This document shows positions 1-64,000 of a DNA stretch of 64,000 nucleotides, in pieces. The stretch covers positions 156,205 through 220,204 of the forward strand of contig MFQZ01000001.1 of the NCBI GenBank assembly GCA_001784435.1, in the 5' to 3' direction. The DNA is from Candidatus Magasanikbacteria bacterium RIFOXYC2_FULL_42_28. Its GTDB lineage: Bacteria; Patescibacteriota; Patescibacteriia; Magasanikbacterales; GWA2-37-8. A program made the translations under genes and the position numbers. The notes beneath the pieces were generated by a model. That model was not told where the DNA came from. It saw only the letters and a list, made by a program, of their open reading frames with translations, and did not search any database. Position 1 is the first letter of the stretch. Every line of letters begins with the position of its first letter.

Positions 1-1208
1 TGGCCGCCTCAATATTTTCTTGGATATCAAAACGATTCTCAAATCTTTTGTCATATTTTTTATTGACCTCGACAATCGCACTGGACATTAACTGAAATAT
101 TCCCTGTGCCCCACTAGCGGAGACGGCGTAAGGAAATAATCGCGACTCGCGCTCGGCTATGGCCAACATCAGACAGGTATCAGCATTTAACGCGACGGAC
201 CGGAGCTGTATTAAATCTTTAATTTCTATTTGGCTTTCGCCCTTGATTTCAACCGCTTCGCTATAAATATACCCAATTTTGTCGCCAAAACGCGCTTTGT
301 GCCATCGGTCGGAATTAAGCGGCACGCTAAAATTATTTTTCGGACGCGCGCCGGATACAGCTTTTGCAATAACATAAACAGTATCGCCTTCTTTGATATC
401 ATTAACTAATGCCAGTGAATTCTGATCAGGATCTTGCCTTAAAATTGTTGTAGACCACACAACTGTCGCCACCGTTCCCGAAGTATCAAACGGAAATGAA
501 AAAAATATTCCTTCAAGGCGCGGGCTGGCATCGGCGTATAGCGCTAAATAATGTTTTTCCGGAGAAACAAAGTTTAGCCGTCGAGTAAATTTTTTACTAC
601 TTCCTTTTAAAATTTTTCCACACCAAAACCAATCGCGATGAGATTTTTTTTCGTCATTTTTAATAATTTGCCCGTCAACCACCAACTTGATATCATCATC
701 TTCTCGGCTATTACCGTATTTTTTCGCCATTGCCACAATGGTAATTTCCGCTAAAGAAATGCCGGCAGAAACTACCGTGAGCCATTGCCGCCGATCACCG
801 ACAGTAGCCGGATTATCGATTAACGGTGTATAAACAAATTCCGATGACTTAATCTTAAAAATATTTATTTGCTCCAAACGGGGGTAACGACGAGTGGTAA
901 AATTGATTTTATGACTGCCACTTGATAAATTTACCAAAATCGCCACGGTCTTCAAATGCCCTTTTAAATTATTGCCGTTCCAAGCTGCCGGAGCTAAAAA
1001 GATTTTACCATCAGCGCCAGGAAAATTTATTCCATCAACGGTTATAGCCAAATGGTCGGCGAATAAAAATGAACGTAAATTTTGCCAACGACTTTTGGCA
1101 GAAGCAATCACTTCAAGTAAATATAAACCATTTTCAAAAACCTCAAAATTATAGGTAAAACCATTTTTTAACGTTTGTTTAATTTCGTTCTTTTTTAATG
1201 CCTCCATA
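1..1208 (-). CDS. SLT (lytic transglycosylase) domain protein, 3' end of gene outside window
   Basis: Hand reverse-translation from ATG (plus 'cat' at about 1205-1207) shows an open frame running to position 1: MEALKKNEIKQTLKNGFTYNFEVFENGLYLL...; near coordinates 60-200 the frame reads ...AIAERESRLFPYAVSASGAQGIFQLMSSAIV, which matches the SLT 'ES' and 'S.AGA.GLMQ' motifs. Not in ORF track because it runs off the window edge. Confidence 0.5.
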
Positions 1209-1283
1209 CACCTGAAAACTTTGGCAATGCTATACAAAAAAATAGCATTTTAACAATGCTATTATACCATAAAATTTAAAATA

Positions 1284-1301
1284 TGGGCAGTACAGGACTT
1301 G
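1284..1301 (-). repeat. 18-nt direct repeat of the 3' end of tRNA-Val (tgggcagtacaggacttg); att-like
   Basis: The same 18 nt occur at 1419-1436, which is the 3' end of the tRNA-Val gene on the minus strand. Confidence 0.6.
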
Positions 1302-1418
1302 GTCGCGACTAATTCCGCGTGGCGGAATTGTCTGACCATCGCCTCGTGTCCGCGCGAGCGGACATACTCCGGCGTTCAAGTCCTTAGCCGTAACCCAAAC
1401 TATTGGGTTACTCGTTTG

Positions 1419-1491
1419 TGGGCAGTACAGGACTTGAACCTGTGACATTTGCGATGTAAACGCAACGCTCTACCAACTGAGCTAACTGCCC
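1419..1491 (-). tRNA. tRNA-Val (anticodon TAC)
   Basis: Reverse complement gggcagttagctcagttggtagagcgttgcgtttacatcgcaaatgtcacaggttcaagtcctgtactgccca folds as a cloverleaf; anticodon loop tttacat. Confidence 0.85.
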
Positions 1492-1527
1492 TTAACGCGC
1501 TAATTATATTATAAATTCCGGCAAAAG

Positions 1528-2517
1528 TCAATCAGCGGGCGTGTTCTTATCCAAATTTTTAATATAATCCGGTATGTCGTTATTCCCCTGCCCCGCGAGC
1601 CAAGTCCACCATTCCGCTCCCCACAAATACGCGCGACTGACGCCGATTGCGCTGGCGTAATCAATATTTTTTTGTAAGCGCTCTAAATTCATGGACTTAT
1701 TTTGTTCTTCCAAACCAACGCTCGTAAAATTACCGGTCGGTATCCAGGGCTCGGCTTGTAATTCTGACACCATAAATTTATCCGCATTAACTCCGGTCAA
1801 AACCGTTTTCAAACGATAAAAACCGGCTGGCAACCAATCATAACTCCAATAGCCGGTTAGTTTGCTCCACACTACTCGATAAAGCGTGGTGCCAAACCAA
1901 TCCCCGGCTTTAGCGGTACGATGCCAGGTGGACAGTTCGCCGGAATCAGTTACTAACGTCGGCTTGCCGGTGGCGCGCGCCCGCTCAACTTCGTTGGCTA
2001 ATTGTTCGGCGGTCATTTTGCGACATTTTTCGCCAAAAGCCAAAAATGGCTCATTTTCTACTTGCCACATTTCTATGACCGAATTATTTTGATAACGTTC
2101 CAACACGATTTTAAGATAATTGTCCAGCGCCAAAGAATATTCCTGATCCGATAACCCGATCGCCCAGGCCGGCGCGTGACATTCGGGCCAACGTGGCGTT
2201 TTTTGCCCCATTGCCAAGATAACTTTCAAGTTATTTTTTTTTGCTTCATTTAAATAATAATCCAATTCCCCAAAATTATACTCATCCGAACTCGGCTCTA
2301 CCAAATCCCAATGCGCCGGCATTCGTAGATATTTGAAATTCCAATCTTTAATAATTTTATTAAAAACAATTTTATCGTCCAAACCCAAAAAACGCGCGTA
2401 AGTCGGGTCGAAAGAAACGCCAATGGTCATATTTTTGTTTGGTGTGATTGGCCAAAAAAATAAAACCAAATAAATTGCTAAAATTACGCCGAGGATAATA
2501 AATAATTTTTTGAGCAT
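1528..2517 (-). CDS. membrane-anchored glycoside hydrolase, clan GH-A (GH5/GH113-like TIM barrel)
   Basis: N-terminal TM helix, conserved QVENEP catalytic acid/base motif typical of clan GH-A, WPECHAPAW segment. Confidence 0.55.
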   Translation of the reverse strand: MLKKLFIILGVILAIYLVLFFWPITPNKNMTIGVSFDPTYARFLGLDDKIVFNKIIKDWNFKYLRMPAHWDLVEPSSDEYNFGELDYYLNEAKKNNLKVILAMGQKTPRWPECHAPAWAIGLSDQEYSLALDNYLKIVLERYQNNSVIEMWQVENEPFLAFGEKCRKMTAEQLANEVERARATGKPTLVTDSGELSTWHRTAKAGDWFGTTLYRVVWSKLTGYWSYDWLPAGFYRLKTVLTGVNADKFMVSELQAEPWIPTGNFTSVGLEEQNKSMNLERLQKNIDYASAIGVSRAYLWGAEWWTWLAGQGNNDIPDYIKNLDKNTPAD

Positions 2518-2531
2518 AGCAAGTAAATAAT

Positions 2532-2640
2532 TTCAAAATCCAAATTTCCAATTTCCAATCAAATCCAAAATCCCAATATCAAATTTGACATTTTGGCTTT
2601 GACATTGATTTGACATTGGATATTGGAAATTTGACATTTT
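2532..2640. repeat. family A palindromic intergenic element (TTGACAT / GGAAATTGGAAAT units)
   Basis: ccaaatttccaatttccaat...tttgacattggatattggaaatttgacat; inverted arms; four TTGACAT copies. Confidence 0.7.
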
Positions 2641-2644
2641 ACAT

Positions 2645-3550
2645 TCACACTATCATCGCTAACCCCAAACCAATCAACACAATCGCCCCCACCTCTTGGA
2701 TAATCTCAGATTTACTATATTCTTCTTTAAACAATTTCGGCCAAAAACGCGATAACAAAAATACCAAAATAATTAAGAGCGCGTATTGCACCCCGGCCAA
2801 AGCGTTGATAACAGTAACACTGCCCAGCGCGATGGCGTATTGGACCAACACCACGCCCACAATCGCCAAAATTTTATTAATGACAATAATTGGTAAACTA
2901 CGGGCGGGTATTTTTGTTTTCTTGGTTGGTGGCGTGCGTTTAAATAAATTTCGCCTTAAAACCGGCGACACCAAGAGCATCGCCCCAAATACCCCCATTA
3001 TCCCCCGCGTCCAAATAAAACCGGTCCAGAAATCATAACTGTTATACAAATACTTGGCTGACACGTGCGACACGGCAAACAGCGCGGCCGCGACTAGCCC
3101 CCAAAGCATCGCCGAGTTTAATTCGTAATGATTTTTTTTGTATTCAAACGCCACGGCCAAAGTCCCGACCGATAACAAAAACACACCAAAAAGTTGCGAG
3201 TTGGTTAAATATTCCGCCAAAAATAAAGAACTGAAAATTAAAACAAATAACGGAATTGATCCGCCCACCAGTGGCCCGATATGGCTCACTTCGCTTTTCA
3301 AAAACCCCCGATACATCGCCCATAAAGCCAAAGTAAATGAAACGCCGGAAACCGTGGCCACAAAAAAATCTTTGCCAAAATCAAACGGTTGGCCATAAAA
3401 CGGCAGTAAAAAAAATACGACCAAAACCGGAAAAGCGGAATAAAAAACAAAGGCAATCGGCCGAACTTTTTCCGATGTTAAAATATACTTATCGGAAATG
3501 GCGACAATGGCCAAGAAAAAATAACCGAGTAAGGCGATGGGGAGAAACAT
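2645..3550 (-). CDS. DMT-superfamily (EamA-like) permease
   Basis: 10-TM hydrophobic profile with two EamA-like halves; start moved to MFLPIALLGYFF because the upstream MTLEIGNLTFF in the track is a translation of the family A repeat. Confidence 0.6.
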   Translation of the reverse strand: MFLPIALLGYFFLAIVAISDKYILTSEKVRPIAFVFYSAFPVLVVFFLLPFYGQPFDFGKDFFVATVSGVSFTLALWAMYRGFLKSEVSHIGPLVGGSIPLFVLIFSSLFLAEYLTNSQLFGVFLLSVGTLAVAFEYKKNHYELNSAMLWGLVAAALFAVSHVSAKYLYNSYDFWTGFIWTRGIMGVFGAMLLVSPVLRRNLFKRTPPTKKTKIPARSLPIIVINKILAIVGVVLVQYAIALGSVTVINALAGVQYALLIILVFLLSRFWPKLFKEEYSKSEIIQEVGAIVLIGLGLAMIV

Positions 3551-3554
3551 AAAA

Positions 3555-3672
3555 AATGTCAAATTTCCAATTTCCAATGTCAAACAAAATCCAAAATCCC
3601 AATATCAAATTTGAAATTTTGGCTTTGACATTTGATATTGATTTGAAATTGGAAATTTTGATTTTGAAATTA
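3555..3672. repeat. family A palindromic element abutting start of DMT gene
   Basis: atgtcaaatttccaatttccaatgtcaaa...tttgaaattggaaattttgattttgaaatt. Confidence 0.7.
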
Positions 3673-3710
3673 CCACTATTATTTTACCATATTTTTGACT
3701 TTTAAACAAA

Positions 3711-3739
3711 AAACCATCCCGACTAAGTCGGGATGGTTT
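3711..3739 (-). terminator. intrinsic terminator hairpin aaaccatcccgactaagtcgggatggttt
   Basis: Perfect stem-loop followed by a T-run on the minus strand; the same hairpin type recurs at 6045-6077 and 52765-52798. Confidence 0.6.
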
Positions 3740-3878
3740 CAAATTACTCCTCGGCTCTCTAAAATATTCAACTAATTAAATATTTTAGAGATCGGAGCCG
3801 AGGAGGGAAAGTGTGGCGGCTCGACGATCTCGCGGAAGGGCGAGAGGTGGCCGCTGGGTGGGAGTGGGGAAAGGGGGT

Positions 3879-4262
3879 CTAGTCGTGGTGCCAGCCACCC
3901 TCCTGGAGGAGGGAGTGCCCGCCCTTGGGGACAAAGGTCGGGGCGGGCTCGCCGAGCGACACGCGGGTCGTGGTGAAGCAAGCGCGGTCGCCGTCCTTGA
4001 CCTCTTCCACGCGCAGAACGTCGCCATCGCGGAGACCGAGCGGGACGAACCCGACGACCCCGCGAACCTTCTCGCCGCGCATCATCAGGCGGTACTGACC
4101 GCCATCTTGGGTCAGACGAACAATCATGGGGTGAGTGAAGCGCACGCTGTCACGATCCTTCCGATCGCAGCTCGTGGACTTCTGGTAAACGCACCCGTCG
4201 CGAAAGACGAACGTCTGCCCGGCCAAAAGATTCATACACACTCCAGATACTTGTTTGTCCAC
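3879..4262 (-). CDS. hypothetical small protein encoded in GC-rich island 1
   Basis: Only long ORF in the island that is preceded by a TATAAT -10 (plus 4400-4405) and followed by two tandem hairpins (3748-3806 large inverted repeat, 3711-3739). Composition is strongly GC-rich compared with the flanks. Confidence 0.4.
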   Translation of the reverse strand: MDKQVSGVCMNLLAGQTFVFRDGCVYQKSTSCDRKDRDSVRFTHPMIVRLTQDGGQYRLMMRGEKVRGVVGFVPLGLRDGDVLRVEEVKDGDRACFTTTRVSLGEPAPTFVPKGGHSLLQEGGWHHD

Positions 4263-4804
4263 GCTCCCCGCGCGGACTTCTTGTCAAACCTGACTCACAC
4301 CGGACACACTCCGGTATGGTGAGTCATCCTGCACATCTACAACGCCCAAAGCACTGTTATGCTCTCGGCGTTGTAGACGCACACTTGTAAAGAACTATCA
4401 TTATACCCTGCACCAGTCCGCACCATAGGCGGACGATGCAGGGCTAAACAAAACACCCCGCAACATTCGTCGCGGGGTGTGTGTAATTTTTATTTAACTT
4501 TACTTTGTAAAATTATTACACATTACCCCACGTCCAAACGGCAATACCAAAAAGGACAAGACCTTGATGGCCCAGCGTACGCGATTAATAATGTGTAAAT
4601 TATTTTTCATATATATTATATACTCTCATATCTGGAAAATATGTCAATAAAGTTATCCACAGGGCTTCGCCTTCGGCTACGCCCTGTAAACTTGGTTTAC
4701 CCGGCGTAGCGTAGCAAAGCCGGGCCATGTAAACTGGTGATAATATCTTTAAAATCAACTTCTTTGTCTAAATTATTTTGGCTAATTTTAGCCACTTTTA
4801 CCCC

Positions 4805-4833
4805 TTGACAAACTAACCAAAATGTGATACAAT
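4805..4833 (+). promoter_or_regulatory. sigma70-like promoter TTGACA-17-TACAAT upstream of glycosyltransferase
   Basis: ttgacaaactaaccaaaatgtgatacaat. Confidence 0.55.
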
Positions 4834-4882
4834 AACCTGTTTTGATAAATACCCAAGTCGTGGGTAAAAAAGGTCAAAATTT

Positions 4883-6046
4883 ATGAAAATCTTAATGATT
4901 GGACAAAAAGGCATACCAGCTCGCTACGGGGGCGTTGAACGCCACGTGGAAGAGTTGTCTTATGAATTGGCCAAACTCGGTCATGAAATTTTTGTATACG
5001 CGCGTTCTTGGTATACTCCCAAAAATATTAAAAATTATCGCGGTATCAATATTATCCATACCCCTTCTATCCACACCAAACATTTGGACGCGATTACTCA
5101 CACTTTAACTTCAACTCTTCACGCTTTGTTTCAAAAACCGGACGTGATTCATTATCATGGCGTGGGTCCGGCGTTATTGTCGTGGATCCCACGCTTGTTT
5201 TTGCCAAACACAAAAGTGGTGGCCACCTTTCATTGTATTGATCGTTACCACCAAAAGTGGAATTTCTTGGCGCGGTTTGCTTTGCGCGTGGGCGAATGGT
5301 TTACTTGCCATATTCCGCACGCGACTATTGCCGTGTCCGAGTCCTTGCGCAATTATTGTCTAAATGAACATCTTTGCCACACCCGTTATATCCCGAACGG
5401 CGCGCGCCCAATCGTGGACAAATCCAGTGAACTTTTAAATCAATTTGGTTTAAAACCGGAAAAATATCTTTTGATGGTGGCGCGTCTTGTCCGTCATAAA
5501 GGAGCGCAGTATTTAATTTCCGCTTGGAAAAATGCCCGCGCGTTAGAGTCAGAACTTTTGGCTGATTACAAATTGGCCATTGTCGGCGACAGTGTCTTCA
5601 CTGATGATTATGTCAAAGAATTACATACGCTGGCCAATAATTATAAAAGCATCATATTCGCCGGTTGGGTGGATGGAAAAAATTTAGAAGCGCTCTTCGC
5701 TAATACCGCTTTACTCGTGCACCCTTCGGAAAACGAAGGCTTGCCTCTCACCGTGCTGTCCGCGATGGCTGCCGGCCGACCGGTGTTGGTCTCGGATATT
5801 GCCGAACATCTGGAATTAATTAAAGATAAAAATTTCTTGTTCGCCAATACCAATATTGATGAATTAACCGAAAGAATAATCGCGCTCATCAAAGCGCCGG
5901 AGCTTCGACGCGAACAGGGCGCCAAAAATGCCGAACGCGCCCAAGCACATTACGACTGGGCCAAAATCGCCCGCCAAACGGAAAATATTTATTTGGCAAA
6001 AAGTCATGCCCTTGCACCCGCAAGAATCTCCACGGCAAGCAAATAA
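4883..6046 (+). CDS. glycosyltransferase family 4 (GT-B fold)
   Basis: C-terminal EX7E-type motif HPSENEGLPLTVLSAMAAGRPVLVSD; N-terminal GT4 core. Confidence 0.8.
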   Translation: MKILMIGQKGIPARYGGVERHVEELSYELAKLGHEIFVYARSWYTPKNIKNYRGINIIHTPSIHTKHLDAITHTLTSTLHALFQKPDVIHYHGVGPALLSWIPRLFLPNTKVVATFHCIDRYHQKWNFLARFALRVGEWFTCHIPHATIAVSESLRNYCLNEHLCHTRYIPNGARPIVDKSSELLNQFGLKPEKYLLMVARLVRHKGAQYLISAWKNARALESELLADYKLAIVGDSVFTDDYVKELHTLANNYKSIIFAGWVDGKNLEALFANTALLVHPSENEGLPLTVLSAMAAGRPVLVSDIAEHLELIKDKNFLFANTNIDELTERIIALIKAPELRREQGAKNAERAQAHYDWAKIARQTENIYLAKSHALAPARISTASK

Positions 6047-6077
6047 AAACCATCCCGACTTAGTCGGGATGGTTTTT
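6045..6077. terminator. bidirectional intrinsic terminator between convergent GT genes
   Basis: aaaaaccatcccgacttagtcgggatggttttt, with an A-run before and a T-run after. Confidence 0.7.
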
Positions 6078-7292
6078 GTTAATCACTTCCTGATAAATTT
6101 TCTCCAGCGACTCAAAATATTTTCCTGGGTCATGATTGGTTTTTACCAAATTTCTGGCGGTTTGAATAATTTTGTCAATCGTTGGCTCGTTAGTATTCAT
6201 TGCCGTTTTAATCGCGCGAGCGAGCGACTCCGAATCATCCGGCTTAGCCAAAAATCCGGTAACACCATCTTTAACCAATTCCGGATTGCCACCGCGATCA
6301 GTCGCGACTACGAGCCGACCATAACTCAATGCTTCTAAAATCGCCAGCGAGCAATTTTCATAAAACAACGACGGAATTACCACCACTTTGGCTTGACGCA
6401 TCAGTTCTTGCCACCGATCTTTTTCCACCCAGCCGATTTTTTTAACATTGGTTAAACTATATTGTTGAATAAAATTACTCACAAACGCGTCTTCCGGACC
6501 ACTGCCGGCGACAATCGCTTCATACTGACGCAACCACGGTAATGCTTGCATCCAAGTTTTAATCCCCTTTTCTGAATGATATCGACCGAGATAAACAATC
6601 TTATCGCCGAGAGGCGGATAATTTTCCGGCACGACAAACGGATTACGAACCAATGTTAATTTACTTTTGGGAAATCCCCAGGCCGCCAACTTGTCGAGCC
6701 AAAACTCGGATGGGCAAATAAAAGTATCAACCATTTTCCAAATACCGCGTAACCAATAATAATAGGCCTCTAAACTGCCGGCCACGCTTGGTAAAAAAGC
6801 GTTATTCACGCATTTGTGAAAAGCACAGTGATAATATTTATGCTTAAAACCACGTTCACAAATTTTTCCTTGGCACAAAAAATTATGATTTGGTGTTAAT
6901 GGAAAAAAATCATGGACAGTTAAAACCATCGGCACGCCCATTTTTTTCAAAGTGGTAAAAGTGCTGGCGGATAAATGATGATACACGCCGTGCAAATGCG
7001 CGACATCGGGTTCGGTAGCCAAAATTAAAGCGCGTAAATTTTTTTCAACTTCTTCGGAACGCAAAAATTTTTTAAATATTTTTACTCCTTGCCAAAAAGA
7101 AAACTGACCGGACAATTCGCCGGGGTTGGTTGTAAAAAATTCGGCATAATCCGACGGTTCATTGCGAGAATCGCGCGTCGAAAACTCCGCCACCTCGTGG
7201 CCACGCGCTTTTAAACCGGCAATGGTATCAAACAAAACCGTTTCCACCCCGCCCCGACGATAAAAAAATTTATTGATTTGGAGGATACGCAT
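6060..7292 (-). CDS. glycosyltransferase family 4
   Basis: MRILQINKFFYRRGGVE... N-terminal GT4 domain, C-terminal GT1 domain (VVIPSLFYENCSLAILEALSYGRLVVATDRGG). Confidence 0.8.
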   Translation of the reverse strand: MRILQINKFFYRRGGVETVLFDTIAGLKARGHEVAEFSTRDSRNEPSDYAEFFTTNPGELSGQFSFWQGVKIFKKFLRSEEVEKNLRALILATEPDVAHLHGVYHHLSASTFTTLKKMGVPMVLTVHDFFPLTPNHNFLCQGKICERGFKHKYYHCAFHKCVNNAFLPSVAGSLEAYYYWLRGIWKMVDTFICPSEFWLDKLAAWGFPKSKLTLVRNPFVVPENYPPLGDKIVYLGRYHSEKGIKTWMQALPWLRQYEAIVAGSGPEDAFVSNFIQQYSLTNVKKIGWVEKDRWQELMRQAKVVVIPSLFYENCSLAILEALSYGRLVVATDRGGNPELVKDGVTGFLAKPDDSESLARAIKTAMNTNEPTIDKIIQTARNLVKTNHDPGKYFESLEKIYQEVINKNHPD

Positions 7293-7378
7293 AACTGGTG
7301 ATAATTGAAGATTAAAGAATAAAAATTATGCGAACGGATACCCGTCGTAATCTTTAATCTTCAATCTTTAACAATCGT

Positions 7379-8095
7379 TCACTTCGCCCCAACCGCCACC
7401 ATATTCCGCCCGCCCTTATCATCGGTCCAAGTGCCATTATTCATAAATTTAATTTTAATTTTTTTAAAACCGGCGCGCTTCATTAGGCCAACCAATTCTT
7501 CTTCGGTAAAATGGTGATAACAACGATCAACAATCTTTTCGCCTTGGGGATTTTTCCACGGAATTAAAAAATCATTGGGGGCGATTTCTTGCCAATTTTT
7601 ACTTTTTACTTTGGCCCAATCACTGCCTAAATTCCAAACCATTACGATCACTTTCGCGCCTGGTTTCATTTCATTGTAAAATTCTTGTAATTGCGCCAAA
7701 CGCGTTGCCTCGTCCGGTAAATGAAATAAAACCGCGATACAATAGACAATGTCAAAATAATCTTTAGGGAATTTTTTCGGCCGAGAGGCATTACTGAAAA
7801 ATTTTACTTTTTTTGTTTTAATTTCCGGCGCGAATCTTTGGCGCGCCAGTTTTAATAATTCCACGCTTTGATCTACCCCAAAATATTCAATCTTAAAATT
7901 TTTTAACATTGATAACAGCCGTCCATTGCCACAACCCCAATCCAAAACCTTATCGCCCACCTTCACATATTTTTTAAACCCCAAAAGTTCCGGCCAAAGC
8001 TCTTGACGCGTCGCCGAAAAATGTTTGGCAATGCGGTTGTAATCTTCCCGAGTTTTCGCTATAATATCCACAGTAGAATTTAGTTTAGTTGTCAT
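7379..8095 (-). CDS. class I SAM-dependent methyltransferase
   Basis: Motif I VLDWGCGNGR. Confidence 0.75.
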   Translation of the reverse strand: MTTKLNSTVDIIAKTREDYNRIAKHFSATRQELWPELLGFKKYVKVGDKVLDWGCGNGRLLSMLKNFKIEYFGVDQSVELLKLARQRFAPEIKTKKVKFFSNASRPKKFPKDYFDIVYCIAVLFHLPDEATRLAQLQEFYNEMKPGAKVIVMVWNLGSDWAKVKSKNWQEIAPNDFLIPWKNPQGEKIVDRCYHHFTEEELVGLMKRAGFKKIKIKFMNNGTWTDDKGGRNMVAVGAK

Positions 8096-8165
8096 TCCGA
8101 CGAAAGTCGGAATCTCTGTCGGTTGGTCAGTGGGCCAGAGATCCCGATTTTCATCGGGATGACAG
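8090..8165. repeat. family B structured element (tgtcattccgacGAAAgtcggaat...gatcccgattttcatcgggatgaca)
   Basis: Terminal inverted repeat TGTCATyCCGA / TCGGGATGACA with an internal GNRA hairpin; sits directly 5' of the Elp3 start. Confidence 0.6.
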
Positions 8166-8176
8166 TAAAAATTTGT

Positions 8177-9853
8177 ATGGCTAAAATTGAAGCGGAGATT
8201 ATCAAACAGGCAATTCTTTTGCCTAATCTAACTACCGACACGTTTTCTAACCTGAAACGTGATATTTTGCGTAAATTTAAAGCACCTACTAGCCCATCCA
8301 CAGCAGCGCTTCTGAAAGTTTACCACAAATTGACCCGTTTAGGCAAGATTAAGCGATCGGCAATTTTAGAAAAATTACTGGTGCGCCGAGGTGTGAGGAC
8401 TTTGTCGGGCGTGTCTATCGTCACTTCCCTCACTAAACCCTTCCCCTGCCCGGGCAAATGCACCTACTGCCCCAATGATGTCAAAATGCCCAAGAGTTAT
8501 ATTTCCGACGAACCGGCGGCCGCGCGCGCCTTAATGCTCCGCTTTGACCCGTATGACCAAATGGTGCGCCGATTGGAAGCCTTGGCCGATAATGGACACC
8601 CAACTGATAAAATTGAACTCATTATCAAAGGCGGAACTTGGAACTCATACCCGCTTGCTTATCAATATTGGTTTGTCGCCCGCAGTTTTGAAGGCGCCAA
8701 TGAATATTATAGTAAAAAATTAAAAAAGTTTAAAGTTCATAAAGCTGACAGTGAGAATGGTCTAACTGTAAAACAAATTTTAGACAAATTAGCCACTGCC
8801 CAAAAGAAAAATGAAAAAAGCCGTAATCGGATTATTGGCCTGACTTTGGAAACTAGGCCAGATCATGTTACCGAAGCGACAATAAATCAGATGCGTTTGC
8901 AAGGTGCGACGCGCATTGAGCTCGGCGTGCAAACCACCGATGATAAAATTCAAGAACGAACTAAACGCGGGCATAATGCCGAGCAGGCCAAAAACGCGAC
9001 TAAATTACTGCGCCACTATGGTTTTAAAGTGGATTTCCATTTGATGCCCCAACTGCCAGGCTCGACGCCAACGGGTGATTTAAAAATGTTAAAAGAAATT
9101 TTTGCTGACCCGGCATATCGCCCCGATATGGTTAAAATTTATCCCTGCACAGTCGTGGATAACACAGAATTATACGAAGAGGTAAAACGCGGGGAATTTA
9201 AACCCTACTCTGATAAAAAATTAATTGAAATTTTAAAAATTTTTAAAAGCGAAGTTGTCCCATACTATTGCCGGATCTCGCGCCTAATTCGCGATATCCC
9301 CTCTCAACACATTAAAGCCGGCAACACGATGACCAATTTGCGCCAAGTACTTCAAGCCGAATTAAAAGCCGAAGGCAAAAAATGTAAATGCCTACGCTGT
9401 CGCGAAATCGGCCACTCAACAAGTGGCGTGGCTGGTGTTTCCCCCCTCCTGCCCGAGGAGGGGGCGAGGGGGCGGTGGGAGCCAAAATTATTTATAGATA
9501 AATACGCGGCGAGTGGCGGACACGAATATTTTTTAAGTTGGGAAGATAAAAAACGCGAAGTCGTCTATGGCTTCTGTCGCTTACGTGTGGACAAAAACGG
9601 CATCTATCCTGCCTTTATTCGCGAATTGCATGTGTACGGCCAAATGGTAGAAGTAGGTGGACATGAAAAAAGCGCCAGCCAACATTTTGGCTTAGGAAAA
9701 AAATTAATGATTGCTGCGGAAAAAATCGCCAAAAAAGATAAGGCCGGCAAAATTGCGGTTATTGCCGGAATTGGTGTTCGGGAGTATTATAGGAAGACAG
9801 GATATGGGTTGGAGAGTACTTATATGGTTAAAACTCTAAATACTAAGTCCTAA
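8177..9853 (+). CDS. elp3: Elp3-type tRNA modification enzyme (radical SAM + GNAT acetyltransferase)
   Basis: Radical-SAM Cys cluster CPGKCTYCP; C-terminal GNAT Q/R-x-x-G-x-G/A-like segment HFGLGKKLMIAAEKIA. Start moved to MAKIEAEII; the upstream track residues are the family B repeat. Confidence 0.8.
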   Translation: MAKIEAEIIKQAILLPNLTTDTFSNLKRDILRKFKAPTSPSTAALLKVYHKLTRLGKIKRSAILEKLLVRRGVRTLSGVSIVTSLTKPFPCPGKCTYCPNDVKMPKSYISDEPAAARALMLRFDPYDQMVRRLEALADNGHPTDKIELIIKGGTWNSYPLAYQYWFVARSFEGANEYYSKKLKKFKVHKADSENGLTVKQILDKLATAQKKNEKSRNRIIGLTLETRPDHVTEATINQMRLQGATRIELGVQTTDDKIQERTKRGHNAEQAKNATKLLRHYGFKVDFHLMPQLPGSTPTGDLKMLKEIFADPAYRPDMVKIYPCTVVDNTELYEEVKRGEFKPYSDKKLIEILKIFKSEVVPYYCRISRLIRDIPSQHIKAGNTMTNLRQVLQAELKAEGKKCKCLRCREIGHSTSGVAGVSPLLPEEGARGRWEPKLFIDKYAASGGHEYFLSWEDKKREVVYGFCRLRVDKNGIYPAFIRELHVYGQMVEVGGHEKSASQHFGLGKKLMIAAEKIAKKDKAGKIAVIAGIGVREYYRKTGYGLESTYMVKTLNTKS

Positions 9854-9957
9854 ACCCTAAACAAATCCTAATGTTCAAAATCTAAACTATCAATTTTGAA
9901 CATTTGAATTTGAAATTTTGAACTTGTTTAGAATTTAGGGTTTAGTATTTAGAATTT
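9846..9957. repeat. family C palindromic element (arms tctaaa(c/t)tctaaa... / tagaatttagggtttagtatttagaat)
   Basis: cctaaaccctaaacaaatcctaatgttcaaaatctaaac...ttgtttagaatttagggtttagtatttagaattt. Confidence 0.6.
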
Positions 9958-9967
9958 AAATAAAAAT

Positions 9968-10363
9968 ATGTATCTGCCTCCCAATTCCATCATCGCCTCC
10001 GGACCGGTTATAATTGAAAACGGAAAAGTTTTATTAGACCGCGAAAACAAAAACGGAAAAATTACCGACTGGTTTTTCCCGGGTGGCGGAGTTGAGGATT
10101 TTGATATTTCTTTAGAAGAAACTTGCCGACGCGAAGTAAGAGAAGAAATGGGAATTGAAATTGAGATAATTAGACCGCTTGACACTTTATTAACAAAAGA
10201 AGACGGGCACACTGCTATTTTAGTCCATTATTTAGCCAAGCGAATTGGTGAGATAAAACCCGGGGCTGACATCGCCGACTGGGCTTGGCATGATATAAAA
10301 AATTTACCAGATAATTGCGCACCTAATGTATATGAAATAGTAAATAAAATAATCAATATCTAA
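9968..10363 (+). CDS. NUDIX hydrolase
   Basis: Nudix box GGGVEDFDISLEETCRREVREEMGIE. Confidence 0.8.
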   Translation: MYLPPNSIIASGPVIIENGKVLLDRENKNGKITDWFFPGGGVEDFDISLEETCRREVREEMGIEIEIIRPLDTLLTKEDGHTAILVHYLAKRIGEIKPGADIADWAWHDIKNLPDNCAPNVYEIVNKIINI

Positions 10364-10364
10364 T

Positions 10365-10949
10365 ATGCCTGGTGAAAAAAGACCAACCCCTAACCCCCCA
10401 GAAGCAAAATATTTAATCAGAAACCTGGAAAGAAGGCGGAGACTTCTCGCGCGTTTCTCCGAAAAAAAGAGTGGGGAAATTCCGGAATTGGTAATAAAGG
10501 ACACGTTATTAAAATTTTTGGATAAGAGTTACAACGGCAAAACTAGCGAAGAAATTGTCGACTTTAACAAAAGGATATACATGCTTTTAAATCGCTCCGC
10601 CTCATTACCGGTCAGAAAACAAGACACGGCGCCAGTAACCAGTATGTATGCTTACCAACAAAAAGGTGCGCGACGAATAAACGAACAAACATACAAAAAA
10701 TTTTTGAGTGAAGTTAAAAAAATAATAGAACTTTGCCAAGAACATGGTATTTCTTTAAAATCAATTACTGGTATGCAAAATGGACTTGGAGTGCCGGATA
10801 CTGGTGTTCTAGATAAACTGCTACAATGGTGCGCAGATAAGAAGGTTGATCTTAAATCAATTACGGGTATGCAAATGGGAATACCAACTGTTGAGGTACT
10901 AAGCGCATTGTTGGGCGAAGGAAAATTAGAAACAATCCAAAAAATATAA
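10365..10949 (+). CDS. hypothetical protein with internal KSITGMQ duplication
   Basis: ORF follows the NUDIX stop directly; two copies of LKSITGMQxG. Confidence 0.45.
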   Translation: MPGEKRPTPNPPEAKYLIRNLERRRRLLARFSEKKSGEIPELVIKDTLLKFLDKSYNGKTSEEIVDFNKRIYMLLNRSASLPVRKQDTAPVTSMYAYQQKGARRINEQTYKKFLSEVKKIIELCQEHGISLKSITGMQNGLGVPDTGVLDKLLQWCADKKVDLKSITGMQMGIPTVEVLSALLGEGKLETIQKI

Positions 10950-10997
10950 TCACTCATCCAAATACCAAATGTTTATGAAATAATAAAAACCCTTTAA

Positions 10998-11066
10998 TTG
11001 TCATCCTGAACTTGTTTCAGGATCTCATCGCATAACACGGGATGCTGAAACAAGTTCAGCATGACA
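10998..11066. repeat. family B element upstream of glyA
   Basis: tgtcatcctgaacttgtttcaggatctcatcgcataacacgggatgctgaaacaagttcagcatgaca. Confidence 0.55.
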
Positions 11067-11131
11067 AAAAATTTTGATTTTTTCACCCTACGGGTGACCA
11101 CCCGAAGGGTGGAAATTTTAAATTTACTATT

Positions 11132-12379
11132 ATGAACCACCAAAAACTCGCCCAATTCGACCCCATAGTCGCCGCTTCCATTAAACACGAACTTAACCGC
11201 CAAGAAACCGGACTGGAAATGATCCCTTCGGAAAATTTTGTTTCCGTTGCGGTATTGGAAGCGCTCGGCTCGGTTTTAACCAATAAATATTCGGAAGGGT
11301 ACCCGGGCAAACGCTATTACGGCGGTTGTGAATTTATTGATGAGGTAGAACAATTGGCCATTGATCGCGCCAAGCAACTTTTTGGCGCCGAGCATGTTAA
11401 CGTTCAACCATTATCCGGCGCGCCCGCCAATATCGCTGTGTATTTCGCGCTTTTAAAACCCGGCGATACAATTTTGGGGATGGATTTGTCGCACGGTGGG
11501 CATTTGACGCACGGGCATCCGGTTACCCACATGGCGAAAATTTTTAATTTTATTCGTTATAAAACCAATGCCGAAGGTAAAATTGATTTGGATAATTTAC
11601 GCGCGATGGCGTTAGAGCACAAACCCAAAATGATTTTGGTGGGCTACTCGGCGTATTCGCGCGAAATTGAATATGAAAAAATTAAAGCAATCGCGGACGA
11701 AGTAGGCGCGCTCACCATGGCGGATATAGCGCACATTGCCGGACTGATTGCCGGTGGACAAATGAATAATCCCGTGCCAATTTTTGATGTGGTAACTACT
11801 ACCACGCACAAAACTTTACGCGGTCCGCGCGGAGCGATAATTATGTGCAAAGAAAAAATCGCTAAAGAAATTGACAAATCTGTTTTCCCCGGCTTTCAAG
11901 GTGGCCCACACGAAAATAATATTGCCGCCAAAGCGATTGCGTTTAAGGAGGCCTTGGAACCGGCCTACAAAGAATACGCCCGCCAAATTAAAGTCAACGC
12001 CAAAGTGTTAGAAAAGAAATTTAACGATTTTGGTTACAAATTAATGTTTGGTGGCACGGATAATCATTTATTGTTAATTGATGTTACGCCGAAAGGATTG
12101 TCAGGCAAAGAAGCACAGATCGCGTTAGACAAAGCCGGAATTACGGTAAATAAAAATATGATTCCGGATGATCCACGCTCGCCAATGGATCCGTCCGGAA
12201 TTCGGCTCGGCACGCCAGCGTTAACCACTCGCGGATTTAAAGAAGCGGAAATGGAATTGGTAGGAAATTGGATTAATGAAGCGATTGAAAATTGGAAGGA
12301 TGACGGTAAACTAGCTGAAATTAAAAACAAGGTGTTAGAATTAACTAAAAAATTCCCGCTTTATCCGGAGCTACAGTAA
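11132..12379 (+). CDS. glyA: serine hydroxymethyltransferase
   Basis: SHMT signature HLTHGHPV and PLP-lysine region [14 protein letters not shown]. Confidence 0.95.
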
Positions 12380-12387
12380 ATTACCAT

Positions 12388-12530
12388 TGTCATTCCGACG
12401 ACGAAGGAGGAATCTCTATCCCGTTGGCCATTGTAGACCGAATGGAGATCCCTCGTCGGATGCGAATCCTCGCTCGGGATGACAAAGAGGCAACGACGGA
12501 CAGAGATCCCGACTTTCGTCGGGATGACAA
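12388..12530. repeat. two tandem family B elements in the helicase 5' UTR
   Basis: tgtcattccgacgacgaaggaggaatctc...cgctcgggatgaca, then cagagatcccgactttcgtcgggatgaca. Confidence 0.55.
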
Positions 12531-12540
12531 TAAAAAAATC

Positions 12541-13980
12541 ATGTTACAAATACAAGCGCTTGAAATATTAAAAACCGGCGCCAATGTTTTTTTAACCGGC
12601 GAACCGGGTGCAGGTAAAACGCATACCATCAACGAGTATGCGCAGTATTTGCGCGCGCATGAAATTGAACCGGCGATTACCGCGGCAACTGGAATTGCGG
12701 CCACGCATTTGGGCGGAGTTACTATTCATTCGTGGAGTGGGATTGGCATTAAATCCGAATTAACCAAATTGGATTTGAACTATATCAACTCCAATAAATA
12801 TGTGACCAAACGAATTAAGCCGGCGAAAGTTTTGGTTATTGACGAAGTGTCAATGCTTTCGCCCAGCACTTTGGCGATGGTGGACGCGGTCTGTCGGCGC
12901 GTAAAACAAAACATTGCGCCGTTTGGTGGAATGCAAATAATTTTGGTAGGTGATTTTTTTCAGCTACCACCAATTGTAAAAAATAATTACGACAAAACAC
13001 CCACACTGCTGAACGAAACTGTACCTCGCTTCGCCTACGACTCCCCCGCTTGGGAGCGCGCGAATTTTATCACCTGTTATTTAACCGAACAATATCGCCA
13101 AGATGATGCCAACTTTTTGGATATTTTGACAGCGATTAGACGCAACAATTTTACCAATGATCATTTGGGCTGTATCAAAACCCGCAAAATTGAACTGCGC
13201 CAAATACCGGAAGACATTACTAAACTTTACACGCACAATGTTGACGTGGACACGGTAAATTCAAAAAAATTAGCCCTACTGCCAAACGAACCGTGCGAAT
13301 ATTTGATGAACGAACACGGTCATAGTTTTTTGACAGCCACCTTAAAAAAGGGCTGTCTGTCGCCCGAAGTGCTCCATCTAAAAATCGGCGCATCCGTAAT
13401 GTTTACCAAAAATAATTCGCGCGAAGGTTATGTGAATGGTACGCTCGGAACCGTCATCGGCTTTGAACCAGCGACCAGCTGGCCGGTAGTCAAAACCAAA
13501 AACGGCCAAAGAATTGAGGTAACGCCGGTGGATTGGACCATTGAAGAAGATGGCAAAGTCCGCGCCAAAATCACCCAGTTGCCCCTACGTTTGGCCTGGG
13601 CGATTACCGTGCACAAAAGCCAAGGGATGAGCTTGGACGAGGCCACGATGGATTTATCGCAGGTGTTTGAATATGGCCAAGGGTATGTGGCGCTCTCGCG
13701 CGTACGGCGCTTGTCGGGCTTACATCTGTTGGGTTGGAATGAACGCTCATTTCAAGTGCACCCGGAAGTTTTAGCCAAAGATGAATCATTTCGGACAGCG
13801 TCAAAAACAGCCGAAAAGGAATTTATAAAATTCACTCCCAAAGATTTAAAACAACAACACTTAAATTTTGTGGCCAGATGCGCCGGCCGGTTTATCGTGC
13901 CCGGTTCGGAAAAAAAGATTCTGGTCGCAAGCAAAGTATTTAAAAAGAAGAAAAAGAAGAAAACAATTGGTAAATTTTGA
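12541..13980 (+). CDS. RecD/Pif1-family ATP-dependent DNA helicase
   Basis: Walker A GEPGAGKTHT, VLVIDEVSML, QLPPI, ITVHKSQGMSLD; poly-Lys C-terminal tail. Start moved to MLQIQALEIL; the upstream track residues translate the B repeats. Confidence 0.8.
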   Translation: MLQIQALEILKTGANVFLTGEPGAGKTHTINEYAQYLRAHEIEPAITAATGIAATHLGGVTIHSWSGIGIKSELTKLDLNYINSNKYVTKRIKPAKVLVIDEVSMLSPSTLAMVDAVCRRVKQNIAPFGGMQIILVGDFFQLPPIVKNNYDKTPTLLNETVPRFAYDSPAWERANFITCYLTEQYRQDDANFLDILTAIRRNNFTNDHLGCIKTRKIELRQIPEDITKLYTHNVDVDTVNSKKLALLPNEPCEYLMNEHGHSFLTATLKKGCLSPEVLHLKIGASVMFTKNNSREGYVNGTLGTVIGFEPATSWPVVKTKNGQRIEVTPVDWTIEEDGKVRAKITQLPLRLAWAITVHKSQGMSLDEATMDLSQVFEYGQGYVALSRVRRLSGLHLLGWNERSFQVHPEVLAKDESFRTASKTAEKEFIKFTPKDLKQQHLNFVARCAGRFIVPGSEKKILVASKVFKKKKKKKTIGKF

Positions 13981-14026
13981 ATTTTACATTGTCACTTTCC
14001 CGCCATAGGCGGGTCCGCCTATGGCG

Positions 14027-14080
14027 GAAATATTGGACATTTTTTTGGAAATTGGAAATTGGAAATTTGACATTATCAAA
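14027..14080. repeat. partial family A element between convergent helicase and pyk
   Basis: ggacatttttttggaaattggaaattggaaatttgacatt. Confidence 0.5.
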
Positions 14081-15509
14081 TCACTTCCCGCACCTCCACC
14101 AAATTCACATGCCCGGCTTCCCCTACCGGCTCACCGGCCACAACAATCATCTTGTCCCCTTTATTAGCAAACTTTTCTTTTTTAATGTAAACCATTGATT
14201 TTTTTATCAACTCTTCAATCGTTTTGCAGACCGGCAAAATAAACGGCTTAACGCCCCATGATAAATTTAATTGTCGCTGGACGCGCGCGTCATGCGTGGC
14301 CACGAGCACCGGAATTTCACTACGAAGGTGGCTAATCATCCGGCCAGTCTCGCCGGTTAAAGACGCGGCTAAAATTAATTTAGCGCCCACATTCTCTGCT
14401 AATAACCGCGACAATTGCACAATTGATTCGTCTACTTGCGAACCTTTTTTGCGTATCACCGCCCCGGGCAAGTCATCATAAGTGGACGCCTCCGTAACCA
14501 TCACGATTTCGGCCATAGTCCGCACGGACAGCGCCGGAAATTTGCCAACCGCGGTTTCATTAGATAACATCACCGCATCGGTGTGATCAATAACGGCATT
14601 AGCGATATCGGACACTTCAGCACGCGTCGGACGGATATGCTCTTGCATGGAATCTAACATTTGCGTCGCCACAATTACGGGCTTCGCGGCCGCGTTGCAT
14701 AAATCAATTAAACGTTTTTGCACCAAAGGCACTTGCGCGGCCGGCAATTCTACCCCCATATCGCCACGCGCCACCATAATACCATCAGCGACCGCGATAA
14801 TTTTTTCCATATTGGCCACGGCCGATTGATTTTCAATTTTAGCAATAATTTTTGTCGGACTACCCGAATTTATTTTATGAGTTTTTTCAATTTTGGTAAT
14901 TAAAGCGCGCGCCTGTTTAATATCGTCAGCCGAATGCACAAACGACAGCGCGACCGCGTCGACGCCCAATTTAATACAAAATTCCAAATCCGCTTTATCT
15001 TTGTCTGTTAAAGACAGCATATCCAATTTGCTATCCGGCAAATTAACGCCTTTGCGCGCGCTGACGAGTCCACCTTCGGCTACCGTCGCGAAAATCTTAT
15101 CTTTGGAAACGCGGGTGATTTTTAAAGCGATTTTACCATCATCAATTAATACCCGCTCTCCCGCGCGCAAACATTTTTGCAGACCAAAAAAATCTACCGG
15201 TATTACTCCGGCTTCATTGGTTTTGCTTTCCGGCGCTAAAACCACTTTTTGATTAATTTTTAAAACGACCGGGACGCGTAAATTTCCCAAACGAAATTTG
15301 GGGCCACGCATATCGGCCATTATCAAAACCGGCTCGTGATATTTTTTCCCGGCAACGCGAATGGCGCGATACAACCGGCGATGTTCATTATGCGAACCGT
15401 GCGAAAAATTAAGCCGAGCGCAATTTAAGCCGGCGCGAACCATTTGAGAAATAATTTTGCCACTGGCCGAGGCCGGGCCGATGGTGGCGACAATTTTAGT
15501 GCGTTTCAT
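14076..15509 (-). CDS. pyk: pyruvate kinase
   Basis: MKRTKIVATIGPAS..., MVARGDMGVE motif. Confidence 0.9.
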   Translation of the reverse strand: MKRTKIVATIGPASASGKIISQMVRAGLNCARLNFSHGSHNEHRRLYRAIRVAGKKYHEPVLIMADMRGPKFRLGNLRVPVVLKINQKVVLAPESKTNEAGVIPVDFFGLQKCLRAGERVLIDDGKIALKITRVSKDKIFATVAEGGLVSARKGVNLPDSKLDMLSLTDKDKADLEFCIKLGVDAVALSFVHSADDIKQARALITKIEKTHKINSGSPTKIIAKIENQSAVANMEKIIAVADGIMVARGDMGVELPAAQVPLVQKRLIDLCNAAAKPVIVATQMLDSMQEHIRPTRAEVSDIANAVIDHTDAVMLSNETAVGKFPALSVRTMAEIVMVTEASTYDDLPGAVIRKKGSQVDESIVQLSRLLAENVGAKLILAASLTGETGRMISHLRSEIPVLVATHDARVQRQLNLSWGVKPFILPVCKTIEELIKKSMVYIKKEKFANKGDKMIVVAGEPVGEAGHVNLVEVREVI

Positions 15510-15967
15510 TTTAGCAATGTTTTTAGTTGCTCTTTTTCCGCTTCGCCAATCGGCAATAACTGCATCAATTGTTCCAAAGAGTAGTTAGGCTTATCACCGC
15601 TCACATTGGCACCGGTGATATTTTCAAACACCTCTTTAAACTGACCAAGATACGGCGGTAAAAACCACAGCGCCAAAATAATCGGAACAACAATGAGCGC
15701 GAGCCGCAACCACCCGGCCACGGCCGACCAGCGCAATTTACGATTAATTTTACGATTCTGCTCGTAAATAATTTGCGACCATTTTAAATTTTTCTCTATC
15801 AACTCGCGCAAGTCCGCTTCGGAAGCGGGTGGTTTTTTGTCATTCTGAGGAAGCGTAGCGACCGAAGAATCCCTTACAGTTTGCGTTAAGGGATCCTTCG
15901 TTTCACTCAGGATGACAGGTGCGGATGTTGCCACCGTTTTTTCAACAGTATTTTTATGTTTAAACAT
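15506..15967 (-). CDS. hypothetical membrane protein; 5' part overlaps a family B element
   Basis: A C-terminal TM helix; residues VILSETKDPLTQTVRDSSVATLPQNDKKP are the in-frame translation of the B element at 15836-15917, so the true start is uncertain. Confidence 0.35.
   Translation of the reverse strand: MFKHKNTVEKTVATSAPVILSETKDPLTQTVRDSSVATLPQNDKKPPASEADLRELIEKNLKWSQIIYEQNRKINRKLRWSAVAGWLRLALIVVPIILALWFLPPYLGQFKEVFENITGANVSGDKPNYSLEQLMQLLPIGEAEKEQLKTLLK
15836..15917. repeat. family B element (close relative of copy at 61728-61800)
   Basis: tgtcattctgaggaagcgtagcgaccgaagaatcccttacagtttgcgttaagggatccttcgtttcactcaggatgaca. Confidence 0.55.
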
Positions 15968-15971
15968 ACAA

Positions 15972-16430
15972 TCATGATTTATTTGGTTTCAGTTTTTTCA
16001 ATTCTTTTTCAAAAGCCGACGCGTCTTTAAAATCACGATACACGCTCGCGAAACGGATATAGGCCACCTTATCAAAAGTGCGCAAATGTTTCATCACTAA
16101 TTCGCCAATTTCTTTACCGGAAATTTCCCGTTTCTTTTTCTTTTGAATATCACGCTCAACGGCGTGGATTAAACGATGAAATTTTTCGTGCGTATAGGGA
16201 CGTTTAGTTAAAGACCGACGGATACCATTTTCCACTTTTTCCCGAATATATCCTTCGCGGTTGCCGTCGCCTTTAATTACCACAATATCCAATAACTCTA
16301 TTTCTTCAATAGTTGAAAATCGATAACGGCATTTTTCACACTCACGCCGACGACGCACCGCCAAATCATTAACGGTCGCGCGCGTATCCACCACGCTCGT
16401 GTCGGCAAAATTACAGACGGGACAACGCAT
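15972..16430 (-). CDS. nrdR: transcriptional repressor NrdR
   Basis: N-terminal zinc ribbon CPVC...CEKC plus ATP-cone. Confidence 0.9.
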   Translation of the reverse strand: MRCPVCNFADTSVVDTRATVNDLAVRRRRECEKCRYRFSTIEEIELLDIVVIKGDGNREGYIREKVENGIRRSLTKRPYTHEKFHRLIHAVERDIQKKKKREISGKEIGELVMKHLRTFDKVAYIRFASVYRDFKDASAFEKELKKLKPNKS

Positions 16431-16439
16431 ATTAAATTA

Positions 16440-16476
16440 AAAAAACATACCTACATTATACCACAATATTTGAAAT
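16440..16476 (-). promoter_or_regulatory. promoter with extended -10 (ttgtggtataat) for nrdR
   Basis: Minus strand: atattgtggtataatgtagg, followed about 25 nt later by the ATG. Confidence 0.5.
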
Positions 16477-16504
16477 ATAAAAAATTATGCGCAACTTCGG
16501 CATT

Positions 16505-16612
16505 TTAATGTCAAATTTCCAATGTCAAATGTCAAATCAAATCCAAAACCAAAATATCAAATAACGATTGTGGTGAATTGGAAATTGGAAATTTGGATTT
16601 TGACATTATCAC
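16505..16612. repeat. family A palindromic element immediately after ftsZ stop
   Basis: atgtcaaatttccaatgtcaaatgtcaaatcaaatccaaaacc...ggaaattggaaatttggattttgacatt. Confidence 0.7.
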
Positions 16613-16613
16613 T

Positions 16614-17834
16614 CTATATTCCCATTTTCTTCCGAATAAACGCCGGGATTTCCAAATCATCATCGGCCTTAGAGGCGGCCGTAACCACATCGTGGCGCTT
16701 GGCCAAATCGTGCGCCGGCGTATCCGTGTCAGTGATATTTTTTTGAGTGAACTGTTTGAATTTTTTTTCTTCTTCGGCCTCTTCTTTTTGAGTGCGACGC
16801 AAGAAATTGCTGGGCGCGTATTTAGCCGCGGAAAAAAACGAGGTCGCATTTTCTTCGGCTGTCAAAACCGGTGTTGGACGATGGCTATCAAAACCGGTGG
16901 CGATTACGTTAATGCGTAAATTATCTTCCATACTTTCGTCTACTGCCATACCCCAGATAACCTTGGCATCATCGGCCGCGCTACTCGTAATAATTTTGGC
17001 CGCCTCATCCACTTCGCTCATAGTAATACCGGAGCTACCGGTAATAGTGAATAAAATACCATGCGCGCCGTCAATGGACAATTCCAAAAGCGGACTGGAG
17101 ATCGCCGCTTGGGCCGCGGTTACGGCGCGATTTTCGCCTTTACCCATACCAATACCCATTAAAGCCGAACCGGTATTGCGCATAATCGTGCGCACGTCCG
17201 CGAAATCAACATTGACCATGCCTGGGACGGTAATTAATTCGGAAATACCTTGAACGCCCTGGCGCAAAATATCATCAATAGTTTGAAAGGCCGTCAGCAA
17301 AGAGGTTTTTTTGTCAATCACCTGCAAGACGCGATCGTTCGGGATGGTAATAATGGTATCCACATTGCGCGCCAATTCTTCCCAAGCATTTTCGGCAATA
17401 TCACGTCGTTGCGGACCTTCAAATGAAAACGGTTTGGTGACAACCGCGACCGTGAGCGCCCCCAAATCGCGCGCCACTTCCGCCACGACCGGAGACGCGC
17501 CTGAACCGGTGCCACCACCCAAACCACAAGTAATAAAAACCATGTCAGTATCTTTTAACAAATCGCGAATTTCATTTTGTGATTCTTCGGCCGCCTTACG
17601 CCCCACTTCCGGATCCATCCCCGCGCCGAGCCCGCGCGTAATCCCTTTGCCAATATGTAATTTATTGGGCGCGCTACTATGATGTAAGGCCTGAACATCG
17701 GTATTCATCACCACAAACTCCACGCCCCGAATTTTAGCGGAAAGCATGCGATTGACAGCCGCGCCACCCGAACCGCCGATACCAACTACTTTAATTTTGG
17801 CAAATGTTTCCATTTCCGGTTTTACTTGAGGCAT
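16614..17834 (-). CDS. ftsZ: cell division GTPase FtsZ
   Basis: Tubulin signature GGGTGSGASPVVA. Confidence 0.95.
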   Translation of the reverse strand: MPQVKPEMETFAKIKVVGIGGSGGAAVNRMLSAKIRGVEFVVMNTDVQALHHSSAPNKLHIGKGITRGLGAGMDPEVGRKAAEESQNEIRDLLKDTDMVFITCGLGGGTGSGASPVVAEVARDLGALTVAVVTKPFSFEGPQRRDIAENAWEELARNVDTIITIPNDRVLQVIDKKTSLLTAFQTIDDILRQGVQGISELITVPGMVNVDFADVRTIMRNTGSALMGIGMGKGENRAVTAAQAAISSPLLELSIDGAHGILFTITGSSGITMSEVDEAAKIITSSAADDAKVIWGMAVDESMEDNLRINVIATGFDSHRPTPVLTAEENATSFFSAAKYAPSNFLRRTQKEEAEEEKKFKQFTQKNITDTDTPAHDLAKRHDVVTAASKADDDLEIPAFIRKKMGI

Positions 17835-17945
17835 ACAATTGATTGTTAAAAATTTTTGCTTGAATACAAATTGTATTCAAGCCCTTAAATAAAAATAGCG
17901 AAGGAGTGCCTTCGCTATATAGTGTATAATTTTAACAAAGTTATG

Positions 17946-19196
17946 TCAAGGTAGCAAATTCTTAATCCACCCTTTTATTGAATTTAACCCCGAAAAATGA
18001 TCCTTAATAACTGTCGTCCGCCCGCCCATCATCGTGCCCCATTTAACCAATCCTACCGCCGTCACAAAACCTAAATCATTAACTTTGTCGGTAACGCTCG
18101 CGATATCAGACGAAAAACCCAAAGTGGCCGGTAAGCGTAAATTTTTCTTAGCGCATTCGATTAGCCCGGGCAATTTAGCGCCCCCGCCGGCAAACACAGC
18201 TCCGGCCGGCAATAAACCGGAACGCTGAACTTTGCGCAACTCTTCGCCGATTTTAAACATTATCTCTTCGGCCCGCGCTTCAATAATTTCACTCACGTAT
18301 TTTTTCTTCACCATTTCGTGGTCAGACGCGCCCACTTCAAATAAATCTATTTCATCGCGTTTGGATACCGGCTCGGAAAAACAATCACCATATTTTGTCT
18401 TTACCCGCCCCGCAATATCCACACTCGTCCGCAAACCAATCGCCAAATCATTGGTAATATGTTCCGAACCAACCGGCAACACCGCGCTGTGAATCATATC
18501 CCCTTCTTCAAATACGGCCAAATTAGTGGTGGAACCGCCCAGATCGATCATCACCACTCCTAACTCTTTTTGGCGTTCGGTCAAAGCCGCTTCCGAGGTG
18601 GCTAAAATTGATAAAATTAAATCATTAATTTCCAAACCGGAACGGTAAACCGCTTTAGTCAAATTTTTAATTTGCGCGGACGCTCCCAAAATTATTTGCG
18701 CGTCCACTTCCAGGCGCATGCCGGTCATGCCCACCGGATCGCGAATGCCAGTTTGGCCATCCACTCCAAAACTCTTTGGTAAAACATGCAGGACTTCATA
18801 ATTTAAAGGCGTCGAAATCGCCCGAGCGGACTCTAACACCCGCGTAACGTCTTCCTCGCCCACCTCGCTGTTGGCTTTAGAAACCGCCACCACGCCCTTG
18901 CTGGCTTGCGCTAAAATATGCATGCCGGAAACACCAAGCCAAACGCTTCCGACTGGAATACCGACAATGCGTTCGGTTTTTTCCAGACAAGCGGAAATAG
19001 AAGATACCACATCTTCAATGCTCGAAATAACGCCTTTATTCATGCCGGCCGAAAATACTTCGGACGCGCCCAAAATTTGCAGTTCATTTTGACCGTTTTC
19101 TTCATCGCGCACGGCCAATTGTCCGACCGCCAAACGAACAGCGGTACTGCCAATATCCAGACCGGCAATTAATTTTCTTTGATTTGATTTAGACAT
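17946..19196 (-). CDS. ftsA: cell division protein FtsA
   Basis: Actin-like ATPase; LIAGLDIGSTAVRLAVG N-terminus. Confidence 0.9.
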   Translation of the reverse strand: MSKSNQRKLIAGLDIGSTAVRLAVGQLAVRDEENGQNELQILGASEVFSAGMNKGVISSIEDVVSSISACLEKTERIVGIPVGSVWLGVSGMHILAQASKGVVAVSKANSEVGEEDVTRVLESARAISTPLNYEVLHVLPKSFGVDGQTGIRDPVGMTGMRLEVDAQIILGASAQIKNLTKAVYRSGLEINDLILSILATSEAALTERQKELGVVMIDLGGSTTNLAVFEEGDMIHSAVLPVGSEHITNDLAIGLRTSVDIAGRVKTKYGDCFSEPVSKRDEIDLFEVGASDHEMVKKKYVSEIIEARAEEIMFKIGEELRKVQRSGLLPAGAVFAGGGAKLPGLIECAKKNLRLPATLGFSSDIASVTDKVNDLGFVTAVGLVKWGTMMGGRTTVIKDHFSGLNSIKGWIKNLLP

Positions 19197-19200
19197 ACCC

Positions 19201-19557
19201 CTATTTTATCAGATACGGTAAAAATATCAACAGGCCGATAACCACGGCCCCCACGGATGCCACGAGCACCCCGCCGGCCATAATATCTTTAACCGCTTCA
19301 ACATAATGGTGTAAACGCGGTTTTAATAAATCAGTAAAATATTCAAAAACGGTATTCACAATTTCCGCGAGCAATACCAAAATTACCATTAAAATCACTA
19401 AAATCAATTCCCAAATTTTAAGCGGTAAATAAAGCGCCAGTGCTAACGCCACCACGCCCGCCAACACCTGAAAACGAAAATTACGCTCGGACCTAAAAAC
19501 CGATTGCAAACCACGGCAAGCGTGATAAAAACTTTCAGTTATTTTTTTGGTTGACAT
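19201..19557 (-). CDS. dgkA: diacylglycerol/undecaprenol kinase family (DgkA)
   Basis: Three TM helices, EIVNTVFEYFTD motif. Confidence 0.7.
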   Translation of the reverse strand: MSTKKITESFYHACRGLQSVFRSERNFRFQVLAGVVALALALYLPLKIWELILVILMVILVLLAEIVNTVFEYFTDLLKPRLHHYVEAVKDIMAGGVLVASVGAVVIGLLIFLPYLIK

Positions 19558-19973
19558 ACTGCTAAAATTTTTTCCTGTAGACCAAACATCTTTTTGGCCT
19601 CGGCCGGACGACCGTGATCATGACCGACCAAATGCAACAAACCGTGAATCAACATTCGCGCCATTTCTTCTTTTTCAGGGACAACAAATTCCTTGGCTTG
19701 ACGTTTAACGCGAGCGTAACACAAATATATTTCACCTAACATTGACGAATTGACAATTTTATCATCTTGCCACGGAAAAGACAAAACATCGGTATCGCTA
19801 TTTTTACCGCGATAAACACGATTCAATTTTTTCATGGCCACGCTACCGATAATATTTATTTCTACCACTCCTTTCACTCGACTTTCATAGCGCGCCGTCG
19901 CCCTACTGATATTGACAAAAAAACTTTGGCTGTAAGGCGCGACTACAGCGTTGTTCAATACTACCTTAATCAT
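19539..19973 (-). CDS. ybeY: rRNA maturation endoribonuclease YbeY
   Basis: HGLLHLVGHDH zinc-binding motif. Confidence 0.85.
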   Translation of the reverse strand: MIKVVLNNAVVAPYSQSFFVNISRATARYESRVKGVVEINIIGSVAMKKLNRVYRGKNSDTDVLSFPWQDDKIVNSSMLGEIYLCYARVKRQAKEFVVPEKEEMARMLIHGLLHLVGHDHGRPAEAKKMFGLQEKILAVCQPKK

Positions 19974-21175
19974 AAACTGGATTCTTCGGGCGGCAATACT
20001 TCATCACTGCCCAGTGGCGCCGGCGCTACTGACGGCTCGGTCAAACCGGCGGTTACTTCGTCTTCCACCGGCAAAGTCATCAAAACATCCTCTTTGACAG
20101 TGCCCAATTGAAAACTGCGCGCCATCATTTTGGCCACGATGCGATAATTAACCGTATTGGAATCGGTGGTATGATAAACTAAAACATACAACCGCGGTCC
20201 ATCGGCAAAATAATAAACCAAGTAATCGCTCCGTTGTTTGCCATTTAATTTAAAAGCGGTGGTAAAATCAGTTAAATTATCTAAACGTTCACTCGGCGCG
20301 TTGACCGCCATCCAATCAGACAGAGTCTGGCCACTTGCCAAATCAAACACTCGCACTTCAATATTTTCGCCGGTTAAAGTGCTAAATAAGACATCGCGAT
20401 GATTGCTATCAATACTGGCCACAGCCCAATTTTTGGGGTAATACAATTTATAACCAAATACCGGGTTAGCGTATTCGGTTACGAGACCGGAGTCAATTAT
20501 CCGCACCGGCGCTTTGCCGGACGGATTATATAAATGATAGATTTCATGACCATCGGGGTACTTATCATTGTCTGAATCCGATACACCCACGTCAGTTAAA
20601 AACAGCTCTTCGGCCGCGTCCGTGATATCATCATTATCATAATCCGCGCTGTCCGCTAATAACACCGACGGAAATTCCATGGCCACCTCGGTTAATACCG
20701 GGGCCGGTTCCGGTTCGGGCATCGGCGCCACCACTACCGGTAGGGGTTCAACCACTACCGGTAGTGGTTCAGGCGCGGTAACGACTGGCGCCGGCACGAC
20801 CGCGACTACCGGTGGTTTACTAAAATAAGGTATCAAATAATAAGCAGACGCGCCCGCGGCAAATACCACCAATAACACTCCGAGGCCGACAAAAATAAAT
20901 TTGCGACTGGTTAACAAATTTGCCAAATGACGTTTACCCCCCGCTCCCACCGTAGTAGTCGCGTCTAAAGCGCGTTTTTCCGGCACGCTCAAAACAGGCG
21001 CCACCGCTCTTTCTACTGTCTTCGGCACATCTTTGTATTGCACCACCGGATTAGCGCCACCCAAAAATTCCAAGGGGATTGTTTCCACGGGCACATTTAT
21101 TTCCGGTTCGGTAATTTTATTTTTTTTACCAAAAAACAACATAATGATATTATTTGGCGGTGGTAGTAGGCACAT
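19970..21175 (-). CDS. membrane-anchored Pro-rich protein with acidic D-x-D repeats and C-terminal beta-rich domain
   Basis: TM helix, PVVAVVPAPVVTAPEPLPVVVEPLPVVVAPMPEPEP, DYDNDDITD and SDSDNDKYPDGHE. Confidence 0.45.
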   Translation of the reverse strand: MCLLPPPNNIIMLFFGKKNKITEPEINVPVETIPLEFLGGANPVVQYKDVPKTVERAVAPVLSVPEKRALDATTTVGAGGKRHLANLLTSRKFIFVGLGVLLVVFAAGASAYYLIPYFSKPPVVAVVPAPVVTAPEPLPVVVEPLPVVVAPMPEPEPAPVLTEVAMEFPSVLLADSADYDNDDITDAAEELFLTDVGVSDSDNDKYPDGHEIYHLYNPSGKAPVRIIDSGLVTEYANPVFGYKLYYPKNWAVASIDSNHRDVLFSTLTGENIEVRVFDLASGQTLSDWMAVNAPSERLDNLTDFTTAFKLNGKQRSDYLVYYFADGPRLYVLVYHTTDSNTVNYRIVAKMMARSFQLGTVKEDVLMTLPVEDEVTAGLTEPSVAPAPLGSDEVLPPEESSL

Positions 21176-21902
21176 TAAACAATTTTCCCGGGCCTAACGG
21201 GTTATAGCCATTTTTGACTTCCTGGCCATCAGAAAAAGTATCACCGTCCGTATCTTTTTTAAGCGGATCGGTTTTCCAAATTATCACTTCGTCGCCGTCG
21301 CTTAACTCATCGCTGTCGCTGTCAGTTTGAGTGGGGTTAGTGCCAATTTCGGCCTCACGCACATCATCCAAACCATCTTTGTCGCTATCCACGCCTTGGC
21401 CAAATAAAATTTCATCGCTGGCCATATTTACTCCGGCTTGGGCGGTAGTAGTAGGGAGTGGCTCGGGCGCGACCACCGGCGCAACTGGTTCCGGTGCCAC
21501 CGGTTCAATTATCGGTGGCGCGATCGGACCCTCTTCTACCGCAGGAGTGGGCAAGGGTGAGGTGGGAGTAGCTGAAAAAAATCCGCTCGCATACAAACGA
21601 TAACCAAAATATCCGGCGCCACCCAATACCGCGAGCAAAACTAAAAGCAAAATTACTTTACCAACTATCGGCTCTTTAACCGCATACATTGTTGGCATCG
21701 CCTCAATTGAACCGGTGCTATTGGTTGGCGTCGGCATCACCGCGTCGTTATTTTTTGGTTTTAACACTCCCGCTTGGATAGCATTCGGCGCGGACGGGGC
21801 CACTGGCCCGGCCGGCATTTTGTCTACAGTGGCAAACATATCATCGGCTTCGGTTGGTAAATTCGCCGGTGGGGTAGAACTAATTGGTTGGTCGTCAAAC
21901 AT
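21150..21902 (-). CDS. thrombospondin type-3-like Ca-binding repeat protein, TM-anchored
   Basis: DSDKDGLDD..., TDSDSDELSDGDE..., KDTDGDTFSDGQEVKNGYNPLG. Confidence 0.55.
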   Translation of the reverse strand: MFDDQPISSTPPANLPTEADDMFATVDKMPAGPVAPSAPNAIQAGVLKPKNNDAVMPTPTNSTGSIEAMPTMYAVKEPIVGKVILLLVLLAVLGGAGYFGYRLYASGFFSATPTSPLPTPAVEEGPIAPPIIEPVAPEPVAPVVAPEPLPTTTAQAGVNMASDEILFGQGVDSDKDGLDDVREAEIGTNPTQTDSDSDELSDGDEVIIWKTDPLKKDTDGDTFSDGQEVKNGYNPLGPGKLFNVPTTTAK

Positions 21903-21920
21903 AAAATTTTATATTATTGG

Positions 21921-22376
21921 TTAATTTCCTTTTTTTAGAGGATTGTAATTGCGCTTAACTTCATACCCGTCTTTATAACCATCGCCATCAGTATCGGCAT
22001 TAAGCGGATCGGTTTTCCATACTTCTATTTCAGTTTTGTCCAAAATGCCATCGCCATCAGTATCGGATTTTTTCGGGTCAGTGCCAGATTGTTTTTCTTG
22101 ATCAGCCGTAAGACCGTCTAAATCTTCGTCCGTAATACGAATGTTATCTAATGCTTTATTCAACGCTACCAACTCTTCTTTTCTTTTTTGTTCCGAAGCG
22201 GTTTGACTTAAAGCGCCACCGGTTAATTTTTTACGCAGTGCCAATACTCCAAACACTAATCCGACCACCAACAACAAAACCACAATAACCGCGATAATTA
22301 TATTTAAAATTTTACCAAAAGAACGCGGTGGCGTATTATTGGTTGATGGTATTAAAGTGTCATTCATATACTTCAA
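21921..22376 (-). CDS. thrombospondin type-3-like repeat protein, TM-anchored
   Basis: DTDGDGILDKTEIEVWKTDPLNADTDGDGYKDGYEVKRNYNPL. Confidence 0.55.
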   Translation of the reverse strand: MKYMNDTLIPSTNNTPPRSFGKILNIIIAVIVVLLLVVGLVFGVLALRKKLTGGALSQTASEQKRKEELVALNKALDNIRITDEDLDGLTADQEKQSGTDPKKSDTDGDGILDKTEIEVWKTDPLNADTDGDGYKDGYEVKRNYNPLKKGN

Positions 22377-25300
22377 TAACTAAATCGTAAATAATTGCGC
22401 GAGCTACGAATATAATTAAGATTTTCTTCTAAACTTACCTCGGCTGAAGCTACCGGGTTAGGATACAAACTCTTAATATTAAACACATGCCAAGCACTGG
22501 CGTTAGGATTATCGTCAATGGCCGGATCATAATCTAAATCAAGAGCGGACAATTGGCGCGCGTCTTTTAACTCAAAAGTCCTGACCGGGAAAGAAAATCT
22601 GGAATCGGACGCATAGTCAATATTGGTGTCAAAATCCGGTTCATATACTTCCACTTTAACACCACCGTTATTGCGATAATAATTAATGGCCGAATCGTCG
22701 TCAGTGCGGACATAGAAAATAAAGGGATTCGCGCCCATAGCGTTCGTGTTGATTGTAAAGGACTCCATATTCAAACCGGATGCGGTGGTAGTGATGCCGT
22801 GGTACCAGATGCCCTGCTTCAAAAAGTTACTACCTGTCTCAGTAAAATAGCTCCTGCCAATAGCTGAGTTAAAATCTGTCCCCTCTTTGGCAACTACTGT
22901 ATTACCACCATTAATCGCCGTCACAAACCCGGCTGATAACTGCTTTGACGCATCGCCAACCCAACTCAAAACTACACGGATATGCCCTTTCTGTTGGGTA
23001 GAAGAAGCATTGATTCGGGGCGACAACAGTAAATCAAAATCAGCGGGTGTAGAATCGGCGCGAACCGGGAAAAATTTACGGCGAATAGGGGCGTTCGGGG
23101 TGTTAGTCACGAACGCGCGATAACCATTGACAGTTAAATAATAGGCGGCTAAATTATCATCTTTAATCGAACATCTGAGGTCAGAATTTACCTTAACCGA
23201 GCCAATACCATTGCCACCTTCTCTAAGCGCGTAACTGCTGGCGGTGGGCGAATCAATGCCAACCCGCAACATCTGCGCTAGGGAAATCGTTGATGACTGG
23301 GAATAATTTACTGTTGGTTTAGAATAAAATAATTCTAAAAGACCAGAGTGACTCGTGCCGGCATATAAATAATCATAAATTGGGTCAATGGAACTGGGCT
23401 CGATAACATTAATAATATTGCCACTAACCGCAACACCGTTGGTGTTGTCTTTGCCACAGGCCACGCAATTATCTTGGATCTCCGAGCAACTGCTGTTACA
23501 TTTTCTATCGCCTATTTGGCGAGGGGTATATTGTTCTAAATTAGTTTGGTATATCAAATTAGCCCAGTATGAAGTGCTGACATTAAGTGGTGCCACCAAT
23601 TGATCGCAACGGTAGACGTGATAACCGTTTACATCGTCAGTGATAGTACCGTAAATATTAGTGCCGGTTACAGAAGAATAAGTATTAATTCCGACATTTT
23701 CACATCGTTCCGGACTACTAGTATTTATCACGCCATCCCCGCACCAGCCGCTCGCCTCTTTACGAATCACATTGCGACAATCGGCCGAACAATAGGTGCA
23801 AGGGCGGTTATAGCCAGGCCTACAGGTTTGGCCGTTATTATTATAAATCAAGGCGCCGGTAACCGCGTTTACTTGGCTGTTGTCGCAGGCCTCGGTTTCC
23901 GATTCAACATGGCCGTTGCCACAGCCGGTGGGGGCAACCGGACCGCTATTGGGAGTGGTGCTGGCCGTGCACATCCAACCGCCCAAATCACGATAACTGT
24001 CAAACAAATCTTTTACTTCGGGCGTTGATAAAGCGCGATCAAAATATTTTAATTCGTCCATTTTGCCATAGTAAAAATACCAATCCTGTTTGGGTATCAT
24101 CCAATCTCCCTCAATTGCGCCGGAAGAGGTAAGACAACCGCTACCACTAGCGGTGGAACCGGAATAGGGATGGGTATGATCGCTATGTGTATAACCTCCG
24201 ACAATATTTACATAATTAATCGCGCTACCATACCAATTATCAGCGCCAAAACTGTAATTGCCACAATCTGTTAAATTGTTTAAAGGTTTTGAAGTGGTAA
24301 TTTTTAATACACCATTAACATAAACACGAGCGGAAGCGGAATTATTTACTACAACCAAATGCGTCCAAGTGTTAGGTGGCGCCGCTCCACTAATAGTGAG
24401 CGGATCAGGACTACCCGCAAATCTCGCACCGCCACCCGGTTGTCTTTCGTAATTATCTGCAACGCTACAACGAGCTGAATAGGTGGATGATATCGCCCCC
24501 ATGGCGTAAAATAATAGATCATTATTGCTAATATCGCGACGCAAAGTAAAACCACAATTATTGGTATCCATCCCGCCTTTTTCAATAATAGTATTAAATC
24601 GATGCACATTAACGGAATCCCATGGATGATCGTCCGGATTTATCCATAAAGAAATTGAGCTGGTGCCGGTAATTTCAAATCCGGAATAATTTGGCAAGGT
24701 TGAACTGGTGTATAAAAACAATCTTTTATTATAAGAGTTTTTGAATGCCCCACCAATTTTACCATCGCTTACCACCTGGGGGTATTGCGGAAAATCACCG
24801 GTCGCTGTTGAAGAAACGTTGATAACTGAAAATATTTTGTGTAAATTAAATTTATCACCACTGAAAGGATAAACATATCTTATGGCGCCACCCGAAGCCG
24901 GACGAGATCCTGGCGACAAACCCGCCAAATTATCCATCCCCCATTCGGCCAAAGCGCTAACTTTACGACAGCTCAAACAATTTCTCACGCCACTACTCCC
25001 ACCCACACTGCAAACCGGCTCGCCATCGCACTCTTCTCCTTGGCTGGCATCAATAACACCATCACCACAATACGAACCGAAACCGGAACAATCAGATTTA
25101 CAAGAATAACTATTGCTCATGGCATAAACCGAACAGGCGTATGGACTAGGGGTAGAGACACCCGCACCAGTGGCATAAGCGCATTTGCTAGAAACGGTAT
25201 CACAAAACTCATACGGTTCGTCCAGCGCGCCATTGCCACAGTACAGAGTGCTCGTGGCCTCACAAGTGTTGTTACATTTACCGTATCGTCCGTTTAGCAC

Positions 25301-28300
25301 GCCATCATCGCAACTTTCACCCAAATCCAATTTACCATTACCGCATTTTGTTCTGTCCAAACAATCAACTCCACCTTCGGTTTCTTCCCATTTACAATTA
25401 GCCGAACAAGTTTTTAGTGTTCGTGTGCCACCGGTACAAACATTACCATATTCCAACGCCTGTGGCGGGTCGCAATCCTCGCCTAAATTCAAATTTAATT
25501 TCCCGTCTCCGCAAAATCCGGACTGCATGGTGGAAATTTCTTCAGACGCCAGACAAATTCCGGTCGGATCAGATACAAAACGCGAGGTGGTAACAATGAA
25601 TTTAGGAATAAGTGCGTTAAAAGCATAAGACAAACTGTATTCTTTTGGCTCCAACAAATACCTTACCATATAATTGGGCGAGCTGGTAGACACAATATAC
25701 CGGTAAGCCAATGAAGTCGGATCGCAAGCAAAACTAAACCGACGGTCAGCAGTAGAGGTGCCGGTGGTCAGCCAATTGGTGGTGGCATCGTGCAGCAGAC
25801 ATTTGTTGTCGGTAATAGTTGAGTCGCAATCAGTATCAACATGGCAAAATTTGGCGATATTATCGGCCGTATAAGCGCAACTGCCGGCCGGGGCCAAACG
25901 ATTAATCGGGTCGGTCGGCAAACTGCGTCCGGTGGCAGTTCCTAAAACACTCCACGACGGCCAGGTGCTCACAGTTTGGCCGGATAAATATGTGCCTTGG
26001 GGCAATGGCGGATATTTACCGGCATTGGCATCAGCGTAATTGGCCAATGATTTTTCAATCGCGCCCAAACCGCGCAAACGATTATAATTGCGTTTTAGTT
26101 TATCAATTTGGTTGGCGCATTTTTGTTCCGAATGACCGGCGGACGCGCAATCTATATCGGTTCGGCAGGGCACGGAGTCGGGCGATAATACCGGTGGGTC
26201 AACCTCTAAACTATCAACACAATAATTAGTATTGGTTAAGTTGGTATTGAGCGTCAAATTATTCATAAACTGCTCAAACACGTTTTTCATGGTCGCGCCG
26301 GAATTTTTGTTTAAACTGAATAAATAGATATTTGATTTAAGATTCGCGCTTCCGCCCGCAGAATAATTCAGCGCTTCCACATAAACATTGTTGCCATCAG
26401 ACACGGCGTCATAACCGCCAACTTTTAGATCGCGGAAATTATTGACGTTAAAATCCTTACCGCCGCTTTGTTTGTTACCGGCGAGCCAGTCGCGCGGGCT
26501 TAAGAAATATTGATTGGAGAATACCGAAATACCAACGGCGTCTGATACACCGCGAGAGTTGGTGTCGGTAAAAATAAAGCGTTTGAGAAGTTGGGGTTGA
26601 GCGATACAGACTGGATCTTCAAAATTTAACGATGGGTAAATTAAATTGGAACATATCGTACTATCGTAATCACTCGGGATTGTATCCTTCCAAACTTTAA
26701 AACCGTCGTCGTCATCACAACTATCCTGATTGGTGCACGATAAAGGAGAATTATTTTTATCTAAATAATATAAGGCGGCAGAATCATACGCCGGCGCTTT
26801 GGCAACCCGACATATTTTAGTGGAATATTTTGAGTAGAAAACACTGCGAGTGGTAGTAACAGTAAATTTAGCGTTACACTGCTCATCTGCCGCTACACCC
26901 AAATCACATTCCTCGCCCGTAAAACTACACGCCCCTTTTGCCACTTCCAACTGCGCCGTGCTCGTCTGCACTGCCGCGCGCAAATACGGCAAATCATCAC
27001 CTCTGCCGGAGACACCGGAATCAGCGCAATAGTAAGTGCGGAAATTATAATAACCGCTGGTGTTAGTTTCTTCTACAGTCGACGGGTCAATAGACGAACC
27101 ATCAAACGCGTCGGTCGCCAAATTAAAGCCATCGTCATTATTTAATTTATCTTCATACGGGAAAATCCGCGCGCCATTTGAAGGCAAATCTTTGGGTGGC
27201 CAAGGATTTTCGCACAAAAATACAATCGCGTGCGCTTGGCCGGTCGCCACCGGACCCCTGCGGGCGGTATATTGATTAGCAACGACATTGGCCGTGGCAT
27301 AAACATCAATTTCGCCATTTTTATTCAAGGCCTTTAAAATATTGTCGCCGTTAGCAACAGACGCCGAAGTGGTTGCCGGGGCAAACTCAACAAACGGATT
27401 GGACACGCTCGGAGCCGGCCCCCAGATATAATCCCAAGCGTAAAAATTAGCAATGGGCGCAATAATTTGATTGCCGCGCGAAGCGTCGGTGCGAGCGGTA
27501 ACGTGCATCGTGGTAGTGGCGTTGGCGCGCGCAAAATACACTTCCGTGGGTGACAAAGAGATGTTTTCCACCTCACATATTTCATTTCCGGTTTCAAAAC
27601 TCCACCTGATAACCGCGCCAATACTGACTCCACGCGTGTCTTTAAGGCCATTTTTTAAAATTATGGTATAATCGGCGTCAGCGGAAAGAGGCCGATTTAA
27701 ATTCACTTTCAAAGTAGAAGTGGAAAATAGTTTGGTGTCAGGATCAAATTCATTATTTACTTCAACCGCGCCGGTATCACCACCCACGCACCAAACATCA
27801 GCCGAAGCGGTTTGACGACCAAACAAATTATTGAACCAAGCCAAAGCGCGTTTTAATAATCGTTTGGGCCAAGATAGTTGTTGATTTTCAAACGCTACCA
27901 CTAGTTCGGTTACATCTTCACCGCCGGTGTAACAGGTGCTGGTAGCCAAAAGTTGACGCGCGATTAAGAAATTACCGGTAATGCTATTTTTGTCAATTGG
28001 GTGGTCAAAGCTGGCGGAAATGGAAGTGTTTAAACAGACATCGTCGGCATCATCAAGCGGATAGTTAGCGGTTTTTTGTGGTCGGGCGTAGCAACAAGAA
28101 TTATTGCCCACGCCATAAGTGTTATCATTCGGCAAACCAGCGACACTCACGCACTCATCATCATTTTGATAACCGCATTTGATTTCAAATCTACCACTAT
28201 CGGTTTTGGCTGTGCCACTGCCACCAGCGGTATTTTGGTTAGTAGTAGCGCTAATAAGAGCCACTTGCGCCACGCCAGCACCCACCGCGTTAGTGCCGGT

Positions 28301-31300
28301 CGCGCCCATACCCACGCCTTTGGCTAAAACCCACGGATCAAAACGATATAAACCGGTGGTAGTAGCCGCGCGACTGTATTTTATAAAATCAGTACTGGTG
28401 GTACTTTCACAATAATCCACTTCGCCCGTGCCGGTTATACCGTCGCCACACACTGATGGATTGGAATATGACAAAGACGAGCCCAAAGGACGGTAATCGC
28501 TGATATTACAACCTTCTTCCCCGAAAACACACGCGCCTGCATATAATGGTTTAGTAGCAAAATCCCAGCCATCGGTAGAATAAAGCGAAACTTTGTAATC
28601 TACCATTTGACAATATTTATTACACGGCTTGGGATAAACATCTTCATCAAGAAAAGACGCCTCGCACTCCGGATCTTCATCCGCGCTCGTCACCCCATCG
28701 CCACATTGGCTATAAGACACATTTTTATAAAAATCATAAGTGGTGGTGGCGAATCCGGCCGGACGCTCGTTGCCCGGTTGTTGGAACCAGTAATTGGTCA
28801 TGCGCGTACCGGTGTGGAGACATTGAGCCGAGCAGTTGCGACTACTTGTGGTCATCAAAATATCATCAGGTGGTATCGCTACATCGCACTCCTCGCCCAC
28901 CGTCACTTTACGGTCTCCACAAACCGACGCGTTAACATTGTTGGCTTTGGGCTCGGCCGTGGAACCGGTCCACAAACAGTTGAACGCGTTACAATTTACT
29001 CTTTTGGTAATATCAGCACTCCCCGGGTCGCATTCTTCGCCTTTGGTTGATGAAACAAAACTATCACCACACAAACCAATATCAACAGTGCTGGTTGTAT
29101 TCGTGGTATTAGTATTCCCACTATACAAACAAGTCAAAGTACACCCGCCCGTCGCGCTCGGTAGATCGCAATCTTCACCCGCTTCTACTGTGCCATTACC
29201 ACAAGCAATAAACCGGTCTACCGCCCCACTTGTTGTCGTGGCAAACGGCACATCACTTCCCTTGCGCACACAGCGATCGGTACAATTTTTGTTTTGGCCC
29301 AAAGTGCGAAATGGCGTAACTGTCGCCACATCAGTATCCGATGATTGCCAATTCCAACCGACATCATAGGCGTTCAAACGCTGGCCTTGGGCGCTACAAG
29401 CGTCCGGCGCTGAATAGGGCGTGGCAAAATAAAACGATTTGTCGGTTATGCGGCGCGTGCTAAATACTTCAGGCGCGACATCTACCCGATCAATTAAACA
29501 GGCCTGGTCTTTGGTGCGGAATTTCCAAGTTAAATTTTTGTTAAACGGTTTGCTGTAAGAGCTCGGACTAAAAATATTACCCAGCGACCATAAAACATCC
29601 GGCGCTGTGGCAGGAGAAGATAATTCACCCGGGTATTCATTGGAAATGGAAACGACATAATACTTGGACTGTTCTAAATCTGTTTCCGGCGTTAAAATTA
29701 TCAATGACTTATCCGGCTGATTTTTAACATCCGCCAATGTTACCGGTTCGGTAGTAAAACAATTAACATCATTGCATTTATCCAAACGCACCGCCCCGTT
29801 CTCCTTATCCAAATTGGCCGTGCTCATACTGATATTAAATTTCACGCCAATTTCCGCGCTCGGACAGGCCTCAAAACACTGCGGCCAATAATCAACCACT
29901 TTCGGATCGGATAGATCAATCGTGAGTGTGCTCGTGCCGGTTTTGGTTTTGGTAACACTGGCGGTATTAGTGGTAGCATCGGCAAAAATATTCACGGCAT
30001 TAAGCGGGTTGGTCAAATTCACGCCCACGGTATTTTGCAAAGCGGACACTTGTGCCTTATCCATCGTGGTCGTACCGACGATATTGGAATACGCGATATT
30101 ACCTGACCGCCAATTCCAGCCGTAGCCGGAAACATCCATCATAATACAACGGTCTGTGCTCAAACCATTACCGCGATAAAATAAATCGTATTCACGACCA
30201 GAAGCTGTGCGGCCGATTAACAATTCTTCCAAATGGTTGGTCCAATATTCGTACGGCGTTACGATCACTTTTTCTAATTCGCACTGTCTACCGGTTGGGT
30301 CAGTGTGGAACGCAAAACAATAAGCCGTGCCGTCGCCACAAGGTCGGTCGGCAATTATTGGAGTGGAACTTGCCCCCGTGCCATTGGCGCGAATATTGTT
30401 ATATAATTTTACTTGATACCAGGTATTAGGTATCCAATGGCCGGTGTTGTGGTTGTAGGTACTTGTTGGTCTTAAAGATAGGTAGGCGTGCTGGGAATTA
30501 GCACCACTCTGACTTGATACACCGGGCAAAAGCACGCCTCGGCTATCACCGGTATTAACAACCGATACCTTGGTCGGCGCCACTCCGGTTGTTAAACAAT
30601 TTTGTTGAACAGCATCAATACCGCCCGTACATTCCAAAACAACAAGCGCGTTCAGGTCGGTTCCGGGCACGTTAGTATTTATTAAATTAATATCAGCGCG
30701 CGAAAATTCAATGGAGATTAAAGCCCCACGACAAACATTTTCTTGCGGATCACCGCCACCTTGGCGCCATAGCAAACTGGGCGAGGGCGATGGCAATGCC
30801 AAACCGGCCATAACACTCGCGTCACACCGCTCCACTACGCGCAATGGCTCGGGAATACCGGCGGTGGAAAATCGCCACATATAACCGGTGGAAAGAGTGT
30901 CATTTTTGCATCGAAGATTGCCGGCAATACAAACCCCGGGCTGACCGGTATCGCGACCACAACATTGTTCGGTATCTTTATTACAAGCATTGGTATTTTC
31001 TAAACAATTTTGGACGGTAAAATCAACCTGATTACTTACTTTATTATCAGACGCGCGCCTCACTTCTATCGCCCCGGAAACAGTGCCTTCAACTGGCGAC
31101 ACCTTTATTTCATTATCGGTAATAGCTAATTTTTCCGCCACCTTGTTTCTGGAAAAAAATATTGTAGTTGAAATACCGACTGTGTCATCATCAGACAAAA
31201 AATGATCACCGAAAATTTTCAAACCGTCTTCGTCCGGATAAGGAATGGGACCGGAATAATTACTTAAAGCGCAAATACCGGGCGCCGGTTCACCGCCAAC

Positions 31301-34084
31301 AAATTCAAAATAATCATTATTTAAATCAATACTGGAAACATTACGGTTATTTGGTTTAACTTGCACGGAATATTTTTGATTGAGAGACAGACCGGAGGGA
31401 ATTTTTATCAATATTTTTTCATTAGTCCAAGTATCACCGCAATTATCACCAATATAAACCTGGCCATTTGCCACCACCGCGCCGTCGCCATCTTTTCTAA
31501 ACCAAACAACGCCCGGGCTTTCGCCAAAATTCCGACCGGTGATAAATACATATTCATTGGTAGCGCCTGCGCGCGGAGAAATGCCGGTAATTACCACATC
31601 GCTGTTTTCACTTTCTGGCACCTCGGAGCCGGATTTTACAGTGAAACGAATACTATTGCTCTCGGCATTGTCAAGATGGCGTTTTATTTTTACGCCAACC
31701 GCGCCACTGCCCAATTGTGGTACTACGGCCCATAAATTATCCGCAAACCAATTAGTGCCTGATTTCATCGCCGCCACTGTTTCGCCAAAATATATTTCAC
31801 CACCATTAACACCAAAATGATTACCCTCTAAATAAACATCACTTCCCGGAGTGGAACTGCTGGGAGCAATTCTACACAAACCCGGCCGTGAACTGGTATT
31901 AACAATAAAATCCAAATCCAATCCCCAATTGTCTTTAATTAAATCAAGATTATTATCGGTAATATCGGTTCTGCTACTACCGGCGCGACCGTCAACAGCC
32001 GCCTCTACTTTAATTGGGCCACTTTGCGCGTCTGTTGGGACTTGGGCAATGATTTGATTGTCCGTCCAAGTGCGTTTGGGATCGCAGGGTAATTGGGCTT
32101 CTTGCCAGACAATCGGTCCCCCACCAATTTTTTGCATGTTAAAATCATCCAAATAAACGGTGGCGGTGCGAACGGACGCGTATTGATCCAATCCCCACTT
32201 AAAATATAGTTTATTAGTATCATTTTGGCCATGATTTTTTAAAACGTATTCATACTTACGCCAACCACTACTCAAAGGAAAACCGAGCACGCAATCGCTG
32301 TTGCGACTGCCGACACATTCCCCAGTGTTCGCCACTCTTTGTTCGGTAAAATTATAAATTTTGCCACCGTCAAAAGAAATTGTTAAAAACAACTGTGCTC
32401 CAACCGTTGGACTGTACGCGTATACTGAACCAAGATAACTTTCACTTGATTTAATATTTTCAATTGGCGCGGACCACAAATACACCCAGCCATCTGAAAC
32501 GTTTTTATCAATTTTAATCATTTTTTCACCGGTATGAGCCAAGGACGAATTGAGATTTGTTCTGGTGGCTTTCCCAGCTGAAAAAGCTTGGCTGACTGAA
32601 AAACTATTATTTAAAGGACCATCCGCGTACAAACTGGGATTACCATTTATATTACTGACAAAATAAACCTTCCCCGGCTCGCTCCCAAAATATCGCCCAT
32701 TAATGGAAACATAATTCCCCGGCGCGCCGTTGTTAGGATCAAGTCCGCGAATTTCCAAACGTCTTTCGCACACACCGGAACCACTGACGGAAACAGCGCA
32801 AAAACCGGTACAGCAATCAGAATTTTTGGAACAACTATTGCCGGCGACGCACTGCGCTTCTTCCAAACGCAAATCTATCTGCCTACTCACTTCCGCGGTA
32901 AAAGCGGCCCAATCCGTGCCCAAAACACGCAAGTTATAATTGCCAACACGCCAGCCGGATGTCTTCCAAGTAAGGGTAAAAGAGTCCGTTTTTTTACACT
33001 CGGTAAAAGTTTCGTCGTCTTGCGAATACCGGCTATCGCCAACATATAACAACGCGTTTTGCAAACCAAAATCATCATTATAAGTTACGTTTACGGAAAC
33101 ATCCTCACCCCGAAACGCCGAATCCGGCGCGGATATGGTTATGGTTGGCGCTGTTCTATCCACACCCGAACCGGCGGTGAAATCCACCGGCCCACACCCC
33201 TCACCATCGCTACAACTTAAATTTTTGGCTTCATTTTGAGTCGGGTAACCGGCGCGCGTCTTGATACCGTCCGACCGACCACCCGGCAACATCAATTCAT
33301 ATTTACCACCGGCGTCAAAACAGTCGTCCGCCCCGGCATCGCCACAATCACCATTAGGCGTAAACTTAACGGCGGTATCGTTGGTGTCGGCAACATAACT
33401 CCAAACTCCCTCTACCTTTTCCGATGTTGAAACAACATATACAATCCTAAAGGAGCTATTATTTAAAGAATCCAAATTAGGCGGTTCGGAAAATACCACC
33501 ACCGGGTGATAGTTACGGATACAAACATCTCCATTTGGCGGTAATAGTTCAACTTGAAATTCCCGTTTAGGATCGCAACCGGCCGGATTGGGACAGCCAT
33601 TTGGGCCGTCTTCGCCACATTCGCCACCGCGGTCTACCGGACCTTCCCCTTCACGAAATTCACCCGATTCCGGTTCTCGCACGCCATTATAACAATGCGC
33701 TGGCAAAAATCCGGTCGCTCTTGCTAAACTTTTAATAACAAAACTGGTAATGGCAAAAGCGGACAAAATTATTACCAGACCAATTAAGGAATTTTTAATC
33801 AATGTTTTGGCTTCGGTAACTTTTTCTTCGTTCCCGCCGGCCGTCATCCAAATAAACCCGGCGTATAACATCAAACATAAAACTATTATCCCCAAAAACC
33901 CAAGCACGGCGCGAATAATTTTGGCAATCACCAATCGGATATCCGTGCTACCCAAACCAATGGTCTCCCCTATTTCGGCAATCCCCAAATCCTGCGCCCA
34001 CACAGTGGAAGCAAAAAATAAACCGCCAAACAAAAGCGTTAGGACAAATGATGCGATGAATAATTTTTTGGGATTCCTCGGCAT
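22373..34084 (-). CDS. giant (3903 aa) secreted/surface protein: VirB2/TrbC-pilin-like N-terminal module + Ig-like/LamG-like domains + many Cys-rich CGDG...EECD repeats
   Basis: Single uninterrupted ORF. N-terminus has a signal peptide and two hydrophobic helices joined by TAGGNEEKV. The CxxCGDGxxxxGEECD class (myxo-type disulfide repeat) occurs at least 10 times. A LamG/concanavalin-like segment lies near the middle. Confidence 0.85.
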   Translation of the reverse strand: MPRNPKKLFIASFVLTLLFGGLFFASTVWAQDLGIAEIGETIGLGSTDIRLVIAKIIRAVLGFLGIIVLCLMLYAGFIWMTAGGNEEKVTEAKTLIKNSLIGLVIILSAFAITSFVIKSLARATGFLPAHCYNGVREPESGEFREGEGPVDRGGECGEDGPNGCPNPAGCDPKREFQVELLPPNGDVCIRNYHPVVVFSEPPNLDSLNNSSFRIVYVVSTSEKVEGVWSYVADTNDTAVKFTPNGDCGDAGADDCFDAGGKYELMLPGGRSDGIKTRAGYPTQNEAKNLSCSDGEGCGPVDFTAGSGVDRTAPTITISAPDSAFRGEDVSVNVTYNDDFGLQNALLYVGDSRYSQDDETFTECKKTDSFTLTWKTSGWRVGNYNLRVLGTDWAAFTAEVSRQIDLRLEEAQCVAGNSCSKNSDCCTGFCAVSVSGSGVCERRLEIRGLDPNNGAPGNYVSINGRYFGSEPGKVYFVSNINGNPSLYADGPLNNSFSVSQAFSAGKATRTNLNSSLAHTGEKMIKIDKNVSDGWVYLWSAPIENIKSSESYLGSVYAYSPTVGAQLFLTISFDGGKIYNFTEQRVANTGECVGSRNSDCVLGFPLSSGWRKYEYVLKNHGQNDTNKLYFKWGLDQYASVRTATVYLDDFNMQKIGGGPIVWQEAQLPCDPKRTWTDNQIIAQVPTDAQSGPIKVEAAVDGRAGSSRTDITDNNLDLIKDNWGLDLDFIVNTSSRPGLCRIAPSSSTPGSDVYLEGNHFGVNGGEIYFGETVAAMKSGTNWFADNLWAVVPQLGSGAVGVKIKRHLDNAESNSIRFTVKSGSEVPESENSDVVITGISPRAGATNEYVFITGRNFGESPGVVWFRKDGDGAVVANGQVYIGDNCGDTWTNEKILIKIPSGLSLNQKYSVQVKPNNRNVSSIDLNNDYFEFVGGEPAPGICALSNYSGPIPYPDEDGLKIFGDHFLSDDDTVGISTTIFFSRNKVAEKLAITDNEIKVSPVEGTVSGAIEVRRASDNKVSNQVDFTVQNCLENTNACNKDTEQCCGRDTGQPGVCIAGNLRCKNDTLSTGYMWRFSTAGIPEPLRVVERCDASVMAGLALPSPSPSLLWRQGGGDPQENVCRGALISIEFSRADINLINTNVPGTDLNALVVLECTGGIDAVQQNCLTTGVAPTKVSVVNTGDSRGVLLPGVSSQSGANSQHAYLSLRPTSTYNHNTGHWIPNTWYQVKLYNNIRANGTGASSTPIIADRPCGDGTAYCFAFHTDPTGRQCELEKVIVTPYEYWTNHLEELLIGRTASGREYDLFYRGNGLSTDRCIMMDVSGYGWNWRSGNIAYSNIVGTTTMDKAQVSALQNTVGVNLTNPLNAVNIFADATTNTASVTKTKTGTSTLTIDLSDPKVVDYWPQCFEACPSAEIGVKFNISMSTANLDKENGAVRLDKCNDVNCFTTEPVTLADVKNQPDKSLIILTPETDLEQSKYYVVSISNEYPGELSSPATAPDVLWSLGNIFSPSSYSKPFNKNLTWKFRTKDQACLIDRVDVAPEVFSTRRITDKSFYFATPYSAPDACSAQGQRLNAYDVGWNWQSSDTDVATVTPFRTLGQNKNCTDRCVRKGSDVPFATTTSGAVDRFIACGNGTVEAGEDCDLPSATGGCTLTCLYSGNTNTTNTTSTVDIGLCGDSFVSSTKGEECDPGSADITKRVNCNAFNCLWTGSTAEPKANNVNASVCGDRKVTVGEECDVAIPPDDILMTTSSRNCSAQCLHTGTRMTNYWFQQPGNERPAGFATTTYDFYKNVSYSQCGDGVTSADEDPECEASFLDEDVYPKPCNKYCQMVDYKVSLYSTDGWDFATKPLYAGACVFGEEGCNISDYRPLGSSLSYSNPSVCGDGITGTGEVDYCESTTSTDFIKYSRAATTTGLYRFDPWVLAKGVGMGATGTNAVGAGVAQVALISATTNQNTAGGSGTAKTDSGRFEIKCGYQNDDECVSVAGLPNDNTYGVGNNSCCYARPQKTANYPLDDADDVCLNTSISASFDHPIDKNSITGNFLIARQLLATSTCYTGGEDVTELVVAFENQQLSWPKRLLKRALAWFNNLFGRQTASADVWCVGGDTGAVEVNNEFDPDTKLFSTSTLKVNLNRPLSADADYTIILKNGLKDTRGVSIGAVIRWSFETGNEICEVENISLSPTEVYFARANATTTMHVTARTDASRGNQIIAPIANFYAWDYIWGPAPSVSNPFVEFAPATTSASVANGDNILKALNKNGEIDVYATANVVANQYTARRGPVATGQAHAIVFLCENPWPPKDLPSNGARIFPYEDKLNNDDGFNLATDAFDGSSIDPSTVEETNTSGYYNFRTYYCADSGVSGRGDDLPYLRAAVQTSTAQLEVAKGACSFTGEECDLGVAADEQCNAKFTVTTTRSVFYSKYSTKICRVAKAPAYDSAALYYLDKNNSPLSCTNQDSCDDDDGFKVWKDTIPSDYDSTICSNLIYPSLNFEDPVCIAQPQLLKRFIFTDTNSRGVSDAVGISVFSNQYFLSPRDWLAGNKQSGGKDFNVNNFRDLKVGGYDAVSDGNNVYVEALNYSAGGSANLKSNIYLFSLNKNSGATMKNVFEQFMNNLTLNTNLTNTNYCVDSLEVDPPVLSPDSVPCRTDIDCASAGHSEQKCANQIDKLKRNYNRLRGLGAIEKSLANYADANAGKYPPLPQGTYLSGQTVSTWPSWSVLGTATGRSLPTDPINRLAPAGSCAYTADNIAKFCHVDTDCDSTITDNKCLLHDATTNWLTTGTSTADRRFSFACDPTSLAYRYIVSTSSPNYMVRYLLEPKEYSLSYAFNALIPKFIVTTSRFVSDPTGICLASEEISTMQSGFCGDGKLNLNLGEDCDPPQALEYGNVCTGGTRTLKTCSANCKWEETEGGVDCLDRTKCGNGKLDLGESCDDGVLNGRYGKCNNTCEATSTLYCGNGALDEPYEFCDTVSSKCAYATGAGVSTPSPYACSVYAMSNSYSCKSDCSGFGSYCGDGVIDASQGEECDGEPVCSVGGSSGVRNCLSCRKVSALAEWGMDNLAGLSPGSRPASGGAIRYVYPFSGDKFNLHKIFSVINVSSTATGDFPQYPQVVSDGKIGGAFKNSYNKRLFLYTSSTLPNYSGFEITGTSSISLWINPDDHPWDSVNVHRFNTIIEKGGMDTNNCGFTLRRDISNNDLLFYAMGAISSTYSARCSVADNYERQPGGGARFAGSPDPLTISGAAPPNTWTHLVVVNNSASARVYVNGVLKITTSKPLNNLTDCGNYSFGADNWYGSAINYVNIVGGYTHSDHTHPYSGSTASGSGCLTSSGAIEGDWMIPKQDWYFYYGKMDELKYFDRALSTPEVKDLFDSYRDLGGWMCTASTTPNSGPVAPTGCGNGHVESETEACDNSQVNAVTGALIYNNNGQTCRPGYNRPCTYCSADCRNVIRKEASGWCGDGVINTSSPERCENVGINTYSSVTGTNIYGTITDDVNGYHVYRCDQLVAPLNVSTSYWANLIYQTNLEQYTPRQIGDRKCNSSCSEIQDNCVACGKDNTNGVAVSGNIINVIEPSSIDPIYDYLYAGTSHSGLLELFYSKPTVNYSQSSTISLAQMLRVGIDSPTASSYALREGGNGIGSVKVNSDLRCSIKDDNLAAYYLTVNGYRAFVTNTPNAPIRRKFFPVRADSTPADFDLLLSPRINASSTQQKGHIRVVLSWVGDASKQLSAGFVTAINGGNTVVAKEGTDFNSAIGRSYFTETGSNFLKQGIWYHGITTTASGLNMESFTINTNAMGANPFIFYVRTDDDSAINYYRNNGGVKVEVYEPDFDTNIDYASDSRFSFPVRTFELKDARQLSALDLDYDPAIDDNPNASAWHVFNIKSLYPNPVASAEVSLEENLNYIRSSRNYLRFSY

Positions 34085-34106
34085 GTTAATAAAACTTTAT
34101 TATTTT

Positions 34107-36221
34107 TTACGGTTCGTTAATACAATTTTCAATACTGCTCCCGATGCTTGGTCGCGCTCCGCCTTTACAACAAAACGAATTGTTAATATTGTCAGTCACC
34201 GCGCAACAATTAGTGCTATTCCCGTCGCTATCCACCACACAGTCCGCTGAATCCAAATCACCACCGGCCGATTCGTTTGGACCCTTGCCCGGATAAAAAC
34301 AATTAAAATTCACATCTACTACAACTGAAGTTACCACCGGTAAATAATCCTGACGCAAACCATCCGATCGCAAGCCATCCAAAAATGGACCGTGTCGCAT
34401 ATTTACTGTGGTTTGACCGCCGGATGATGACGCGCGCGGAACTTTGGAAAGCCGAGGATATTGCGGTGGATTTTCTCTTATTTCAATATCATACAACGGA
34501 TCCATCCGCATTAATTTGCTAAATAACATTGTTAATGGCTCGCGCGGCGGCACATAACCGGCGTCTAAACCCGGGTGAACATTGATTAAATAGGGCGGCT
34601 CTAAATCCATTTCATCTTCTATCGTAAATTTCCACCAATCATTGTCCGGTTTTTCCCATTGGCTTTCCGCTCCGGCTGACAAAAATACCGCGCCGATATT
34701 AGGCGCCACATCTACCACTTCGTCCTTATTGCCATTCAAAGCGTTGCCCACCATATCCATCACACCGGAAAAAGGCAAAGCTTCAAAGGTGGACGAATTA
34801 ATTGTTTGGCCGGCTTTTAATAACAATTCATACCCATCAGGTGGCAAACAATAAATCGGCATACCACAAGTATTCACGCCACACTGCGTTGTGGGCGTAA
34901 ATTCTAAGGTGCGATAACCGTTGGTTAAAACAAAATTACCGGCCGGCCTAACGCCAGTATCGGTTTTTAAAAATATATTATCGCCAGCCAAAGCAAAATA
35001 TCCGCTCGTAGCGGTAAACTCGCCTTGCACGCCGGACGGATCAATGGCTTCATTAAAATCAATTTGAATAACGGAATTTTTGGGCGCGGAATCATTGTTG
35101 CGAGCCGGGTAAACCCGCTCTACTATCGGTGGAGTTAAATCCAATTCAGTATTAACGGTAAATTGCCATAAATAATAATTATCCCCGGCGCCGTACCTGA
35201 TATCGGCGGTAGACGCGGTAATGGCTCGCGGATTATCGTTAAGCGAATCATCTAAGCGAATATCTTTTCCCAAACGCACGCTATAGACGGTATCTTCCAA
35301 AGTATTGCCTAAATAACCGCCACCAGTAGCGCGATCTGCCAAATTGGTGATGGGTTTTAAAACTATTGTATACACGCCGCCGGGCAAACCCGCTGTTGAG
35401 GTAATATATGCTCCGGTAATTACCGCGTCGGCAATGGACTCGCCGGTGGCGATATTTTTGATATCAATTAAATTATCGCTTAACTTACCATCCATTTTTT
35501 TCAGTCGATCACAATGATCTAACCAATTAAATGACGAGGTAGTAATACAATTCCCTAAAATACCATCCCCCACACCAAGCACTCCGTCAACGGTGCGCCC
35601 AGTGTCAGTCCGTCCATCATCACTAACATCATCCACCAAATCCTCCAATCGAATCGGTTTTCTAAAAGTAATCGCGATTTTGGTATTGCGCGCGACATCA
35701 ATTTGATCACGCTCGGGGTAATGATCTTTAATTATTCTCCCCAAAGCACCCGAACCGACAAAATTAGTCGTGCCCGGCGGATTTAAACCACCACTACCAT
35801 CATTAAAACTAACACCCAGCATTTTCATAATAAACAACACAATGCTGTAAGAGGCCAAAATAATCGCGAGACCAATGGCCGCGTTTTTCAAAATCGCTTT
35901 GGCTTTACCAATCTGTTCGTCATTGCCACCGGCCGTCATGTACAAATAACCGCCGTAAATAATTAAGACCAACAAAATAATACCAATAAACCCGAGCACG
36001 GCGCGAATAATCCGCGCGATAATTACCCGAATATCCAAAGATGGCAAACCGGCCGCCTCGCCGGTAATTTGAGTGCTTTCGGTAATAATATCGGTTGGCG
36101 CCACTTGCGCGAAAACCGGAAAAGCCGGAGAAATCAATAACAAAACCGCCGCTAATAATACCCCCAAGAGCGCGGCGGTTTTGAAAAATTTAAAATAAGT
36201 TTTTCTAATCCATTGAAGCAT
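34107..36221 (-). CDS. 704-aa paralog sharing the pilin-like N-terminal module of the giant protein
   Basis: DIRVIIARIIRAVLGFIGIILLVLIIYGGYLYMTAGGNDEQIGKAKAILKNAAIGLAIILASYSIVLFIMK versus giant DIRLVIAKIIRAVLGFLGIIVLCLMLYAGFIWMTAGGNEEKVTEAKTLIKNSLIGLVIILSAFAITSFVIK. Start moved to MLQWIRKTYFKFF (signal peptide). Confidence 0.75.
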   Translation of the reverse strand: MLQWIRKTYFKFFKTAALLGVLLAAVLLLISPAFPVFAQVAPTDIITESTQITGEAAGLPSLDIRVIIARIIRAVLGFIGIILLVLIIYGGYLYMTAGGNDEQIGKAKAILKNAAIGLAIILASYSIVLFIMKMLGVSFNDGSGGLNPPGTTNFVGSGALGRIIKDHYPERDQIDVARNTKIAITFRKPIRLEDLVDDVSDDGRTDTGRTVDGVLGVGDGILGNCITTSSFNWLDHCDRLKKMDGKLSDNLIDIKNIATGESIADAVITGAYITSTAGLPGGVYTIVLKPITNLADRATGGGYLGNTLEDTVYSVRLGKDIRLDDSLNDNPRAITASTADIRYGAGDNYYLWQFTVNTELDLTPPIVERVYPARNNDSAPKNSVIQIDFNEAIDPSGVQGEFTATSGYFALAGDNIFLKTDTGVRPAGNFVLTNGYRTLEFTPTTQCGVNTCGMPIYCLPPDGYELLLKAGQTINSSTFEALPFSGVMDMVGNALNGNKDEVVDVAPNIGAVFLSAGAESQWEKPDNDWWKFTIEDEMDLEPPYLINVHPGLDAGYVPPREPLTMLFSKLMRMDPLYDIEIRENPPQYPRLSKVPRASSSGGQTTVNMRHGPFLDGLRSDGLRQDYLPVVTSVVVDVNFNCFYPGKGPNESAGGDLDSADCVVDSDGNSTNCCAVTDNINNSFCCKGGARPSIGSSIENCINEP

Positions 36222-36264
36222 GAGCAACGGATTAAATGAATATATTCCGACTGAAACGTCGGGA

Positions 36265-36501
36265 TTAGCGTCTACGAGTTTGTACTTCGGGCAAACGACC
36301 AATTTTTTTCAGATATTCCATTTTGGACGATACCGTTAAGCGATGAATAGCACTACGCTTGCGCGCGGTTTTGCTTTTATCGCGATCGTGGAATCTGATT
36401 TTTTTGGCCTGCAGGATTTTGCCTGACTGTTGCCAGCGCTTTTTTACGCGCCGCATATACGCCTCAAAGGACTCACTCCGCTTGCGTTTTATTTCTGACA
36501 C
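36265..36501 (-). CDS. rpsU: 30S ribosomal protein S21
   Basis: Basic 78-aa protein, ...YMRRVKKRWQQSGKILQAKKIRFHDRDKSKTARKRSA...; GTG start with upstream GGAGGTG RBS and a TTGACT-17-TATACT promoter. Confidence 0.75.
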   Translation of the reverse strand: MSEIKRKRSESFEAYMRRVKKRWQQSGKILQAKKIRFHDRDKSKTARKRSAIHRLTVSSKMEYLKKIGRLPEVQTRRR

Positions 36502-36614
36502 AAAATTTCACCTCCATTAAAAATAAATACTATTAACCTTCTATTAGTATAGACCAAAAACACCCAGAAGTCAAACTTAAGTTTTCCCCAACGCTCAGCG
36601 TTGGTTAAGGCGCG

Positions 36615-38006
36615 CTAAGCGCGCCCCAATTTACGTTTGACCAGCCCTTCTACCTTTTTCACATCCGCCACCTCTTGAATGCCTGATTCCATATCGCGGA
36701 TAATCACAGTTTTGTCCTGCACTTCTTTTTGACCGATAATTAAAACAAACTGTACTTTGGCGCTATCAGCTAACTCCATTTGCGCTTTCAGCGAACTTTT
36801 GGAAAAATTAAAACCAACTTTAATCCCGCTCGCGCGCAAATCATTTAACAACCGCAAACTTACCCGTCGCCCCTCTTCGCCCAGTTGCGCCAGATAAATA
36901 TCTAATTTCTCCCGAGGCACTTCGGAATTGGTCTTGGTTAAATTTTCGCGCCAAGCGCTGACGATTCGGTCTAACCCCAAAGAAAATCCGCAAGCCGGAG
37001 TTGGTTTACCGCCCAATTGTTCCGCCAATAAATCATAACGTCCGCCCCCGCCCAAAGCGCTTTGCGCGCCCCCCTCGATATCAGTAACATAAAATTCAAA
37101 AACCGTGTGCGTATAATAATCTAATCCGCGCACGAGGGCGTGGTCTAATTGATAAGGAATCTCCACGGCATCCAAATACTCCAATACCTTCATCAAATGA
37201 TTTTTGGATTCCGAACCAAGATAATCAATAATCTGGGGAGCGTTATCTTTGGTTTCACGACACTCTTCGGCCTTACAATCCAACAAACGTAGCGGGTTAC
37301 GATTCAAACGATTTTTACAATCACCACAAATATAACTGCGCTTGGAGCGGTAATAAGAAACCAATTCGTTGCGATAACGTTCGCGCTCCTCCGGTATGCC
37401 CAAACTATTTAAACGCACGGTAACCGACAATCCTAAATCCTTATACAAATCATACGCAATTAGTATGAGTTCCGCGTCGACGGACGGATCCGAGCTACCA
37501 AGCGATTCAAAACCGACCTGCCAAAATTGACGATAACGGCCGGCCTGGGGACGATCGTGGCGAAACATCGGCCCATAATACCATAATTTTACCGGCTGGG
37601 ATTGATTCCAAAGCCCATTGCCAATATAGGCGCGCACGACCGAGGCGGTATTTTCGGGACGCAAGCACACTTTGGTGCCGTCTTTATCTTCAAAAAGATA
37701 CATTTCTTTATCCACCACGTCTGTCCCTTTACCAACACTTCGGACAAATAAACTGGCTTCTTCTAAAAGCGGGGTCTCAATCCGGCCATATTGAAAATAT
37801 TGCCCCAAATCTTCGATGCTGTGATACAATTTTTTCCAATAACGTTCTTCTTTCGGCAAAATATCGCGCATCCCGCGCAAAACCGAATAGGTCTTGGCGA
37901 TTTTTTCGCCTTTGGATTTAACTGACTTGGACGCTGATTTTTTCCCGCCCGAAGCGGACCAGCCTTTGGCGGATTTTTCTTTAGATTTTTTTACAGACAT
38001 ACCCAT
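36615..38006 (-). CDS. hisS: histidine--tRNA ligase
   Basis: Class II motifs; RGMRD histidine-binding motif; Lys/Ser-rich N-terminal extension. Confidence 0.9.
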   Translation of the reverse strand: MGMSVKKSKEKSAKGWSASGGKKSASKSVKSKGEKIAKTYSVLRGMRDILPKEERYWKKLYHSIEDLGQYFQYGRIETPLLEEASLFVRSVGKGTDVVDKEMYLFEDKDGTKVCLRPENTASVVRAYIGNGLWNQSQPVKLWYYGPMFRHDRPQAGRYRQFWQVGFESLGSSDPSVDAELILIAYDLYKDLGLSVTVRLNSLGIPEERERYRNELVSYYRSKRSYICGDCKNRLNRNPLRLLDCKAEECRETKDNAPQIIDYLGSESKNHLMKVLEYLDAVEIPYQLDHALVRGLDYYTHTVFEFYVTDIEGGAQSALGGGGRYDLLAEQLGGKPTPACGFSLGLDRIVSAWRENLTKTNSEVPREKLDIYLAQLGEEGRRVSLRLLNDLRASGIKVGFNFSKSSLKAQMELADSAKVQFVLIIGQKEVQDKTVIIRDMESGIQEVADVKKVEGLVKRKLGRA

Positions 38007-38015
38007 AAATATTTT

Positions 38016-38612
38016 TTATAAATCAAATTCCGGTGTTTTAAAAATTTGTACGCGCGAAAACGGCCAACCGCGAAACCAAGCGCGCCCGACAATTAAATTT
38101 CGATCTACCGGTCCAAACCGACGCGAATCATAACTGTTGGCGCGATTATCACCCAAGACAAAAAACTGATCCGGCCCCAAAGTAACCAACCGCTCGCCAT
38201 CAGTGAGAAGATTGACTGGCAAATAATCTTCTTTGACCATTGCCCCCTCGGGATGTTCTTGATTATAAACCAACACTTGGCCACCGGTAACTTTTACCCG
38301 TTCGCCCGGCAATCCGATAATTCTTTTTAAAAAATATTCTTTCGGGTTATCAGGGTATTTAAAAACAATAACATCGCCCCGTTTAGGTTCATTAAGGCGG
38401 TAAGTAATTTCGTCGATTATCAAATATTCGTGATCATAAAAAGTCGGCTCCATCGAAGCGCCTTTGACATAAAACGGCTTAAACAAATAATAGCGCACGA
38501 GGGCGATAGTGAGGCCGGCCAAAATGGCGATTTTTAAAAATTCCAAAATAAACAAACCGGCGCCGGCCAGATATTTTTTCGCGCCTTGTCCCAGGGATTG
38601 TTCGTCAGTCAT
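38016..38612 (-). CDS. lepB: signal peptidase I
   Basis: GASMEPTF (box B), LKRIIGLPGERV, GDNRANSYDSR (box E). Confidence 0.9.
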   Translation of the reverse strand: MTDEQSLGQGAKKYLAGAGLFILEFLKIAILAGLTIALVRYYLFKPFYVKGASMEPTFYDHEYLIIDEITYRLNEPKRGDVIVFKYPDNPKEYFLKRIIGLPGERVKVTGGQVLVYNQEHPEGAMVKEDYLPVNLLTDGERLVTLGPDQFFVLGDNRANSYDSRRFGPVDRNLIVGRAWFRGWPFSRVQIFKTPEFDL

Positions 38613-38672
38613 AGTGGAGATATAGTAGCAGAAAAAAACAAAAAAAGCAAGTTTGCTTTTTTAATTAATTAG

Positions 38673-38746
38673 TGGGCAATTCAGGAATCGAACCTGAGAC
38701 CTCGTCATTATCAGTGACGCGCTCTAACCATCTGAGCTAATTGCCC
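38673..38746 (-). tRNA. tRNA-Ile (anticodon GAT)
   Basis: Reverse complement gggcaattagctcagatggttagagcgcgtcactgataatgacgaggtctcaggttcgattcctgaattgccca. Confidence 0.85.
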
Positions 38747-38762
38747 GTTTTAAATACCTTGG

Positions 38763-38836
38763 TGGGCGACACAGGAGTTGAACCTGTGACCTTTACAATG
38801 TCAATGTAACGCTCTAACCAACTGAGCTAGTCGCCC
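38763..38836 (-). tRNA. tRNA-Val (anticodon GAC)
   Basis: Reverse complement gggcgactagctcagttggttagagcgttacattgacattgtaaaggtcacaggttcaactcctgtgtcgccca; anticodon loop ttgacat. Confidence 0.8.
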
Positions 38837-39057
38837 ATAATTTACAAACACTATACCAAATTAAAAGAAAAAAATCAAGCCCCCCTAAACCAGATGCTTC
38901 GCATCGGTTCAGGGCTACGCCATAAAAACAAAAACACCCCCGATAACGAGGGTGCTTAACAACACAAACGTGACAAAAACCCTCGTCTATAACTCCTCCC
39001 CCGACTGAGTCGGGGTTCGACTGGATACCGTTCGGCTTTCGCCAAACGAGTTCTCCG

Positions 39058-40657
<1,600 letters not shown>

Positions 40658-41164
40658 AAAAAAAGTTCAATTAAGAACTATCAGAGAAGAGTGAAAAAAA
40701 TTCACTCTGCTAGATTTGAATCTCTTTTGACTGCTAAAGCCAAAAAGAGTTCTGGATTTATTCTGTATGTACGTCTTTCATTGTTTGTACTCAACAAACA
40801 ACTAAGACAATGTTTAGAGAAATAGATTTTGTGATTTTTGTCACGATTTGTATTGTCAACGAACACTGCTTCGCTACGCTACGCAGTGCAAGCATCTACT
40901 TGGACACGTTGCGCAGTGTAAACTTTCTTTCTTTTTACAGAAAGAAAAAAGAGGAACCAAAAATTTCAGTTACTCTTTTTTCTTTCCAGTATCCTATCTA
41001 CCTAACATTCCAAACAACAGCTTTTGGACTTAGAAGAAATCAATTGTTATAAAGTACTTGGTTGCCTTGATTTGTATTAAGCAAACGCAGTTTAACATAT
41101 TGTCAGAAACCTGTCAAGGGGTGGTTTGGGGTAAGGTGGGGATAAAAAAACCTTGATGTGTAGA

Positions 41165-41194
41165 TTGACACCTTATCATAATTTACTGTAATAT
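41165..41194 (+). promoter_or_regulatory. sigma70-like promoter TTGACA-18-TAATAT for the island 2 ORF
   Basis: ttgacaccttatcataatttactgtaatat, then RBS ggagagaaaaATG. Confidence 0.5.
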
Positions 41195-41234
41195 TATAAG
41201 TAACAGGTGGCAAAAAGTCGCCGAGGAGAGAAAA

Positions 41235-41528
41235 ATGGTCGCAGTCAGTATTACGATCATTGTCAACGACAAATGGAAATGGGAAGTTCGCAAACTGTTT
41301 GCGAAGAAAGGCGCAAACGGAGCAGGTGGGCACACGAGTGTCACCCGCAACGACAAACGAGAATTTGAAGTTCGTGTCGTAGGGGCGTACGATCAATCGC
41401 TGGGCACTTGCCCGGTGACCGAAACAACGGCCCCAACCCTCGCTCTGGCCCTGCGCCAGGTTCCACCTGATTTCCGGCGGGAAATAAAATCCCATCTGGC
41501 GCGCGTTCGTTGCGCCATGAAGAAGTGA
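41235..41528 (+). CDS. hypothetical 97-aa protein in GC-rich island 2
   Basis: ATG with a good RBS, own promoter, terminator hairpin at 41641-41672; the 3' two-thirds of the ORF and the downstream 100 bp are strongly GC-rich. Confidence 0.4.
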   Translation: MVAVSITIIVNDKWKWEVRKLFAKKGANGAGGHTSVTRNDKREFEVRVVGAYDQSLGTCPVTETTAPTLALALRQVPPDFRREIKSHLARVRCAMKK

Positions 41529-41640
41529 CCACCCGTCCCGCCCCCACCGCCCTCGAGCAACCCGCCCACCTCCGCCCCGGGTCTGCTCACAATGTTCAGA
41601 AATATTTTTGTGAATATTGTGAGACCCAGGTGCGAGTATT

Positions 41641-41672
41641 ACTAAAAAAGTTCTCTATCCAGAGAACTTTTT
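41641..41672. terminator. bidirectional terminator aaaaaagttctctatccagagaacttttttg
   Basis: Perfect hairpin flanked by an A-run and a T-run. Confidence 0.65.
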
Positions 41673-41677
41673 TGATT

Positions 41678-42373
41678 TCATTTTTTTCGCCACTCCGCTA
41701 TTTTTTTATGGTCGCCAGACAGCAGCACTTTTGGTACTTTTAATCCTAAAAAATTATCCGGGCGAGTATAAAGAATTTCAGATTTTTGAAATTTTGATTT
41801 TGGATTTGATTTGACATTGGAAATTGGAAATTTGTCATTAAACGTCTCATTACTTAACGACTCCTGATTCCCCAACACCCCCGGTATTAATCGGGAAGTC
41901 GCCTCCACCACTGCCAACGCTGGCAATTCCCCACCTGATAAAACATAATCCCCGACTGAAACTTTTTCATCTACAAATTTATACACACGCTCGTCAAATC
42001 CTTGGTAGCGCCCGGAAATTAAAATTAGACGGTCTAGTTTAGAAAATTTCTTGGCCATGGTTTGGTCGAATTTTTTTCCTGCAGGATCTAGTGCGATAAT
42101 TTTCAATTTACAATTTTCAATTTTCAATTTCTTGCCACCACGCGCTAACCCCAAACTCTCCAAACAATAATAAATTGGATCCACTTTCAAAACCATTCCT
42201 GCTCCCCCGCCATATTGCGTGTCATCCACCGGCTGGTGTTTTCCAACCGCAAACTCGCGCCAATTATGAGCGATGATTTTTATTAAATTTTTCTTTTGGG
42301 CGATGCCTAAGATACTATCATTGGAGTAGTGATAGATTAGGTCGGGGAAAATTGTAAGGATATCAAATTGCAT
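41678..42373 (-). CDS. trmD: tRNA (guanine37-N1)-methyltransferase
   Basis: ...LISGRYQGFDERV..., SVGDYVLSGGELPALAVVEA. Start moved to MQFDILTIFP; MEIGYLDFEI in the track is repeat A. Confidence 0.9.
   Translation of the reverse strand: MQFDILTIFPDLIYHYSNDSILGIAQKKNLIKIIAHNWREFAVGKHQPVDDTQYGGGAGMVLKVDPIYYCLESLGLARGGKKLKIENCKLKIIALDPAGKKFDQTMAKKFSKLDRLILISGRYQGFDERVYKFVDEKVSVGDYVLSGGELPALAVVEATSRLIPGVLGNQESLSNETFNDKFPISNVKSNPKSKFQKSEILYTRPDNFLGLKVPKVLLSGDHKKIAEWRKK
41778..41840. repeat. family A element (partial) downstream of trmD
   Basis: tttgaaattttgattttggatttgatttgacattggaaattggaaatttgtcatt. Confidence 0.55.
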
Positions 42374-42394
42374 AATCGCACGAACAAAATTTTT

Positions 42395-42512
42395 AATTTC
42401 AAAATCCAAATATCCAATTTCCAATCAAATCCAAATTTCAGATGTTAAATGTCAAATTTGATATTTTTATTTTGACATTGATTTGACATTGGAAATTGGA
42501 AATTTGACATTA
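42395..42512. repeat. family A element abutting trmD start
   Basis: aatccaaatatccaatttccaatcaaatccaaatttcag...ttttgacattgatttgacattggaaattggaaatttgacatt. Confidence 0.7.
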
Positions 42513-42588
42513 CCAAATATTAATACAAAACCACTCCGCAATAATATATCACGGAGTGGTTTAAATGTCTAATCAGAATATCTGATTA

Positions 42589-42936
42589 CTAGATGCCTAA
42601 ATCGTCAATCGCACTGGTGTCAACCGGCGCGGAGACGACAACTGGCGTGGCTTGCGCCATACCCATGCCACCCATACGCGGACCGCGGCCACCTTCCGGC
42701 TCATTGATTTTCAAGTTGACGCGAGCATTATTTTTCGCGCCGACAATCTTCAATAAAGTGCGGATGGAACGAGCGGTTTGACCAGAACGGCCGATAACAT
42801 AACCCATGTCGGACGGATCAACGTCCAAGGAAATCAAGACACCACGTTCATCGATGATCCGAGAGGTCTTAACTTTGTCCGGGTTGTTAACGATCGCTTT
42901 GACGAGCATCTCAACAAACAGTTGGTCAGCTTCCAT
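42589..42936 (-). CDS. KH-domain RNA-binding protein (YlqC-like) of the rpsP-trmD operon
   Basis: GYVIGRSGQTARSIRTLLK KH motif; conserved operon position. Confidence 0.75.
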   Translation of the reverse strand: MEADQLFVEMLVKAIVNNPDKVKTSRIIDERGVLISLDVDPSDMGYVIGRSGQTARSIRTLLKIVGAKNNARVNLKINEPEGGRGPRMGGMGMAQATPVVVSAPVDTSAIDDLGI

Positions 42937-43016
42937 AGTTCAATCATTAAAAAATCTTTTTCAATTGCAGTTCTGTCGACAGTGTGGAGTTTGTCCACCA
43001 GTTCTGCGTGTATACA

Positions 43017-43544
43017 TTATACCGTTTCGGTCGGGGCGGTGTCAACAGCCGGAGTTTCGGTTTTCACTTCTTCTGCCTTCACTTCCTCAGCTGGCTTTTC
43101 AGCCGCGGCTTTTTCTTCCGCCGCTTTTGCCTCTGCTTCCGCTTTGGCCGCTTCTTTCGCCGCCGCCTTGGCTTCTGCTTCCGCTACTACTTTTGCTTCG
43201 GCGTCAGCTTTCGCTTTTGCGTCGGCTTCTTGCTTGGCCTTATCTTTCGCGCCTAATTTTACTTTTCTTTCTTTGGATAAAAATACCACTTTCTTTTTCG
43301 CGCCACTGACCAAACCGGTTTTCACAAATAAATTGTGGAGTGTGGCCGAGGCCTGCGCGCCTTTGCCTAACCAATATTTCACCCGTTCCGCGTCAACAAG
43401 CAAGCCATTTTCTTTAGCGTGCGGATTGAATGTGCCTAATTTTTCCAAATAAGTACCTTTGGTGTCGCGCGCTTTTTCGGAAATAATCACGCGGTAAGTC
43501 GGCGCTTTGGTTTTGCCGACGCGTTGTAAACGAATCATTAACAT
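43017..43544 (-). CDS. rpsP: 30S ribosomal protein S16 with long Lys/Ala/Glu-rich C-terminal extension
   Basis: MLMIRLQRVGKTKAPTYRVII...; the C-terminal 80 aa are low-complexity KAEA repeats. Confidence 0.9.
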   Translation of the reverse strand: MLMIRLQRVGKTKAPTYRVIISEKARDTKGTYLEKLGTFNPHAKENGLLVDAERVKYWLGKGAQASATLHNLFVKTGLVSGAKKKVVFLSKERKVKLGAKDKAKQEADAKAKADAEAKVVAEAEAKAAAKEAAKAEAEAKAAEEKAAAEKPAEEVKAEEVKTETPAVDTAPTETV

Positions 43545-43628
43545 AACAAAAATTCAAATATATAAAATGACGATTTTGAGAGCGCGGTTATTATAAACAA
43601 AAACTGTGGATTTGTCAAGGGTTAAAGT

Positions 43629-43660
43629 CTTGACAGCCTGCGCAAACGCTGTATAATTAA
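43629..43660 (+). promoter_or_regulatory. consensus sigma70 promoter TTGACA-16/17-TATAAT driving the leader and tRNA-Arg
   Basis: cttgacagcctgcgcaaacgctgtataatt. Confidence 0.6.
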
Positions 43661-43767
43661 ATCGAATTAATTTTGTATGAAACGGCTTTAGGGCAACTGA
43701 CTGTAAAAAGTCAGTCGGTAGAAAGTATTTCTACTCGTTTCATCGAATTTGTTCGGTGTTTGGTTTC

Positions 43768-43846
43768 GCGCCTATAGCTCAATTGGATAGAGCGCCGGCC
43801 TACGGAGTCGGTGACGATAAGGGTTCGAATCCCCTTAGGCGCGCCA
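43768..43846 (+). tRNA. tRNA-Arg (anticodon ACG), CCA encoded
   Basis: gcgcctatagctcaattggatagagcgccggcctacggagtcggtgacgataagggttcgaatccccttaggcgcgcca; anticodon loop ctacgga. Confidence 0.8.
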
Positions 43847-43906
43847 GCACGAAAAAGCTCGACGGTCATCACGACGTCGAGCTTCTTCATTTTTATATAG
43901 TTTTTT

Positions 43907-44047
43907 TGTCATTCCCTACTAGATCCCGGCTTTCGCTGGGACGAATCCAGTCGCAATTTGTCATTTTGATTTTGAAATTTGAATTTGATTTGAAATTGGA
44001 AATTTGACATTCGTAAAGGGATTCCTCCACTGCGGTCGGAATGACAA
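43907..44047. repeat. family B element carrying a nested family A element (43958-44015)
   Basis: tttgtcattccctactagatcccggctttcgctgggacgaatccagtcgcaa[tttgtcattttgattttgaaatttgaatttgatttgaaattggaaatttgacatt]cgtaaagggattcctccactgcggtcggaatgacaaa. Confidence 0.6.
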
Positions 44048-44051
44048 AAAC

Positions 44052-47000
44052 TTAGGCCGGCACCCTCACATCCTCCAACTTCACACTCAACAACTTTGAC
44101 ACACCTTCGCCACCCATAGTAACACCGTACAAAACATCCGCGCCGTGCATCGTAACACGATTATGCGTAATCACGATAAATTGTGATTGGCGCGAAAGTT
44201 CGCTCATGATATTGGCAAAGCGCAAAGTGTTGGCTTCGTCTAACGCGGCTTCTACTTCGTCCATTACAACGAACGGCGCTGGGTTGCAGGACAAAATCGC
44301 ACAGACGAGCGCGATCGATGTAAGTGTGCGTTCACCGCCGGATAACGCGCTTAGATTTTTTATTTTTTTACCGGGTGGGCAGGCGGTAATATCAATCCCA
44401 GTTAACGTAGTAATTTTTTTACGTTTAGATTCGTCAGCCAAACCGTCCGCTCCCACCCCCTCTGCTTCTCCCCCTCGGGCAGGGGGAGACATGCCAATGC
44501 CCGCCACCGCACCCTCCAACTCTGCGTCCTCATCAAGCACCTCACCATAAATTTCTTCCAAAGCCGCGCTCCCACCATTAAATAAAATTTTGAAATAACG
44601 ATCAAATTCTTTGCGAATTTTTTTGAAAGATGCTTCGCGTTTCTTCTTCATTACTTCAGTTAATTCTTCAATCATTTTTTCTAAATCTGCTGTTGCTTTA
44701 TCTAAATCTGATAATTGCGCGGACAAGAAATCAAATTTTTCTTTGGTCGTAGCGTGTTCTTCAACCACACCTTCTTCAATACCACCAATTAAACTTAATT
44801 GATATTTTAATTTCTGAATTTCATCGGCGGTCACGGCCAACCCAGCACTATCCAACGCCTCAACAATCCGCTCCGACAAAGTCGCAGGTGAAGCGGAAAT
44901 TTCATTGCCCGCCTCGGCCATTAAGTCCTCGCGCTTGGTTTCTAATTTCGCCAATTGAATTTTCAAATCATTGCGCGAATTGATAATTGTGTTCACCGCT
45001 ACCTGCGCTTTCTGCATTTCATCTTGCAGATGAAACACGCGTTGTTTTTTCTCTTCTTCTTTATTATTAAAATCTTGAATTTCGCGGGAGGCACTCACAA
45101 CTAATTTTTCCGCGTCCGCAATATTTTTTTCAATCAAACTTTTTTCTTTACCCAAACCACCCAAATATTTACTATGCTCTTCCGGACTCATCTGGATAAA
45201 ATTTCTTTCTTTTTCCAAATCTGTTAATTCCAATAATTTCTGACGCACTTGCGTGCCCACAACCGCACTTTCAGCTTTGTATTTTTCCATTTCCGCGCGG
45301 CTAAACAAAATTTCACCGCGTTTTTCTTCTAACCGTTTTTCCACAATTCGCAAATCTTCGCGTAATCTTTCAACAACTTTTTGCGGATCATCACCACCCG
45401 CTTCCGGCGCTAACCATTTACCCGAAAATCCCGGGCCCCGACGATTACCTTTGCGATAACCACCACGCATCACGCCTTTACGCTCAATCACATCGCCGTC
45501 CAAAGTAACCATCCGAAATCGCCCAATTCCAATTCTCTGCGCTGTTTCCAAATTTTCTACCAACAAATTATCTCCCAAAACAAAGGAAAAAATTTCACGA
45601 AAACGATTATCGAATTTAATTAAATCAATTGCCCAACCGATTACACCCGCCTGCCCCAAAACATCATCTGTTTCTTGCCCCAACTCGCGCCCGCGGATTT
45701 TATTCATTGGCAAAAATGTCGCCACACCCATTCGCTCAGCGCGCAAAAATTGAATTGCGTTTTTTGCAGTCTCATCATCGCCTACAACAAGCGAAGACAA
45801 ATGTGAACCAGCTGCGACTTCCAAAGCCAAACGATATTCTTCATTCACCTCGCCCAATTCCGACAACATTCCATATACCTTGCCCAATCGCGAGCGATTA
45901 TCCAACACTGCCTTCACCGCCGACAACCCGCTCATTTCAAAATATTGACGTTCGGATTGCGCTTGATAGGTTTGGTGTTCAGCTTGTGATAATTTGACCG
46001 TTAATTCCGTGCGTTCAATTGATAAATTCTCTACTTCCCGATCTTTTTCCGCGATTATTCCATTCAATCGCGTCAACGCTAAATCCGCTTGCGCCTGACC
46101 AGTCTCCAAAACCGAACTTTCATTTTTTAAATCTAAAATCTTTTTTTCCAACCAGCCCAAATTTTGTTTACCGGCATCTGAATACGCGGTCTGTAATTTC
46201 CCAGACAAAATCGCCAACGATCTTTCAAAATCATTTTTTACTGCCATCGCTTGCTGATGTTTTTGTTGTAATTCCGCAAACACTTCCGCGCGCGTTGCCA
46301 ATTGCGCTATCTGCGATAACTCATTTTGAATATTCGTTAAATTTTCAAACGCGGTGCGATATTCTTTTTCAATTTTATTTAATTGCGTGTCCAATAAATC
46401 TGTTTCTTTTTTATTGATCAAATACAACGATCCATAATATTTTTCTTGACACTCACGCAAAGCCAATTCCACTTCCTGACGTTTTTCTAATTTTTTAACT
46501 TGACGCGATAATAATTTTAAACGCGGTTCAATTTCGGCGAGTAGTCGTGTCGCCTGTTCAGAATTTTCACGCGTGCGCGCCAATTTCAAAGACGCTTGGT
46601 GTTCTTTAATTTGAAATTCTTTAATTCCCGATGCTTCGTCTAAAAAATCTTTACGTTCGGATGGTGTCACCACCAAAAGCCGATCAATCGTGCCCTGCGA
46701 AATAATACTATATGAATGTTGCCCAAATTGGGCGCGCGCCAAAAGCAAATGAATGTCAAGCAAACGCACCGGACTATTATTTATCAAATATTCACCTTCG
46801 CCCGAGCGATACAACCGACGCGTGATAACAATCTCCGGATAATCAATGCCAAACCCACTGCCGGTATTATCCAAAACCATCGTCACCGAACATGCCGACA
46901 ACGCCCCTTTGTCAACCGAGCCATTAAAAATTACATCTTCACTTTTTTTCCCGCGCAATTGTTTCAGCGAGGTCTCACCCATCACCCACCGAATCGCGTC

Positions 47001-47141
47001 CACAACATTGGACTTGCCCGAACCATTCGGCCCCACGACCGCGGTAATACTAAAACGACCGTCCTTGGGCGGTATAAATTCCAAAATGGTCTGACGGGCA
47101 AATGATTTAAAGCCGTCAATTTCTAAGCGTTTGAGATACAT
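44052..47141 (-). CDS. smc: chromosome segregation protein SMC
   Basis: Walker A GPNGSGKSN, long coiled coils, hinge, C-terminal LSGGE signature and Walker B VMDEVEAALD. Contains a GC-rich in-frame insertion at about 44447-44530. Confidence 0.9.
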   Translation of the reverse strand: MYLKRLEIDGFKSFARQTILEFIPPKDGRFSITAVVGPNGSGKSNVVDAIRWVMGETSLKQLRGKKSEDVIFNGSVDKGALSACSVTMVLDNTGSGFGIDYPEIVITRRLYRSGEGEYLINNSPVRLLDIHLLLARAQFGQHSYSIISQGTIDRLLVVTPSERKDFLDEASGIKEFQIKEHQASLKLARTRENSEQATRLLAEIEPRLKLLSRQVKKLEKRQEVELALRECQEKYYGSLYLINKKETDLLDTQLNKIEKEYRTAFENLTNIQNELSQIAQLATRAEVFAELQQKHQQAMAVKNDFERSLAILSGKLQTAYSDAGKQNLGWLEKKILDLKNESSVLETGQAQADLALTRLNGIIAEKDREVENLSIERTELTVKLSQAEHQTYQAQSERQYFEMSGLSAVKAVLDNRSRLGKVYGMLSELGEVNEEYRLALEVAAGSHLSSLVVGDDETAKNAIQFLRAERMGVATFLPMNKIRGRELGQETDDVLGQAGVIGWAIDLIKFDNRFREIFSFVLGDNLLVENLETAQRIGIGRFRMVTLDGDVIERKGVMRGGYRKGNRRGPGFSGKWLAPEAGGDDPQKVVERLREDLRIVEKRLEEKRGEILFSRAEMEKYKAESAVVGTQVRQKLLELTDLEKERNFIQMSPEEHSKYLGGLGKEKSLIEKNIADAEKLVVSASREIQDFNNKEEEKKQRVFHLQDEMQKAQVAVNTIINSRNDLKIQLAKLETKREDLMAEAGNEISASPATLSERIVEALDSAGLAVTADEIQKLKYQLSLIGGIEEGVVEEHATTKEKFDFLSAQLSDLDKATADLEKMIEELTEVMKKKREASFKKIRKEFDRYFKILFNGGSAALEEIYGEVLDEDAELEGAVAGIGMSPPARGGEAEGVGADGLADESKRKKITTLTGIDITACPPGKKIKNLSALSGGERTLTSIALVCAILSCNPAPFVVMDEVEAALDEANTLRFANIMSELSRQSQFIVITHNRVTMHGADVLYGVTMGGEGVSKLLSVKLEDVRVPA

Positions 47142-47215
47142 ATGTCATTGCGAGCGAAGCGAAGCAATCTCTACGTCAATAATTATATCACAATTTAAAA
47201 ACTCAATCAAATAAA
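47141..47215 (-). promoter_or_regulatory. SMC promoter (TTGATT-17-TATAAT with ttgtg extended -10) plus family B leader abutting the ATG
   Basis: Minus strand: ttgattgagtttttaaattgtgatataattattgacgtagagattgcttcgcttcgctcgcaatgacatATG. Confidence 0.5.
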
Positions 47216-47278
47216 AACACCTCGCGCAATAAAAAACGATACTGTTAATAAGTTTATTGACAAAAATCAATCAAATCT

Positions 47279-47340
47279 GCTATAATAATTTTGTAGCGTA
47301 AGCTATCCTGCCCGCGGATGCGGGTCCGAGATCTAAATCT
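47279..47340 (+). ncRNA. candidate small RNA (about 60-75 nt) with own promoter and intrinsic terminator
   Basis: TTGACA-18-TATAAT at 47250-47278 (ttgacaaaaatcaatcaaatctgctataat), then gtagcgtaagctatcctgcccgcggatgcgggtccgagatctaaatctcgccttcacaggcgaggttttattttttt; no ORF. Confidence 0.35.
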
Positions 47341-47345
47341 CGCCT

Positions 47346-47990
47346 TCACAGGCGAGGTTTTATTTTTTTGAAAGTTATCTGCTTTTTGATGGCTTGGCCG
47401 TTAATATTCAAATCAACTTTATCTTTTAACCAATACGAGACATAACCGGAACTAAATAAAATTACTTTTTTATTTTTCGCCCTTTTTAGATAATCGGTCA
47501 ATGAAGCGAAATCAGAGTCACTGGAAAATAAACAAAAAGTATCATAATTATCCGCCAACCGAATAGCGTCCACGCACATTTCCACGTCAAAATTACACTT
47601 CGGTAAATAAATATATTGGCCACGCGCGTCGCTGTTTCTTTCCCAACCAACTTTCACGTTTTCTCCGTCGGACAGATAGTGTTTTATTTTCTGAATCGGT
47701 TTAGTAACTGTCTTACTAAAAAATTTTCTCGCTTTAGCAATAATAGCGATTGATTTATTCTGCTTGGGGTCAAGTCCAAAATAAAAACGTGAGTGGACGG
47801 AAAATGTCTTAACATAAGTGGCCAACTGCTCTATGCCGATAACCAATTTTTCCCCCTTAAACAATTCCCGACCATTGCCGTCACGTTCGTCACGTTCATA
47901 CCAATAATTAACATTGCCAAAATCAATAAAAGTAAAAATTCGGCCATACTGCAACCAATCGCCAGGCAAATTTGATTTTGTGTTATCCAT
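47346..47990 (-). CDS. NYN/LabA-like (PIN-fold) nuclease domain protein
   Basis: IDFGNVNYW..., FDVEMCVDAIRLADNYDTFCLFSSDSDFASL..., KKVILFSSGYVS. Confidence 0.6.
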   Translation of the reverse strand: MDNTKSNLPGDWLQYGRIFTFIDFGNVNYWYERDERDGNGRELFKGEKLVIGIEQLATYVKTFSVHSRFYFGLDPKQNKSIAIIAKARKFFSKTVTKPIQKIKHYLSDGENVKVGWERNSDARGQYIYLPKCNFDVEMCVDAIRLADNYDTFCLFSSDSDFASLTDYLKRAKNKKVILFSSGYVSYWLKDKVDLNINGQAIKKQITFKKIKPRL

Positions 47991-48606
47991 TTTAATAAAT
48001 CGTTTGACTGGTGAATATTTAAAACTGTCGTATTATACCACAATCTAAAAATACTGGCAAAAATTCGCTTGAAGGACATTTTTCACATATCAACGAAATT
48101 ATTGCTGTGCATAGAGGACTATCTCGCCCTCAAAAACAAAAAGTTCTAAATACAATTTTCCTAGCGTCATCGATCGCCCCAACCAAAGGCAAACTTAGGC
48201 ATATTCTGTGAAATTAGGTACCCGTTTATGTACCTTATGCCGAAATATGCGTTGCGTCTTCCAGAACACCACCCGTTGAATACTCTTCGGGTTGAATAGA
48301 ATTTGAAGAAGTTATCTCCCTAACACCACGCACCGAGTATCTTCATTTTTAGTCACTTTATTTTTACTCTGCGACAAGCAGTAGCCGGTCACACTTTGAA
48401 AAATAAAATGGCGAGATTTTACACGCCCAAACCTTGGCCGGAGCGTTTTGGTAAAATCTAAATTTAGTATACCAAAATATTTATTAAAACAGAAGACCCC
48501 CGCTCGGACATCCACCTATTTAAGGGTGAACGCCGAGCGAGGGTCACGAGGGACCAAGTAGCCGAGCACTTGCCAAAAGAGCCAAGTGCCCGAGCGTCCA
48601 AGCCCC

Positions 48607-49191
48607 TTACTCGCGACAGGCGAACCGAGCGCCGCCGCGCCAGTCGCAGCCGAGCCAGCTGAAACGGAGCACCCAGCGGTCGCCGTGCCAGCGGAGGCAG
48701 GCCACGCGCCGGAGGCCGTCGGAATCGCACAGAACCGTGCCAGCGAGGGGGATGTAGAATCCCCGGAACTCGGCCGACAACTTGTCCTGCTCGGCCAGGA
48801 TCCGCTGGCCGTCGGCGAGGCCGAGATTGGCCCCCATGCTCACCGCGCGGCGACGCATCTCGTCGCCGGCGATGCCCGACTCCCCAGCCTTGAGGAAGGC
48901 GCGGGGACGGAGCGACGCCACGTCGAACTGCGACGCGACGACGTCCTCCACCACCGTCCAGTCGGTGGGGACGAGGCCGGTGGCGAGGGCCGGAGACTTC
49001 ACGCCGACGACCAGCGTCTTGACGCCGGCCCAGAACTCCTTGGAAGTAAGGACGTTCTGCACGTCCTCAATGTTGAACTCGAGCGACTTGAACAAGCCGC
49101 CCATCAACTTCGCAAATTCGCGAAGCTGGCCAGACGTGAACCGTTTCGCGGCCATCGTCTTGCTCCTTGCCATGCAGTTTGCCTTTGCCAA
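48607..49191 (-). CDS. hypothetical protein in GC-rich island 3 (Cys/Trp-rich C-terminus)
   Basis: Own promoter on the minus strand, TTGACA-18-TTATAT (plus about 49230-49259). Strongly GC-rich; the plus-strand ORF 48586..49251 is the alternative frame. Confidence 0.4.
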   Translation of the reverse strand: MAKANCMARSKTMAAKRFTSGQLREFAKLMGGLFKSLEFNIEDVQNVLTSKEFWAGVKTLVVGVKSPALATGLVPTDWTVVEDVVASQFDVASLRPRAFLKAGESGIAGDEMRRRAVSMGANLGLADGQRILAEQDKLSAEFRGFYIPLAGTVLCDSDGLRRVACLRWHGDRWVLRFSWLGCDWRGGARFACRE

Positions 49192-49314
49192 GCGATATGC
49201 TCGGTTGGGGTTTACCGCGAACTATGTGTATATAAGCATAAATTTAGGTAAATGTCAATATTAAAAAATAAAAACACCGCGCGAATATGGCGAAGCGTTT
49301 AAAAATGATTACCC

Positions 49315-50139
49315 TTAATTTTTAATTTTCAAAAAATTCTTGCCCGACACAATCGGCCGGCCAATCTTTCTTTCAATTTGTTTTCTGGTCGTCCCCGCGA
49401 TTTGCCCGCCCACCCGCGCGTCATCTTTTAATCTTGGCACACCCTTCGTATCTTTGGTGCGATGAATTTCGGTCGTGGTCCTTTCTCCCAACATCGTCAA
49501 AATCAATTCAAAATCATCCATGTGATCGCGCAAATTGTGTTTTTTTAACCCTTTTAATTTTTTATATTCCGCCGGCGTTACGCCAAAAGTCGCCTTAGAA
49601 ATTTCCGCTGTTAAAATTTCATAATCTTTTTCTTCTTGCGCCCCGCGCTTTTGCCATTCGTCGGTTAATTCTTCGCGCACGGCAATCCCACGCATCCTTT
49701 TTTCTATCCAATCTTCCGGATAGCCCTTTAATTTGTACAATAATTTTGTGCGCTTAGTCGCCAACTCCGGATTTTCAATTTCTTGGACGCGTTCGTAACC
49801 AACTTTGGCGAGCCAACGCTTAAACGGTTCGGCTTTGGGCGAGGGAATGGATTGGATAATACGAAAAATTCCTTCAGTATCAGCGCAGTCGGTTTCGTAC
49901 TTTTTACCATCACTGGCCTCTAATTTCAGTTGTAGACAAATTGTCGACAACTCAACTTTTTCCTCATCTTTAAGACGAATTTTCATTTTATACCAATAAT
50001 CGCGAGGATTAACACTGTCCGTTAATGCCTCAACAACATCAATAACCGAAAACCACCATTCTTTATTAAACAATGTTCTCCGTATCATTTTGCCCTTAAA
50101 CAAAGCAATACCATTATTTTGGCTTGAAATATCCCCCAT
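49315..50139 (-). CDS. BRO-N domain protein (DinD / phage antirepressor-like)
   Basis: N-terminal IALFKGKMIRRTLFNKEWWFSVIDVVEALT matches the BRO-N pattern; 274 aa; promoter ttgattgagtttttagattgtggtataat upstream. Confidence 0.5.
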   Translation of the reverse strand: MGDISSQNNGIALFKGKMIRRTLFNKEWWFSVIDVVEALTDSVNPRDYWYKMKIRLKDEEKVELSTICLQLKLEASDGKKYETDCADTEGIFRIIQSIPSPKAEPFKRWLAKVGYERVQEIENPELATKRTKLLYKLKGYPEDWIEKRMRGIAVREELTDEWQKRGAQEEKDYEILTAEISKATFGVTPAEYKKLKGLKKHNLRDHMDDFELILTMLGERTTTEIHRTKDTKGVPRLKDDARVGGQIAGTTRKQIERKIGRPIVSGKNFLKIKN

Positions 50140-50267
50140 ATTTCTATAATTAAAAATAAAGTGCTATAATTATACCACAATCTAAAAACTCAATCAAATA
50201 AAAACGCCTCGCAAATGGCGCGAAGCGTTGATTGTGACGCGGACAATCCACTGCTATGCGATGTAAT

Positions 50268-50564
50268 TCATTTAGTTTTTTTGAAGAATCTAAACTCCGG
50301 CAATTCTACGGGCTCTTCTCCCAATTCTTTTTTTCCACCCAGCTCTCGTCGGAGTGCGAAAATTATAGATGCTTTAATTCCTTCGGTAACTTTTACGTTT
50401 GCTCCAGTTTCTGCGTCCACGCACTCTGTGATTTCATCGACCTCTATGTCGTGGGTTGGCCCCGATGCCTCAGGATCTCTATTTAATTGATCTTCGGAGT
50501 AGTCCCAATCTACATACGCAGTTAGCTCCCGCCCGTCATGCTCGAAGTTTATTTTGTGGCTCAT
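50268..50564 (-). CDS. hypothetical acidic 98-aa protein
   Basis: ORF with an extended -10 promoter (tggtataat) upstream and a hairpin terminator downstream. Confidence 0.4.
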   Translation of the reverse strand: MSHKINFEHDGRELTAYVDWDYSEDQLNRDPEASGPTHDIEVDEITECVDAETGANVKVTEGIKASIIFALRRELGGKKELGEEPVELPEFRFFKKTK

Positions 50565-50682
50565 AAATTTTACGTTAAAAAAAATAAATGAATTATATTT
50601 TTTACCCTGATATTATACCACCAAATATCTACCAAGGGAATAGCCGATTATAAAGTAAACCTGCGATAATGTCAAGATGCTT

Positions 50683-50711
50683 GACAACCGCCGACAATAG
50701 GTATATAATCA
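50683..50711 (+). promoter_or_regulatory. sigma70 promoter TTGACA-17-TATAAT for nrnA-like gene (about 130-nt AT-rich leader)
   Basis: cttgacaaccgccgacaataggtatataat. Confidence 0.55.
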
Positions 50712-50842
50712 CCTGTTATATAAATATCAAAATGAAAATATCAAAAATCAAAATTTTAGTGTCGCTTCGCGACCGATTACACTAATTTTACATTTTACAC
50801 TGTCATTTTCCATTTTGATTTTTACATTTTAAATTCACTACC

Positions 50843-51799
50843 GTGCAAACAATCGCCAAACAAATATACAGCCGGCTCCTGTCGGCCAATAAAATCCTCA
50901 TCGTCTCGCACCAAAATCCGGACGGCGATACTTTGGGCGCGGGCACCGGACTTTTGGAAACTTTAAAAAACGCGGGCAAATCGGCGCGCCTTTTTTGCGC
51001 CACGCCCGCGCCGGCCAAATTTAATTATCTTCCCCATCACGACACTATCACTTCCGACCCGAGTGTATTTACCGACACAGACGTGGATACGGTCGTTGTG
51101 CTGGACTCCGGCGACTTGCGCTATGCCGGCGTGCATCATCATTTATATAACCACCGCGCTGAAATTATCAATATTGACCACCACCCGACCAACGAAAACT
51201 ACGGCGCGTATAATTTAGTGCGCACGGACTATTCATCCACTTCGGAAATTATTTTCCATTTTTTGCGTTTCAATGGCGCGCGCTTAAATCATTTATCCGC
51301 CACCGCCCTACTCACTGGCATTATCACCGACACCGATAATTTCACCAACGCCGCAACCAGTGCCCGCGCTATGGCCGTTGCTTCGGAATTAATCGCCACC
51401 GGCGCCAATTTAAATTTAATTAACGCCCGCACAGTCCAAAACAAAACCGTCGGCAGTTTGCGTTTGTGGGGATTGGTGTTGTCACGCTTGGTCAAACACT
51501 CCGATGACCTGGCCTCTACTTATGTCAAGAATGAAGATTGGAAAAATCACGATGTGCCCGAAAGTGAAGCCGAAGGCATTGCGAATTTTTTAAATAATTT
51601 AGACAGCGCCAAGGCCGCCTTAATTTTAAAAGAAACCCCCGACGGCAAAATCAAAGGCAGTTTTCGCACCACCCGCGATGATACCGATGTGGCGGCGATG
51701 GCCAAACGTTTGGGTGGTGGTGGGCATAAAAAAGCGGCGGGGTTTACAGTAGAGGGGACGGTTGAGAGTGTGTTAGCGCGAATTTTGACAAATACATAA
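50843..51799 (+). CDS. nrnA: DHH/DHHA1 phosphoesterase (NrnA-like oligoribonuclease / pAp phosphatase)
   Basis: HQNPDGDTLGAG, DHH at INIDHHPTN, GGGHKKAAGF; GTG start. Confidence 0.8.
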   Translation: MQTIAKQIYSRLLSANKILIVSHQNPDGDTLGAGTGLLETLKNAGKSARLFCATPAPAKFNYLPHHDTITSDPSVFTDTDVDTVVVLDSGDLRYAGVHHHLYNHRAEIINIDHHPTNENYGAYNLVRTDYSSTSEIIFHFLRFNGARLNHLSATALLTGIITDTDNFTNAATSARAMAVASELIATGANLNLINARTVQNKTVGSLRLWGLVLSRLVKHSDDLASTYVKNEDWKNHDVPESEAEGIANFLNNLDSAKAALILKETPDGKIKGSFRTTRDDTDVAAMAKRLGGGGHKKAAGFTVEGTVESVLARILTNT

Positions 51800-51823
51800 A
51801 TAGTTGATAAAATATACTTAATA

Positions 51824-51935
51824 AATGTCAAAATCCAAATTTCCAATTTCCAATCAAATCCTAATATCAAATGTCAAAATTTGAACTTTGGACTTTGAAA
51901 TTGATTTGACATTGGAAATTTGACATTTGAAATTA
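51824..51935. repeat. family A element abutting clpP start
   Basis: atgtcaaaatccaaatttccaatttccaatcaaatcc...ttgatttgacattggaaatttgacatttgaaatt. Confidence 0.7.
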
Positions 51936-51940
51936 ACATT

Positions 51941-52525
51941 ATGAACTCCCAAATCCTCATCCCCACCGTCATCGAAAAATCCTCTATGGGCGAACGCGCC
52001 TATGACATTTATTCGCGTCTACTTTTGGATCGCATAATTTTCTTAGGCCAAGCCATTGACGACCATGTCGCCAACATCGTCATCGCCCAACTATTATTTT
52101 TAGAAAACCAATCGCCGGAAAAAGATATTAAATTATATATCAATTCCCCGGGCGGATCCGTTACGGCCGGCCTCGCGATTTACGACACCATGCAATATAT
52201 CAAACCAGATGTGTCTACCATTTGCGTGGGTATGGCGGCGTCAATGGGCGCGGTCTTACTTGCCGCCGGCGCCAAAGGCAAACGATTGGCTCTCCCCAAT
52301 TCCGAAATTATGATTCACCAAGTAATGGGCGGAATGGAAGGCCAGGCCTCGGACATCAAAATCCACGCCGAAAGAATTTTAAAAACCAAAGACAGTTTAA
52401 ATAAAATTTTAGTCAAACACACGGGCAAAGACTTGGCGACAGTGGAAAATGACACCGACCGTGATCACTTTTTGAGCGCTTTGGAAGCAAAAAATTACGG
52501 TTTAATTGATAAGGTGATTGAATAA
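51941..52525 (+). CDS. clpP: ATP-dependent Clp protease proteolytic subunit
   Basis: [11 protein letters not shown] active-site Ser, MIHQ His. Start moved to [12 protein letters not shown]; the upstream track residues translate repeat A. Confidence 0.9.
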
Positions 52526-52531
52526 AATTAT

Positions 52532-52756
52532 ATGTCCGGAAAAAATAACCTTGGACGTCTATCTGAATTGGCTGAAGAATTAAGGCGACCACCCAGCGAG
52601 CAAGCCGGTGACACTTGGGAGGACGGCACAAACATAGATTGGGGTGAATTAACAGCTGAAAACGACAAGTTAATGGCAAGTTTAAGAAAACGAGCGGAAA
52701 ATGGCGACGAAGAAGCACGGCAGACATTGGAAGATTTTTATAAGAACCTACCATAA
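52532..52756 (+). CDS. hypothetical small acidic protein
   Basis: 74-aa ORF directly after clpP; hairpin terminator at 52765-52798. Confidence 0.35.
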   Translation: MSGKNNLGRLSELAEELRRPPSEQAGDTWEDGTNIDWGELTAENDKLMASLRKRAENGDEEARQTLEDFYKNLP

Positions 52757-52880
52757 GCATAGCAATCATTCCGACTAAGTTGGGATGATTTTTATTTTCG
52801 CTTATTTTAGCCAAAAAAAGGCAATTATCCACCTTGTCAAGGGTGCAGGTCTTGACAAAACCTTAAAAATGTGCTATACT

Positions 52881-53180
52881 ATGTAGTTGCTGATAACAGT
52901 GCCGTATTTGAATAAACGGAAGAACTGATAGCAAGAAGTATCCCATTAAATAACATTAACGGCAAGAACTGGATATAGGCGTTTATTCTTTTGAAAAAGA
53001 GCTTAAACGCCCGTATCCACGACAAGCATGGGGATGTGTTGGCGGATAGTACAGGCGCAAGCTCGTCTTCTCCATTAACACATCTTCTTGGATGCGGACT
53101 ATTCCCACTGACTTTGTCGGCGGGAGCAAAAAAAACACCACGAACCCAATCAGGTTCGTGGTTTTATATTATTTTTTTAA
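52881..53180 (+). ncRNA. candidate about 300-nt structured non-coding RNA of unknown class
   Basis: TTGACA-17-TATACT promoter at 52847-52875; intrinsic terminator ccacgaacccaatcaggttcgtgg plus a T-run at about 53140-53180; extensive internal complementarity; no credible ORF. Confidence 0.4.
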
Positions 53181-53300
53181 ACACTAAATACTAAACCCTA
53201 AATTCTAAACAAATTCAAAATCCAAATGTCCAAAAGTAATTGATTTGAATTTTTAAAATTTGAATTTGTTTAGAATTTAGTATTTAGAGTTTAGAATTTT
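53181..53300. repeat. family C palindromic element
   Basis: aaacactaaatactaaaccctaaattctaaac...gtttagaatttagtatttagagtttagaatttt. Confidence 0.6.
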
Positions 53301-55258
53301 TACTCTACGGCCGGCTCCGTGCTCAAAACAGTAGCCGGCGAACTACCACCACTAACTCCAATTGTTGTGCTACTTGTCGCCCCCACCAAACATATCTGAG
53401 GTAAAGCTCGATAAAAACTTTCAAACACGCGATCAATTTTTTCGCCTGCCGGGGTAATGCGACTATATTCAAAACTCGCGACCGCGCCTTTATACGCGCC
53501 TTGGCAGGTCTCCACGCCCGGTTTTAAATTTTCCGTATAAGTGATTTGTTTTGCTCCCGGCGAAATCCATTTGCTTACGATTGGATGCGTGTACCAACCT
53601 TTGCGTCCGTCTAATTTTCCCCATAACGTAAAAACCAATTCCATTTTTTTATAATCCGCTTCCGCTTGTAAAAGCAAATATCCACCCGTATCATTTAAAA
53701 ATTTCAAATCCAAAGACGGCTCATACAAAGTGGCGTCTGTTCCCGGATTGCCATTGACCGGATCGGCGTAATAACTGACGACCAAAGAATGATTGCGCCG
53801 TTGGGTGATATCCATTCCCGAATTCATCGCCATCCGAAACATCGTCGTGCCGATTTGACACATCCCCCCACCCACCTCCGCTTTTATTTCATTGCCTTTG
53901 ATAACCAATTCCGGCAGGTAGCCATTTTCTTCAGTATAAGGACTGGAATATTTATTGGTAGAAAAATCTTCACCCGGTTTTATCAAAATCCCATTTAATA
54001 ATTTGACGGCATTGGCAATATTTTTAATCCGATTGGTATGACTGCCGACAAACGATGACACGCCCACGCCAATCACCCCTTCAATTCCCAAATCATTTAA
54101 GCTGGCCATCTGCACTTTTGGTTCCGCCACGGCAACGGTTAGGCCCACGGTTTTACTCAAACTGGCCGGATGATAATTACGCTCCTCAAACGCCTTGGCC
54201 AAATCCGTATAAGTTTTTTCTAAATCAATTCGCAATCCGACCGCGCTGGCCTGGAATTCTTTTACTTTATCATTTTCCATCACAAACTTGGCATCACGCG
54301 CCGGCACGTCCACGTCTTGGCGCTGTTGTTCCAAATATTCACCCATTTTTCCGCTATCCAAAGAAAAAATAATCACACCACTCGCGTCTTTTTTCAAGCG
54401 CAACCATTCCCCCATTTGCGTGGCAGTAATTACCCACTCTCGGCGCGCTTTGGTCTGCGGGGCAATATAATTTAACGATAGATTACCGTAATTCAAAATT
54501 TCCGAAACGCGGGGCGCGACCGCTTGCGCGTCTTTTAAAGTAATTGCCGGGTCAAAATATTTCGCTTCCAATTTAATCGTGTTAAAACGCAATTGTCCTA
54601 AATCAGTTTTTATTTGGTTGATTATCACCGGAATATCAAAATTTTGTCCGGCCATTTCCGGAATTATTTCCATCTGTCCCGTCGGCCAATCGTGAAACAC
54701 CACACCGGCATCGCGCGGATCATCGGATAATTTTTTTAAATTGTCGCGCAAAATTTCCGTAGCGGACAAATCATTGATAACCACGGGCGCGACCAATACC
54801 ACTTTTTTAAAACGTAAAAATAACGGGTAAAATAATTTTTCATACCACGCCCCGGCGCGACCGACACCCAAAGATAAATCAACCAAACTGTCGCCGTCAA
54901 ACGCCAATATTTCCGCGACCGTATCGCTGTCTGAAACCGTGTTGATTTTAAAAGACATATCGGCGCGCGCGGTGTGAGCGTCAAACGCCACCCCCTCTTT
55001 GGCCAAGCGATCATTCAAATCTTCAATAAATTTTTTAACTTCCGCACCGGTGCTTCCACCCAAATGGTACGATCCGACCGAAACCCCCGGATAAACTTCG
55101 TCTTGATAAATTGAGACATACGCGGCGCTCGCGCCAAACACAACAGCAATAAACACCGCGACAATTAACAAAAAAACACCGGCGAATTTAAAAATTCTCC
55201 GACCACGCGTGGGTGGTGTTGATAACAAAGGAGTTAAATTTTCTAGAATATCTGACAT
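53300..55258 (-). CDS. VanW-family protein with N-terminal TM anchor
   Basis: C-terminal VanW core GGGMCQIGTTMFRMAMNSGMDITQRRNHS. Confidence 0.7.
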   Translation of the reverse strand: MSDILENLTPLLSTPPTRGRRIFKFAGVFLLIVAVFIAVVFGASAAYVSIYQDEVYPGVSVGSYHLGGSTGAEVKKFIEDLNDRLAKEGVAFDAHTARADMSFKINTVSDSDTVAEILAFDGDSLVDLSLGVGRAGAWYEKLFYPLFLRFKKVVLVAPVVINDLSATEILRDNLKKLSDDPRDAGVVFHDWPTGQMEIIPEMAGQNFDIPVIINQIKTDLGQLRFNTIKLEAKYFDPAITLKDAQAVAPRVSEILNYGNLSLNYIAPQTKARREWVITATQMGEWLRLKKDASGVIIFSLDSGKMGEYLEQQRQDVDVPARDAKFVMENDKVKEFQASAVGLRIDLEKTYTDLAKAFEERNYHPASLSKTVGLTVAVAEPKVQMASLNDLGIEGVIGVGVSSFVGSHTNRIKNIANAVKLLNGILIKPGEDFSTNKYSSPYTEENGYLPELVIKGNEIKAEVGGGMCQIGTTMFRMAMNSGMDITQRRNHSLVVSYYADPVNGNPGTDATLYEPSLDLKFLNDTGGYLLLQAEADYKKMELVFTLWGKLDGRKGWYTHPIVSKWISPGAKQITYTENLKPGVETCQGAYKGAVASFEYSRITPAGEKIDRVFESFYRALPQICLVGATSSTTIGVSGGSSPATVLSTEPAVE

Positions 55259-55263
55259 AAAAA

Positions 55264-55695
55264 TTATTCTTCCACCACAAAAATTGGTATCTTATTATCC
55301 GCTTGTTTTTTTGGTAAACGCACTGTTAATACACCGTTACGATATTCGGCTTTGGCAAATTCCGGCGCGACATCGGTCGGCAACACAATCGTGCGAGAAA
55401 ATTTTCCCCAATAACATTCTTCATAAAAATGTTCCGCGCCATTTGGAATTGGCGTGGCACGTTCACCTCGAATTGTTAAAACATCGTTATGTAAATGCAA
55501 TTCTACTTTATCGGGAGTGGCACCCGCCATCGTAGCAACAATGATTAACTCTTCGGCGGTTTGCGCCACATCAATTGATAATTGCCCTTCAGATTCATGG
55601 CGTGCGCCCGACGGCGCGAGTTGCGCTGCTAATTCAATCCCCTCCTCCATTGGCACATTATCTGATAAAAATACCGATTGATTGTTAGTGAACAT
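55264..55695 (-). CDS. Hsp20/alpha-crystallin small heat-shock protein
   Basis: Alpha-crystallin domain ending GVLTVRLPKK. Confidence 0.85.
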   Translation of the reverse strand: MFTNNQSVFLSDNVPMEEGIELAAQLAPSGARHESEGQLSIDVAQTAEELIIVATMAGATPDKVELHLHNDVLTIRGERATPIPNGAEHFYEECYWGKFSRTIVLPTDVAPEFAKAEYRNGVLTVRLPKKQADNKIPIFVVEE

Positions 55696-55703
55696 ATAAT
55701 TAA

Positions 55704-56393
55704 TTATTCTACGATTGTCCCTTTAAATTTTTCATTTTTAATCGCTTGGCGCGCGCTGGCTAAATCCGTGCCTTTGACAAATTTCAAAGTAATCCCTAAA
55801 CGTGTTCCTAATTTGGTCGCGATCGGATCAAACGGCACGTGCGCGCCCGGCGACCAGGTGGTGCCGACAATTTTTTGCAAATCTTTCCAATTCATTGTTT
55901 CAATTTTTTTTGCGCCCGGCAATTCTGGGTCGCGATCATAAACATAATCAACATTGGATAAATTAATTACTGTGTCCGCGCCAAAATTTTCGGCCAAGCG
56001 GACCGCGTCATCATCGGTTGATCGCCCCGGCTTCCAACCACCGGCCATTAAAATCGGTTTGTTCCATTTTATTTTTTTAGTGGGATCAACAATGATTTCC
56101 GGATAGGCCAAACTGCCAAAAATCACTTTCATAAAATTAGCATTGAGCCAGGTGGCATAAATTCCAACCCAATCCATTGCCGTACCCGATAATCCGACCG
56201 CTCTCTGCCCCGCGTTTTGATACGCGCGCGCGGTTGTGCCCCCACCGCAAACAATAATAAACCGATAGCCATTTTTAATTAATTTAAAAATCATGCCCAG
56301 AAATTTTTTAATAAAAATAGCATCCACTCCGCCGGCTGGCGCGATTAAAGATCCGCCCAATGATAAAACAACTATCTCACTTTTGCTTGCCAT
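55704..56393 (-). CDS. pyrH: amino-acid-kinase-family protein, archaeal-type UMP kinase-like
   Basis: VVLSLGGSL N-terminus, IIVCGGGTTAR; 229 aa. Confidence 0.55.
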   Translation of the reverse strand: MASKSEIVVLSLGGSLIAPAGGVDAIFIKKFLGMIFKLIKNGYRFIIVCGGGTTARAYQNAGQRAVGLSGTAMDWVGIYATWLNANFMKVIFGSLAYPEIIVDPTKKIKWNKPILMAGGWKPGRSTDDDAVRLAENFGADTVINLSNVDYVYDRDPELPGAKKIETMNWKDLQKIVGTTWSPGAHVPFDPIATKLGTRLGITLKFVKGTDLASARQAIKNEKFKGTIVE

Positions 56394-56533
56394 ATTTTAA
56401 ACTATTTTCAAAATTTATATTTTGTTTAACCGGCTTTTCAAACGGGCGCAACGCCAGACGTCGACTCGGAGTGCGATAAGCGGTCTTGCCTTTTTGCGCG
56501 CGATTGGATGAATAATTTTTCACACTGGTTAAA

Positions 56534-56875
56534 TTAATCTTTTTTTAACAACTCACCAACCAACCAACTTACCACTACCATAATCAAAGCTCCCCAAAAC
56601 GCCGGTCCAAATCCAGCCACTTCAAAACCTTTTACAATCGAAGACGCCAACCAAAACATCAGGGCGTTGATTACCAAAGTAAATAATCCTAATGTCAAAA
56701 TATTTATCGGCAACGTCAGCACCACTAAAATCGGACGAATAAGCGCATTAACCAATCCTAACACCAGCGCGGCGATAAGCGCGGAATAAAAACCAGACAC
56801 GGCTATACCCGGTAAATAATACGCGATTGCCATGAGCGCGCCGGCATTGATTAACCAACGTAAAATAAGTCTCAT
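56534..56875 (-). CDS. 4-TM membrane protein (DUF360 / phage-holin-4_2-like)
   Basis: Four hydrophobic helices, 113 aa. Confidence 0.45.
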   Translation of the reverse strand: MRLILRWLINAGALMAIAYYLPGIAVSGFYSALIAALVLGLVNALIRPILVVLTLPINILTLGLFTLVINALMFWLASSIVKGFEVAGFGPAFWGALIMVVVSWLVGELLKKD

Positions 56876-56883
56876 AGAAAAAT

Positions 56884-57486
56884 TTAATTTAACAATAAAT
56901 TAAATAACCAATTAATAATCGGGGAAATTAAATTAGATAAGAAAAAAATAAAAACCATCAACAGCATGAATCCATAGCGATCCAAAAATATTTTTATATG
57001 CTGCATTGAATCAGGTAAAATTGCGTATAAAATTTTGGAACCATCCAGTGGCGGGATCGGGACTAAATTAAATACCATCAAAACTAAATTGGCCTGAACA
57101 ACGACCGCGAGTAATTGTGAGAAATTCGTTACCGGTAAAACGCGAATTAGCAACGCAAATACTAACGCTAACATAAAATTGGCCAATGGCCCCGCTATTC
57201 CAACCATGGCCGGTCCCCACTTATGATAACGCAAATTATACGGATTAAACGGCACCGGTTTGGCATAAGCAAACAAAAACCGGCCACCAGACAATAGTCC
57301 CAGCACGAGTGGCATCGCAATCGTGCCAATCGGATCAATATGCACCCGCGGGTCAATGGTTAAACGCCCGGCCAAACGCGCCGTTGGATCACCCAAACGA
57401 TCGGCCATCCAACCATGGGCATATTCGTGAATAATAGCGGAGGGAATGATGACTAAAAAGTAAAAAACCAAAGAAATGATACCCAT
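56884..57486 (-). CDS. site-2 protease family (peptidase M50) membrane metalloprotease
   Basis: HEYAH zinc motif inside a TM helix, multi-pass. Confidence 0.7.
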   Translation of the reverse strand: MGIISLVFYFLVIIPSAIIHEYAHGWMADRLGDPTARLAGRLTIDPRVHIDPIGTIAMPLVLGLLSGGRFLFAYAKPVPFNPYNLRYHKWGPAMVGIAGPLANFMLALVFALLIRVLPVTNFSQLLAVVVQANLVLMVFNLVPIPPLDGSKILYAILPDSMQHIKIFLDRYGFMLLMVFIFFLSNLISPIINWLFNLLLN

Positions 57487-57561
57487 ATTGACAAAAACGA
57501 TTAAATCCTATATACTTACCCACATATTATACCTTTAAAAATATAAATAAGCAACAATTAT

Positions 57562-57738
57562 ATGAGTAGATCCTGTGACTTGTGCGGCAAAAAATCTGTC
57601 CGCGCCAATTCAGTTAGTCATTCCAAACGCAAAGTGCCTCGTCGCCAGCACCCTAATTTACAGGCATTGACCATAAATGGAGTTACCAGCAAAGCGTGCT
57701 CCACTTGCCGTCGAACTTCGGCCAAAGGAAAAAAATAA
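57562..57738 (+). CDS. rpmB: 50S ribosomal protein L28
   Basis: MSRSCDLCGKKSVRANSVSHSKRKVPRRQHPNLQ...; missed by the track because it is under 60 aa. Promoter TTGACA-17-TATACT at 57488-57516; terminator at 57751-57784. Confidence 0.75.
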   Translation: MSRSCDLCGKKSVRANSVSHSKRKVPRRQHPNLQALTINGVTSKACSTCRRTSAKGKK

Positions 57739-57829
57739 CTATATATTAAAAATCCGTCCCGACTTAACCGGGACGGATTTTTGTTTCATCATTTTTGCCT
57801 TGTCCTGCGTAGCCAAAGGCGAAGCGGGA

Positions 57830-58402
57830 TTAGTTGCGTTCGTAAGGGAAAATCACTTGGCGATCTCCAAACCAATGTTTAATTTCATGCTCGGCTTCAG
57901 CGGCGGTTTCCGAAGCGTGCACCAAATTCATTACCGCGCGATGTTCGGCGTTAGCCACAGCCGGAGAATCAACCGAATAATCACCACGAATCGTTCCCAT
58001 GTCAGCCATGTTTGGCAAAGTCGCACCGGCAATTTTTCGCACCATATCCACTGCGTGGACACCTTCCACCACCATCCGCACCAAAGGCGCGGAGATCATA
58101 TAGCCAACAAGCCAACTACGAACCATTTTGCCAATTTCCAAATCATTGTCTGTGCCTAAATCTTTAATCGGATCAATGCCGTATTTGGCATAAGTACCTA
58201 AAGATTTCTGACCCAAACGAGCGATCCAGGTTTCGTCTTTCGGATAATGATTATCAATTTGCTCTTCGGTCGGTTGAAACATTTCCAAAGCCACCACTTT
58301 CAAATCGCGTTGCTCAAATCGGCGAATAATTTCGCCAATTAAGCCCTTTTTCACGCCATCCGGTTTAATCATCACATAAGTGCGTTCGGTCTTAAAATTC
58401 AT
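57830..58402 (-). CDS. ndk: nucleoside diphosphate kinase
   Basis: ERTYVMIKPDGV, GTIRGD, NLVHASE. Start moved to MNFKTERTY. Confidence 0.85.
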   Translation of the reverse strand: MNFKTERTYVMIKPDGVKKGLIGEIIRRFEQRDLKVVALEMFQPTEEQIDNHYPKDETWIARLGQKSLGTYAKYGIDPIKDLGTDNDLEIGKMVRSWLVGYMISAPLVRMVVEGVHAVDMVRKIAGATLPNMADMGTIRGDYSVDSPAVANAEHRAVMNLVHASETAAEAEHEIKHWFGDRQVIFPYERN

Positions 58403-58457
58403 ATTGATTTTATTAATAATTAATTTGGTTAAATTATATCCGCTTTTCACAAAAAAG

Positions 58458-58814
58458 TCAACCCTTGGGCACTAAACGCAATTTGGCCGTGCCTTTTGAC
58501 TTATCCACCGCGATAATTAACGCTGCTAATATTATTCCACCAACAACTCCATGCTTCCAGCAATACCGCCCAACAGTCTTTTCTAGCCGTCGCCATTTTT
58601 CACGTGTTATCGCCAAATCATTCGCCATCTCGCCGACTCGACGCGTCTTAACTTCTACAAAATAAAAATCATCGCCAAATTTAGCGATGATGTCAATTTC
58701 TCCAACGGTGGTATAAAAATTCCGCTCAATAATTTTAAAACCTTTTCGTTCCAACCATACGCACGCCAAATCTTCACCCCACTGCCCCATTTTTTTCTTT
58801 CCCCCCTTTGGCAT
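58458..58814 (-). CDS. yraN: YraN-family (UPF0102) endonuclease
   Basis: GEIDIIA...VEVKTR motif. Confidence 0.7.
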   Translation of the reverse strand: MPKGGKKKMGQWGEDLACVWLERKGFKIIERNFYTTVGEIDIIAKFGDDFYFVEVKTRRVGEMANDLAITREKWRRLEKTVGRYCWKHGVVGGIILAALIIAVDKSKGTAKLRLVPKG

Positions 58815-58817
58815 ATC

Positions 58818-59213
58818 TTATGGCAAATATTTTCCCTGCGCCACACGGTTTTGACTTTCAGTTTTAATTTTTGGAACGCGCACAATCGCATACCAAATAA
58901 TTTTATAACCCCAAAAAATAACACCAATAATCCAAAATAACAACCAAAAACGCCACGACAAAAATGTCACTCGTTCTTGACGAAAGAAAAACCAGATCAA
59001 ACCAAGCACGCCCATCGTCAATCCAAAATTCCCAATTCTACGCAAAATTTCATTCAGCCATTTTTCACTTTTATAAGCGCGCCCAATTTTGGCAGACAAT
59101 CCTAACAAAACAAAAAATAAAAATAATACTACTAAAACCGTAAATGCTACACCGCGTGCGGTAAACGGCTGGGTAAACCAATATGACCAAGTTAAAAGAT
59201 TTGTGAATGACAT
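58818..59213 (-). CDS. hypothetical membrane protein
   Basis: Three predicted TM helices. Confidence 0.4.
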   Translation of the reverse strand: MSFTNLLTWSYWFTQPFTARGVAFTVLVVLFLFFVLLGLSAKIGRAYKSEKWLNEILRRIGNFGLTMGVLGLIWFFFRQERVTFLSWRFWLLFWIIGVIFWGYKIIWYAIVRVPKIKTESQNRVAQGKYLP

Positions 59214-59216
59214 AAA

Positions 59217-59774
59217 TTATAATTTCTTAAACACGACGCAGTAATGATAACTGCCCGCGGCAAAATTGTCAACTGCGGTAAAACCCGCCCCCAACGCTAA
59301 ATCCAAAGCGCTGTCAAAAGATACCAATCCGCCTTTTTCCGGCCCAAGCGCACCCAAATTGCGCGTCCAATCAACTATAACGAGCCGTCCGCCACTTTTA
59401 AGCAAGCGCGCGGCTTCGCGCAAAGCGCCATTTTTATTTTTTAACATATAAAGAACATTGACCAAAAAACAAACATCCAAACTTTCGGCCGGAATTGGTG
59501 TTTTGCCCGGAACCTCAATGTCCGACCAAACCAACTGGATATTATCATAACCACCCGAACGCACTCGGCTACGCACATTATCTAAAACTTCTTTCAAAAT
59601 ATCTACCGCGTAAACCAACCCAACATCTTCCACCATTTTCGCCGCCGGAAAAATAAAATGACCGGTGCGACCGCAACCAAAATCAACCAACCGCATTCCG
59701 CGCGCCAGTCCTACACGCTGTAAAATTTTGCGCGAATCAATCAAGGCCTTACCGGCCGATTGGGCTTCGGTCAT
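59217..59774 (-). CDS. class I SAM-dependent methyltransferase
   Basis: Motif I LVDFGCGRTGH. Confidence 0.7.
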   Translation of the reverse strand: MTEAQSAGKALIDSRKILQRVGLARGMRLVDFGCGRTGHFIFPAAKMVEDVGLVYAVDILKEVLDNVRSRVRSGGYDNIQLVWSDIEVPGKTPIPAESLDVCFLVNVLYMLKNKNGALREAARLLKSGGRLVIVDWTRNLGALGPEKGGLVSFDSALDLALGAGFTAVDNFAAGSYHYCVVFKKL

Positions 59775-59775
59775 A

Positions 59776-60021
59776 TTAACGCACTAACCACGAACCAACT
59801 GTGGCATTTAAAAATTGGGTGTGCAAATTGGTAATCGCTAAAAATCCGATAAAAATTCCGGCCAACCCCAAAAATTTTACCATAAGACGCGTGCCACCGC
59901 TCGTGCCCAGTTTGGCTTCGGCCCAAGCATTCGTCCCAAAATTTTCCACCACCCATTCGGTTTTAATGATTAAGCCGGAACTGATGGCAACGATTAGAAG
60001 ACCGATTAAAATGCGAGACAT
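59776..60021 (-). CDS. small 2-TM membrane protein
   Basis: 81-aa hydrophobic ORF. Confidence 0.35.
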   Translation of the reverse strand: MSRILIGLLIVAISSGLIIKTEWVVENFGTNAWAEAKLGTSGGTRLMVKFLGLAGIFIGFLAITNLHTQFLNATVGSWLVR

Positions 60022-60035
60022 AAATTTGATAATAA

Positions 60036-60773
60036 TTATTGTAATTTTTTCTTACCATCGCCGCGTACTAATTTAGCAAGCGCGCCGACCGCGTCGCCTT
60101 CCGAATCCAGATCTAACAATCTCTTGGCGGCAAATTCCATGACCTTTGCCCATTTGACTCGACCGGACCCGTGAAAACGATCAACTAATTTATCATGATG
60201 CTTAGAACGCGCGCGCATTATTTCTTCAGAAGAAAAACACTCGGCTTTAATCCCCTTGCTTTTAAATATCCTATCGGCACGCGACAAATGAAACCCAACG
60301 GTTAGCAAAGCAACATTATCTAATCCGTGACTTTGTAGTAAAGACGACACCCCCTCAGCATTAGCAAAAGTATCAATTGATTCTGATTCTATCTCAATCG
60401 CACCCTCCGGTATTTCCGGAAATTTCTTTTTTAAATAATCACGCATCGCTTCGGCTTCAGACGCCCTATCGCCCCCGGCCGTGCGACCACCGGTAAAAAT
60501 TAATCTTGTTGTTTTGCCGTCACGATACATTTGACCGGCCGCGAGCGCTGACATCTCGGATTCAATGCTCAAACGCGGTTTCCAATCCGGGGTAGCATCT
60601 TTAGGCGGACGTTCACGCCAATTTTTACCTAAAACAATCACCGCTTGAAAATTTTGCGGACGAGCTTCGGGATTAGCCGACTGTTCTAATCTTGGCGACA
60701 TTTCATCTCCAATTTCAGATTGAAACCGAAAATTTGGAGCTCCCGGCGGGACATTACCATTTTCTACTCCCAT
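60036..60773 (-). CDS. DUF218 (YdcF/ElyC/SanA-like) protein
   Basis: LIFTGGRTAGGDRASEAEAMRDYL...ESESIDTFANA. Confidence 0.6.
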   Translation of the reverse strand: MGVENGNVPPGAPNFRFQSEIGDEMSPRLEQSANPEARPQNFQAVIVLGKNWRERPPKDATPDWKPRLSIESEMSALAAGQMYRDGKTTRLIFTGGRTAGGDRASEAEAMRDYLKKKFPEIPEGAIEIESESIDTFANAEGVSSLLQSHGLDNVALLTVGFHLSRADRIFKSKGIKAECFSSEEIMRARSKHHDKLVDRFHGSGRVKWAKVMEFAAKRLLDLDSEGDAVGALAKLVRGDGKKKLQ

Positions 60774-60813
60774 ATATTTATTGCTTATGCGTTCTTAAAC
60801 TATTGAGTCGTCG

Positions 60814-60897
60814 TGCGCGGGAGAGGACTCGAACCTCCATGCCCTTGCGAGCGTTACCACCTCAAGGTAGTGCGTCTACCAGTTTCGCCACCCGCGC
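60814..60897 (-). tRNA. tRNA-Leu (anticodon GAG), long variable arm
   Basis: Reverse complement gcgcgggtggcgaaactggtagacgcactaccttgaggtggtaacgctcgcaagggcatggaggttcgagtcctctcccgcgca; 7-bp acceptor stem, 3-bp D stem. Confidence 0.8.
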
Positions 60898-60925
60898 TTC
60901 TTGCCATGAACATTTAGGTTTATGG

Positions 60926-61699
60926 CTAAAACTTTCGATCCCTCCCTACCACCATGTCAATTTTGCCATGCGCTAATTTTATTTTTACTTTTATTTCTTT
61001 GGACGTTTTACCATCGGCTTCCACGGCAAAAGCGCTATCGCCCACAATTTCCATTTCTTCAAACGGAAACACGCTCGGACTCTCATAGTTATAGCCCCAG
61101 AAGCGCTTCTTTGTCAAGGGGCGAATAAACGCTTCTAATTTGCCGTCCTGGGGGTGGACTTCCTGTTGATTAGAATCTTTCTTGGTGCTTTTGTAATAAA
61201 ATGGCTGTAAATTACAAACCACCACTTCCATTAAATCATTGGCCGACACGGTAAATTTACCATCATAAATAACTTTCACTTTTGCCGGCGGAACTTGCAG
61301 GCGCGACACAAAATACCGATTATTCATCCAACCAATATCTAATTTTTCCCGACGACGTTTGGCCAAAGTATCACACGCGCCCACTCCGACCGGAATTCCC
61401 AAGACCTTGGCAATGGTATTATCCGGTCCAATCGGCAAAAAACCAAAAACGCACTCACAGGTAGCGGCGCGCGATAAGACATGTCCAAAAGTATGATCGT
61501 TTCCAACTATTACCACCGTCTTCGCGCCTCGCTTAATTTCATCGTCAATAATCTGTTTCGCGTCAATGTAATTAGTTAAGCGCAAAATTTTTCCGGCAAT
61601 ACCATAATCGGTAAGACGCACCTCCATTGCTCTAATTTCCGAATCATACTTTTTCTGGCGTAAAAAATTGTCGTAAAGATAAATATACATAGTCACCAA
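60926..61699 (-). CDS. DAGK_cat-family lipid kinase (YegS/BmrU-like)
   Basis: VVIVGNDHTFGHV, FLPIGPDNTIAKVLG. Confidence 0.7.
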   Translation of the reverse strand: MVTMYIYLYDNFLRQKKYDSEIRAMEVRLTDYGIAGKILRLTNYIDAKQIIDDEIKRGAKTVVIVGNDHTFGHVLSRAATCECVFGFLPIGPDNTIAKVLGIPVGVGACDTLAKRRREKLDIGWMNNRYFVSRLQVPPAKVKVIYDGKFTVSANDLMEVVVCNLQPFYYKSTKKDSNQQEVHPQDGKLEAFIRPLTKKRFWGYNYESPSVFPFEEMEIVGDSAFAVEADGKTSKEIKVKIKLAHGKIDMVVGRDRKF

Positions 61700-61727
61700 T
61701 CAAACCAGACAACGCCATTTGTCATCC

Positions 61728-61800
61728 TGAGAGAGCAACGCGACCGAAGGATCCCTTGGAGATTGTGTTAAGGGATTCTTCGTCTTACTCAGAATGACAA
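61728..61800. repeat. family B element
   Basis: tgtcatcctgagagagcaacgcgaccgaaggatcccttggagattgtgttaagggattcttcgtcttactcagaatgaca. Confidence 0.55.
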
Positions 61801-61809
61801 CCGCAAACA

Positions 61810-62295
61810 TCATCCTTCTAAATCCAAAATCTGGGCTTCGGCTCTTTTTCCGCCCACCCGGCCACGCGCGGCGCTTCTATTTTCAGAGACCGTCTGCTGT
61901 AAACCCGGCATCGAAACTTTGCCAAACAAAAGCGCGCCGGAATCAATTTTCAACACGGCCGCTTCAATATCGCCCACTACTTTAGCGGTGGACGCTAATT
62001 CTAAAGTATCTTTGACTTTAATATTTCCCCGCACATCACCGGCAATCGCCGCGCTTCCCGCTCGCACATTGGCCATAATTTTTGCGCCCGGTTCAACTGA
62101 TAGATGACGGCTGGTGTGAACCGAACCGGCGACAGAACCTTTGACAATAATATTTCCTTCGGATGCAAAATCACCCTCAACATTCACCGATGGACCAACG
62201 ACAGTTTCAATATCATCCGATGGGGGCGCGTAAACCGACGAATCGGACGGTTCATTTTCTAAAGCAACATTGGCTGAAGGTTTGGAAAAAAGCAT
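61810..62295 (-). CDS. bactofilin
   Basis: Beta-helical repeats (G)xVxGxV..., SVAGSVHTSRHLSVEPGAKIMANVRAGSAAIAGDVRGNIKV. Confidence 0.8.
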   Translation of the reverse strand: MLFSKPSANVALENEPSDSSVYAPPSDDIETVVGPSVNVEGDFASEGNIIVKGSVAGSVHTSRHLSVEPGAKIMANVRAGSAAIAGDVRGNIKVKDTLELASTAKVVGDIEAAVLKIDSGALLFGKVSMPGLQQTVSENRSAARGRVGGKRAEAQILDLEG

Positions 62296-62358
62296 ATTTA
62301 ATAAATAATTATGATAACAATAGTATTATACACTATTTTTTAAAAACCGAAAAGTGGA

Positions 62359-63756
62359 CTACTTTTGTTTGGTCGGAATCCAAAACCCAAACTCACTCCC
62401 CTGGCCAATACCGGCTGATTTGGCCCATACTTCGCCTTTGTGCTCTTCGATAAAGTGGCGGCAAACAAACAAGCCAATACCGGTACCAGTAACATTAACT
62501 CCTTTGACATTGTCGCCACGAAAAAATTTCTGGAAAAAACGCGACTGGTCAACTTTTTCAAAACCCAAACCCTCGTCGGTAACGCGCACCTCCCATTTTT
62601 TATCATCTTTTTCCAAAGTTACTGTTATCAGTCCTTTTTCACTGTATTTAATGGCATTGTCCACAAAGTTAAATACCACGTGACGAATTTTATCTTTATC
62701 CACACTAACAAGTGCTTTCAATTTCTTAACCGGATTCCAAACTAAATTTAAACCTTTGTCTAACGCGCGCGGCTTTAATTCGTCAATCACGCTCGTGATA
62801 ATTTCCACTAAATTTTCCGGTTTGAAATCAAATTTCGTGCGCCCCTGTTCAATGCGCGTAATATTCAAAAAACTATCTACCATGTCAATTAATCTCTGGT
62901 TGGCCATATCCATATTGGCAAAAATTGGAAGCATCTCCGGGTCGGGCTTGCCATAACCGCCATCTTCTAATAACTCCAAGTAGCCCTTGGAAATTGACAA
63001 TGGGGTACGCAACTGATGGGTGGCAATTGATAAAAAGTCGGTTTTCTGTTCGTCTAGTTCTTTCAAACGAGCGTTAGCTTGTTTTAGTTTGGCATAAGCC
63101 GCGGTTTTATCAATGGCCACTGCCACCACATTAACCGCGCTCCCAATACTTTCACGCTCAAAAACACTTAATTTCGACGGGGCACGATTAAGCCCAATAA
63201 TAAGCAACCCCATCGGACCGCGCTCAGTGGAAAGTGGATAAATAAATGTGCCAACTACGCCGATTTCTTGTAAATATTTTTTACGATTCTGCCTGGGGAA
63301 AAATGCGCCGGTAATGGATCCTGTCGGCACCACCACTAACGGCTCGCTATTACGCAACGCCTTAAACCCGGGGTAATTTTCATCGGTAACGCGAACACCG
63401 CGCGCGAACGATACTGAACCAGCTTGCTTTTCGGCATAACCAACCAAAGATAAACTCTTTTCGGTGATTTTATTTTTTATTTCCACTTCATCATAAAAAA
63501 CAATCGCGATGTAGGCCGCTTCAAAAGTACCAACAATCTCCCGCGCCAATTGTTGCGCGGTTTTCTCCACCTCGTCACCATGAGTGGCAATAGTGTAAAG
63601 CCGATCAAGCAATGACAAAGTTTTATTGCGCGCCGCAAGTTCCGCTCCTTGCTTATAAAGCGCCTCATTGGCATGCTTTAATTGTTCAGAATCCAAAAGC
63701 ACCCCGTTAACCGGGGCACTTTGGGTTTTGGTATTTTTAAAAAATCCTTCGAACAT
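62359..63756 (-). CDS. sensor histidine kinase with GAF-like N-terminal domain
   Basis: H-box ATHQLRTPLSISKGY, N box, G2 box GTGIGLFVCRHFIEEHKG. Confidence 0.85.
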   Translation of the reverse strand: MFEGFFKNTKTQSAPVNGVLLDSEQLKHANEALYKQGAELAARNKTLSLLDRLYTIATHGDEVEKTAQQLAREIVGTFEAAYIAIVFYDEVEIKNKITEKSLSLVGYAEKQAGSVSFARGVRVTDENYPGFKALRNSEPLVVVPTGSITGAFFPRQNRKKYLQEIGVVGTFIYPLSTERGPMGLLIIGLNRAPSKLSVFERESIGSAVNVVAVAIDKTAAYAKLKQANARLKELDEQKTDFLSIATHQLRTPLSISKGYLELLEDGGYGKPDPEMLPIFANMDMANQRLIDMVDSFLNITRIEQGRTKFDFKPENLVEIITSVIDELKPRALDKGLNLVWNPVKKLKALVSVDKDKIRHVVFNFVDNAIKYSEKGLITVTLEKDDKKWEVRVTDEGLGFEKVDQSRFFQKFFRGDNVKGVNVTGTGIGLFVCRHFIEEHKGEVWAKSAGIGQGSEFGFWIPTKQK

Positions 63757-63777
63757 ACACTAATATGTATGACAAAA

Positions 63778-64000
63778 TTATTTCAGAGAGTCGGGGGTCT
63801 CACCGGTTTTGAGCGATGGCAGGAACGACGCGGCGGCGTCTTTGCACACCTGCACTGATGCTTGGCCGAAAAGACGTTCGTAGCGCGCGACCAGTTGATC
63901 GATAGCCGCTTTTTTATTATCGCCAGTCATAAGCACGGTCCCATTGTCGCGAACAACAATATTACTAACCCGGGCCGCTTCTTCACGCGCCAAAGGGCCG
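63778..64000 (-). CDS. hypothetical protein, possibly continuing beyond window end
   Basis: The frame stays open upstream of the TTG/M at 63993, to the window edge. Confidence 0.35.
   Translation of the reverse strand, partial: GPLAREEAARVSNIVVRDNGTVLMTGDNKKAAIDQLVARYERLFGQASVQVCKDAAASFLPSLKTGETPDSLK

Follow-up and report, generated by a model that had tools for sequence, protein, structure and literature searches.

Two in-frame GC-rich inserts in a Magasanikbacterium probably belong to a dispersed CPR repeat with an intrastrand triplex plan

Two GC-rich units of 45 nucleotides, one inside the gene for Elp3 and one inside the gene for SMC, are members of the same repeat family. They lie in a stretch of 64,000 nucleotides from Candidatus Magasanikbacteria bacterium RIFOXYC2_FULL_42_28 (contig MFQZ01000001.1; hereafter the window), in a genome with 44% GC. 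Very probably they represent two subfamilies of a short repeat that is dispersed in CPR/Patescibacteria and that follows the plan of a class II purine-motif intrastrand triplex. The element is polymorphic for insertion, it is located in frame inside genes in both orientations, and its orthologous copies are conserved at the nucleotide level. The three arms covary, C-G pairs with G and T-A pairs with A or T, and this is the purine-motif (reverse-Hoogsteen) triplex code.

Both units had been noticed earlier from the sequence and interpreted as selfish palindromes like the Rickettsia palindromic elements (RPEs), an interpretation that is partly supported. The sequences quoted from Elp3 and SMC are indeed present where they had been located, and the size of about 45 nucleotides was correct; the ends have to be moved, for Elp3 on the basis of a filled and an empty site in PheT (see below) and for SMC by analogy. 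The features are as follows:

8123-9853, plus strand: Elp3 host gene (radical SAM / GNAT tRNA-modification enzyme), 576 aa, from the ORF list
9437-9481, plus strand: Elp3 copy of the element, GTTTCCCCCCTCCTGCCCGAGGAGGGGGCGAGGGGGCGGTGGGAG, 45 nt, bounds from the identical PheT insert compared with the empty site
9437-9441, plus strand: 5' leader GTTTC, belonging to the 45-nt insert
9442-9450, plus strand: pyrimidine arm CCCCCTCCT, perfect 9-bp Watson-Crick complement of 9456-9464
9451-9455, plus strand: loop 1, GCCCG, identical to loop 1 of the SMC copy
9456-9464, plus strand: purine arm AGGAGGGGG, hairpin partner of 9442-9450
9465-9467, plus strand: loop 2, CGA, from the triplex-motif search
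9468-9476, plus strand: third (reverse-Hoogsteen) strand GGGGGCGGT, mirror of the purine arm with 8/9 canonical triads
9477-9481, plus strand: 3' tail GGGAG, fixed by the scan patterns
44052-47141, minus strand: SMC host gene (chromosome segregation ATPase), 1029 aa, PF02463 and PF06470
44450-44494, minus strand: SMC copy of the element, GCATGTCTCCCCCTGCCCGAGGGGGAGAAGCAGAGGGGGTGGGAG, bounds by analogy only
44481-44489, minus strand: pyrimidine arm TCTCCCCCT, perfect 9-bp hairpin
44476-44480, minus strand: loop 1, GCCCG, from the hairpin search
44467-44475, minus strand: purine arm AGGGGGAGA, perfect 9-bp hairpin
44464-44466, minus strand: loop 2, AGC, from the triplex-motif search
44455-44463, minus strand: third (reverse-Hoogsteen) strand AGAGGGGGT, 9/9 canonical triads, 0 mismatches
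44450-44454, minus strand: 3' tail GGGAG, read from the sequence

The unit thus consists of a 9-nt pyrimidine arm and a 9-nt purine arm that form a hairpin closed by GCCCG, a 3-nt loop, a 9-nt G-rich mirror of the purine arm and the tail GGGAG. Leader (5), three strands of 9, loops of 5 and 3 and tail (5) add up to 45 nucleotides. A unit length of 3n+18 is frame-neutral; both this rule and the 5´ end assigned to the SMC copy are extrapolated from one filled/empty pair. Both copies keep the reading frame open, as had been proposed, and are read in different frames (CTG CCC GAG in Elp3, CCT GCC CGA in SMC). The Elp3 copy comprises residues 439-453 and reads VSPLLPEEGARGRWE in a protein whose homologues carry the name Elp3 and PF04055/PF16199; the SMC copy reads MSPPARGGEAEGVGA in ORF 44052-47141(-) and codes for MSPPARGGEAEGVG, which is located in the C-terminal head, in an acidic loop that is variable. 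Residues 434-450 of Elp3 have an AlphaFold pLDDT below 50, and a disordered loop is predicted for the insert. The proposal of a peptide tolerated in frame in variable loops is borne out at this site. Alignments of Elp3 and SMC contain orthologues at about 60% identity that have no element, in support of dispersed repeats and not ancestral linkers.

Within the window both copies are exceptional. The exact 10-mer CTGCCCGAGG occurs just at these two sites. GC-rich hairpins that are perfect over 7 bp or more number only seven, and two of them are these sites, both with the GCCCG loop. A search for purine-motif intrastrand triplexes returned three hits: the Elp3 and SMC units, which are the only GC-rich ones, and an AT-rich hit of 7 nt. 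In 20 block-shuffled windows the mean number of hits was 0.15 (stem at least 7), compared with 3 in the real window. The shared 10-mer, the rarity of the hairpins and the shuffled windows together argue against a chance origin.

The earlier note had called the two segments nearly identical, which is an overstatement: the 40-nt cores agree at 29 of 40 positions in an ungapped comparison. Nine of the 11 differences fall into three covarying base triads and two into loop 2. The description as a palindrome likewise applies to the 5´ 23 nucleotides but not to the 3´ half, which is a mirror repeat of the purine arm, the two covarying as the triplex code requires. Both sites have a pyrimidine block complementary to a purine block, with 9-bp stems and 5-nt loops, as in the ITxF class II, for which stems of 6-15 nt, loops of 1-6 nt and at most one mismatch in the third block are allowed (PMC4666352); the third block fits in 9/9 triads in SMC and in 8/9 in Elp3. 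The one non-canonical triad in Elp3 has C opposite an internal A-T pair, a combination that recurs at five further loci (L001, L077, L161, L165 and L166).

Covariation across the family carries the structural argument. A genome scan yielded 45 distinct cores, in which 219 of the 225 pattern-free triads (97%) obey the triplex code in register, compared with 45-74% in registers displaced by 1-3 nt. G·G-C is found in 182 of 184 cases, and the third base at A-T pairs is A in 26, T in 11, C in 4 and G in none. A direct-repeat model, in which the third segment takes part in alternative Watson-Crick pairing, was rejected, with 0.76 for its best register against 0.99 for the mirror register. The hairpin itself contains 31 double-sided compensatory cells, a value reached in 0 of 500 shuffles. 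In the metagenome scan, which left three triads free as Y/R/R-or-N, 126 of 129 were consistent with Watson-Crick and 126 of 129 with Hoogsteen pairing (shuffle means 92-94; 0 of 2000 as high). The independent covariation events behind these numbers are few, with about 6-7 stem variants and related copies within subfamilies. The search patterns fixed loop 1 and the tail, the invariance of which is thus by construction, and the family filter admitted only perfect hairpins with 7 bp or more; one stem mismatch is present in about 4-5 of the approximately 62 CPR genome-scan hits. Loop 2 has three nucleotides in 49 of 57 family copies (genome-scan set, 8-nt and 9-nt stems counted), and a T/C-rich conservation reaches about 3 nt upstream of the pyrimidine arm. 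In a block-shuffled set of CPR loci 0 triplex motifs were found, compared with 191 in the real sequences. Nearest-neighbour DNA folding, a method that cannot model triplexes, gave energies for the 45-mers no better than for shuffles. An additional pairing of GGG in the tail with CCC in loop 1 was considered and dismissed: other triplex families with different loops have non-complementary tails.

About 100 copies were found in scans of public genomes and metagenomes, nearly all in CPR/Patescibacteria. A single genome or sample can have several: Uhrbacteria JACPJN01 has no fewer than 5 and the sample Ga0208246 no fewer than 9. Of 104 distinct loci, 78 (about 75%) are internal to long ORFs, 41 in sense and 37 in antisense orientation, and about a fifth of the copies are intergenic. 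That both copies have the same orientation relative to the coding strand, as had been pointed out, is true for the window but not for the family. Two frames are used in each orientation, and peptides predicted from inserted elements include SPLLPEEGARGRW and SPPARGGEAEGVG. Confirmed hosts are PheT, IleRS, ValRS, PolA, Der, GyrB, UvrA, TrxB and SMC. The Elp3-type 40-mer is found unchanged in Elp3, PheT and a third gene, and the complete Elp3 45-mer is also present in PheT of another Magasanikbacterium. A precise empty site is present in PheT of a sister genome and in about 115 other orthologues, and the comparison of filled and empty sites defines an insert of 45 nucleotides with no target-site duplication. 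A search with the peptide signature for more such pairs among 360 Elp3, SMC and PheT homologues returned only known copies.

Once inserted, the element changes little. In an Elp3 orthologue with 86% identity (L001), the 43 nucleotides from TTTCC to GGGA are unchanged; the only differences within the 45-nt unit are ATTT for GTTT at the first base and GGGAA for GGGAG. The SMC copy lies in a run of 50 nucleotides that is the longest perfect identity with L003, an 81%-identical orthologue (overall nucleotide identity 76.7%). In the orthologous copies 13/13 (Elp3) and 16/16 codons are identical, the background being about 0.65 (P about 4e-3 and 7e-4, respectively). Instead of selection on the structure, gene conversion between copies could account for this freezing of synonymous sites.

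Among known kinds of element, the class II intrastrand triplex motif BoxC/PIT/TMECO (Hoyne and Maher 2000; Holder et al. 2015, PMC4666352), which occurs in E. coli and other Proteobacteria, comes closest. The plan is the same: a C-rich 9-nt arm at the 5´ side, a loop of 3-6 nt, a G-rich arm, a 3-nt loop (often TTA) and a mirroring G-rich arm. In both cases the copies are numerous, dispersed and highly conserved, occasionally form inverted head-to-head pairs and carry the G-rich strand on either genome strand. For E. coli TMECO/BoxC, with its Py-loop-Pu-3-nt-loop-Pu plan, triplex formation has been observed in vitro by CD and NMR on TMECO oligonucleotides, and no mobility gene was found (PMC4666352). 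For the CPR element, too, no mobilising gene was identified among the sequences covered, the window and 8-kb flanks of other loci. The CPR element, with its loop GCCCG and tail GGGAG and its CPR/Patescibacteria hosts, is nevertheless a separate sequence family; the TMECO consensus CCCTCNCCC-N3-6-GGGNGAGGG-N3-GGGNGAGGG has 0 matches in the window and matches elsewhere at three loci (L014, L056 and L059). What is novel is the location, mainly in frame inside housekeeping genes, whereas TMECO is "always located intergenically" in E. coli K-12 (PMC4666352). In the literature searched we found no prior description of such triplex repeats in CPR. The homopurine-homopyrimidine repeats that form H-DNA resemble the CPR element in having a purine mirror repeat and in following the triad code of reverse-Hoogsteen pairing, but H-DNA arises from duplex DNA under supercoiling and leaves one strand unpaired. 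The CPR element has its three strands in cis on one strand (Py-Pu-Pu), and therefore its fold needs single-stranded DNA.

Is a simple hairpin sufficient to explain the data? An RPE-like selfish palindrome, that is a hairpin MITE tolerated as a peptide insertion, would account for the perfect 9-bp hairpin with compensatory stem changes between Elp3 and SMC, for the in-frame position in variable loops and for the insertion polymorphism in PheT. RPEs are the precedent for frequent in-frame insertion: they look selfish, are often found in frame in unrelated housekeeping genes and are tolerated as an extra peptide (PMC10969869). In behaviour the comparison holds; in structure and family it does not. 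RPEs are palindromes of about 150 bp in ten Rickettsia-specific families (PMC10969869) that encode a conserved peptide in one orientation, whereas the CPR element of 40-45 nt has a mirror-repeat third arm and is read in several frames. Judged by their description, RPE-1 to RPE-10 are about 100-150 bp in size, compared with 45 nt here, of which 23 are palindromic; the 3´ 17-22 nucleotides are conserved as well. The covariation in mirror register, with A or T opposite A-T, is not explained by any hairpin model. A MITE assignment also fails at the ends of the PheT insert, GTTTC and GGGAG, which are not inverted repeats and are not flanked by a target-site duplication. As a structural description the simple hairpin is thus already contradicted, and overall we regard this explanation as quite improbable. 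A function in the mRNA, as a hairpin that pauses ribosomes, stabilises the transcript or binds a protein, is very unlikely: both window copies are sense, placing the G-rich strand in the mRNA, and synonymous sites are frozen, but the family is nearly balanced between sense and antisense with its intergenic fraction, and neither site matches an Rfam family. Purine-motif triplexes are reported to be absent in RNA (PMC4666352 introduction, citing earlier work), and the alternation of A and T in the third strand fits only a DNA purine motif on the G-rich strand. Even less probable is a G-quadruplex. The G-tracts after the loop (GGGGG, GGGGG, GGG) would suit one, but a quadruplex needs neither a complementary pyrimidine arm nor A/T at mirror positions, outside the hairpin many copies contain no more than three tracts of 3 or more G, and the covariation couples all G-rich positions to C-G pairs. 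A chance resemblance or a GC-rich low-complexity linker of ancestral origin, for which the hypervariable, indel-prone loops at both sites might speak, has a negligible probability and is already refuted by the identical 45-mer in unrelated genes and genomes, by the empty PheT sites and by the shuffled windows and loci.

A different proposal concerns the movement of the element and is compatible with the triplex fold. Hairpin and conserved flanks might be the recognition site of an HUH transposase, with the element derived from IS200/IS605 ends or from a REP/REPIN with its RAYT, and the G-rich mirror being incidental or a guide. This would agree with the discrete insertion with no target-site duplication and with a conserved, family-specific loop and tail next to freely covarying stems. 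Inverted head-to-head doublets, seen in Uhrbacteria and at other loci but not in the window, where both copies are singlets, resemble REPINs and BIMEs, which are likewise short hairpin repeats (20-40 nt) with covarying stems and conserved flanks occurring as singlets and inverted doublets. RAYT-mobilised REPs, however, are extragenic, carry GTAG as a conserved 5´ motif, depend on a cognate RAYT gene and have no mirror-repeat arm; the CPR element is mostly intragenic and has a T/C-rich leader with no GTAG-like tetranucleotide. IS608-type elements show a lagging-strand bias, but with the GC skew of the flanks as a proxy no replication-strand bias was detected here (46 vs 57, p=0.32). We consider this origin unlikely. 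In viral contigs two matches were found, both lacking a complementary pyrimidine arm; they are thus attributed to chance, and nothing points to a phage vector.

For the triplex-plan repeat, the following course of events can be proposed. When the G-rich strand is single-stranded, the pyrimidine and purine arms would pair to the 9-bp hairpin closed by GCCCG, and the 3´ G-rich segment would turn back at the 3-nt loop and lie in the major groove. There it would run antiparallel to the purine arm and engage in reverse-Hoogsteen triads of the types G·G-C, A·A-T and T·A-T. Such triplexes would probably form in cells, and the folded single strand is probably the form that is recognised and copied. 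We think that copying is performed by a trans-acting enzyme or is linked to replication or repair, because the 45 nucleotides encode nothing themselves. The element would enter genes as a discrete insertion, copies would persist if they are in frame within tolerant surface loops of the protein, and the survivors would be translated as short disordered peptides rich in Pro, Gly, Arg and Glu. The element is probably a passenger and not a host function. It might also be possible, although we consider it doubtful, that a whole CPR superfamily of mobile class II triplex elements of 3n+18 nt exists, copied by an enzyme via folded single-stranded DNA, reaching one per about 4-9 kb in some lineages and colonising surface loops of essential proteins. 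If true, this superfamily would offer a natural in vivo readout of the purine-motif triplex code and, in minimal genomes, would generate protein-loop diversity or local instability.

It is an old open question whether intrastrand DNA triplexes are present and important in living cells, and BoxC/TMECO of E. coli has been known for about 25 years with no function or mobility mechanism. The CPR family has hundreds of natural variants, which change in all three arms exactly as the reverse-Hoogsteen code predicts, including the alternation of A and T at A-T pairs; this is the kind of covariation evidence that has proven RNA structures, here for a DNA triplex. The streamlined CPR genomes carry these elements mainly inside essential genes, where they are translated, which explains many odd Pro/Gly-rich "insertions" in CPR proteins and is relevant for annotation, structure prediction and the phylogenetic alignment of marker genes. 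The filled and empty PheT sites provide an entry point toward the copying mechanism.

Motifs at 3781-3830 and 41535-41585, at the ends of two GC islands, had been regarded as related to the inserts but are not members of the family. In the window, Rfam detected nothing beyond the 16S rRNA (39059-40663) and tRNAs, and the 16S rRNA gene explains the second island; ORFs of the GC islands had no matches in Pfam and NCBIfam. The motif at 3781-3830 is a separate AT-centred palindrome (approximately 3749-3806), and the one at 41535-41585 consists of a palindrome and a subsequent series of G-tracts, located upstream of ORF 41103-41495.

Both 45-nt GC-rich elements quoted in the earlier note were found in frame, within the Elp3 ORF (8123-9853, plus strand) and the SMC ORF (44052-47141, minus strand):

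9437-9481, plus strand, element in Elp3, hairpin CCCCCTCCT-GCCCG-AGGAGGGGG
44450-44494, minus strand, element in SMC, hairpin TCTCCCCCT-GCCCG-AGGGGGAGA

At either site there is a perfect 9-bp hairpin, and the GCCCG loop is common to both; three compensated positions separate the two stems, and the spacing from the hairpin to GGTGGGAG is equal. These elements make up two of the seven GC-rich perfect hairpins of the 64-kb window, which has a GC content of 44%, and are the sole GC-rich motifs found in a general triplex search of it. The best matches of Elp3, SMC and other window proteins are CPR/Patescibacteria, the closest named being Candidatus Magasanikbacteria.

The elements belong to a repeat family. 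A genome scan covering one genome per GTDB species with the pattern CCTGCCCGAGG-N12-18-GGTGGGAG gave at least 114 loci. Among the matches listed, about 60 are in low-GC CPR genomes (Andersen-, Uhr-, Buchanan-, Kerfeld-, Doudna-, Berkel-, Cerri-, Magasanik- and Saccharibacteria), a set that also takes in some MAGs labelled otherwise; the remaining ones, from high-GC genomes, are obvious chance matches. The metagenome-contig scan yielded 48 matches, representing 43 distinct loci. Multiple copies occur in several genomes or samples (at least five in Uhrbacteria JACPJN01, at least nine in sample Ga0208246). The SMC-type core is also present in IleRS with one loop-2 change (loci L016/L164) and unchanged at a further locus (L167), and the 40-nt Elp3-type core lies antisense in a third gene (L165/L166). 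Some genomes contain head-to-head inverted doublets of the family or tandem reiterations of the third-strand-plus-tail module. Such composite forms were seen at loci L022 (minus-strand copy), L043, L055, L072, L099 and L107: in the head-to-head form the forward unit is preceded, at a distance of about 12 nt, by a reverse unit, ACCCCCTC-TAA-CTCCCCCT-loop-AGGGGGAG, the tandem "third strand + TGGGAG" reiterations carry different stem variants, and several composites are still within ORFs.

In every family copy a short loop (loop 2, typically 3 nt long and in many cases TTA) comes after the purine arm, and next a mirror image of that arm and GGGAG. Subfamilies differ in where the purine arm has its A, and this A covaries with a Watson-Crick-paired T of the pyrimidine arm and with A or T at its mirror position in the third segment. 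At pattern-free positions of the genome scan, with the arms in register, 219 of 225 triads (third-strand base*Watson-Crick pair) were G*G-C, A*A-T or T*A-T, against a triad fit of 45-74% when the register was shifted; the mirror model reached 0.99 versus 0.76 for the best direct-repeat register. With the metagenome scan pattern, which left three triads open as Y/R/R-or-N, 126 of 129 free triads were Watson-Crick-consistent and 126 of 129 Hoogsteen-consistent (shuffled means 92-94; 0 of 2000 shuffles reached the observed values). An independent count of hairpin covariation gave 31 double-sided changes (0 of 500 shuffles as high). The family filter demanded a perfect hairpin, there are only about 6-7 subfamilies, and the invariance of loop 1 and tail is a product of the search patterns. 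Neither alternative Watson-Crick pairing nor a pyrimidine-motif fold of the complementary strand can explain the A or T found as third base at A-T pairs, which is exactly the code of the purine motif (antiparallel, reverse-Hoogsteen). The predicted structure of the element is that of a triplex motif, more than a palindrome.

A discrete insertion is seen in PheT. The 45-nt GTTTCCCCCCTCCTGCCCGAGGAGGGGGCGAGGGGGCGGTGGGAG, identical to window 9437-9481, is located in the C-terminal domain of PheT from Magasanikbacteria RIFOXYD2_FULL_41_14 (L077), and in PheT of a sister genome (L118, 78% identity) GGC is directly followed by AAAAAAAGT, with exactly those 45 nt absent. About 115 further PheT orthologues are also without the 15 residues, and no target-site duplication is visible in the comparison of L077 with L118. 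The unit length is 5 + 3x9 + 5 + 3 + 5 = 45; judging by this single empty site, a one-triad stem change would shift it by 3 nt, so that units would stay frame-neutral.

The earlier note regarded the Elp3 and SMC segments as insertions, and alignment bears this out, since both inserts are missing from orthologues at about 60% identity. The insertion site in Elp3 is a hypervariable linker from the radical-SAM C-terminal region to the GNAT domain, and in SMC a variable acidic loop of the C-terminal head, upstream of the LSGGE signature. AlphaFold2 (alignment of 33 sequences) modelled Elp3 residues 434-450 with pLDDT <50 and without secondary structure, flanked by well-predicted domains; this predicted disorder is as expected for a tolerated loop. 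At these variable loops, other CPR Elp3/SMC proteins have peptides read in frame that are characteristic of other repeat elements (VIPAEAGIQ..., WIPAFAGMT, SLRGAKRRGDP...IARNDK, SPPYEGGAHGVV).

In the nearest orthologues of both genes the element is kept almost unchanged in nucleotides. The Elp3 orthologue L001 (86% amino-acid identity) has 43 consecutive identical element bases, differing from the 45-nt unit only at the first and next-to-last base; the nearest element-bearing SMC orthologue is L003 (81% amino-acid identity). The flanking codons have diverged. Identical element codons number 13/13 in Elp3 and 16/16 in SMC, with a gene-wide identical-codon fraction at conserved residues of ~0.65 (chance of all being identical, P ~4e-3 and ~7e-4); fully identical windows of the same length number 2/510 and 1/987, respectively. 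These frozen synonymous sites could reflect either selection on DNA structure or gene conversion among copies.

Most of the 104 distinct family loci (78) sit within long open frames, with 40 codons or more on either side of the element (41 sense, 37 antisense); 21 fall in short frames or between genes. NCBIfam confirmed ten host ORFs: PheT (twice), IleRS, ValRS, PolA, Der, SMC, GyrB, UvrA and TrxB. Two of the three reading frames are used per orientation, so that certain peptides recur: SPPARGGxxGGG and LPLPEGExxGVG in sense orientation, PTPPNLPSGRGG and the like in antisense. Measured against local GC skew, orientation was unbiased (46 versus 57); this and the absence of a sense bias speak against a role in the mRNA or a strand-specific one in replication. 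According to the introduction of PMC4666352, RNA does not form purine-motif triplexes.

A general class I/II search of 110 low-GC loci (796 kb) revealed 191 GC-rich triplex motifs, 104 of the GCCCG family and 87 of other families, for example CCCTCCCTT-AAGGT-AAGGGAGGG-TTG-GGGTGGGTT-ATGA, with a different loop and tail. All 191 were class II and none class I; block-shuffled sequence of these loci gave no triplex motifs. More than 13 motifs lie in 8 kb around one UvrA gene (L099). Class II GC-rich families with differing loops and tails were seen at L099, L022, L072, L014 and other CPR loci, the types being TTAAGGTAA with an ATGA tail, TTTTCAA, TGATAA and TMECO-like CCCTCTCCC.

Intrastrand triplex motifs were defined by Hoyne and Maher and later by Holder et al., who also characterised BoxC/PIT/TMECO of E. 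coli (PMC4666352). TMECO, CCCTCNCCC-N3-6-GGGNGAGGG-N3-GGGNGAGGG, is a class II purine motif with loop 2 TTA or CCG that forms triplexes in vitro, sometimes occurs as inverted pairs and is associated with local genome rearrangement, with no mobility gene linked to it (PMC4666352). Both window elements have the structure that defines intrastrand triplex motifs and depart from the TMECO consensus. Location also sets the GCCCG family apart: it lies mostly inside ORFs, whereas TMECO is "always located intergenically" (PMC4666352). No paper found in a literature search links triplex motifs to CPR or gives these motif strings. The comparison with Rickettsia palindromic elements (RPEs) drawn in the earlier note holds for behaviour, but not for structure (a triplex motif with a mirror third segment) or family. 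To the known class II intrastrand triplex repeats the element adds a new variant, which is spread across the CPR and lies predominantly within genes.

The data establish the repeat family with its three-way covariation, a discrete insertion, tolerance in frame and conservation in nucleotides. The G-rich strand is inferred to fold into a triplex whenever it is single-stranded, and this fold, along with the loop and tail specific to the family, would be what is recognised and copied, either by a trans-acting factor or by a replication or repair process. The translated peptides would be by-products.

The window also contains other repeats and islands:

15836-15917, 82-nt palindromic element (GTCATCCTGAGTGAAACGAAGGATCCC...GGGATTCTTCGGTCGC...CTCAGAATGAC), within ORF 15506-15967 (minus strand) and read in frame as ...PVILSETKDPLTQTVRDSSVATLPQND..., close to the small protein's N-terminus
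61718-61799, second copy of this palindrome, 82% identity, between ORFs
2524-2662, 3550-3688, 9828-9964, 13960-14091, 16502-16624, 41785-41856, AT-rich repeats
42383-42528, 43948-44012, 50792-50839, 51812-51965, 53172-53306, further AT-rich repeats
3749-3806, long AT-centred palindrome (CTCCTCGGCTCTCTAAAATATT...AATATTTTAGAGATCGGAGCCGAGGAG), directly upstream of ORF 3813-4322 (56% GC)
40920-40947, minus strand, 7-nt AT-rich motif compatible with a class II triplex, TTTCTTT-CTGTAA-AAAGAAA-G-AAAGTTT, upstream of the 16S rRNA gene
41535-41632, minus strand, palindrome (GGGTCTCACAATATTCA...TGAACATTGTGAGCAGACCC) followed by a G-tract run (GGGGCGGAGGTGGGCGGGTTGCTCGAGGGCGGTGGGGGCGGGACGGGTGG), shortly before the start of ORF 41103-41495
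about 48490-49215, island of 69% GC (genome 44%) with an ORF of about 180-190 aa (minus strand, MAAKRFTSGQLREF...), between an NYN-domain gene and a Bro-N gene
22373-34084, minus strand, giant ORF of 3903 aa

The motif at 40920-40947 is probably due to chance at such a length. The G-tract run looks quadruplex-like in its sequence. Neither ORF 3813-4322, ORF 41103-41495 nor the ORF of the 69% GC island matched a Pfam or NCBIfam family; the island is probably foreign DNA. The AT-rich intergenic repeats are abundant, with units TTTGACATTGGAAATT / AATGTCAAATTTCCAATT, and in many cases make up long, imperfect palindromes in the spaces between genes. The 82-nt palindrome is a second, more truly RPE-like in-frame palindrome of the window, and its peptide type (VILSEAKDL...QNDN) is also present in other CPR Elp3 proteins.

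Follow-up and report, generated by a model that had tools for sequence, protein, structure and literature searches.

How did a short GC-rich stretch of DNA with a small open reading frame (ORF) of its own come to lie beside the 16S rRNA promoter in the AT-rich genome of a groundwater Magasanikbacterium, and does it belong with other unusual sequences nearby? A preliminary description of the window (the whole stretch of 64,000 nucleotides that was analyzed) had marked this patch as the second of three GC-rich islands. It had further proposed that these islands and short in-frame inserts in an Elp3-like and an SMC gene were related elements. The sequence features it listed were all present, within 1 to 2 nt of its coordinates, and we therefore refer to the patch as island 2.

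The GC-rich segment between trmD and the 16S rRNA promoter

Alignment with relatives and comparison of spacer lengths delimited a segment of about 530 bp (41146-41677), reaching from the trmD stop codon to a conserved box and the 16S rRNA promoter. With 57% GC, the segment was an outlier compared to the whole window (44%) and its flanks (35-37%). Binning bore out the description as a GC-rich island: positions 41201-41600 had 57.3% GC versus 44.3% in the window and 35.0% and 37.5% in the adjacent bins, and ranked within the top 4 of 160 bins. Composition inside the island was uneven, AT rich towards the 5' end and GC rich towards the 3' end, and included stretches of 62-80% GC. Since the junctions were the same in the ENA, JGI, and Logan assemblies, the island is not an assembly artefact; all available copies were identical.

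On one side, the segment is bounded by trmD (tRNA m1G37 methyltransferase, PF01746; 41678-42370, minus strand), which runs convergently with the island's 97-aa ORF. On the other side lies the predicted 16S rRNA P1 promoter (41089-41117, minus strand; TTGACA-17-TAAACT with an extended TG), which was assigned by pattern match and by alignment with relatives, and whose TTGACA was kept at the aligned position in 5 of 6 aligned relatives. Between P1 and the segment we found TTATCCCCA (41137-41145, minus strand), one mismatch away from a TTATCCACA box kept upstream of the 16S promoter of the relatives. The conserved box between the back-to-back promoters resembles a DnaA box.

The order of trmD followed by 16S was found in 13 relatives and in L004, making 14 in all. 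The preliminary description had named conservation of the ORF at this position as evidence against an island, but the ORF was absent from the trmD-16S position in all 14. In the six closest relatives, the spacers were gene-free, 318-572 bp long (compared with 1014 bp here), and of 32-36% GC, and the empty spacers shared nothing alignable with the island. In L005, L007, L011, and L018, the conserved end of trmD and the TTATCCACA box were about 20-30 nt apart, with the rRNA promoter coming next; in L005, the trmD stop codon even overlapped the box. Because the gene order is conserved, the spacers are gene-free, and the trmD stop codon abuts the box in four relatives, this comparison shows the whole unit 41146-41677 to be an insertion beside the 16S promoter, as first proposed.

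Eight other relatives contained unrelated cargo at the same spot. In L004, the cargo was a RelB and YafQ/RelE toxin-antitoxin (TA) pair, with 42 nt from the trmD 3' end duplicated at its flanks, and L025 carried the TA pair HicB/HicA. The remaining cargo consisted of a conserved protein of ~195 aa (L008 and L021; putative HD domain, assigned by eye), a putative adenylosuccinate-synthetase-like gene (L020; likewise assigned by eye), a large membrane-like protein (L027), GC-rich ORFans (L010 and L021), and an apparently decayed small gene (L009). Since so many relatives hold unrelated cargo there, the trmD-16S site is an insertion hotspot in the Magasanikbacteria, at which small selfish or accessory genes have arrived time and again. 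That TA pairs, unrelated genes, and ORFans recurrently land at the junction of trmD and the 16S promoter is the broader observation from this comparison. At the ends of island 2, a target-site duplication did not reach significance (p about 0.07) and terminal repeats were absent, and neither an integrase nor another mobile-element gene was present among the nine neighboring ORFs scanned against Pfam.

Transcription signals and the 3' region

The island had been described as a self-contained small transcription unit with promoter, ribosome-binding site, ORF, and terminator, and all four were present as patterns. The promoter ascribed to the ORF, TTGACA-18-TAATAT, was found as a predicted sigma-70-type site with 10 of 12 consensus matches (41165-41194, plus strand), composed of TTGACA at 41165-41170, an 18-nt spacer, and TAATAT at 41189-41194, and directed away from 16S P1. 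Since promoter-like sites are common in the AT-rich region (8 found versus 4.1 expected), this prediction adds little on its own. Both -35 hexamers, that of the ORF promoter and that of the divergent rRNA P1, were 19 nt away from the TTATCCCCA box.

At the opposite end, the claim of a perfect bidirectional terminator was substantiated. The element at 41643-41674 (both strands) contained a perfect 13-bp stem (41644-41656 paired with 41661-41673) with only 3 G-C pairs, a 4-nt loop, A6 before and T6 after. Folding energies were -14.9 kcal/mol on the plus and -13.7 kcal/mol on the minus strand, and none of 200 shuffles folded as well. By pattern match and folding, it has the form of an intrinsic (Rho-independent) terminator, with a stem of 13-14 bp and a T6 run on each strand. 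With 4 nt between this element and the trmD stop codon (41678), it would serve trmD on the minus strand as much as the ORF on the plus strand. In the insertion-free loci L005, L007, L011, and L018, trmD and the box were too close together to accommodate a hairpin. In contrast, a hairpin adjoined the trmD stop codon in both L009 and L010, which contain convergent inserts, and in L010 it was A/T flanked on both sides.

The stop codon of the ORF was immediately followed by a C-rich, G-poor tract of 57 nt (41529-41585, plus strand; 35 C and 11 G), with a canonical G-quadruplex motif opposite to it (41532-41552). Rho utilization (rut) sites are C-rich, G-poor, unstructured RNA segments of about 60-80 nt downstream of a stop codon. 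With 61% C, 19% G, and an RNA whose centroid structure was unpaired (z = +1.1), the tract fits this composition. Together with the post-ORF tract of island 1, it was one of the two longest C-rich, G-poor tracts on either strand of the window, in which the four other matches were short and marginal. The reading frame stays open for 38 codons past the TGA, and we considered readthrough of the stop codon into a proline-coding C tract; this was dismissed, as C-rich DNA contains few stop codons anyway and trmD of this genome ends in TGA at a position in line with its homologues.

The tract was followed by a long hairpin (41579-41627, plus strand; -25.7 kcal/mol, z = -6.4) with GGGTC/GACCC as its GC base and a palindromic apex rich in AT. 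RNA genes often form GC-rich islands in AT-rich genomes, and a GC-rich patch in AT-rich intergenic DNA adjoining an rRNA operon, folding better than its shuffles as a whole (z = -6.0 on the plus and -5.2 on the minus strand), might be taken for a structured noncoding RNA gene. However, the folding signal came entirely from the two 3' hairpins, as 41235-41582 gave z-scores of just -0.8 and -0.9. Rfam returned no match at the gathering threshold or at E values up to 5, and there were zero homologous copies for covariation. We hence regard an RNA gene as hardly credible.

The 97-aa ORF, its translation signal, and its origin

The proposed ORF of 97 codons was present at 41235-41528 on the plus strand with an ATG start. 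It was preceded by the Shine-Dalgarno (SD) sequence GAGGAGAG (41223-41230, plus strand), the ribosome-binding site of the preliminary description, 4 nt upstream of the ATG. An SD-like 4-mer at -18 to -5 was found in 3 of 3 GC-island ORFs versus only 1 of 45 host ORFs, and the starts of the three island ORFs were the only ones of stand-alone ORFs in the window preceded by GGAG. The translation signal of the ORF is thus of a type unused by the host's own genes, while the host 16S rRNA still ends in CCTCCT. Since all three island ORFs carry an SD and the host genes do not, this feature points to a foreign origin of the island ORFs. An SD in an SD-less genome would provide a simple, sharp marker of recent acquisition, which may help to find horizontal transfer in genomes of the candidate phyla radiation (CPR).

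The 97-aa protein is an ORFan. A search of an index of 5.8 billion proteins returned the self-match alone, and among 1.84 billion cluster representatives, only the protein itself and one repeat-inflated, spurious match were found. No matches were obtained in Pfam, PHROGs, PADLOC, NCBIfam, or PDB sequences, nor in a fold search with the model of the protein. Using tblastn, no homologue was detected in any frame of 82 fetched loci (80 trmD loci of relatives and two contigs with homologues of island 3). JGI metagenome contigs and IMG/VR yielded neither a homologue nor a donor, and blastn against phages and plasmids did not reveal a donor either. Pfam gave no match to the GC-rich part when its other frames and strands were searched.

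AF2 modeling from the single sequence predicted a beta-beta-beta-alpha-alpha topology with moderate confidence (pLDDT 61.4, pTM 0.51), clearly above the values for a control, the 130-aa ORF on the antisense strand (pLDDT 40.9, pTM 0.30). The predicted product is basic (pI 10.2) and contains an internal repeat (NDKWKWEVR/NDKREFEVR); it would be a small, basic, soluble beta/alpha protein. A resemblance to HicB, seen in an LGTCPVTETT..LALAL pattern and in the beta-beta-beta-alpha topology, was rejected for lack of Pfam or BLASTP support. Judged from the TA pairs at the same site in relatives and from the charge of the product, an accessory nucleic-acid-binding or an addiction/defense-type function is the most likely role, not an established one.

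Several features would suit a dead remnant left by the decay of some larger insertion of foreign DNA, such as a former mobile element or gene. The 97-codon ORF would then be a chance or chimeric reading frame which lost its function or never had one. GC content by codon position (0.60/0.47/0.57) showed no GC3 peak, unlike in islands 1 and 3 (GC3 of 0.82-0.88, compared with 0.57 here). An ORF of 97 codons is not improbable by chance in DNA of 57% GC, and an antisense ORF of 130 codons is open as well. The uneven composition of the island, the absence of any homologue, and the apparently decayed small gene of L009 at the same site agree with decay, too. Against this reading, a strong SD stands at ideal spacing upstream of the first ATG of the longest ORF, in a genome otherwise devoid of SDs. 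In addition, the codon-model score was highest in the ORF frame (-0.04, versus -0.18 to -0.68 elsewhere), the AF2 confidence exceeded that of the antisense control, and promoter, ORF, and terminator make up a complete unit. We therefore consider a dead remnant unlikely, but still the most serious competitor among the readings weighed here.

Much less probable is the de novo birth of a gene without any contribution from foreign DNA, by growth of the local trmD-16S spacer. Such an origin would account for the ORFan status and for the host-like composition of the 5' part, including the first 22 codons of the ORF, and an internal duplication (41264-41290 and 41348-41374, 81% identical) does show local sequence growth. 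Yet empty spacers have 32-36% GC without anything alignable with the island, and the island contains stretches of 62-80% GC, a host-foreign SD, and a full terminator module. Moreover, ready-made genes have repeatedly arrived at this very site in relatives.

Taken together, segment 41146-41677 is probably a horizontally acquired, moron-like single-gene cassette at the trmD/16S-promoter hotspot. Islets of this kind are present in one lineage and absent from syntenic relatives, deviate in composition or signals, have their own promoter and terminator around a single ORF, and have an identifiable donor or homologues in other lineages or mobile elements. Here, the ORF was missing from the 14 relatives, the segment deviated in GC content and by its SD (GC3 being only moderately raised), and the ORF was enclosed by a promoter and a terminator recognized as pattern matches. 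Since searches of protein, phage, plasmid, viral, and metagenome data revealed neither a donor nor a homologue, horizontal transfer is argued solely from composition, the SD, and the absence in relatives.

If the segment is such a cassette, its ORF would be transcribed from its own predicted promoter, divergently from rRNA P1, with both -35 hexamers 19 nt from the same box. The transcript would be translated by pairing of the SD with the host's intact CCUCCU anti-SD, and transcription would stop at the rut-like C-rich tract, the hairpin, and the bidirectional terminator, which could also keep trmD transcripts from entering the cassette. The inserted promoter and the rRNA promoter stand back to back with a conserved DnaA-box-like motif between them, and control by growth rate may therefore extend to the foreign gene. 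The acquisition itself is strain specific and of an ordinary kind, one more strain-specific orphan gene, and opens no long-standing question.

Relationship to other islands, mini-inserts, and known systems

The preliminary description had noted a reverse-complement motif in the 3' flank and likened it to the Elp3 and SMC inserts. The motif CGAGGGCGGTGGGGGCGGG was indeed present at 41537-41555 on the minus strand, with no second occurrence in the window when up to 3 mismatches were allowed, but its likeness to the inserts was mostly one of G-rich composition. When the three islands and both inserts were aligned as it had suggested, blastn-short detected no similarity of the islands to one another or of island 2 to the inserts, and no shared termini were found. 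In Smith-Waterman alignments, the Elp3 and SMC inserts were truly alike (0 of 2000 shuffles reached their score), whereas the score of the G-rich flank of island 2 against Elp3 was matched by 38% of composition-preserving shuffles. Against SMC, 2.4% of shuffles matched, a marginal value before any correction for multiple testing; the SMC insert and the flank have GAGGG(C)GGTGGG(A/G)GC in common. The pattern GGGNGGTGGGRGC matched only the island 2, Elp3, and SMC places (3 found versus 0.34 expected), but was derived post hoc. Enrichment of GGTGGGAG (7 found versus 1 expected) was discarded, since it mostly reflected Gly-Gly-Ser codons within host genes.

The mini-inserts themselves form a family defined by a hairpin, C(4-6)-TGCCCGAG-G(4-6); in both copies from the window, GAGGGGG..GGTGGGAGC comes next. 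A regular expression for this hairpin matched only at 9441-9464 and 44470-44486 and at 3706-3726 of L004; the hairpin CCCCC-TGCCCGAG-GGGGG was absent from island 2.

The three islands share a signature at the level of a class, as each is GC rich and contains a single stand-alone, SD-led ORF in an SD-less genome. Islands 1 and 2 additionally have the same 3' layout of ORF, C-rich tract, long hairpin with an AATATT palindrome, and terminator. Their hairpins aligned with a score reached by 0 of 2000 shuffles in a comparison chosen post hoc, but 6% of shuffles matched the score of the whole 3' regions. Scanning metagenomes with a consensus of the two hairpins returned random AT-rich matches only, none with an upstream C tract or a GC-rich ORF. 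Island 3 was separately identified as a diversity-generating retroelement (DGR) target gene, whose homologues have template repeats and adenine-specific VR/TR differences and which has its own conserved noncoding region.

A single mobile-element family with shared ends, comprising islands 1-3 and the G-rich in-frame mini-inserts, could draw on the GGGNGGTGGGRGC matches, on the SMC comparison (above 97.6% of shuffles), and on the layout and hairpins of islands 1 and 2. The lacking blastn similarity and shared termini, the shuffle results for Elp3 and for the whole 3' regions, the missing TGCCCGAG hairpin, and the DGR identity of island 3 weigh against it. At the level of sequence, this reading is largely refuted and very unlikely to be right, and no kinship of island 2 with the other islands or the mini-inserts could be demonstrated. 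Somewhat less remote, though still a long shot, is an undescribed class of mobile single-gene cassettes at intergenic hotspots of SD-less CPR genomes, whose members might include islands 1 and 2 and possibly also the GC-rich ORFans at the trmD-16S site of L010 and L021. Such cassettes would be marked by an SD-led ORF, a C-rich, G-poor tract after the stop codon (rut-like in the mRNA, with a G-quadruplex opposite), a long AATATT-type hairpin, and an intrinsic terminator. Their 3' module might act in recombination or insulation, and their genes might stem from a GC-richer partner organism or its phages.

Among known systems, integron gene cassettes likewise combine one small ORF with an imperfect palindrome downstream of it. 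However, island 2 has its own predicted promoter, the window contains no array, and hairpin 41579-41627, read by eye, lacks an attC-type R''/R' core (GTTRRRY). In-frame palindromic mini-inserts (compare the Rickettsia palindromic elements; here those in the Elp3-like gene, SMC, and trmD of L004) resemble island 2 in their G-rich motif composition, whereas island 2 is intergenic, ten times longer, and gene carrying, without the TGCCCGAG hairpin. Like the DGR target gene of island 3, island 2 is represented by one GC-rich ORF with an SD in this AT-rich genome, but it has no homologues and no VR/TR pair: neither a repeat of its sequence nor a template repeat was found in the window, and a motif scan of window ORFs of at least 150 aa revealed no reverse-transcriptase YxDD motif. 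Typical bacterial ORFans are AT rich, unlike the GC-rich ORFan described here.

The type II TA cassettes of L004 (RelB-YafQ/RelE) and L025 (HicB-HicA) occupy exactly the same trmD/16S-promoter site, and are small, self-contained units with horizontal mobility. In contrast to these pairs, island 2 contains a single gene without a match in Pfam, PADLOC, or NCBIfam or BLASTP similarity to the HicB of L025, and without a significant counterpart of the 42-nt target duplication in L004. Finally, the concept of the phage "moron" reportedly goes back to Hendrix and colleagues. Although it is located in the chromosome of a CPR bacterium and not in a prophage, island 2 resembles phage morons and single-gene islets in being an extra ORF of odd composition with its own promoter and terminator between conserved neighbors. 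As with islets at integration hotspots, it is absent from relatives, and its site is reused by other cargo in other lineages.

Insertion of a GC-rich unit between trmD and the 16S rRNA promoter

In the window, trmD (41678-42370), a KH-domain gene (42589-42936) and rpsP (43017-43544) are all encoded on the minus strand and read towards the 16S rRNA gene (39059-40663, minus strand). Between trmD and the 16S promoter region lies island 2, where the bin 41201-41600 had a GC content of 57.3%, compared to 35.0% and 37.5% in the adjoining bins and a mean of 44.3% for the window. Comparable values were reached only at two other islands (islands 1 and 3, ∼3800-4400 and 48400-49200). The ENA, JGI and Logan assemblies, which are independent, contained the same sequence and the same junctions, with 10.3 kb at 100% identity and a single mismatch across 5.3 kb. 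Since the junctions recur in independent assemblies, island 2 is not an assembly chimera.

A scan with the TrmD protein, using one genome per species, yielded 80 loci, the closest of which were 58-65% identical. Of the 15 closest loci, 13 have a 16S gene downstream of trmD in the same orientation; in the closest relative, L004, the start of the 16S gene lies at the contig end. The distance between the trmD stop and the 16S 5' end was 318-572 bp in six relatives (L005, L006, L007, L011, L014 and L018), versus 1014 bp in the window, and no convincing ORF was found in the spacers of these six (GC, 32-36%). Alignment of the relatives (alignment A1) revealed a common order 3' of trmD: a TTATCCACA box, a TTGACA promoter about 20 nt from it, a conserved leader hairpin (GATACTGGAAAGAGAAAAGAG...TTCCTCTTTTTTCTTTC), a TTGACAACACAAATGTGACAAA element and the 16S gene. 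The conserved end of trmD was separated from the box by only ∼20-30 nt in L005, L007, L011 and L018, and in L005 the TAA stop of trmD overlaps the box. The window keeps all of these downstream elements, with the promoter at 41117-41089 and the box present as TTATCCCCA (41137-41145, minus strand), and has ∼530 extra bases (41146-41677) between trmD and the box. This extra segment is the island of the preliminary description and includes its promoter, ORF, both hairpins and terminator. No significant duplication or terminal repeat was detected at its ends.

All features listed in the preliminary description (the GC-rich patch, 97-aa ORF, promoter, ribosome-binding site, bidirectional terminator and motif) were found. 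The promoter, TTGACA-18-TAATAT (41165-41170 and 41189-41194, plus strand), matches the consensus at 10 of 12 positions. Because such matches are frequent in this region (8 observed versus 4.1 expected), it would by itself carry little weight. The ORF (41235-41528, plus strand) starts 4 nt downstream of a Shine-Dalgarno (SD) site, GAGGAGAG (41223-41230, plus strand). Directly 3' of its stop is a 57-nt tract (35 C, 11 G), unstructured as RNA, and further downstream are a strong hairpin (41579-41627, plus strand; −25.7 kcal/mol) and a perfect 13-bp terminator hairpin (41644-41673, both strands; −14.9 and −13.7 kcal/mol), which is placed between A6 and T6, with 4 nt left to the trmD stop codon. 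The motif CGAGGGCGGTGGGGGCGGG (41537-41555, minus strand) is unique in the window.

Alternatively, the island could represent a structured-RNA gene, as the whole region folded better than shuffled sequences (z = −6.0 and −5.2). However, this signal was gone once the two 3' hairpins were taken out (41235-41582; z = −0.8 and −0.9), and Rfam gave no match for island 2 even at E values up to 5, so that a structured-RNA gene was rejected. The earlier interpretation was supported in part: island 2 is a small gene complete with its own signals, and it is inserted DNA. These results showed that a complete, compositionally foreign single-gene unit has entered the interval between trmD and the rRNA promoter, a site that is used repeatedly.

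The 97-aa ORF and its Shine-Dalgarno site

The ORF product is identical to hypothetical protein A3J93_01470 of Candidatus Magasanikbacteria bacterium RIFOXYC2_FULL_42, a groundwater CPR bacterium. An index of 5.8 billion proteins returned only the self-match, and an exhaustive phmmer search of 1.84 billion representatives returned the protein itself plus one further match, which was discarded as spurious (a 13-17-residue low-complexity match summed over eight tandem repeats). No match was obtained in Pfam, PHROGs, PADLOC, NCBIfam or PDB sequences, nor in JGI metagenome contigs, IMG/VR, phages or plasmids, and the ORF was absent in any frame from the 82 fetched loci (the 80 trmD loci and two contigs with island 3 homologues). 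A host-trained codon model ranked the annotated frame first (−0.04 bits per codon; other frames, −0.18 to −0.68). GC by codon position (0.60/0.47/0.57) exceeded that of host genes at all three positions, but showed no peak at GC3 such as islands 1 and 3 have (0.82 and 0.88). The protein is basic (pI 10.2; 18 K+R versus 9 D+E), and an internal repeat within the reading frame encodes NDKWKWEVR and, at a distance of 84 nt, NDKREFEVR. Based on its charge, its small size and the presence of TA modules at the same site in relatives, our best guess is an accessory nucleic-acid-binding or addiction/defence-type protein.

Reduced use of the anti-SD and SD has been reported for some Parcubacteria (PMC9297842). 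CCTCCT is still present at the 3' end of the 16S gene; leaders before host ATG starts were A/T-rich, and GGAG, GAGG or AGGA occurred at −18 to −5 in only 1 of 45 long host ORFs in the window, one with a doubtful TTG start within a repeat. When the whole window was scanned for GGAG with a start codon 4-9 nt on, followed by at least 50 codons, nearly all matches were internal to long host ORFs. The only free-standing ORFs with GGAG before their own start were those of the three GC islands (4235, 41235 and 49155). With 4 of 48 genes SD-led, all three island ORFs would be included with a hypergeometric probability of 4/17296 (∼2e-4). The SD sites are the strongest evidence that the islands are probably recent imports with donor-type signals retained, and that the plus-strand ORF of island 2 presumably is, or lately was, a real gene.

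Islands 1 and 3 and the mini-inserts

Island 1 (3696-4262, minus strand) encodes a 118-aa ORFan with only a self-match, followed by a C-rich tract, a hairpin of −33 kcal/mol whose apex is AT-rich, and an intrinsic terminator. Islands 1 and 2 share an SD-led ORF, a C-rich/G-poor tract immediately 3' of the stop, a long hairpin whose palindromic apex is AT-rich, and an intrinsic terminator. Their tracts are the two longest C-rich/G-poor 55-nt tracts on either strand of the window, where only four short marginal matches occur elsewhere, and the only two canonical G-quadruplex motifs in the window lie opposite them. In comparisons chosen post hoc, the two hairpins aligned weakly, with a score reached by 0 of 2000 shuffles, and the score for the whole 3' regions was reached by 6% of shuffles. 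A metagenome scan with the hairpin consensus produced random matches only. What islands 1 and 2 have in common is only a layout.

For the ORF of island 3 (48230-49155, minus strand), four homologues were found on short groundwater contigs. In two of these, L084 and L085, a template repeat is located downstream and differs from the 3' end of the gene mainly at template adenines (15/23 and 15/18 differences, respectively); the gene in the window differs from the L084 template likewise (18/27). This pattern marks the ORF as the gene targeted by a diversity-generating retroelement (DGR; mechanism, PMC3240598), a class of element described in CPR (PMC8144416). The noncoding stretch 3' of the gene appeared by eye near-identical to its L084 counterpart, with similarity ending where the template repeat would start, and the window showed neither a template repeat nor, in ORFs of at least 150 aa, the YxDD motif of reverse transcriptases. 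Island 3 appears to be a DGR target that has been orphaned or has decayed. Kinship among the three islands, as initially suspected, was not demonstrable, given the lack of mutual similarity by blastn-short and the DGR assignment of island 3.

The G-rich, in-frame mini-inserts in the Elp3-like radical-SAM gene (9441-9482, plus strand) and in SMC (44449-44486, minus strand) both consist of a hairpin, CCCCC-TGCCCGAG-GGGGG, followed by GAGGGGG..GGTGGGAGC. They are clearly akin to each other, as their alignment score was reached by 0 of 2000 shuffles. The hairpin also occurs inside the trmD gene of L004 (3706-3726), suggesting a small mobile element that can reside in coding sequence. The hairpin is absent from island 2, whose G-rich flank gave a score against the Elp3 insert that was matched by 38% of composition-preserving shuffles, and scored above 97.6% of them against the SMC insert. 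This likeness was read as compositional, and the suggested relationship of island 2 to the mini-inserts could not be demonstrated.

An AT-rich repeat, ATTTGACATTGGAAATTGGAAATTTGACATT, and its variants are present in intergenic regions (window copies at 42392-42512 and 3560-3670) and also in frame within trmD (41785-41842), where ∼20 residues, KFPISNVKSNPKSKFQKSEI, are added. These residues are missing from TrmD of L005 and L011 and longer in L004, reminiscent of Rickettsia palindromic elements. Elsewhere in the window, ARAGORN predicted an 85-nt tRNA with an abnormal anticodon loop and no identity assigned (60813-60897, minus strand; Rfam tRNA, 47 bits). A single ORF of 3903 codons spans 22373-34084 (minus strand), and a neighboring 731-aa product has weak Pfam matches to T4SS-pilin and Big_5.

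The conserved box and cargo at the same site in relatives

The TTATCCACA box corresponds to a DnaA-box consensus and was located ∼19-20 nt upstream of the 16S −35 hexamer in 9 of 10 relatives examined (L004, at 4231 and 4922, L005, L007, L009, L010, where it is doubled, L011, L014, L018 and L021). The site in the window was ruled out as an origin of replication by the cumulative GC skew, which declines steadily across the window. The conservation of the box suggests that DnaA or another factor may regulate rRNA transcription in Magasanikbacteria. The island 2 unit would be transcribed from TTGACA-18-TAATAT, divergently from the rRNA promoter P1. Because both −35 hexamers are 19 nt from the DnaA-box-like motif, one factor bound there could act on both promoters. 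Translation would proceed through SD pairing, and transcription may end through the C-rich tract, where Rho could enter, together with the hairpin and the bidirectional terminator; the last of these might also protect the cassette from trmD read-through.

Other cargo occupies this site in relatives; TA proteins and two ORFans were covered by a Pfam scan, and the domains in L008, L020, L021 and L027 were assigned by eye. At the junction of trmD and the 16S promoter, L004 carries a RelB and YafQ/RelE TA pair (4188-4930). Its flanks hold a direct duplication of the trmD 3' end, 42 nt long and identical at 35/42 positions, plus a second TTATCCACA box, an arrangement suggesting that cassettes integrate here in a site-specific or homology-driven manner. 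A HicB/HicA TA pair was found in L025, a conserved ∼195-aa HD-domain protein in L008 and L021, a GC-rich adenylosuccinate-synthetase-like gene in L020, a 429-aa membrane-like protein in L027, GC-rich ORFans without Pfam domains in L010 and L021, and apparently a decayed small gene in L009. The trmD-convergent inserts of L009 and L010 each have a hairpin beside the trmD stop (in L010 bordered on either side by A and T runs), whereas L005, L007, L011 and L018 have no space for one; therefore, the terminator moves with the inserted gene or is selected jointly with it. Island 2 is most likely an ORFan cassette that was acquired horizontally and sits at a hotspot of integration, and as such belongs to a kind that is already known.

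Follow-up and report, generated by a model that had tools for sequence, protein, structure and literature searches.

The spacer between the convergent genes tRNA-Arg(ACG) and smc of a Candidatus Magasanikbacteria genome (Patescibacteria, candidate phyla radiation) holds, in the 3' region of smc, a small group of non-coding repeats that form hairpins; among them, one arm of an AT-rich palindromic repeat, family A, lies between inverted ends of a second kind of repeat, family B. Family B is a TGTC-tagged member of the class of CGTC-tagged REPs, and is an addition, in a new phylum, to a known class of repeats; family A, which is specific to this lineage, is palindromic and belongs to a familiar general type of repeat. 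The CGTC/TGTC-tagged (dRS3/NTS-type) class is thereby extended to the Patescibacteria, whose genomes are very small and streamlined, so that abundant selfish repeats are unexpected in them. As in Rickettsia, repeats are found in frame in essential genes of these bacteria, here smc and trmD.

We show the anatomy of both families, the membership of the parts of the composite in them, the covariation of the B-unit stem, and differences in the presence or absence of repeats between genomes at other sites. The observation in the spacer is real and not a chance arrangement, as judged from counts of B termini and from the alignment of the A arm compared with shuffled sequences. It is an ordinary mosaic of selfish repeats, by which the order of arrival of the pieces is not proven; its interpretation as a nested insertion is only partly supported, while slippage, a DDE-type MITE and a selected RNA element are all unlikely explanations. 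As an observation, the nested arrangement is minor; it neither dates nor proves mobility.

The window, meaning the whole stretch of 64 kb that was analysed, has a G+C content of 44%, and contigs identical to it are present in Rifle-type groundwater assemblies. The features discussed are collected in Table 1.

Table 1. Window positions of the repeats and of the genes and signals next to the composite
Feature	Position	Strand	Score	Remarks
tRNA-Arg(ACG)	43768-43846	+		convergent neighbour of the composite
Consensus promoter of tRNA-Arg(ACG)	43630-43657
Palindromic hairpin	43858-43885			A and T runs on either side; read from the sequence
smc	44052-47141	-		from the ORF list; Pfam SMC_N (E 2.7e-66) and SMC_hinge
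Composite: left B part	43907-43954	+		TGTC tag and ATTCC half-stem at 43907-43915
Composite: unit-like hairpin inside left part	43919-43945	-	18.5 bits, E 0.035 for the whole window	TTCGTCCCAGCGAAAGCCGGGATCTAG
Composite: family A arm	43955-44012	-		outer to inner on the minus strand, AATGTCAAATTTCCAATTTCAAATCAAATTCAAATTTCAAAATCAAAATGACAAATT; built of 7-nt words
Composite: right B unit and spacer remnant	44013-44046	-		TGTC-ATTCC-GACCGCAGTGGA-GGAAT-CCC-TTTAC
Intact B pair	8090-8164			tags outward
Intact B pair	10999-11066
Intact B pair	12388-12484
Intact B pair	15838-15917
Intact B pair	61720-61799
Single B unit	12502-12529	-	45.2 bits	makes a [+][-][-] trimer with pair 12388-12484
Single B unit	47143-47172	+	14.4 bits	just upstream of the smc start
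Complete A palindrome	2524-2656
Complete A palindrome	3550-3682
Complete A palindrome	16507-16624
Complete A palindrome	42390-42522			between a KH-domain gene and trmD
Complete A palindrome	51819-51951
Single A arm	14040-14075
Single A arm	41785-41840	-		in frame in trmD; 86% identical to the composite arm

Anatomy of the two repeat families

In a family B unit, a TGTC tag precedes a stem-loop whose stem starts with AT, and the closing half of the stem is followed by a C(T/C)C tail. Units usually come as inverted pairs, tags facing outward, separated by a short spacer, which measures ∼17-33 nt in the five intact pairs of the window. For the strict terminus TGTCAT[TC]C[CT], 12 occurrences were counted in the window, every one of them at a B end; dinucleotide shuffles lead to an expectation of 1.0 and never gave more than 4. 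Downstream of every plus-strand B end, that at 43907 among them, an inverted B end follows at a distance of 68-140 nt; five of these partners fit the strict pattern, and the partner of 10999 is a variant, TGTCATGCT, at 11066. Altogether the window holds 14 canonical or near-canonical units. TGTC stands directly before the stem in 13 of 13 canonical window units and in ∼35 units from relatives, the A-T and T-A pairs at the start of the stem are invariant (31 and 32 of 32 distinct copies, respectively), and the tail, which reads CTC or CCC, begins with C in all units. Stems of 8 bp with loops of 4-5 nt are found in units 8090, 8164, 12529, 10999 and 11066; in other units, the right one of the composite included, the stem is limited to 5 bp and the loop measures 10-23 nt.

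Because MAFFT misaligned the 3' stems when units differed in length, equal-length units were used for the alignment. The covariance model trained on ten 28-nt units recovered all other B units in the window and in relatives. Over 32 distinct copies, in an alignment fitted to the structure, the stem is 98.9% paired and six of its eight pairs show compensatory double changes; none of 500 shuffles reached the observed pairing or covariation score. When the intact pairs were folded as single-stranded DNA, four of the five gave z-scores of -4.2 to -8.1, and pair 12388 gave -2.7. Some single units retain a piece of spacer and represent half-pairs (12485-12529; L005 4940-4978). Spacers vary in length, that of the pair at L021 12169-12296 being AT-rich and ∼50 nt long. 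The terminator-like hairpins at 3709, 6045, 52761 and 57749 share their stem with the B unit.

The family A unit is an AT-rich arm of ∼55 nt with a period of 7, made of words such as AATGTCA, AATTTCC and AATCAAA, and is defined here as running from TTTGnnATTTTGATTTTG to GGAAATTTGACATT. Arms are mostly found as inverted pairs, which form palindromes of ∼130 nt; such two-arm palindromes, five in the window and two or more in the flank, fill intergenic spacers. Those at 2524, 3550, 42390 and 51819 fold with z-scores of -3.7 to -4.6. At 13960-14091 and 50709-50839 a GC hairpin occupies the centre of AT-rich A arms.

The terminal 17-mer of family A was found in no other genome fetched; its 11 isolated matches in viral contigs stand in unrelated contexts and were judged compatible with chance. 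Two further candidates were set aside: the AT-rich stretch of trmD at 42098-42130, considered as a second A insert, is mostly native lysine-rich coding sequence in a protein alignment, and the NDK ORF owes its surplus length to a native insert rather than to a repeat.

Composition of the cluster in the tRNA-Arg/smc spacer

The smc stop codon (44052-44054, minus strand) is 5 nt from the right B end, which places the composite within the presumed 3' untranslated region of smc, before the terminator that smc would share with the tRNA gene; the palindromic hairpin beyond it looks like a bidirectional terminator. The composite is without coding capacity. It could in principle be a selected structured 3' untranslated region, or a terminator, of smc or of tRNA-Arg. 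Its place between convergent genes would fit such a role; this is also a typical position of REPs, which are often transcribed, and the terminator-like hairpins at 3709, 6045, 52761 and 57749 do use the B-unit stem. Nevertheless, no Rfam family matches the locus at either gathering or E-value thresholds, the whole 140 nt folds no better than its shuffles (z -1.85), neither the tRNA gene nor the composite is found at this position in relatives, and the spacer already has a separate hairpin of the bidirectional terminator type. We regard a selected function of this kind as highly improbable.

Three contiguous strings make up the composite, 43907-43956 (50 nt), 43957-44011 (55 nt) and 44012-44046 (35 nt), exactly as they had been quoted in an earlier, sequence-only reading of this DNA. 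That reading also described the termini as complementary to each other, and the outer ends TGTCATTCC and GGAATGACA indeed pair over 9 nt. Both outer ends (43907 and 44046) bear a TGTC tag; they are 140 nt apart, with ∼73 nt from the ATC of the left unit to the GAT of the right one.

The right unit is a bona fide B unit. It scores 19.8 bits (E 0.017 window-wide) with a model trained without it, and has a perfect 5-bp stem with an AT start, followed by a C tail. Its subfamily is that of L005 11643-11685 and L020 9159-9197, and together with its spacer remnant it falls into the same subfamily as the uninterrupted B pair in trmD of L005. The left part keeps the terminus TGTCATTCC and is otherwise divergent, scoring 8.3 bits with the unit model on the plus strand. 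Its stem is only 4 bp, as against 5 bp in the right unit, and its tail reads CCAG, where that of the right unit reads CCC. The interior is long, contains a CCCGGC-TTTC-GCTGGG hairpin and ends in GAATCCAG, after which the spacer starts with CAGTCGCAA; a comparable left unit, with an internal CCCGCTTTCGCG hairpin, is found at L020 12654-12704. The two B halves of the composite are 54% alike, at the low end of the 56-85% of intact pairs, and the complement of CGTAAAGGG is absent from the left inner sequence.

The left part may itself be composite. On the minus strand, the hairpin at 43919-43945 obtains a score comparable to those of genuine units outside the training set; it has no proper tag and no AT stem start, and represents either a minus-oriented B unit that has decayed or else a structured loop belonging to the left unit. 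The sequence-only reading had treated the locus as a single B element split by A. That A lies between inverted B ends is correct, and the right half is a clear member of family B; the left part keeps only the terminus, and to read it as a truncated plus unit with a minus unit behind it is just as good.

The middle piece is a genuine member of family A. The outer 17-mer AATGTCAAATTTCCAAT, at 43995-44011 on the minus strand, is one of seven exact copies in the window, and with up to three mismatches it has 31 matches there against 0.98 expected. The 58 nt from 43955 to 44012 can be aligned over their full length with 13 further A arms (80-95% identity), with a best score of 75 compared with 26 ± 5 for shuffles, and both ends coincide with those of the single arm in trmD and of the arms of eight complete palindromes. 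We conclude that the composite A arm is a discrete, full-length unit (55-58 nt), in agreement with the definition of an arm given above. The size of 58 nt given by the sequence-only reading does not apply to the string that it quoted, which has 55 nt. Nor is the piece a whole element, as had been assumed: it is one arm of a two-armed palindrome of ∼130 nt, and the second arm is absent. The arm has no structure of its own (folding z +0.2).

These alignments also bear on whether the AT-rich stretch could have grown in place, by slippage, from 7-nt words already present in a B spacer, rather than being a copy of A. The arm is of low complexity with a period of 7, which Tandem Repeats Finder reports at 43971-44011, and B spacers do vary in length and can be AT-rich, as at L021. 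Slippage would hardly produce an exact 17-mer common to six other copies, a shared succession of distinct words along 55-58 nt (80-95% identity), or two ends that coincide with the ends of other arms, and we consider it very unlikely.

Mobility of the repeats and order of events

A and B repeats do get inserted, and better evidence for this comes from other sites than from the composite. The single A arm in trmD adds 15 residues, DKFPISNVKSNPKSK, that are missing from L005, L016 and L017 in an alignment of TrmD. Seven relatives lack the single B unit that L008 has in its rpsP leader, and a B pair after rpsP is found in L009 only. In-frame B pairs are present in smc of L008, L009 and L010, not in L022, L011 and L016, and another lies in frame in trmD of L005. 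In the genome of the window itself, a 30-nt GC-rich module cleanly splits an A arm (L178 19880-19909).

For the tRNA-Arg/smc spacer, no empty or uninterrupted orthologous site was recovered among same-strain contigs, in a genome scan or in a metagenome scan. Every contig retrieved by exact-protein look-ups with S16 and SMC was 100% identical to the window. The closest relative in the genome scan, with 81% SMC identity, has a different 2-kb segment, with no tRNA-Arg there; in other Magasanikbacteria smc runs directly to rpsP, and these relatives have neither the tRNA gene nor the composite at this position. The best identity in the metagenome scan was 50%, no contig is recorded for an SMC fragment of 94% identity (P0004), and L165, examined as a possible source of the empty site, proved to be of the L005 type. 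Target-site duplications, which the sequence-only reading had proposed to look for, were found at none of the A or B junctions examined, nor in comparisons of filled with empty sites. With neither a duplication nor an empty orthologous site, its claim that the composite is 'direct evidence' of the mobility of family A has to be withdrawn.

The same observations weigh against classical MITEs, that is, against a DDE transposase having moved both families, with A entering B by cut-and-paste and leaving a target duplication. What recommends this explanation is that both families end in TG...CA (TGTCA...TGACA). In addition to the missing duplications, however, the window and flanks contain neither a transposase gene nor an insertion sequence whose ends match, so that the window offers neither hallmark of a classical MITE; B units act as single hairpins of ∼28 nt with covarying stems, in the manner of REPs; and solitary arms and solitary units exist. 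A cut-and-paste origin is, in our view, scarcely credible.

Two accounts of the composite deserve more attention. In the first, a family A unit entered the spacer of a pre-existing B pair. Removal of the arm brings together the flanks CAGTCGCAA and CGTAAAGG, whose alignment with the spacer of the intact pairs 15838 and 61720 places A at the spacer apex. The sequence-only reading had suggested an alignment to uninterrupted copies; the second of these, which it placed at 61728-61800, has its actual coordinates at 61720-61799. More specifically, GAATCC-CAGTCGCAA to the left of A and CGTAAAGGGAT to its right jointly resemble one subfamily-2 spacer, with A as the apex. Against this account stand the folding of the sequence, which is only moderate with A removed (z -2.97) and poor for the whole 140 nt (-1.85) when compared with four of the five intact pairs, the low likeness of the two halves and the lack of an empty orthologous site. 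We put the chance that A was inserted into a B pair at about even.

In the second account, the locus is a mosaic cluster, similar to BIMEs or NIMEs, that consists of a degenerate compact B pair (43907-43945), made of a truncated plus unit and a minus unit, and a separate right half-pair (44013-44046) with A between them; the arrival of A could have preceded, followed or come between those of the B units, or A could owe its place to recombination among dispersed repeats. The unit model gives the left part 8.3 bits as a plus unit and the minus hairpin inside it 18.5 bits, which permits the reading [+ remnant][-]...A...[-] of the locus. Comparable arrangements exist: the trimer at 12388-12529, the half-pairs at 12485-12529 and L005 4940-4978, and the converse interleaving of A arms and small GC hairpins at 13960-14091 and 50709-50839. 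The literature likewise describes trimers, clusters and Neisseria CGTC-1 units mixed with other repeat families. On the other side, the plus-strand B ends of the window each have one inverted partner no more than 140 nt away, as expected of a single pair, and the sequences to either side of A resemble a single spacer. The inner minus 'unit' has neither a proper tag nor an AT stem start, and at L020 12654 a CCCGCTTTCGCG hairpin is contained within the loop of a plus unit. We rate a mosaic origin as quite possible, though short of probable. On present evidence, simple insertion cannot be separated from a mosaic cluster.

If A did enter a B pair, the order of events that we infer would be as follows. 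An outward-tagged B pair would already have stood downstream of smc. A family A unit would then have entered the single-stranded apex of its spacer, by a route that would depend on hairpins or single-stranded DNA and that would leave no target duplication. Because a single A arm cannot form a hairpin, a mechanism of insertion needs an additional step in which an arm is lost: the entering unit was possibly a whole palindrome, from which one arm and ∼4 nt of the left spacer later disappeared. Alternatively, A arms could be modules that can be copied on their own. The B pair would have decayed afterwards, leaving the left unit with its long structured loop.

As to mechanism, the tag with its covarying hairpin, the lack of target duplications and the recurrence of inserts at hairpin apices point to a structure-dependent process on single-stranded DNA. 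Apex inserts comprise, besides the A arm of the composite when aligned with A removed, an 18-nt insert in the loop of the right unit in L008 and a 116-nt palindromic insert, with a period of 7, in the loop of helix 40 of the 16S rRNA gene. The enzyme would act on single-stranded DNA and recognise tag and hairpin; by analogy with characterized systems we infer that an Ssn-type GIY-YIG nuclease would be the best candidate for family B, and a Y1 transposase the alternative.

Pfam and regex scans of the 64-kb window, of 12 kb of flanks and of related Magasanikbacteria loci revealed no gene for a GIY-YIG protein, a RAYT or a transposase; there was no Y1_Tnp match among the window proteins, and no cd10448 GIY-YIG (Ssn) gene in the window, the 12 kb of flanks or the Magasanikbacteria loci. 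The sole GIY-YIG regex match, an ORF of L112, was rejected as a candidate Ssn gene, being located inside a split tRNA gene with no flanking B units.

A wider proposal is that family A and its 'CTAAA' variants are undescribed, heptamer-built palindromic mobile elements of the candidate phyla radiation that prefer single-stranded hairpin apices. Candidate targets would be the spacer of a REP pair, as in the composite, and the helix 40 loop of the 16S rRNA gene, and positions in frame in essential genes such as trmD would be tolerated. As A and B both end in TGTCA...TGACA, one tag-recognising single-strand enzyme might then move both. This proposal we think rather unlikely.

Comparison with known repeat systems

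CGTC-tagged REPs, a class that comprises Neisseria dRS3 and Rickettsia RPE-6/RPE-4, have been reported from five phyla, without a dedicated transposase (PMC3733652, Di Nocera, De Gregorio & Rocco 2013). They have AT-started stems of 8-9 bp, loops of 4-5 nt and a 3-nt tail with the consensus CCA, and the tag is often changed to TGTC; most form 'HH' pairs, often of unlike units, with spacers of 20-100 bp, and some copies lie inside genes (PMC3733652). Family B shares with them the TGTC variant of the tag, the AT-started stem, the 8-bp stem and 4-nt loop of its best copies, the 3-nt tail, the outward 'HH' pairs, often of unlike units, and the location between co-directional or convergent genes as well as inside genes. 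It differs in that the Patescibacteria are outside the five phyla listed in 2013, in a tail that reads CTC or CCC instead of CCA, and in that many units combine a stem of only 5 bp with a loop of 10-28 nt that contains inner mini-hairpins.

As in REPIN/RAYT systems, the entity that replicates is likely to be an inverted pair of short palindromic units, with single units as remnants, and target duplication is lacking. The tag is GTAG in those systems and TGTC/CGTC here, and no Y1 (RAYT) gene was seen here. Neisseria intergenic mosaic elements and enterobacterial BIMEs resemble the composite, if it is read as a mosaic, in that tagged hairpin repeats are interleaved with other repeat families; unlike them, the composite is one small cluster rather than a large array, and family A is unrelated to the Neisseria RS elements.

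Rickettsia RPEs offer a parallel of another kind, as palindromic repeats that stand in frame in essential genes without destroying them. The counterparts here are B repeats in smc and trmD of relatives and the A arm in trmD of this genome. Family A has no sequence relationship to RPEs; its arms are made of 7-nt words and, among the genomes fetched, were seen in this lineage alone. In Anabaena variabilis, REP pairs are hosted by long AT-rich palindromes with ATTTGA and TCAAAT words (PMC3733652). The window elements at 13960-14091 and 50709-50839, with a GC hairpin amid AT-rich arms, are comparable. The nesting there is the opposite of that in the composite, in which a palindrome arm lies inside a REP pair, and the sequences are unrelated.

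A link to a characterized activity is provided by the Neisseria Transformation Sequence (NTS) and the Ssn-related motifs (SRM), which belong to the same class as dRS3. SsnA, a GIY-YIG nuclease encoded by a gene with NTS repeats on either side, binds the NTS, CGTCATTCCCGCGMAVGCGGGAATCYRG, in single-stranded form and cleaves it (PMC11893778, 2025). Unlike the Ssn system, the window, its flanks and related loci contain no GIY-YIG gene, and the published degenerate SRM pattern matches the window only at 13990-14018, which is no B unit. NTS and the B units of the window share GTCAT, a hairpin and ATC, and the single unit at 8189-8216 of L008 carries GTCATTCCCGCGAAAGCGGGAATC, which is exactly the 24-nt core of the NTS. 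This suggests, by analogy, that the tag and hairpin of family B may also be recognised as single-stranded DNA. The identity with the NTS core in a phylum distant from Neisseria makes an Ssn-type or other tag-reading enzyme activity testable there.

A cleanly split A arm

The nesting at 43907-44046, where one arm of an AT-rich family A palindrome lies between two inverted ends of the TGTC-tagged family B, has a much cleaner counterpart in the same genome. Outside the window, about 7.4 kb from its start (locus L178), a GC-rich double-hairpin module, TCGCCCTGCGGGAGACCACCCGAAGGGTGG, cleanly interrupts an A palindrome in its left arm. A homologue of this module adjoins a small GIY-YIG ORF at another locus (L112), and that ORF lies within a split or duplicated tRNA gene.

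Features in the window and at compared loci
Feature	Position	Strand	Remark
30-nt GC-rich double-hairpin module	L178 19880-19909		
Module homologue	L112 5040-5075		
A arm in trmD	41785-41840		+15 residues in TrmD of this genome
B pair in trmD	L005 11599-11685		~29 extra residues in L005 TrmD
B pairs in smc	L008/L009 about 7637-7710; L010 7480-7535		variable region of SMC
16S rRNA gene	39059-40663	minus	
16S insert	39407-39524		
'CTAAA' palindromes	9828-9964; 53176-53306		
Terminator-like hairpins	3709-3739; 6045-6075; 52761-52791; 57749-57779; L005 8176-8205		
Single B unit upstream of smc	47143-47172	plus	stem ATTGC...GCAAT
Single B unit upstream of smc	L005 4940-4978		stem ATCCCGAT...ATCGGGAT
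tRNA with long variable arm	60813-60897	minus	Rfam tRNA score 47 bits
3903-residue ORF	22373-34084	minus	
Two ORFs adjoining it downstream	21150-21902; 21921-22376		TSP3 repeats
ORF adjoining it upstream	34107-36302		Ig-like and T4SS-pilin matches
A palindrome, KH-domain gene/trmD spacer	42390-42522		
GC-hairpin-centred palindromes	13960-14091; 50709-50839; L005 11255-11346; L095 150-330		

Repeats within genes

In this genome and its relatives, the essential genes trmD and smc carry repeats in frame. TrmD is lengthened by an A arm in this genome and by a B pair in its closest relative (L005), and a variable region of SMC contains B pairs in three relatives and lacks them in three others.

The 16S rRNA gene carries an insert of ∼116 nt in place of the 4-nt loop at the apex of helix 40 (about 1158-1161 on the Rfam SSU model). 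Its core is a period-7 AT-rich palindrome of the words CTCTAAA and TTTAGAG, flanked by two small GC hairpins, and the insert resembles the 'CTAAA' palindromes of the window.

B-type stems and neighbouring features

Five terminator-like hairpins share the form AAAAACC-ATCCCGAC-TAA-GTCGGGAT-GGTTT. They have the stem of the B unit at 12502-12529 and lack the TGTC tag. The terminators may have been co-opted from B-type stems, or the reverse. In this genome and L005 alike, the smc start is directly preceded by a single B unit; the position is common to the two, whereas the stems are unlike.

A conserved motif of ∼40 nt, GCAGAGCTGGTGGA..CCACACGTCGACAGACTG, was also seen in the rpsP/KH-domain gene spacer of L008-L017 and L022. 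Many Magasanikbacteria have this motif ahead of the KH-domain gene, and it may be a leader structure. The window further contains a tRNA with a long variable arm, to which ARAGORN assigned no anticodon (its loop is CTTGAGG), and a 3903-residue ORF with adjoining ORFs on both sides.

AT-rich palindromes with GC-rich centres

Between the KH-domain gene and trmD, this genome carries an A palindrome. In L005 the same spacer is occupied by a different palindrome, which has masked runs of N on its flanks and is 85% like window 50731-50832. Similar AT-rich palindromes also occur in other genomes of the candidate phyla radiation. A-type palindromes at four loci, the L005 spacer among them, are centred on a small GC hairpin, a nesting order opposite to that at 43907-44046. 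Only one stretch of the window, the central hairpin at 13990-14018, matches the published degenerate Ssn-related motif pattern (PMC11893778).

Follow-up and report, generated by a model that had tools for sequence, protein, structure and literature searches.

What is a GC-rich, in-frame stretch of DNA doing within the head-domain coding sequence of an smc gene? The gene (44052..47141, minus strand) lies in a 64-kb window, the whole stretch of DNA analysed here, from a Candidatus Magasanikbacteria-like (CPR) genome and encodes a 1029-aa protein that matches Pfam SMC_N (2.7e-66) and SMC_hinge and has 120 orthologs in Patescibacteria. Its identity rests on both halves of the SMC_N head, the hinge, Walker A and B and LSGGE as seen by Pfam, motifs and structure alignment, the head aligning with the solved Smc heads of B. 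subtilis (3zgx and 5xg3). On the minus strand, nucleotides 44447-44530 read GIGMSPPARGGEAEGVGADGLADESKRKK, with a GC fraction of 0.70 as compared with 0.43 in the remainder of smc, in agreement with the original prediction of a GC-rich in-frame segment; its placement ahead of LSGGE and Walker B is likewise borne out, as the segment falls between EEIYGE (residues 862-867) and LTGIDI (residue 913); LSGGE (933) follows it 35 residues downstream, and the Walker B motif VVMDE (958) lies farther on. The richest 80-nt window there reaches a GC of 0.71 against a whole-window mean of 0.443 (sd 0.09), yet GC richness by itself is unexceptional, since 42 stretches of the 64 kb exceed 0.62. The segment sits in a hypervariable loop of the head domain (44406..44540, minus strand; residues 868-912), bounded on one side by strand E858-866 and on the other by strand E912-921, which measures 45 aa here, 22-59 aa with a median of 35 in CPR orthologs (alignment, n=119), and about 10 residues in the equivalent region of the solved B. 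subtilis Smc. AlphaFold2 gives pLDDT values below 50 across residues 870-909, predicting that the loop carrying the segment is disordered. Gly, Glu and Pro are frequently enriched in this loop in many SMC orthologs.

Within the segment, a profile match (nhmmer E 2e-13) and an exact pattern match delimit a repeat element of 45 nt, which we call subtype A (44449..44493, minus strand). The insert of about 85 nt proposed originally is GC-rich as claimed, but the repeat proper covers only these 45 nt; GC-rich bases upstream of the repeat, at approximately 44494-44551, are the lineage's own variable loop and lie outside the element. The latter reads CATG TCTCCCCC TGCCCGA GGGGGAGA AGCAGA GGGGGTGGGAGC and comprises, all on the minus strand, a hairpin 5' arm (TCTCCCCC, 44482..44489), the loop TGCCCGA (44475..44481), a 3' arm (GGGGGAGA, 44467..44474) and the spacer AGCAGA followed by the G-rich tail GGGGGTGGGAGC (44449..44466). 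The two arms form a perfect inverted repeat and a predicted stem that covaries across the family, the loop recurs unchanged in the Elp3 copy described below and in almost every member of the family (TGGCCGA replaces it in one SMC lineage), and the tail sequence GGTGGGAG is conserved family-wide. Read in frame, the element corresponds to residues M884-SPPARGGEAEGVG-A898 of SMC, and the predicted peptide across its junctions includes GIGMSPPARGGEAEGVGADGL. Inteins and mini-inteins span at least about 130 aa and feature splicing blocks and a junction nucleophile; the insert has 15 aa and lacks a Cys, Ser or Thr/Asn junction pattern.

A companion copy, subtype B, is found at 9438..9482 (plus strand) in an Elp3-type radical-SAM/acetyltransferase gene (8123..9853, plus strand; Pfam Radical_SAM and Radical_SAM_C), whose orthologs are named Elp3 by the source databases and whose product aligns with the solved Elp3 structures 6ia8 and 5l7j. 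It consists of TTT, a CCCCCTCC-type 5' arm, TGCCCGA, GGAGGGGG, the spacer CGA and the tail GGGGGCGGTGGGAGC, is recovered by the profile at E 1e-10 with its hairpin at 9442-9464, and occupies a loop, hypervariable like that of SMC, of 24 aa where the ortholog median is 13 aa. The SMC and Elp3 copies share a 38-nt ungapped core with 29/38 identical positions and with loop and tail alike (blastn within the window, E 4e-4). A 31-nt search pattern built from the two copies, CCTGSCCGAGGRGGRGNNGNNGNGGSGGWGG, has exact matches in the window only at 44453-44483 (minus) and 9448-9478 (plus) and none in 100 dinucleotide-preserving shuffles, even at 2 mismatches; moreover, two of the seven perfect G/C-rich hairpins in the 64 kb are the SMC and Elp3 sites, both with the loop TGCCCGA. 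The identical core is read cct gcc cga ggg in SMC and ctg ccc gag gag in Elp3, where the element is translated in its different register as SPLLPEEGARGRWE. As the codon registers differ, the likeness resides at the DNA rather than the protein level: SMC and Elp3 carry one repeat family, as the original prediction supposed, but in different subtypes and registers, hence not the same peptide. A profile search of the window found no copy beyond these two. A blastn match at 21529-21568, considered as a third copy, was rejected as the Pro-rich linker of a membrane protein.

Scans with the 31-nt pattern returned 18 loci in metagenomes and 13 in genomes. Three of these (L006, L011 and L025) were discarded as one shared chance match in Bathyarchaeia sequence with a GC of 0.64; the other loci have sharp element boundaries in common. 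Profile searches of 344 kb identified about 31 distinct sites, the majority deep within long ORFs and in both orientations, and the boundaries are identical across copies in more than 20 unrelated genes from several taxa. Further copies occur in Magasanikbacteria, Uhrbacteria, Doudnabacteria and MAGs labelled Saccharibacteria, the latter two harbouring near-identical copies, e.g. TTTCTCCCCCTGCCCGAGGGGGAGATGAAGAGGGGGTGGGAGA, despite belonging to different CPR classes. In addition to SMC and Elp3, the hosts include CysRS, PheT, IleRS (at two different positions), Fpg, PpsA, a LeuRS-like protein, a UvrD-like helicase (two copies) and an EpmA-like protein, these names having been assigned from conserved motifs in the translations rather than from Pfam; the window itself contains no CysRS, PheT, Fpg or PpsA gene. 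A few copies are intergenic (downstream of recA, L023). Copy number is low, with 2 copies in the window and about 10 across the contigs from a relative's sample. Inverted doublets are seen: L003 and L004 have head-to-head copies in their SMC loop, and L023 and L041 have inverted copies. Neither the strict pattern nor the subtype A hairpin has a match among viral contigs; the subtype B hairpin identified two contigs with a longer, two-hairpin relative. One viral contig, L040, has a related copy with a GGAGGGG arm immediately 5' of an ATG.

The family shares an architecture of about 42-45 nt: an 8-bp G/C stem, a TGSCCGA loop, a spacer of 3-6 nt and a G-rich tail ending in GGTGGGAG, the 5' end reading (A/T)T(T/G) and then TCYCCCC in an alignment of 18 copies. 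Stem pairing is kept in 98.6% of the alignment cells, both sides change in 3 of the 8 pairs (16 cells), and because this covariation exceeds that of 500/500 shuffles (none matching it), we conclude that the stem is maintained by compensatory changes; the folding energy of single sequences, which consist of C-runs and G-runs, is not significant against shuffles. With a GC of 0.71-0.78, the element stands apart from its host genes (0.43-0.44). Stops are absent from all six frames of the subtype A copy in the window and of subtype B, the family as a whole lacks stop codons in almost all six, and each intragenic copy is stop-free and preserves the host frame. At their 5' ends, the 15 sense-strand copies within genes are all in a single codon phase, xTT|TCY; 12/12 sense copies of subtype A read SPPxRGG... 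and 3/3 of subtype B read (S)xLLPEEGARGRWE, and antisense copies are translated in three further frames as SPTPSSSPPRAGGE, LPPPLHLPLGQGEK and SHPLLASPSGRGR. No Rfam family reaches its gathering score in the window, and L003, L007 and L027 give sub-threshold chance matches only. Concatenated element peptides, a short and low-complexity query, yielded 93 word-sharing candidates in a database of 5.8 billion proteins, none of which scored. No transposase-type Pfam family, RAYT included, is among the matches of the 40 ORFs scanned in the window or among the Pfam annotations of the relatives' loci collected; the junctions of the aligned copies display no target duplication and no inverted repeat other than the internal hairpin, and the copies collected provide no empty/filled site pair at nucleotide resolution.

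The distribution among orthologs is patchy. Inserted sequence should leave a gap in relatives, as the original prediction proposed, whereas presence of the segment in all orthologs would speak against insertion; the SMC insert is shared with the 81%-identical ortholog P0002 and gives way to a gap in all clade orthologs at 64% identity or less, and among 120 Elp3 orthologs only the 86%-identical P0122 has the element. Carriers fall within two separate SMC clades, and the common ancestor of all carriers covers 83 tips with only 6 carriers; related copies occur independently at this loop in distantly related SMC orthologs, an antisense one in L038 among them. Since the loop varies in length in every CPR ortholog, a gap alone is weak evidence of insertion, and the real proof is the dispersal of copies among unrelated genes. 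Relative to the 81%-identical relative (L001), the SMC copy is identical at 43/43 nt, and the Elp3 copy at 43/44 nt between the two species; third positions in the smc element are 15/15 identical against 58% gene-wide. This conservation of the smc element is only weakly informative, however, because the head-domain DNA around it already shows 87-96% identity between the two species.

These data need to be weighed against several other accounts of the segment. An assembly or sequencing artefact can be dismissed for practical purposes, as independent assemblies (JGI Ga0208246 and Ga0156808, NCBI MFRE01 and an ENA assembly) all have this insert at the same position and the sole hint in its favour is one copy at a contig end (L023). 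It is also highly improbable that no insertion took place, i.e. that a low-complexity GC-rich loop evolved in place and came to resemble Elp3 by compositional convergence: such a scenario could draw on the hypervariable loop, on its Gly/Glu/Pro-rich character in many orthologs and on the many GC-rich patches of the window, but the zero expectation for the 31-nt pattern in shuffles, the differing registers of SMC and Elp3 and, above all, the exact boundaries that copies share in over 20 unrelated genes of several taxa have in practice already refuted it. Equally hard to credit is removal of the segment before or during translation, by excision from the mRNA or by ribosomal bypassing. GC clusters in Magnusiomyces mitochondria are described as bypassed by the ribosome (PMC8811140), and that precedent and a stable hairpin are all that recommend the idea here; removal is not needed when all intragenic copies are in frame and stop-free, placement in tolerant loops fits translated inserts, and the sequence displays neither matched take-off and landing codons nor an adjacent stop.

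Two further accounts would assign the element a use. Function could reside in the peptide, a short module of Gly, Pro, Arg and Glu (SPPARGGEAEGVGA) added to proteins for interaction or modification, as the uniform reading of all sense copies within each subtype might suggest; we regard this as improbable, given that the same DNA is also read antisense in three other frames, the peptides of subtypes A and B are unrelated, some copies are intergenic, the host proteins have no functional relation to each other and the SMC segment is disordered by prediction. Somewhat more plausible, though still unlikely, is a selected nucleic-acid signal, namely a DNA or RNA hairpin bound by a cell factor or tuning expression, for example through ribosome pausing at the stem or at GGAGG-like arms. 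Such a role would account for the invariant loop and stem covariation, for near-identity across CPR classes, for the element's conservation between the two species, which few other stretches of smc and Elp3 match, and for the position of the viral L040 copy directly before an ATG. Against it, no single RNA role covers copies in both orientations, inside and between genes, their density is low, no Rfam family matches, single sequences fold no better than their shuffles, and covariation is equally expected of a hairpin recognised in transposition.

Taken together, the GC-rich smc segment is best understood as a copy of a short interspersed hairpin-forming repeat, non-autonomous and selfish, that is translated as a loop peptide, a reading to which we assign a probability of roughly 75%. 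Two points in this reading are inferred: translation of the segment instead of its removal, and a selfish nature instead of a useful one. According to this interpretation, copies would scatter through Patescibacteria genomes in either orientation and persist where the harm is small, that is in intergenic spacers and, most visibly, in length-tolerant surface loops of essential proteins; because the element is nearly stop-free, an insertion with a length divisible by three adds merely 14-15 Gly/Pro/Arg/Glu-rich residues. The SMC insertion would date to the ancestor shared by this genome and Ca. Magasanikbacteria RIFOXYD2_FULL_41_14, and its product would be residues 884-898 in the putatively disordered loop of the C-terminal head half. 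As to mobility, we favour, speculatively, a single-stranded DNA hairpin recognised by a trans-acting enzyme such as an HUH/Y1 transposase (RAYT or IS200/IS605-type), site-to-site copying by recombination being the alternative.

Near-identity across classes and the codon-phase bias are not predicted by random selfish insertion, and may reflect selection or a specific target. More tentatively, and with the odds rather against it, the element of about 45 nt may still be active and spreading horizontally, near-unchanged across several Patescibacteria classes and entering coding DNA in a fixed phase. This would imply phase-aware target choice or a host-selected function, with a hairpin for an HUH-type enzyme and a recombination or expression signal as candidates, and the two-hairpin relatives on phage contigs could then be vehicle or ancestor. 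The repeat family explains odd GC-rich in-frame segments and Gly/Pro/Arg/Glu peptides of CPR proteins, and cautions annotators and structure predictors that such segments are repeat insertions rather than lineage-specific functional motifs. Insertion sites mark permissive loops in essential proteins (SMC, Elp3, aminoacyl-tRNA synthetases), the cross-class near-identity of copies provides a means of tracing the horizontal flow of DNA between CPR bacteria, and stem covariation gives a concrete substrate for finding the enzyme that moves the element.

Literature searches for a description in CPR bacteria and for the element's sequence strings found nothing, and the element resembles several known systems in part. 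REP/REPIN sequences, mobilised by RAYT, a Y1/HUH transposase whose gene the repeats typically flank, are G/C-rich imperfect palindromes of 20-40 nt with a compensatorily kept stem, and form inverted doublets as does the CPR element; REPs, however, are extragenic by definition and feature a 5' GTAG-type tetranucleotide, whereas the CPR element is mostly intragenic in the DNA searched and starts with TT-TCYCCCC and no GTAG (18 copies). RU-1/2/3, ERIC (both enterobacterial) and MITE sequences are likewise small non-autonomous repeats with open frames that fuse in frame with host genes (PMC2759123, PMC10969869), but they measure 100-170 bp and have terminal inverted repeats and target duplications, neither of which is demonstrable in the CPR element. 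The element also resembles the Rickettsia palindromic elements (RPEs), interspersed repeats that lie in frame in unrelated housekeeping genes, add a short peptide where the fold permits it and also occur extragenically, the mobilising enzyme being known for neither family (PMC10969869). The CPR element is similarly a palindromic in-frame insertion in coding genes, but RPEs are about 100-150 bp long and restricted to Rickettsia, while the CPR element, compared here by description, differs in length and hosts, having 42-45 nt, a G/C-rich single hairpin with a G-rich tail, and a distribution over several Patescibacteria classes in both orientations. GC clusters of yeast mitochondria, including the in-frame inserts of var1, are short GC-rich palindromes in an AT-richer genome, regarded as mobile and, as in the CPR element, either intergenic (in most cases) or tolerated in frame within coding sequence (PMC8811140). 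Their AG/TAG terminal repeats are read as target duplications, which are not seen at the CPR element, and being organellar, eukaryotic and without common sequence, they offer a functional resemblance and not a family to which it belongs. Overall, ultra-reduced, host-dependent Patescibacteria genomes evidently still bear selfish or mobile micro-repeats, in parallel with Rickettsia and mitochondria, whose reduced genomes are the other classic examples of palindromic elements lying within genes.

The smc ORF (44052-47141, minus strand) specifies an SMC protein of 1029 aa (Pfam SMC_N 2.7e-66, SMC_hinge 1e-30) whose closest homologs in a homolog search are all Patescibacteria, several of them source-named Candidatus Magasanikbacteria. 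At 44447-44530 the minus strand reads GIGMSPPARGGEAEGVGADGLADESKRKK, exactly as given in the original prediction, and the claimed GC-rich stretch is likewise borne out, with a GC content of 0.70 versus 0.43 in the remaining smc sequence. The maximum over 80 nt (0.71) lies three standard deviations over the window mean (0.443, sd 0.09), but as 42 window stretches exceed 0.62, composition by itself is unremarkable. The segment indeed sits ahead of the LSGGE/Walker-B head motifs, between EEIYGE (residues 862-867) and LTGIDI (913) and upstream of LSGGE (933) and Walker B (958). The proposed insert of about 85 nt stands as an insert but not in its length, as the element proper measures 45 nt (44449-44493).

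A second copy resides at 9438-9482 in the radical-SAM/Elp3 gene (8123-9853, plus strand), where the GC patch includes TTTCCCCCCTCCTGCCCGAGGAGGGGGCGAGGGGGCGGTGGGAGC, the smc coding strand including TGTCTCCCCCTGCCCGAGGGGGAGAAGCAGAGGGGGTGGGAGC. In each copy an 8-bp G/C stem encloses the same loop, TGCCCGA, both terminate in GGTGGGAGC at equal distance downstream, and a manual count finds 29/38 positions of the ungapped core identical; the stems themselves are unlike (TCTCCCCC/GGGGGAGA vs CCCCCTCC/GGAGGGGG), with perfect pairing in both. A 31-nt degenerate pattern derived from both copies has no other match in the window and none in 100 shuffles, even with two mismatches tolerated. Core codon registers differ (smc cct gcc cga ggg, Elp3 ctg ccc gag gag), so that the translated peptides, SPPARGGEAEGVGA and SPLLPEEGARGRWE, are unrelated, which excludes a shared protein motif. 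The SMC-Elp3 link is real, at the DNA level: the two genes carry the same insert as a DNA family, not as a peptide. The initial observation is therefore confirmed, and its interpretation supported with these refinements.

At both host sites the insert occupies a permissive loop, and its distribution is lineage-specific. Across 119 SMC orthologs the EEIYGE-LTGID segment forms a mostly acidic loop that is hypervariable, at 22-59 aa (median 35, 45 in the window protein); this loop, where the insert lies, varies in all orthologs. Structures of B. subtilis Smc heads align to either side of it, with only about 10 residues there versus 52 in the window SMC, and in an AlphaFold2 model (mean pLDDT 76.5) the longest low-confidence stretch, 870-909, lies between two head strands and encloses the element peptide (residues 884-898). 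The expected absence from relatives is found beyond the closest one: the ortholog P0002 from Ca. Magasanikbacteria RIFOXYD2_FULL_41_14, 81% identical overall, matches the element at 43/43 nt in the corresponding place, and the next SMC relatives (at most 64% identity) are without the element. In Elp3, the loop past CLRCREIGH spans 24 aa versus a median of 13 and is 9 residues longer than in the solved M. infernus Elp3; among the orthologs only one (86% identical) has the element.

The element is a dispersed DNA repeat family. The 31-nt pattern retrieved 18 JGI metagenome loci and 13 loci in GTDB representative genomes; three of these (L006, L011 and L025) repeat a single chance match to a Bathyarchaeia sequence (GC 0.64) and are not family members. 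The other loci feature sharp edges, with flanks unrelated before (A/T)T(T/G)+TCYCCCC and after GGGAG, and fall into two recurring subtypes, A (smc-like) and B (Elp3-like). A family profile built from 23 distinct copies and searched against 344 kb of window and fetched DNA finds about 31 distinct sites, the majority deep in long open frames, sense or antisense. With host names read from conserved motifs in the translations rather than from Pfam, sense copies are seen in PheT (element peptide SPLLPEEGARGRWEK), isoleucyl-tRNA synthetase at two positions in two lineages (MSPPARGGDAEGVGA; KSPPARGGDEGGVEG), Fpg (FSPPARGGEAEGVGA), a UvrD-like helicase with two copies of the element (ISPPARGGDEEGVGA; ISPPARGGDEGAVRA) and an EpmA-like protein (SRLLPEEGARGRWEQ), and antisense copies in cysteinyl-tRNA synthetase (FSHPLLASPSGRGRK), PEP synthase (DSHRPLAPSSGRRGN) and a LeuRS-like protein (LPPPLHLPLGQGEKK). 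Neither the window subtype A copy nor subtype B contains a stop codon in any of six frames. Intergenic copies also occur, such as an inverted pair downstream of recA amid other small repeats. Named hosts include Uhrbacteria, Doudnabacteria, MAGs labelled Saccharibacteria and Ca. Magasanikbacteria RIFOXYD2_FULL_41_14, the last with about 10 copies, contigs of its sample included.

In an ungapped alignment of 18 distinct copies, standard pairs occupy 98.6% of the cells of the 8-bp stem. Both sides change at 3/8 stem pairs (U-A to C-G or C-G to U-A, 16 cells), a level of covariation reached by none of 500 shuffles, and every slid register scores worse than the true one. These changes appear in several combinations (L008, L029, L032 and subtype B) and thus reflect more than one inherited event. 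Judged by this covariation, the hairpin is maintained; single-sequence folding energy was no better than in shuffles, as expected for C-run/G-run sequences, and no Rfam family matches the element. In one copy (L013, 8137-8202) the loop itself houses another small hairpin (CCGCC...GGCGG), and the copy still lies within an open frame of 320 aa.

The SMC loop is the site of more than one colonisation. A distant clade, 54-57% identical to the window protein (P0089, P0058, L010) has a partial antisense copy followed by a sense copy, P0032 an antisense element, P0077 related hairpins with the same tail, and P0012 and P0020 a different repeat family, read VIPAEAGIQ...GDD. A distance tree splits the carriers between two clades, whose common ancestor covers 83 tips, 6 of them carriers, and the longest ortholog loops are largely the repeat-bearing ones. 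Other small repeat families are translated in housekeeping proteins of Patescibacteria, often in the same loops as the element: at L039 (SMC of P0012), L009 (Fpg), L015 and L020 (IleRS), and in the Elp3 orthologs P0211, P0215, P0152, P0224 and P0240. They include GTCATTCCCGCGGAAGCGGGAATC..., the one read VIPAEAGIQ...GDD, and families with the peptides LSFLRKQESSGRLSWIPAFAGMTT, HPERSEGS, CHPRENGDP and ...SASGGLRMTN. In-frame colonisation by micro-repeats looks general in Patescibacteria.

IMG/VR viral contigs contain no match to the 31-nt pattern; two of them feature a longer relative (L040, 822-878 and 7205-7259; L041, 18-131) whose first hairpin, CCCCTCC TGCCCGA GGAGGGG, is that of the element and is followed by another small one, variable in sequence yet self-complementary, and then by GGGGTGGTGGGAG. 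It sits at gene boundaries in a contig of GC 0.69 and as an inverted doublet in one of GC 0.46, and may be an ancestor or vehicle of the element.

The window holds further repeats and islands. Its 16S rRNA gene (39059-40663, minus strand; 1605 nt versus the 1533-nt Rfam model) carries an inserted AT-rich palindrome of about 80 nt (39433-39517, ..AAATTCTAAATCCGAAACACTAAATCCTAAATCGCCAATTGGCATTTAGAGTTTAGAACTTAGATTTTAGAG..) from a family that also forms long hairpins at 9828-9964, just past the Elp3 stop, and 53172-53306, and is thus a second, AT-rich palindromic repeat inside a structural RNA gene. One family of AT-rich palindromic repeats, TTTGACATTGGAAATTGGAAATTTGACATT and its complement, sits in many intergenic spacers (2524-2662, 3550-3688, 16504-16624, 41785-41856, 42383-42528, 43948-44012 and 51819-51965), including one directly 3' of the smc stop codon. 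Copies of an 82-nt repeat (82% identical; 15836-15917 and 61718-61799) have long terminal inverted arms, TTTGTCATTCTGAGGAAGCG...CTCAGGATGACA, the former lying within a 153-aa ORF (15506-15967) without Pfam match, and a terminator-like hairpin, AAAAACCATCCCGACTAAGTCGGGATGGTTT, recurs at 3709-3739, 6045-6075, 52761-52791 and 57749-57779 (77-100% identity). A 570-nt island of GC 0.72-0.78 (48495-49068; ORF 48607-49191, minus strand; genome GC 44%) matches neither Pfam nor Rfam and is flanked by an NYN-domain gene (99% aa identity to the relative's locus) and a Bro-N gene (93%), the adjoining smc being only 80% identical; at this position the relative has three membrane-protein genes instead, and the island has the look of foreign or recently exchanged DNA. 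Two others (3781-4224 and 41369-41613, GC up to 0.75 and 0.74) contain overlapping ORFs with implausible translations and no Pfam matches; Rfam does not match them either, and they resemble neither one another nor the loci of the relatives. At 60813-60897 ARAGORN calls a tRNA whose anticodon it leaves undetermined, giving two bases (tg); the Rfam tRNA model scores 47 bits over 84 nt, and the tRNA may be long-armed or intron-containing. A single 3903-aa ORF (22373-34084, minus strand), preceded by a TSP3-repeat protein and followed by one of 731 aa with Big_5 and T4SS-pilin domains, probably forms a locus for a giant surface protein.

The simplest account of the element is a non-autonomous, selfish interspersed repeat, whose copies would persist where they do no harm. 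Such places would include disordered surface loops of essential proteins, in which an in-frame copy would be translated as part of the host loop. No transposase domain was found by Pfam among 40 window ORFs scanned, and no target duplication is visible at the copies; the mover may be a single-strand, hairpin-recognising HUH/Y1 enzyme, which would need what is seen here, a conserved hairpin with covariation and occasional doublets in inverted orientation.

Three observations are at odds with a selfish model that is purely neutral, and a selected nucleic-acid signal is therefore kept as the main rival, an unlikely one in our estimate. Copies from different classes are nearly identical. All 15 sense intragenic copies (window 44449-44493 and 9438-9482; L003, L004, L009, L012, L015, L019, L020, L029-L032 and L036) share one 5' phase, codon xTT then TCY, though other frames are open, so that the reading is invariably SPPxRGG for subtype A and LLPEEGARGRWE for subtype B; among antisense copies all three frames occur. 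The two Magasanikbacteria species share 43/43 nt of the element in smc and 43/44 nt in Elp3, versus 77% and 81% for the whole genes, an excess that carries little weight as the head-domain DNA around the smc element is itself 87-96% identical. We continue to favour the selfish repeat.

A full-text literature search of limited coverage returned no such elements in Patescibacteria and no mention of the sequence strings, which is not proof of novelty, as the family may already be described. Extragenic location and a 5' GTAG, which define REP sequences, are absent from the element, and the terminal repeats and target duplication of MITEs are not demonstrable for it. Rickettsia palindromic elements are described as retained where harmless, in frame, and translated (PMC10969869), and yeast mitochondrial GC clusters behave comparably, var1 in-frame inserts included (PMC8811140); the element works like both but by size, taxon or sequence belongs to neither. 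The phenomenon is clean and generalisable and occurs in a phylum that has been little studied; its kind is already familiar from elsewhere.
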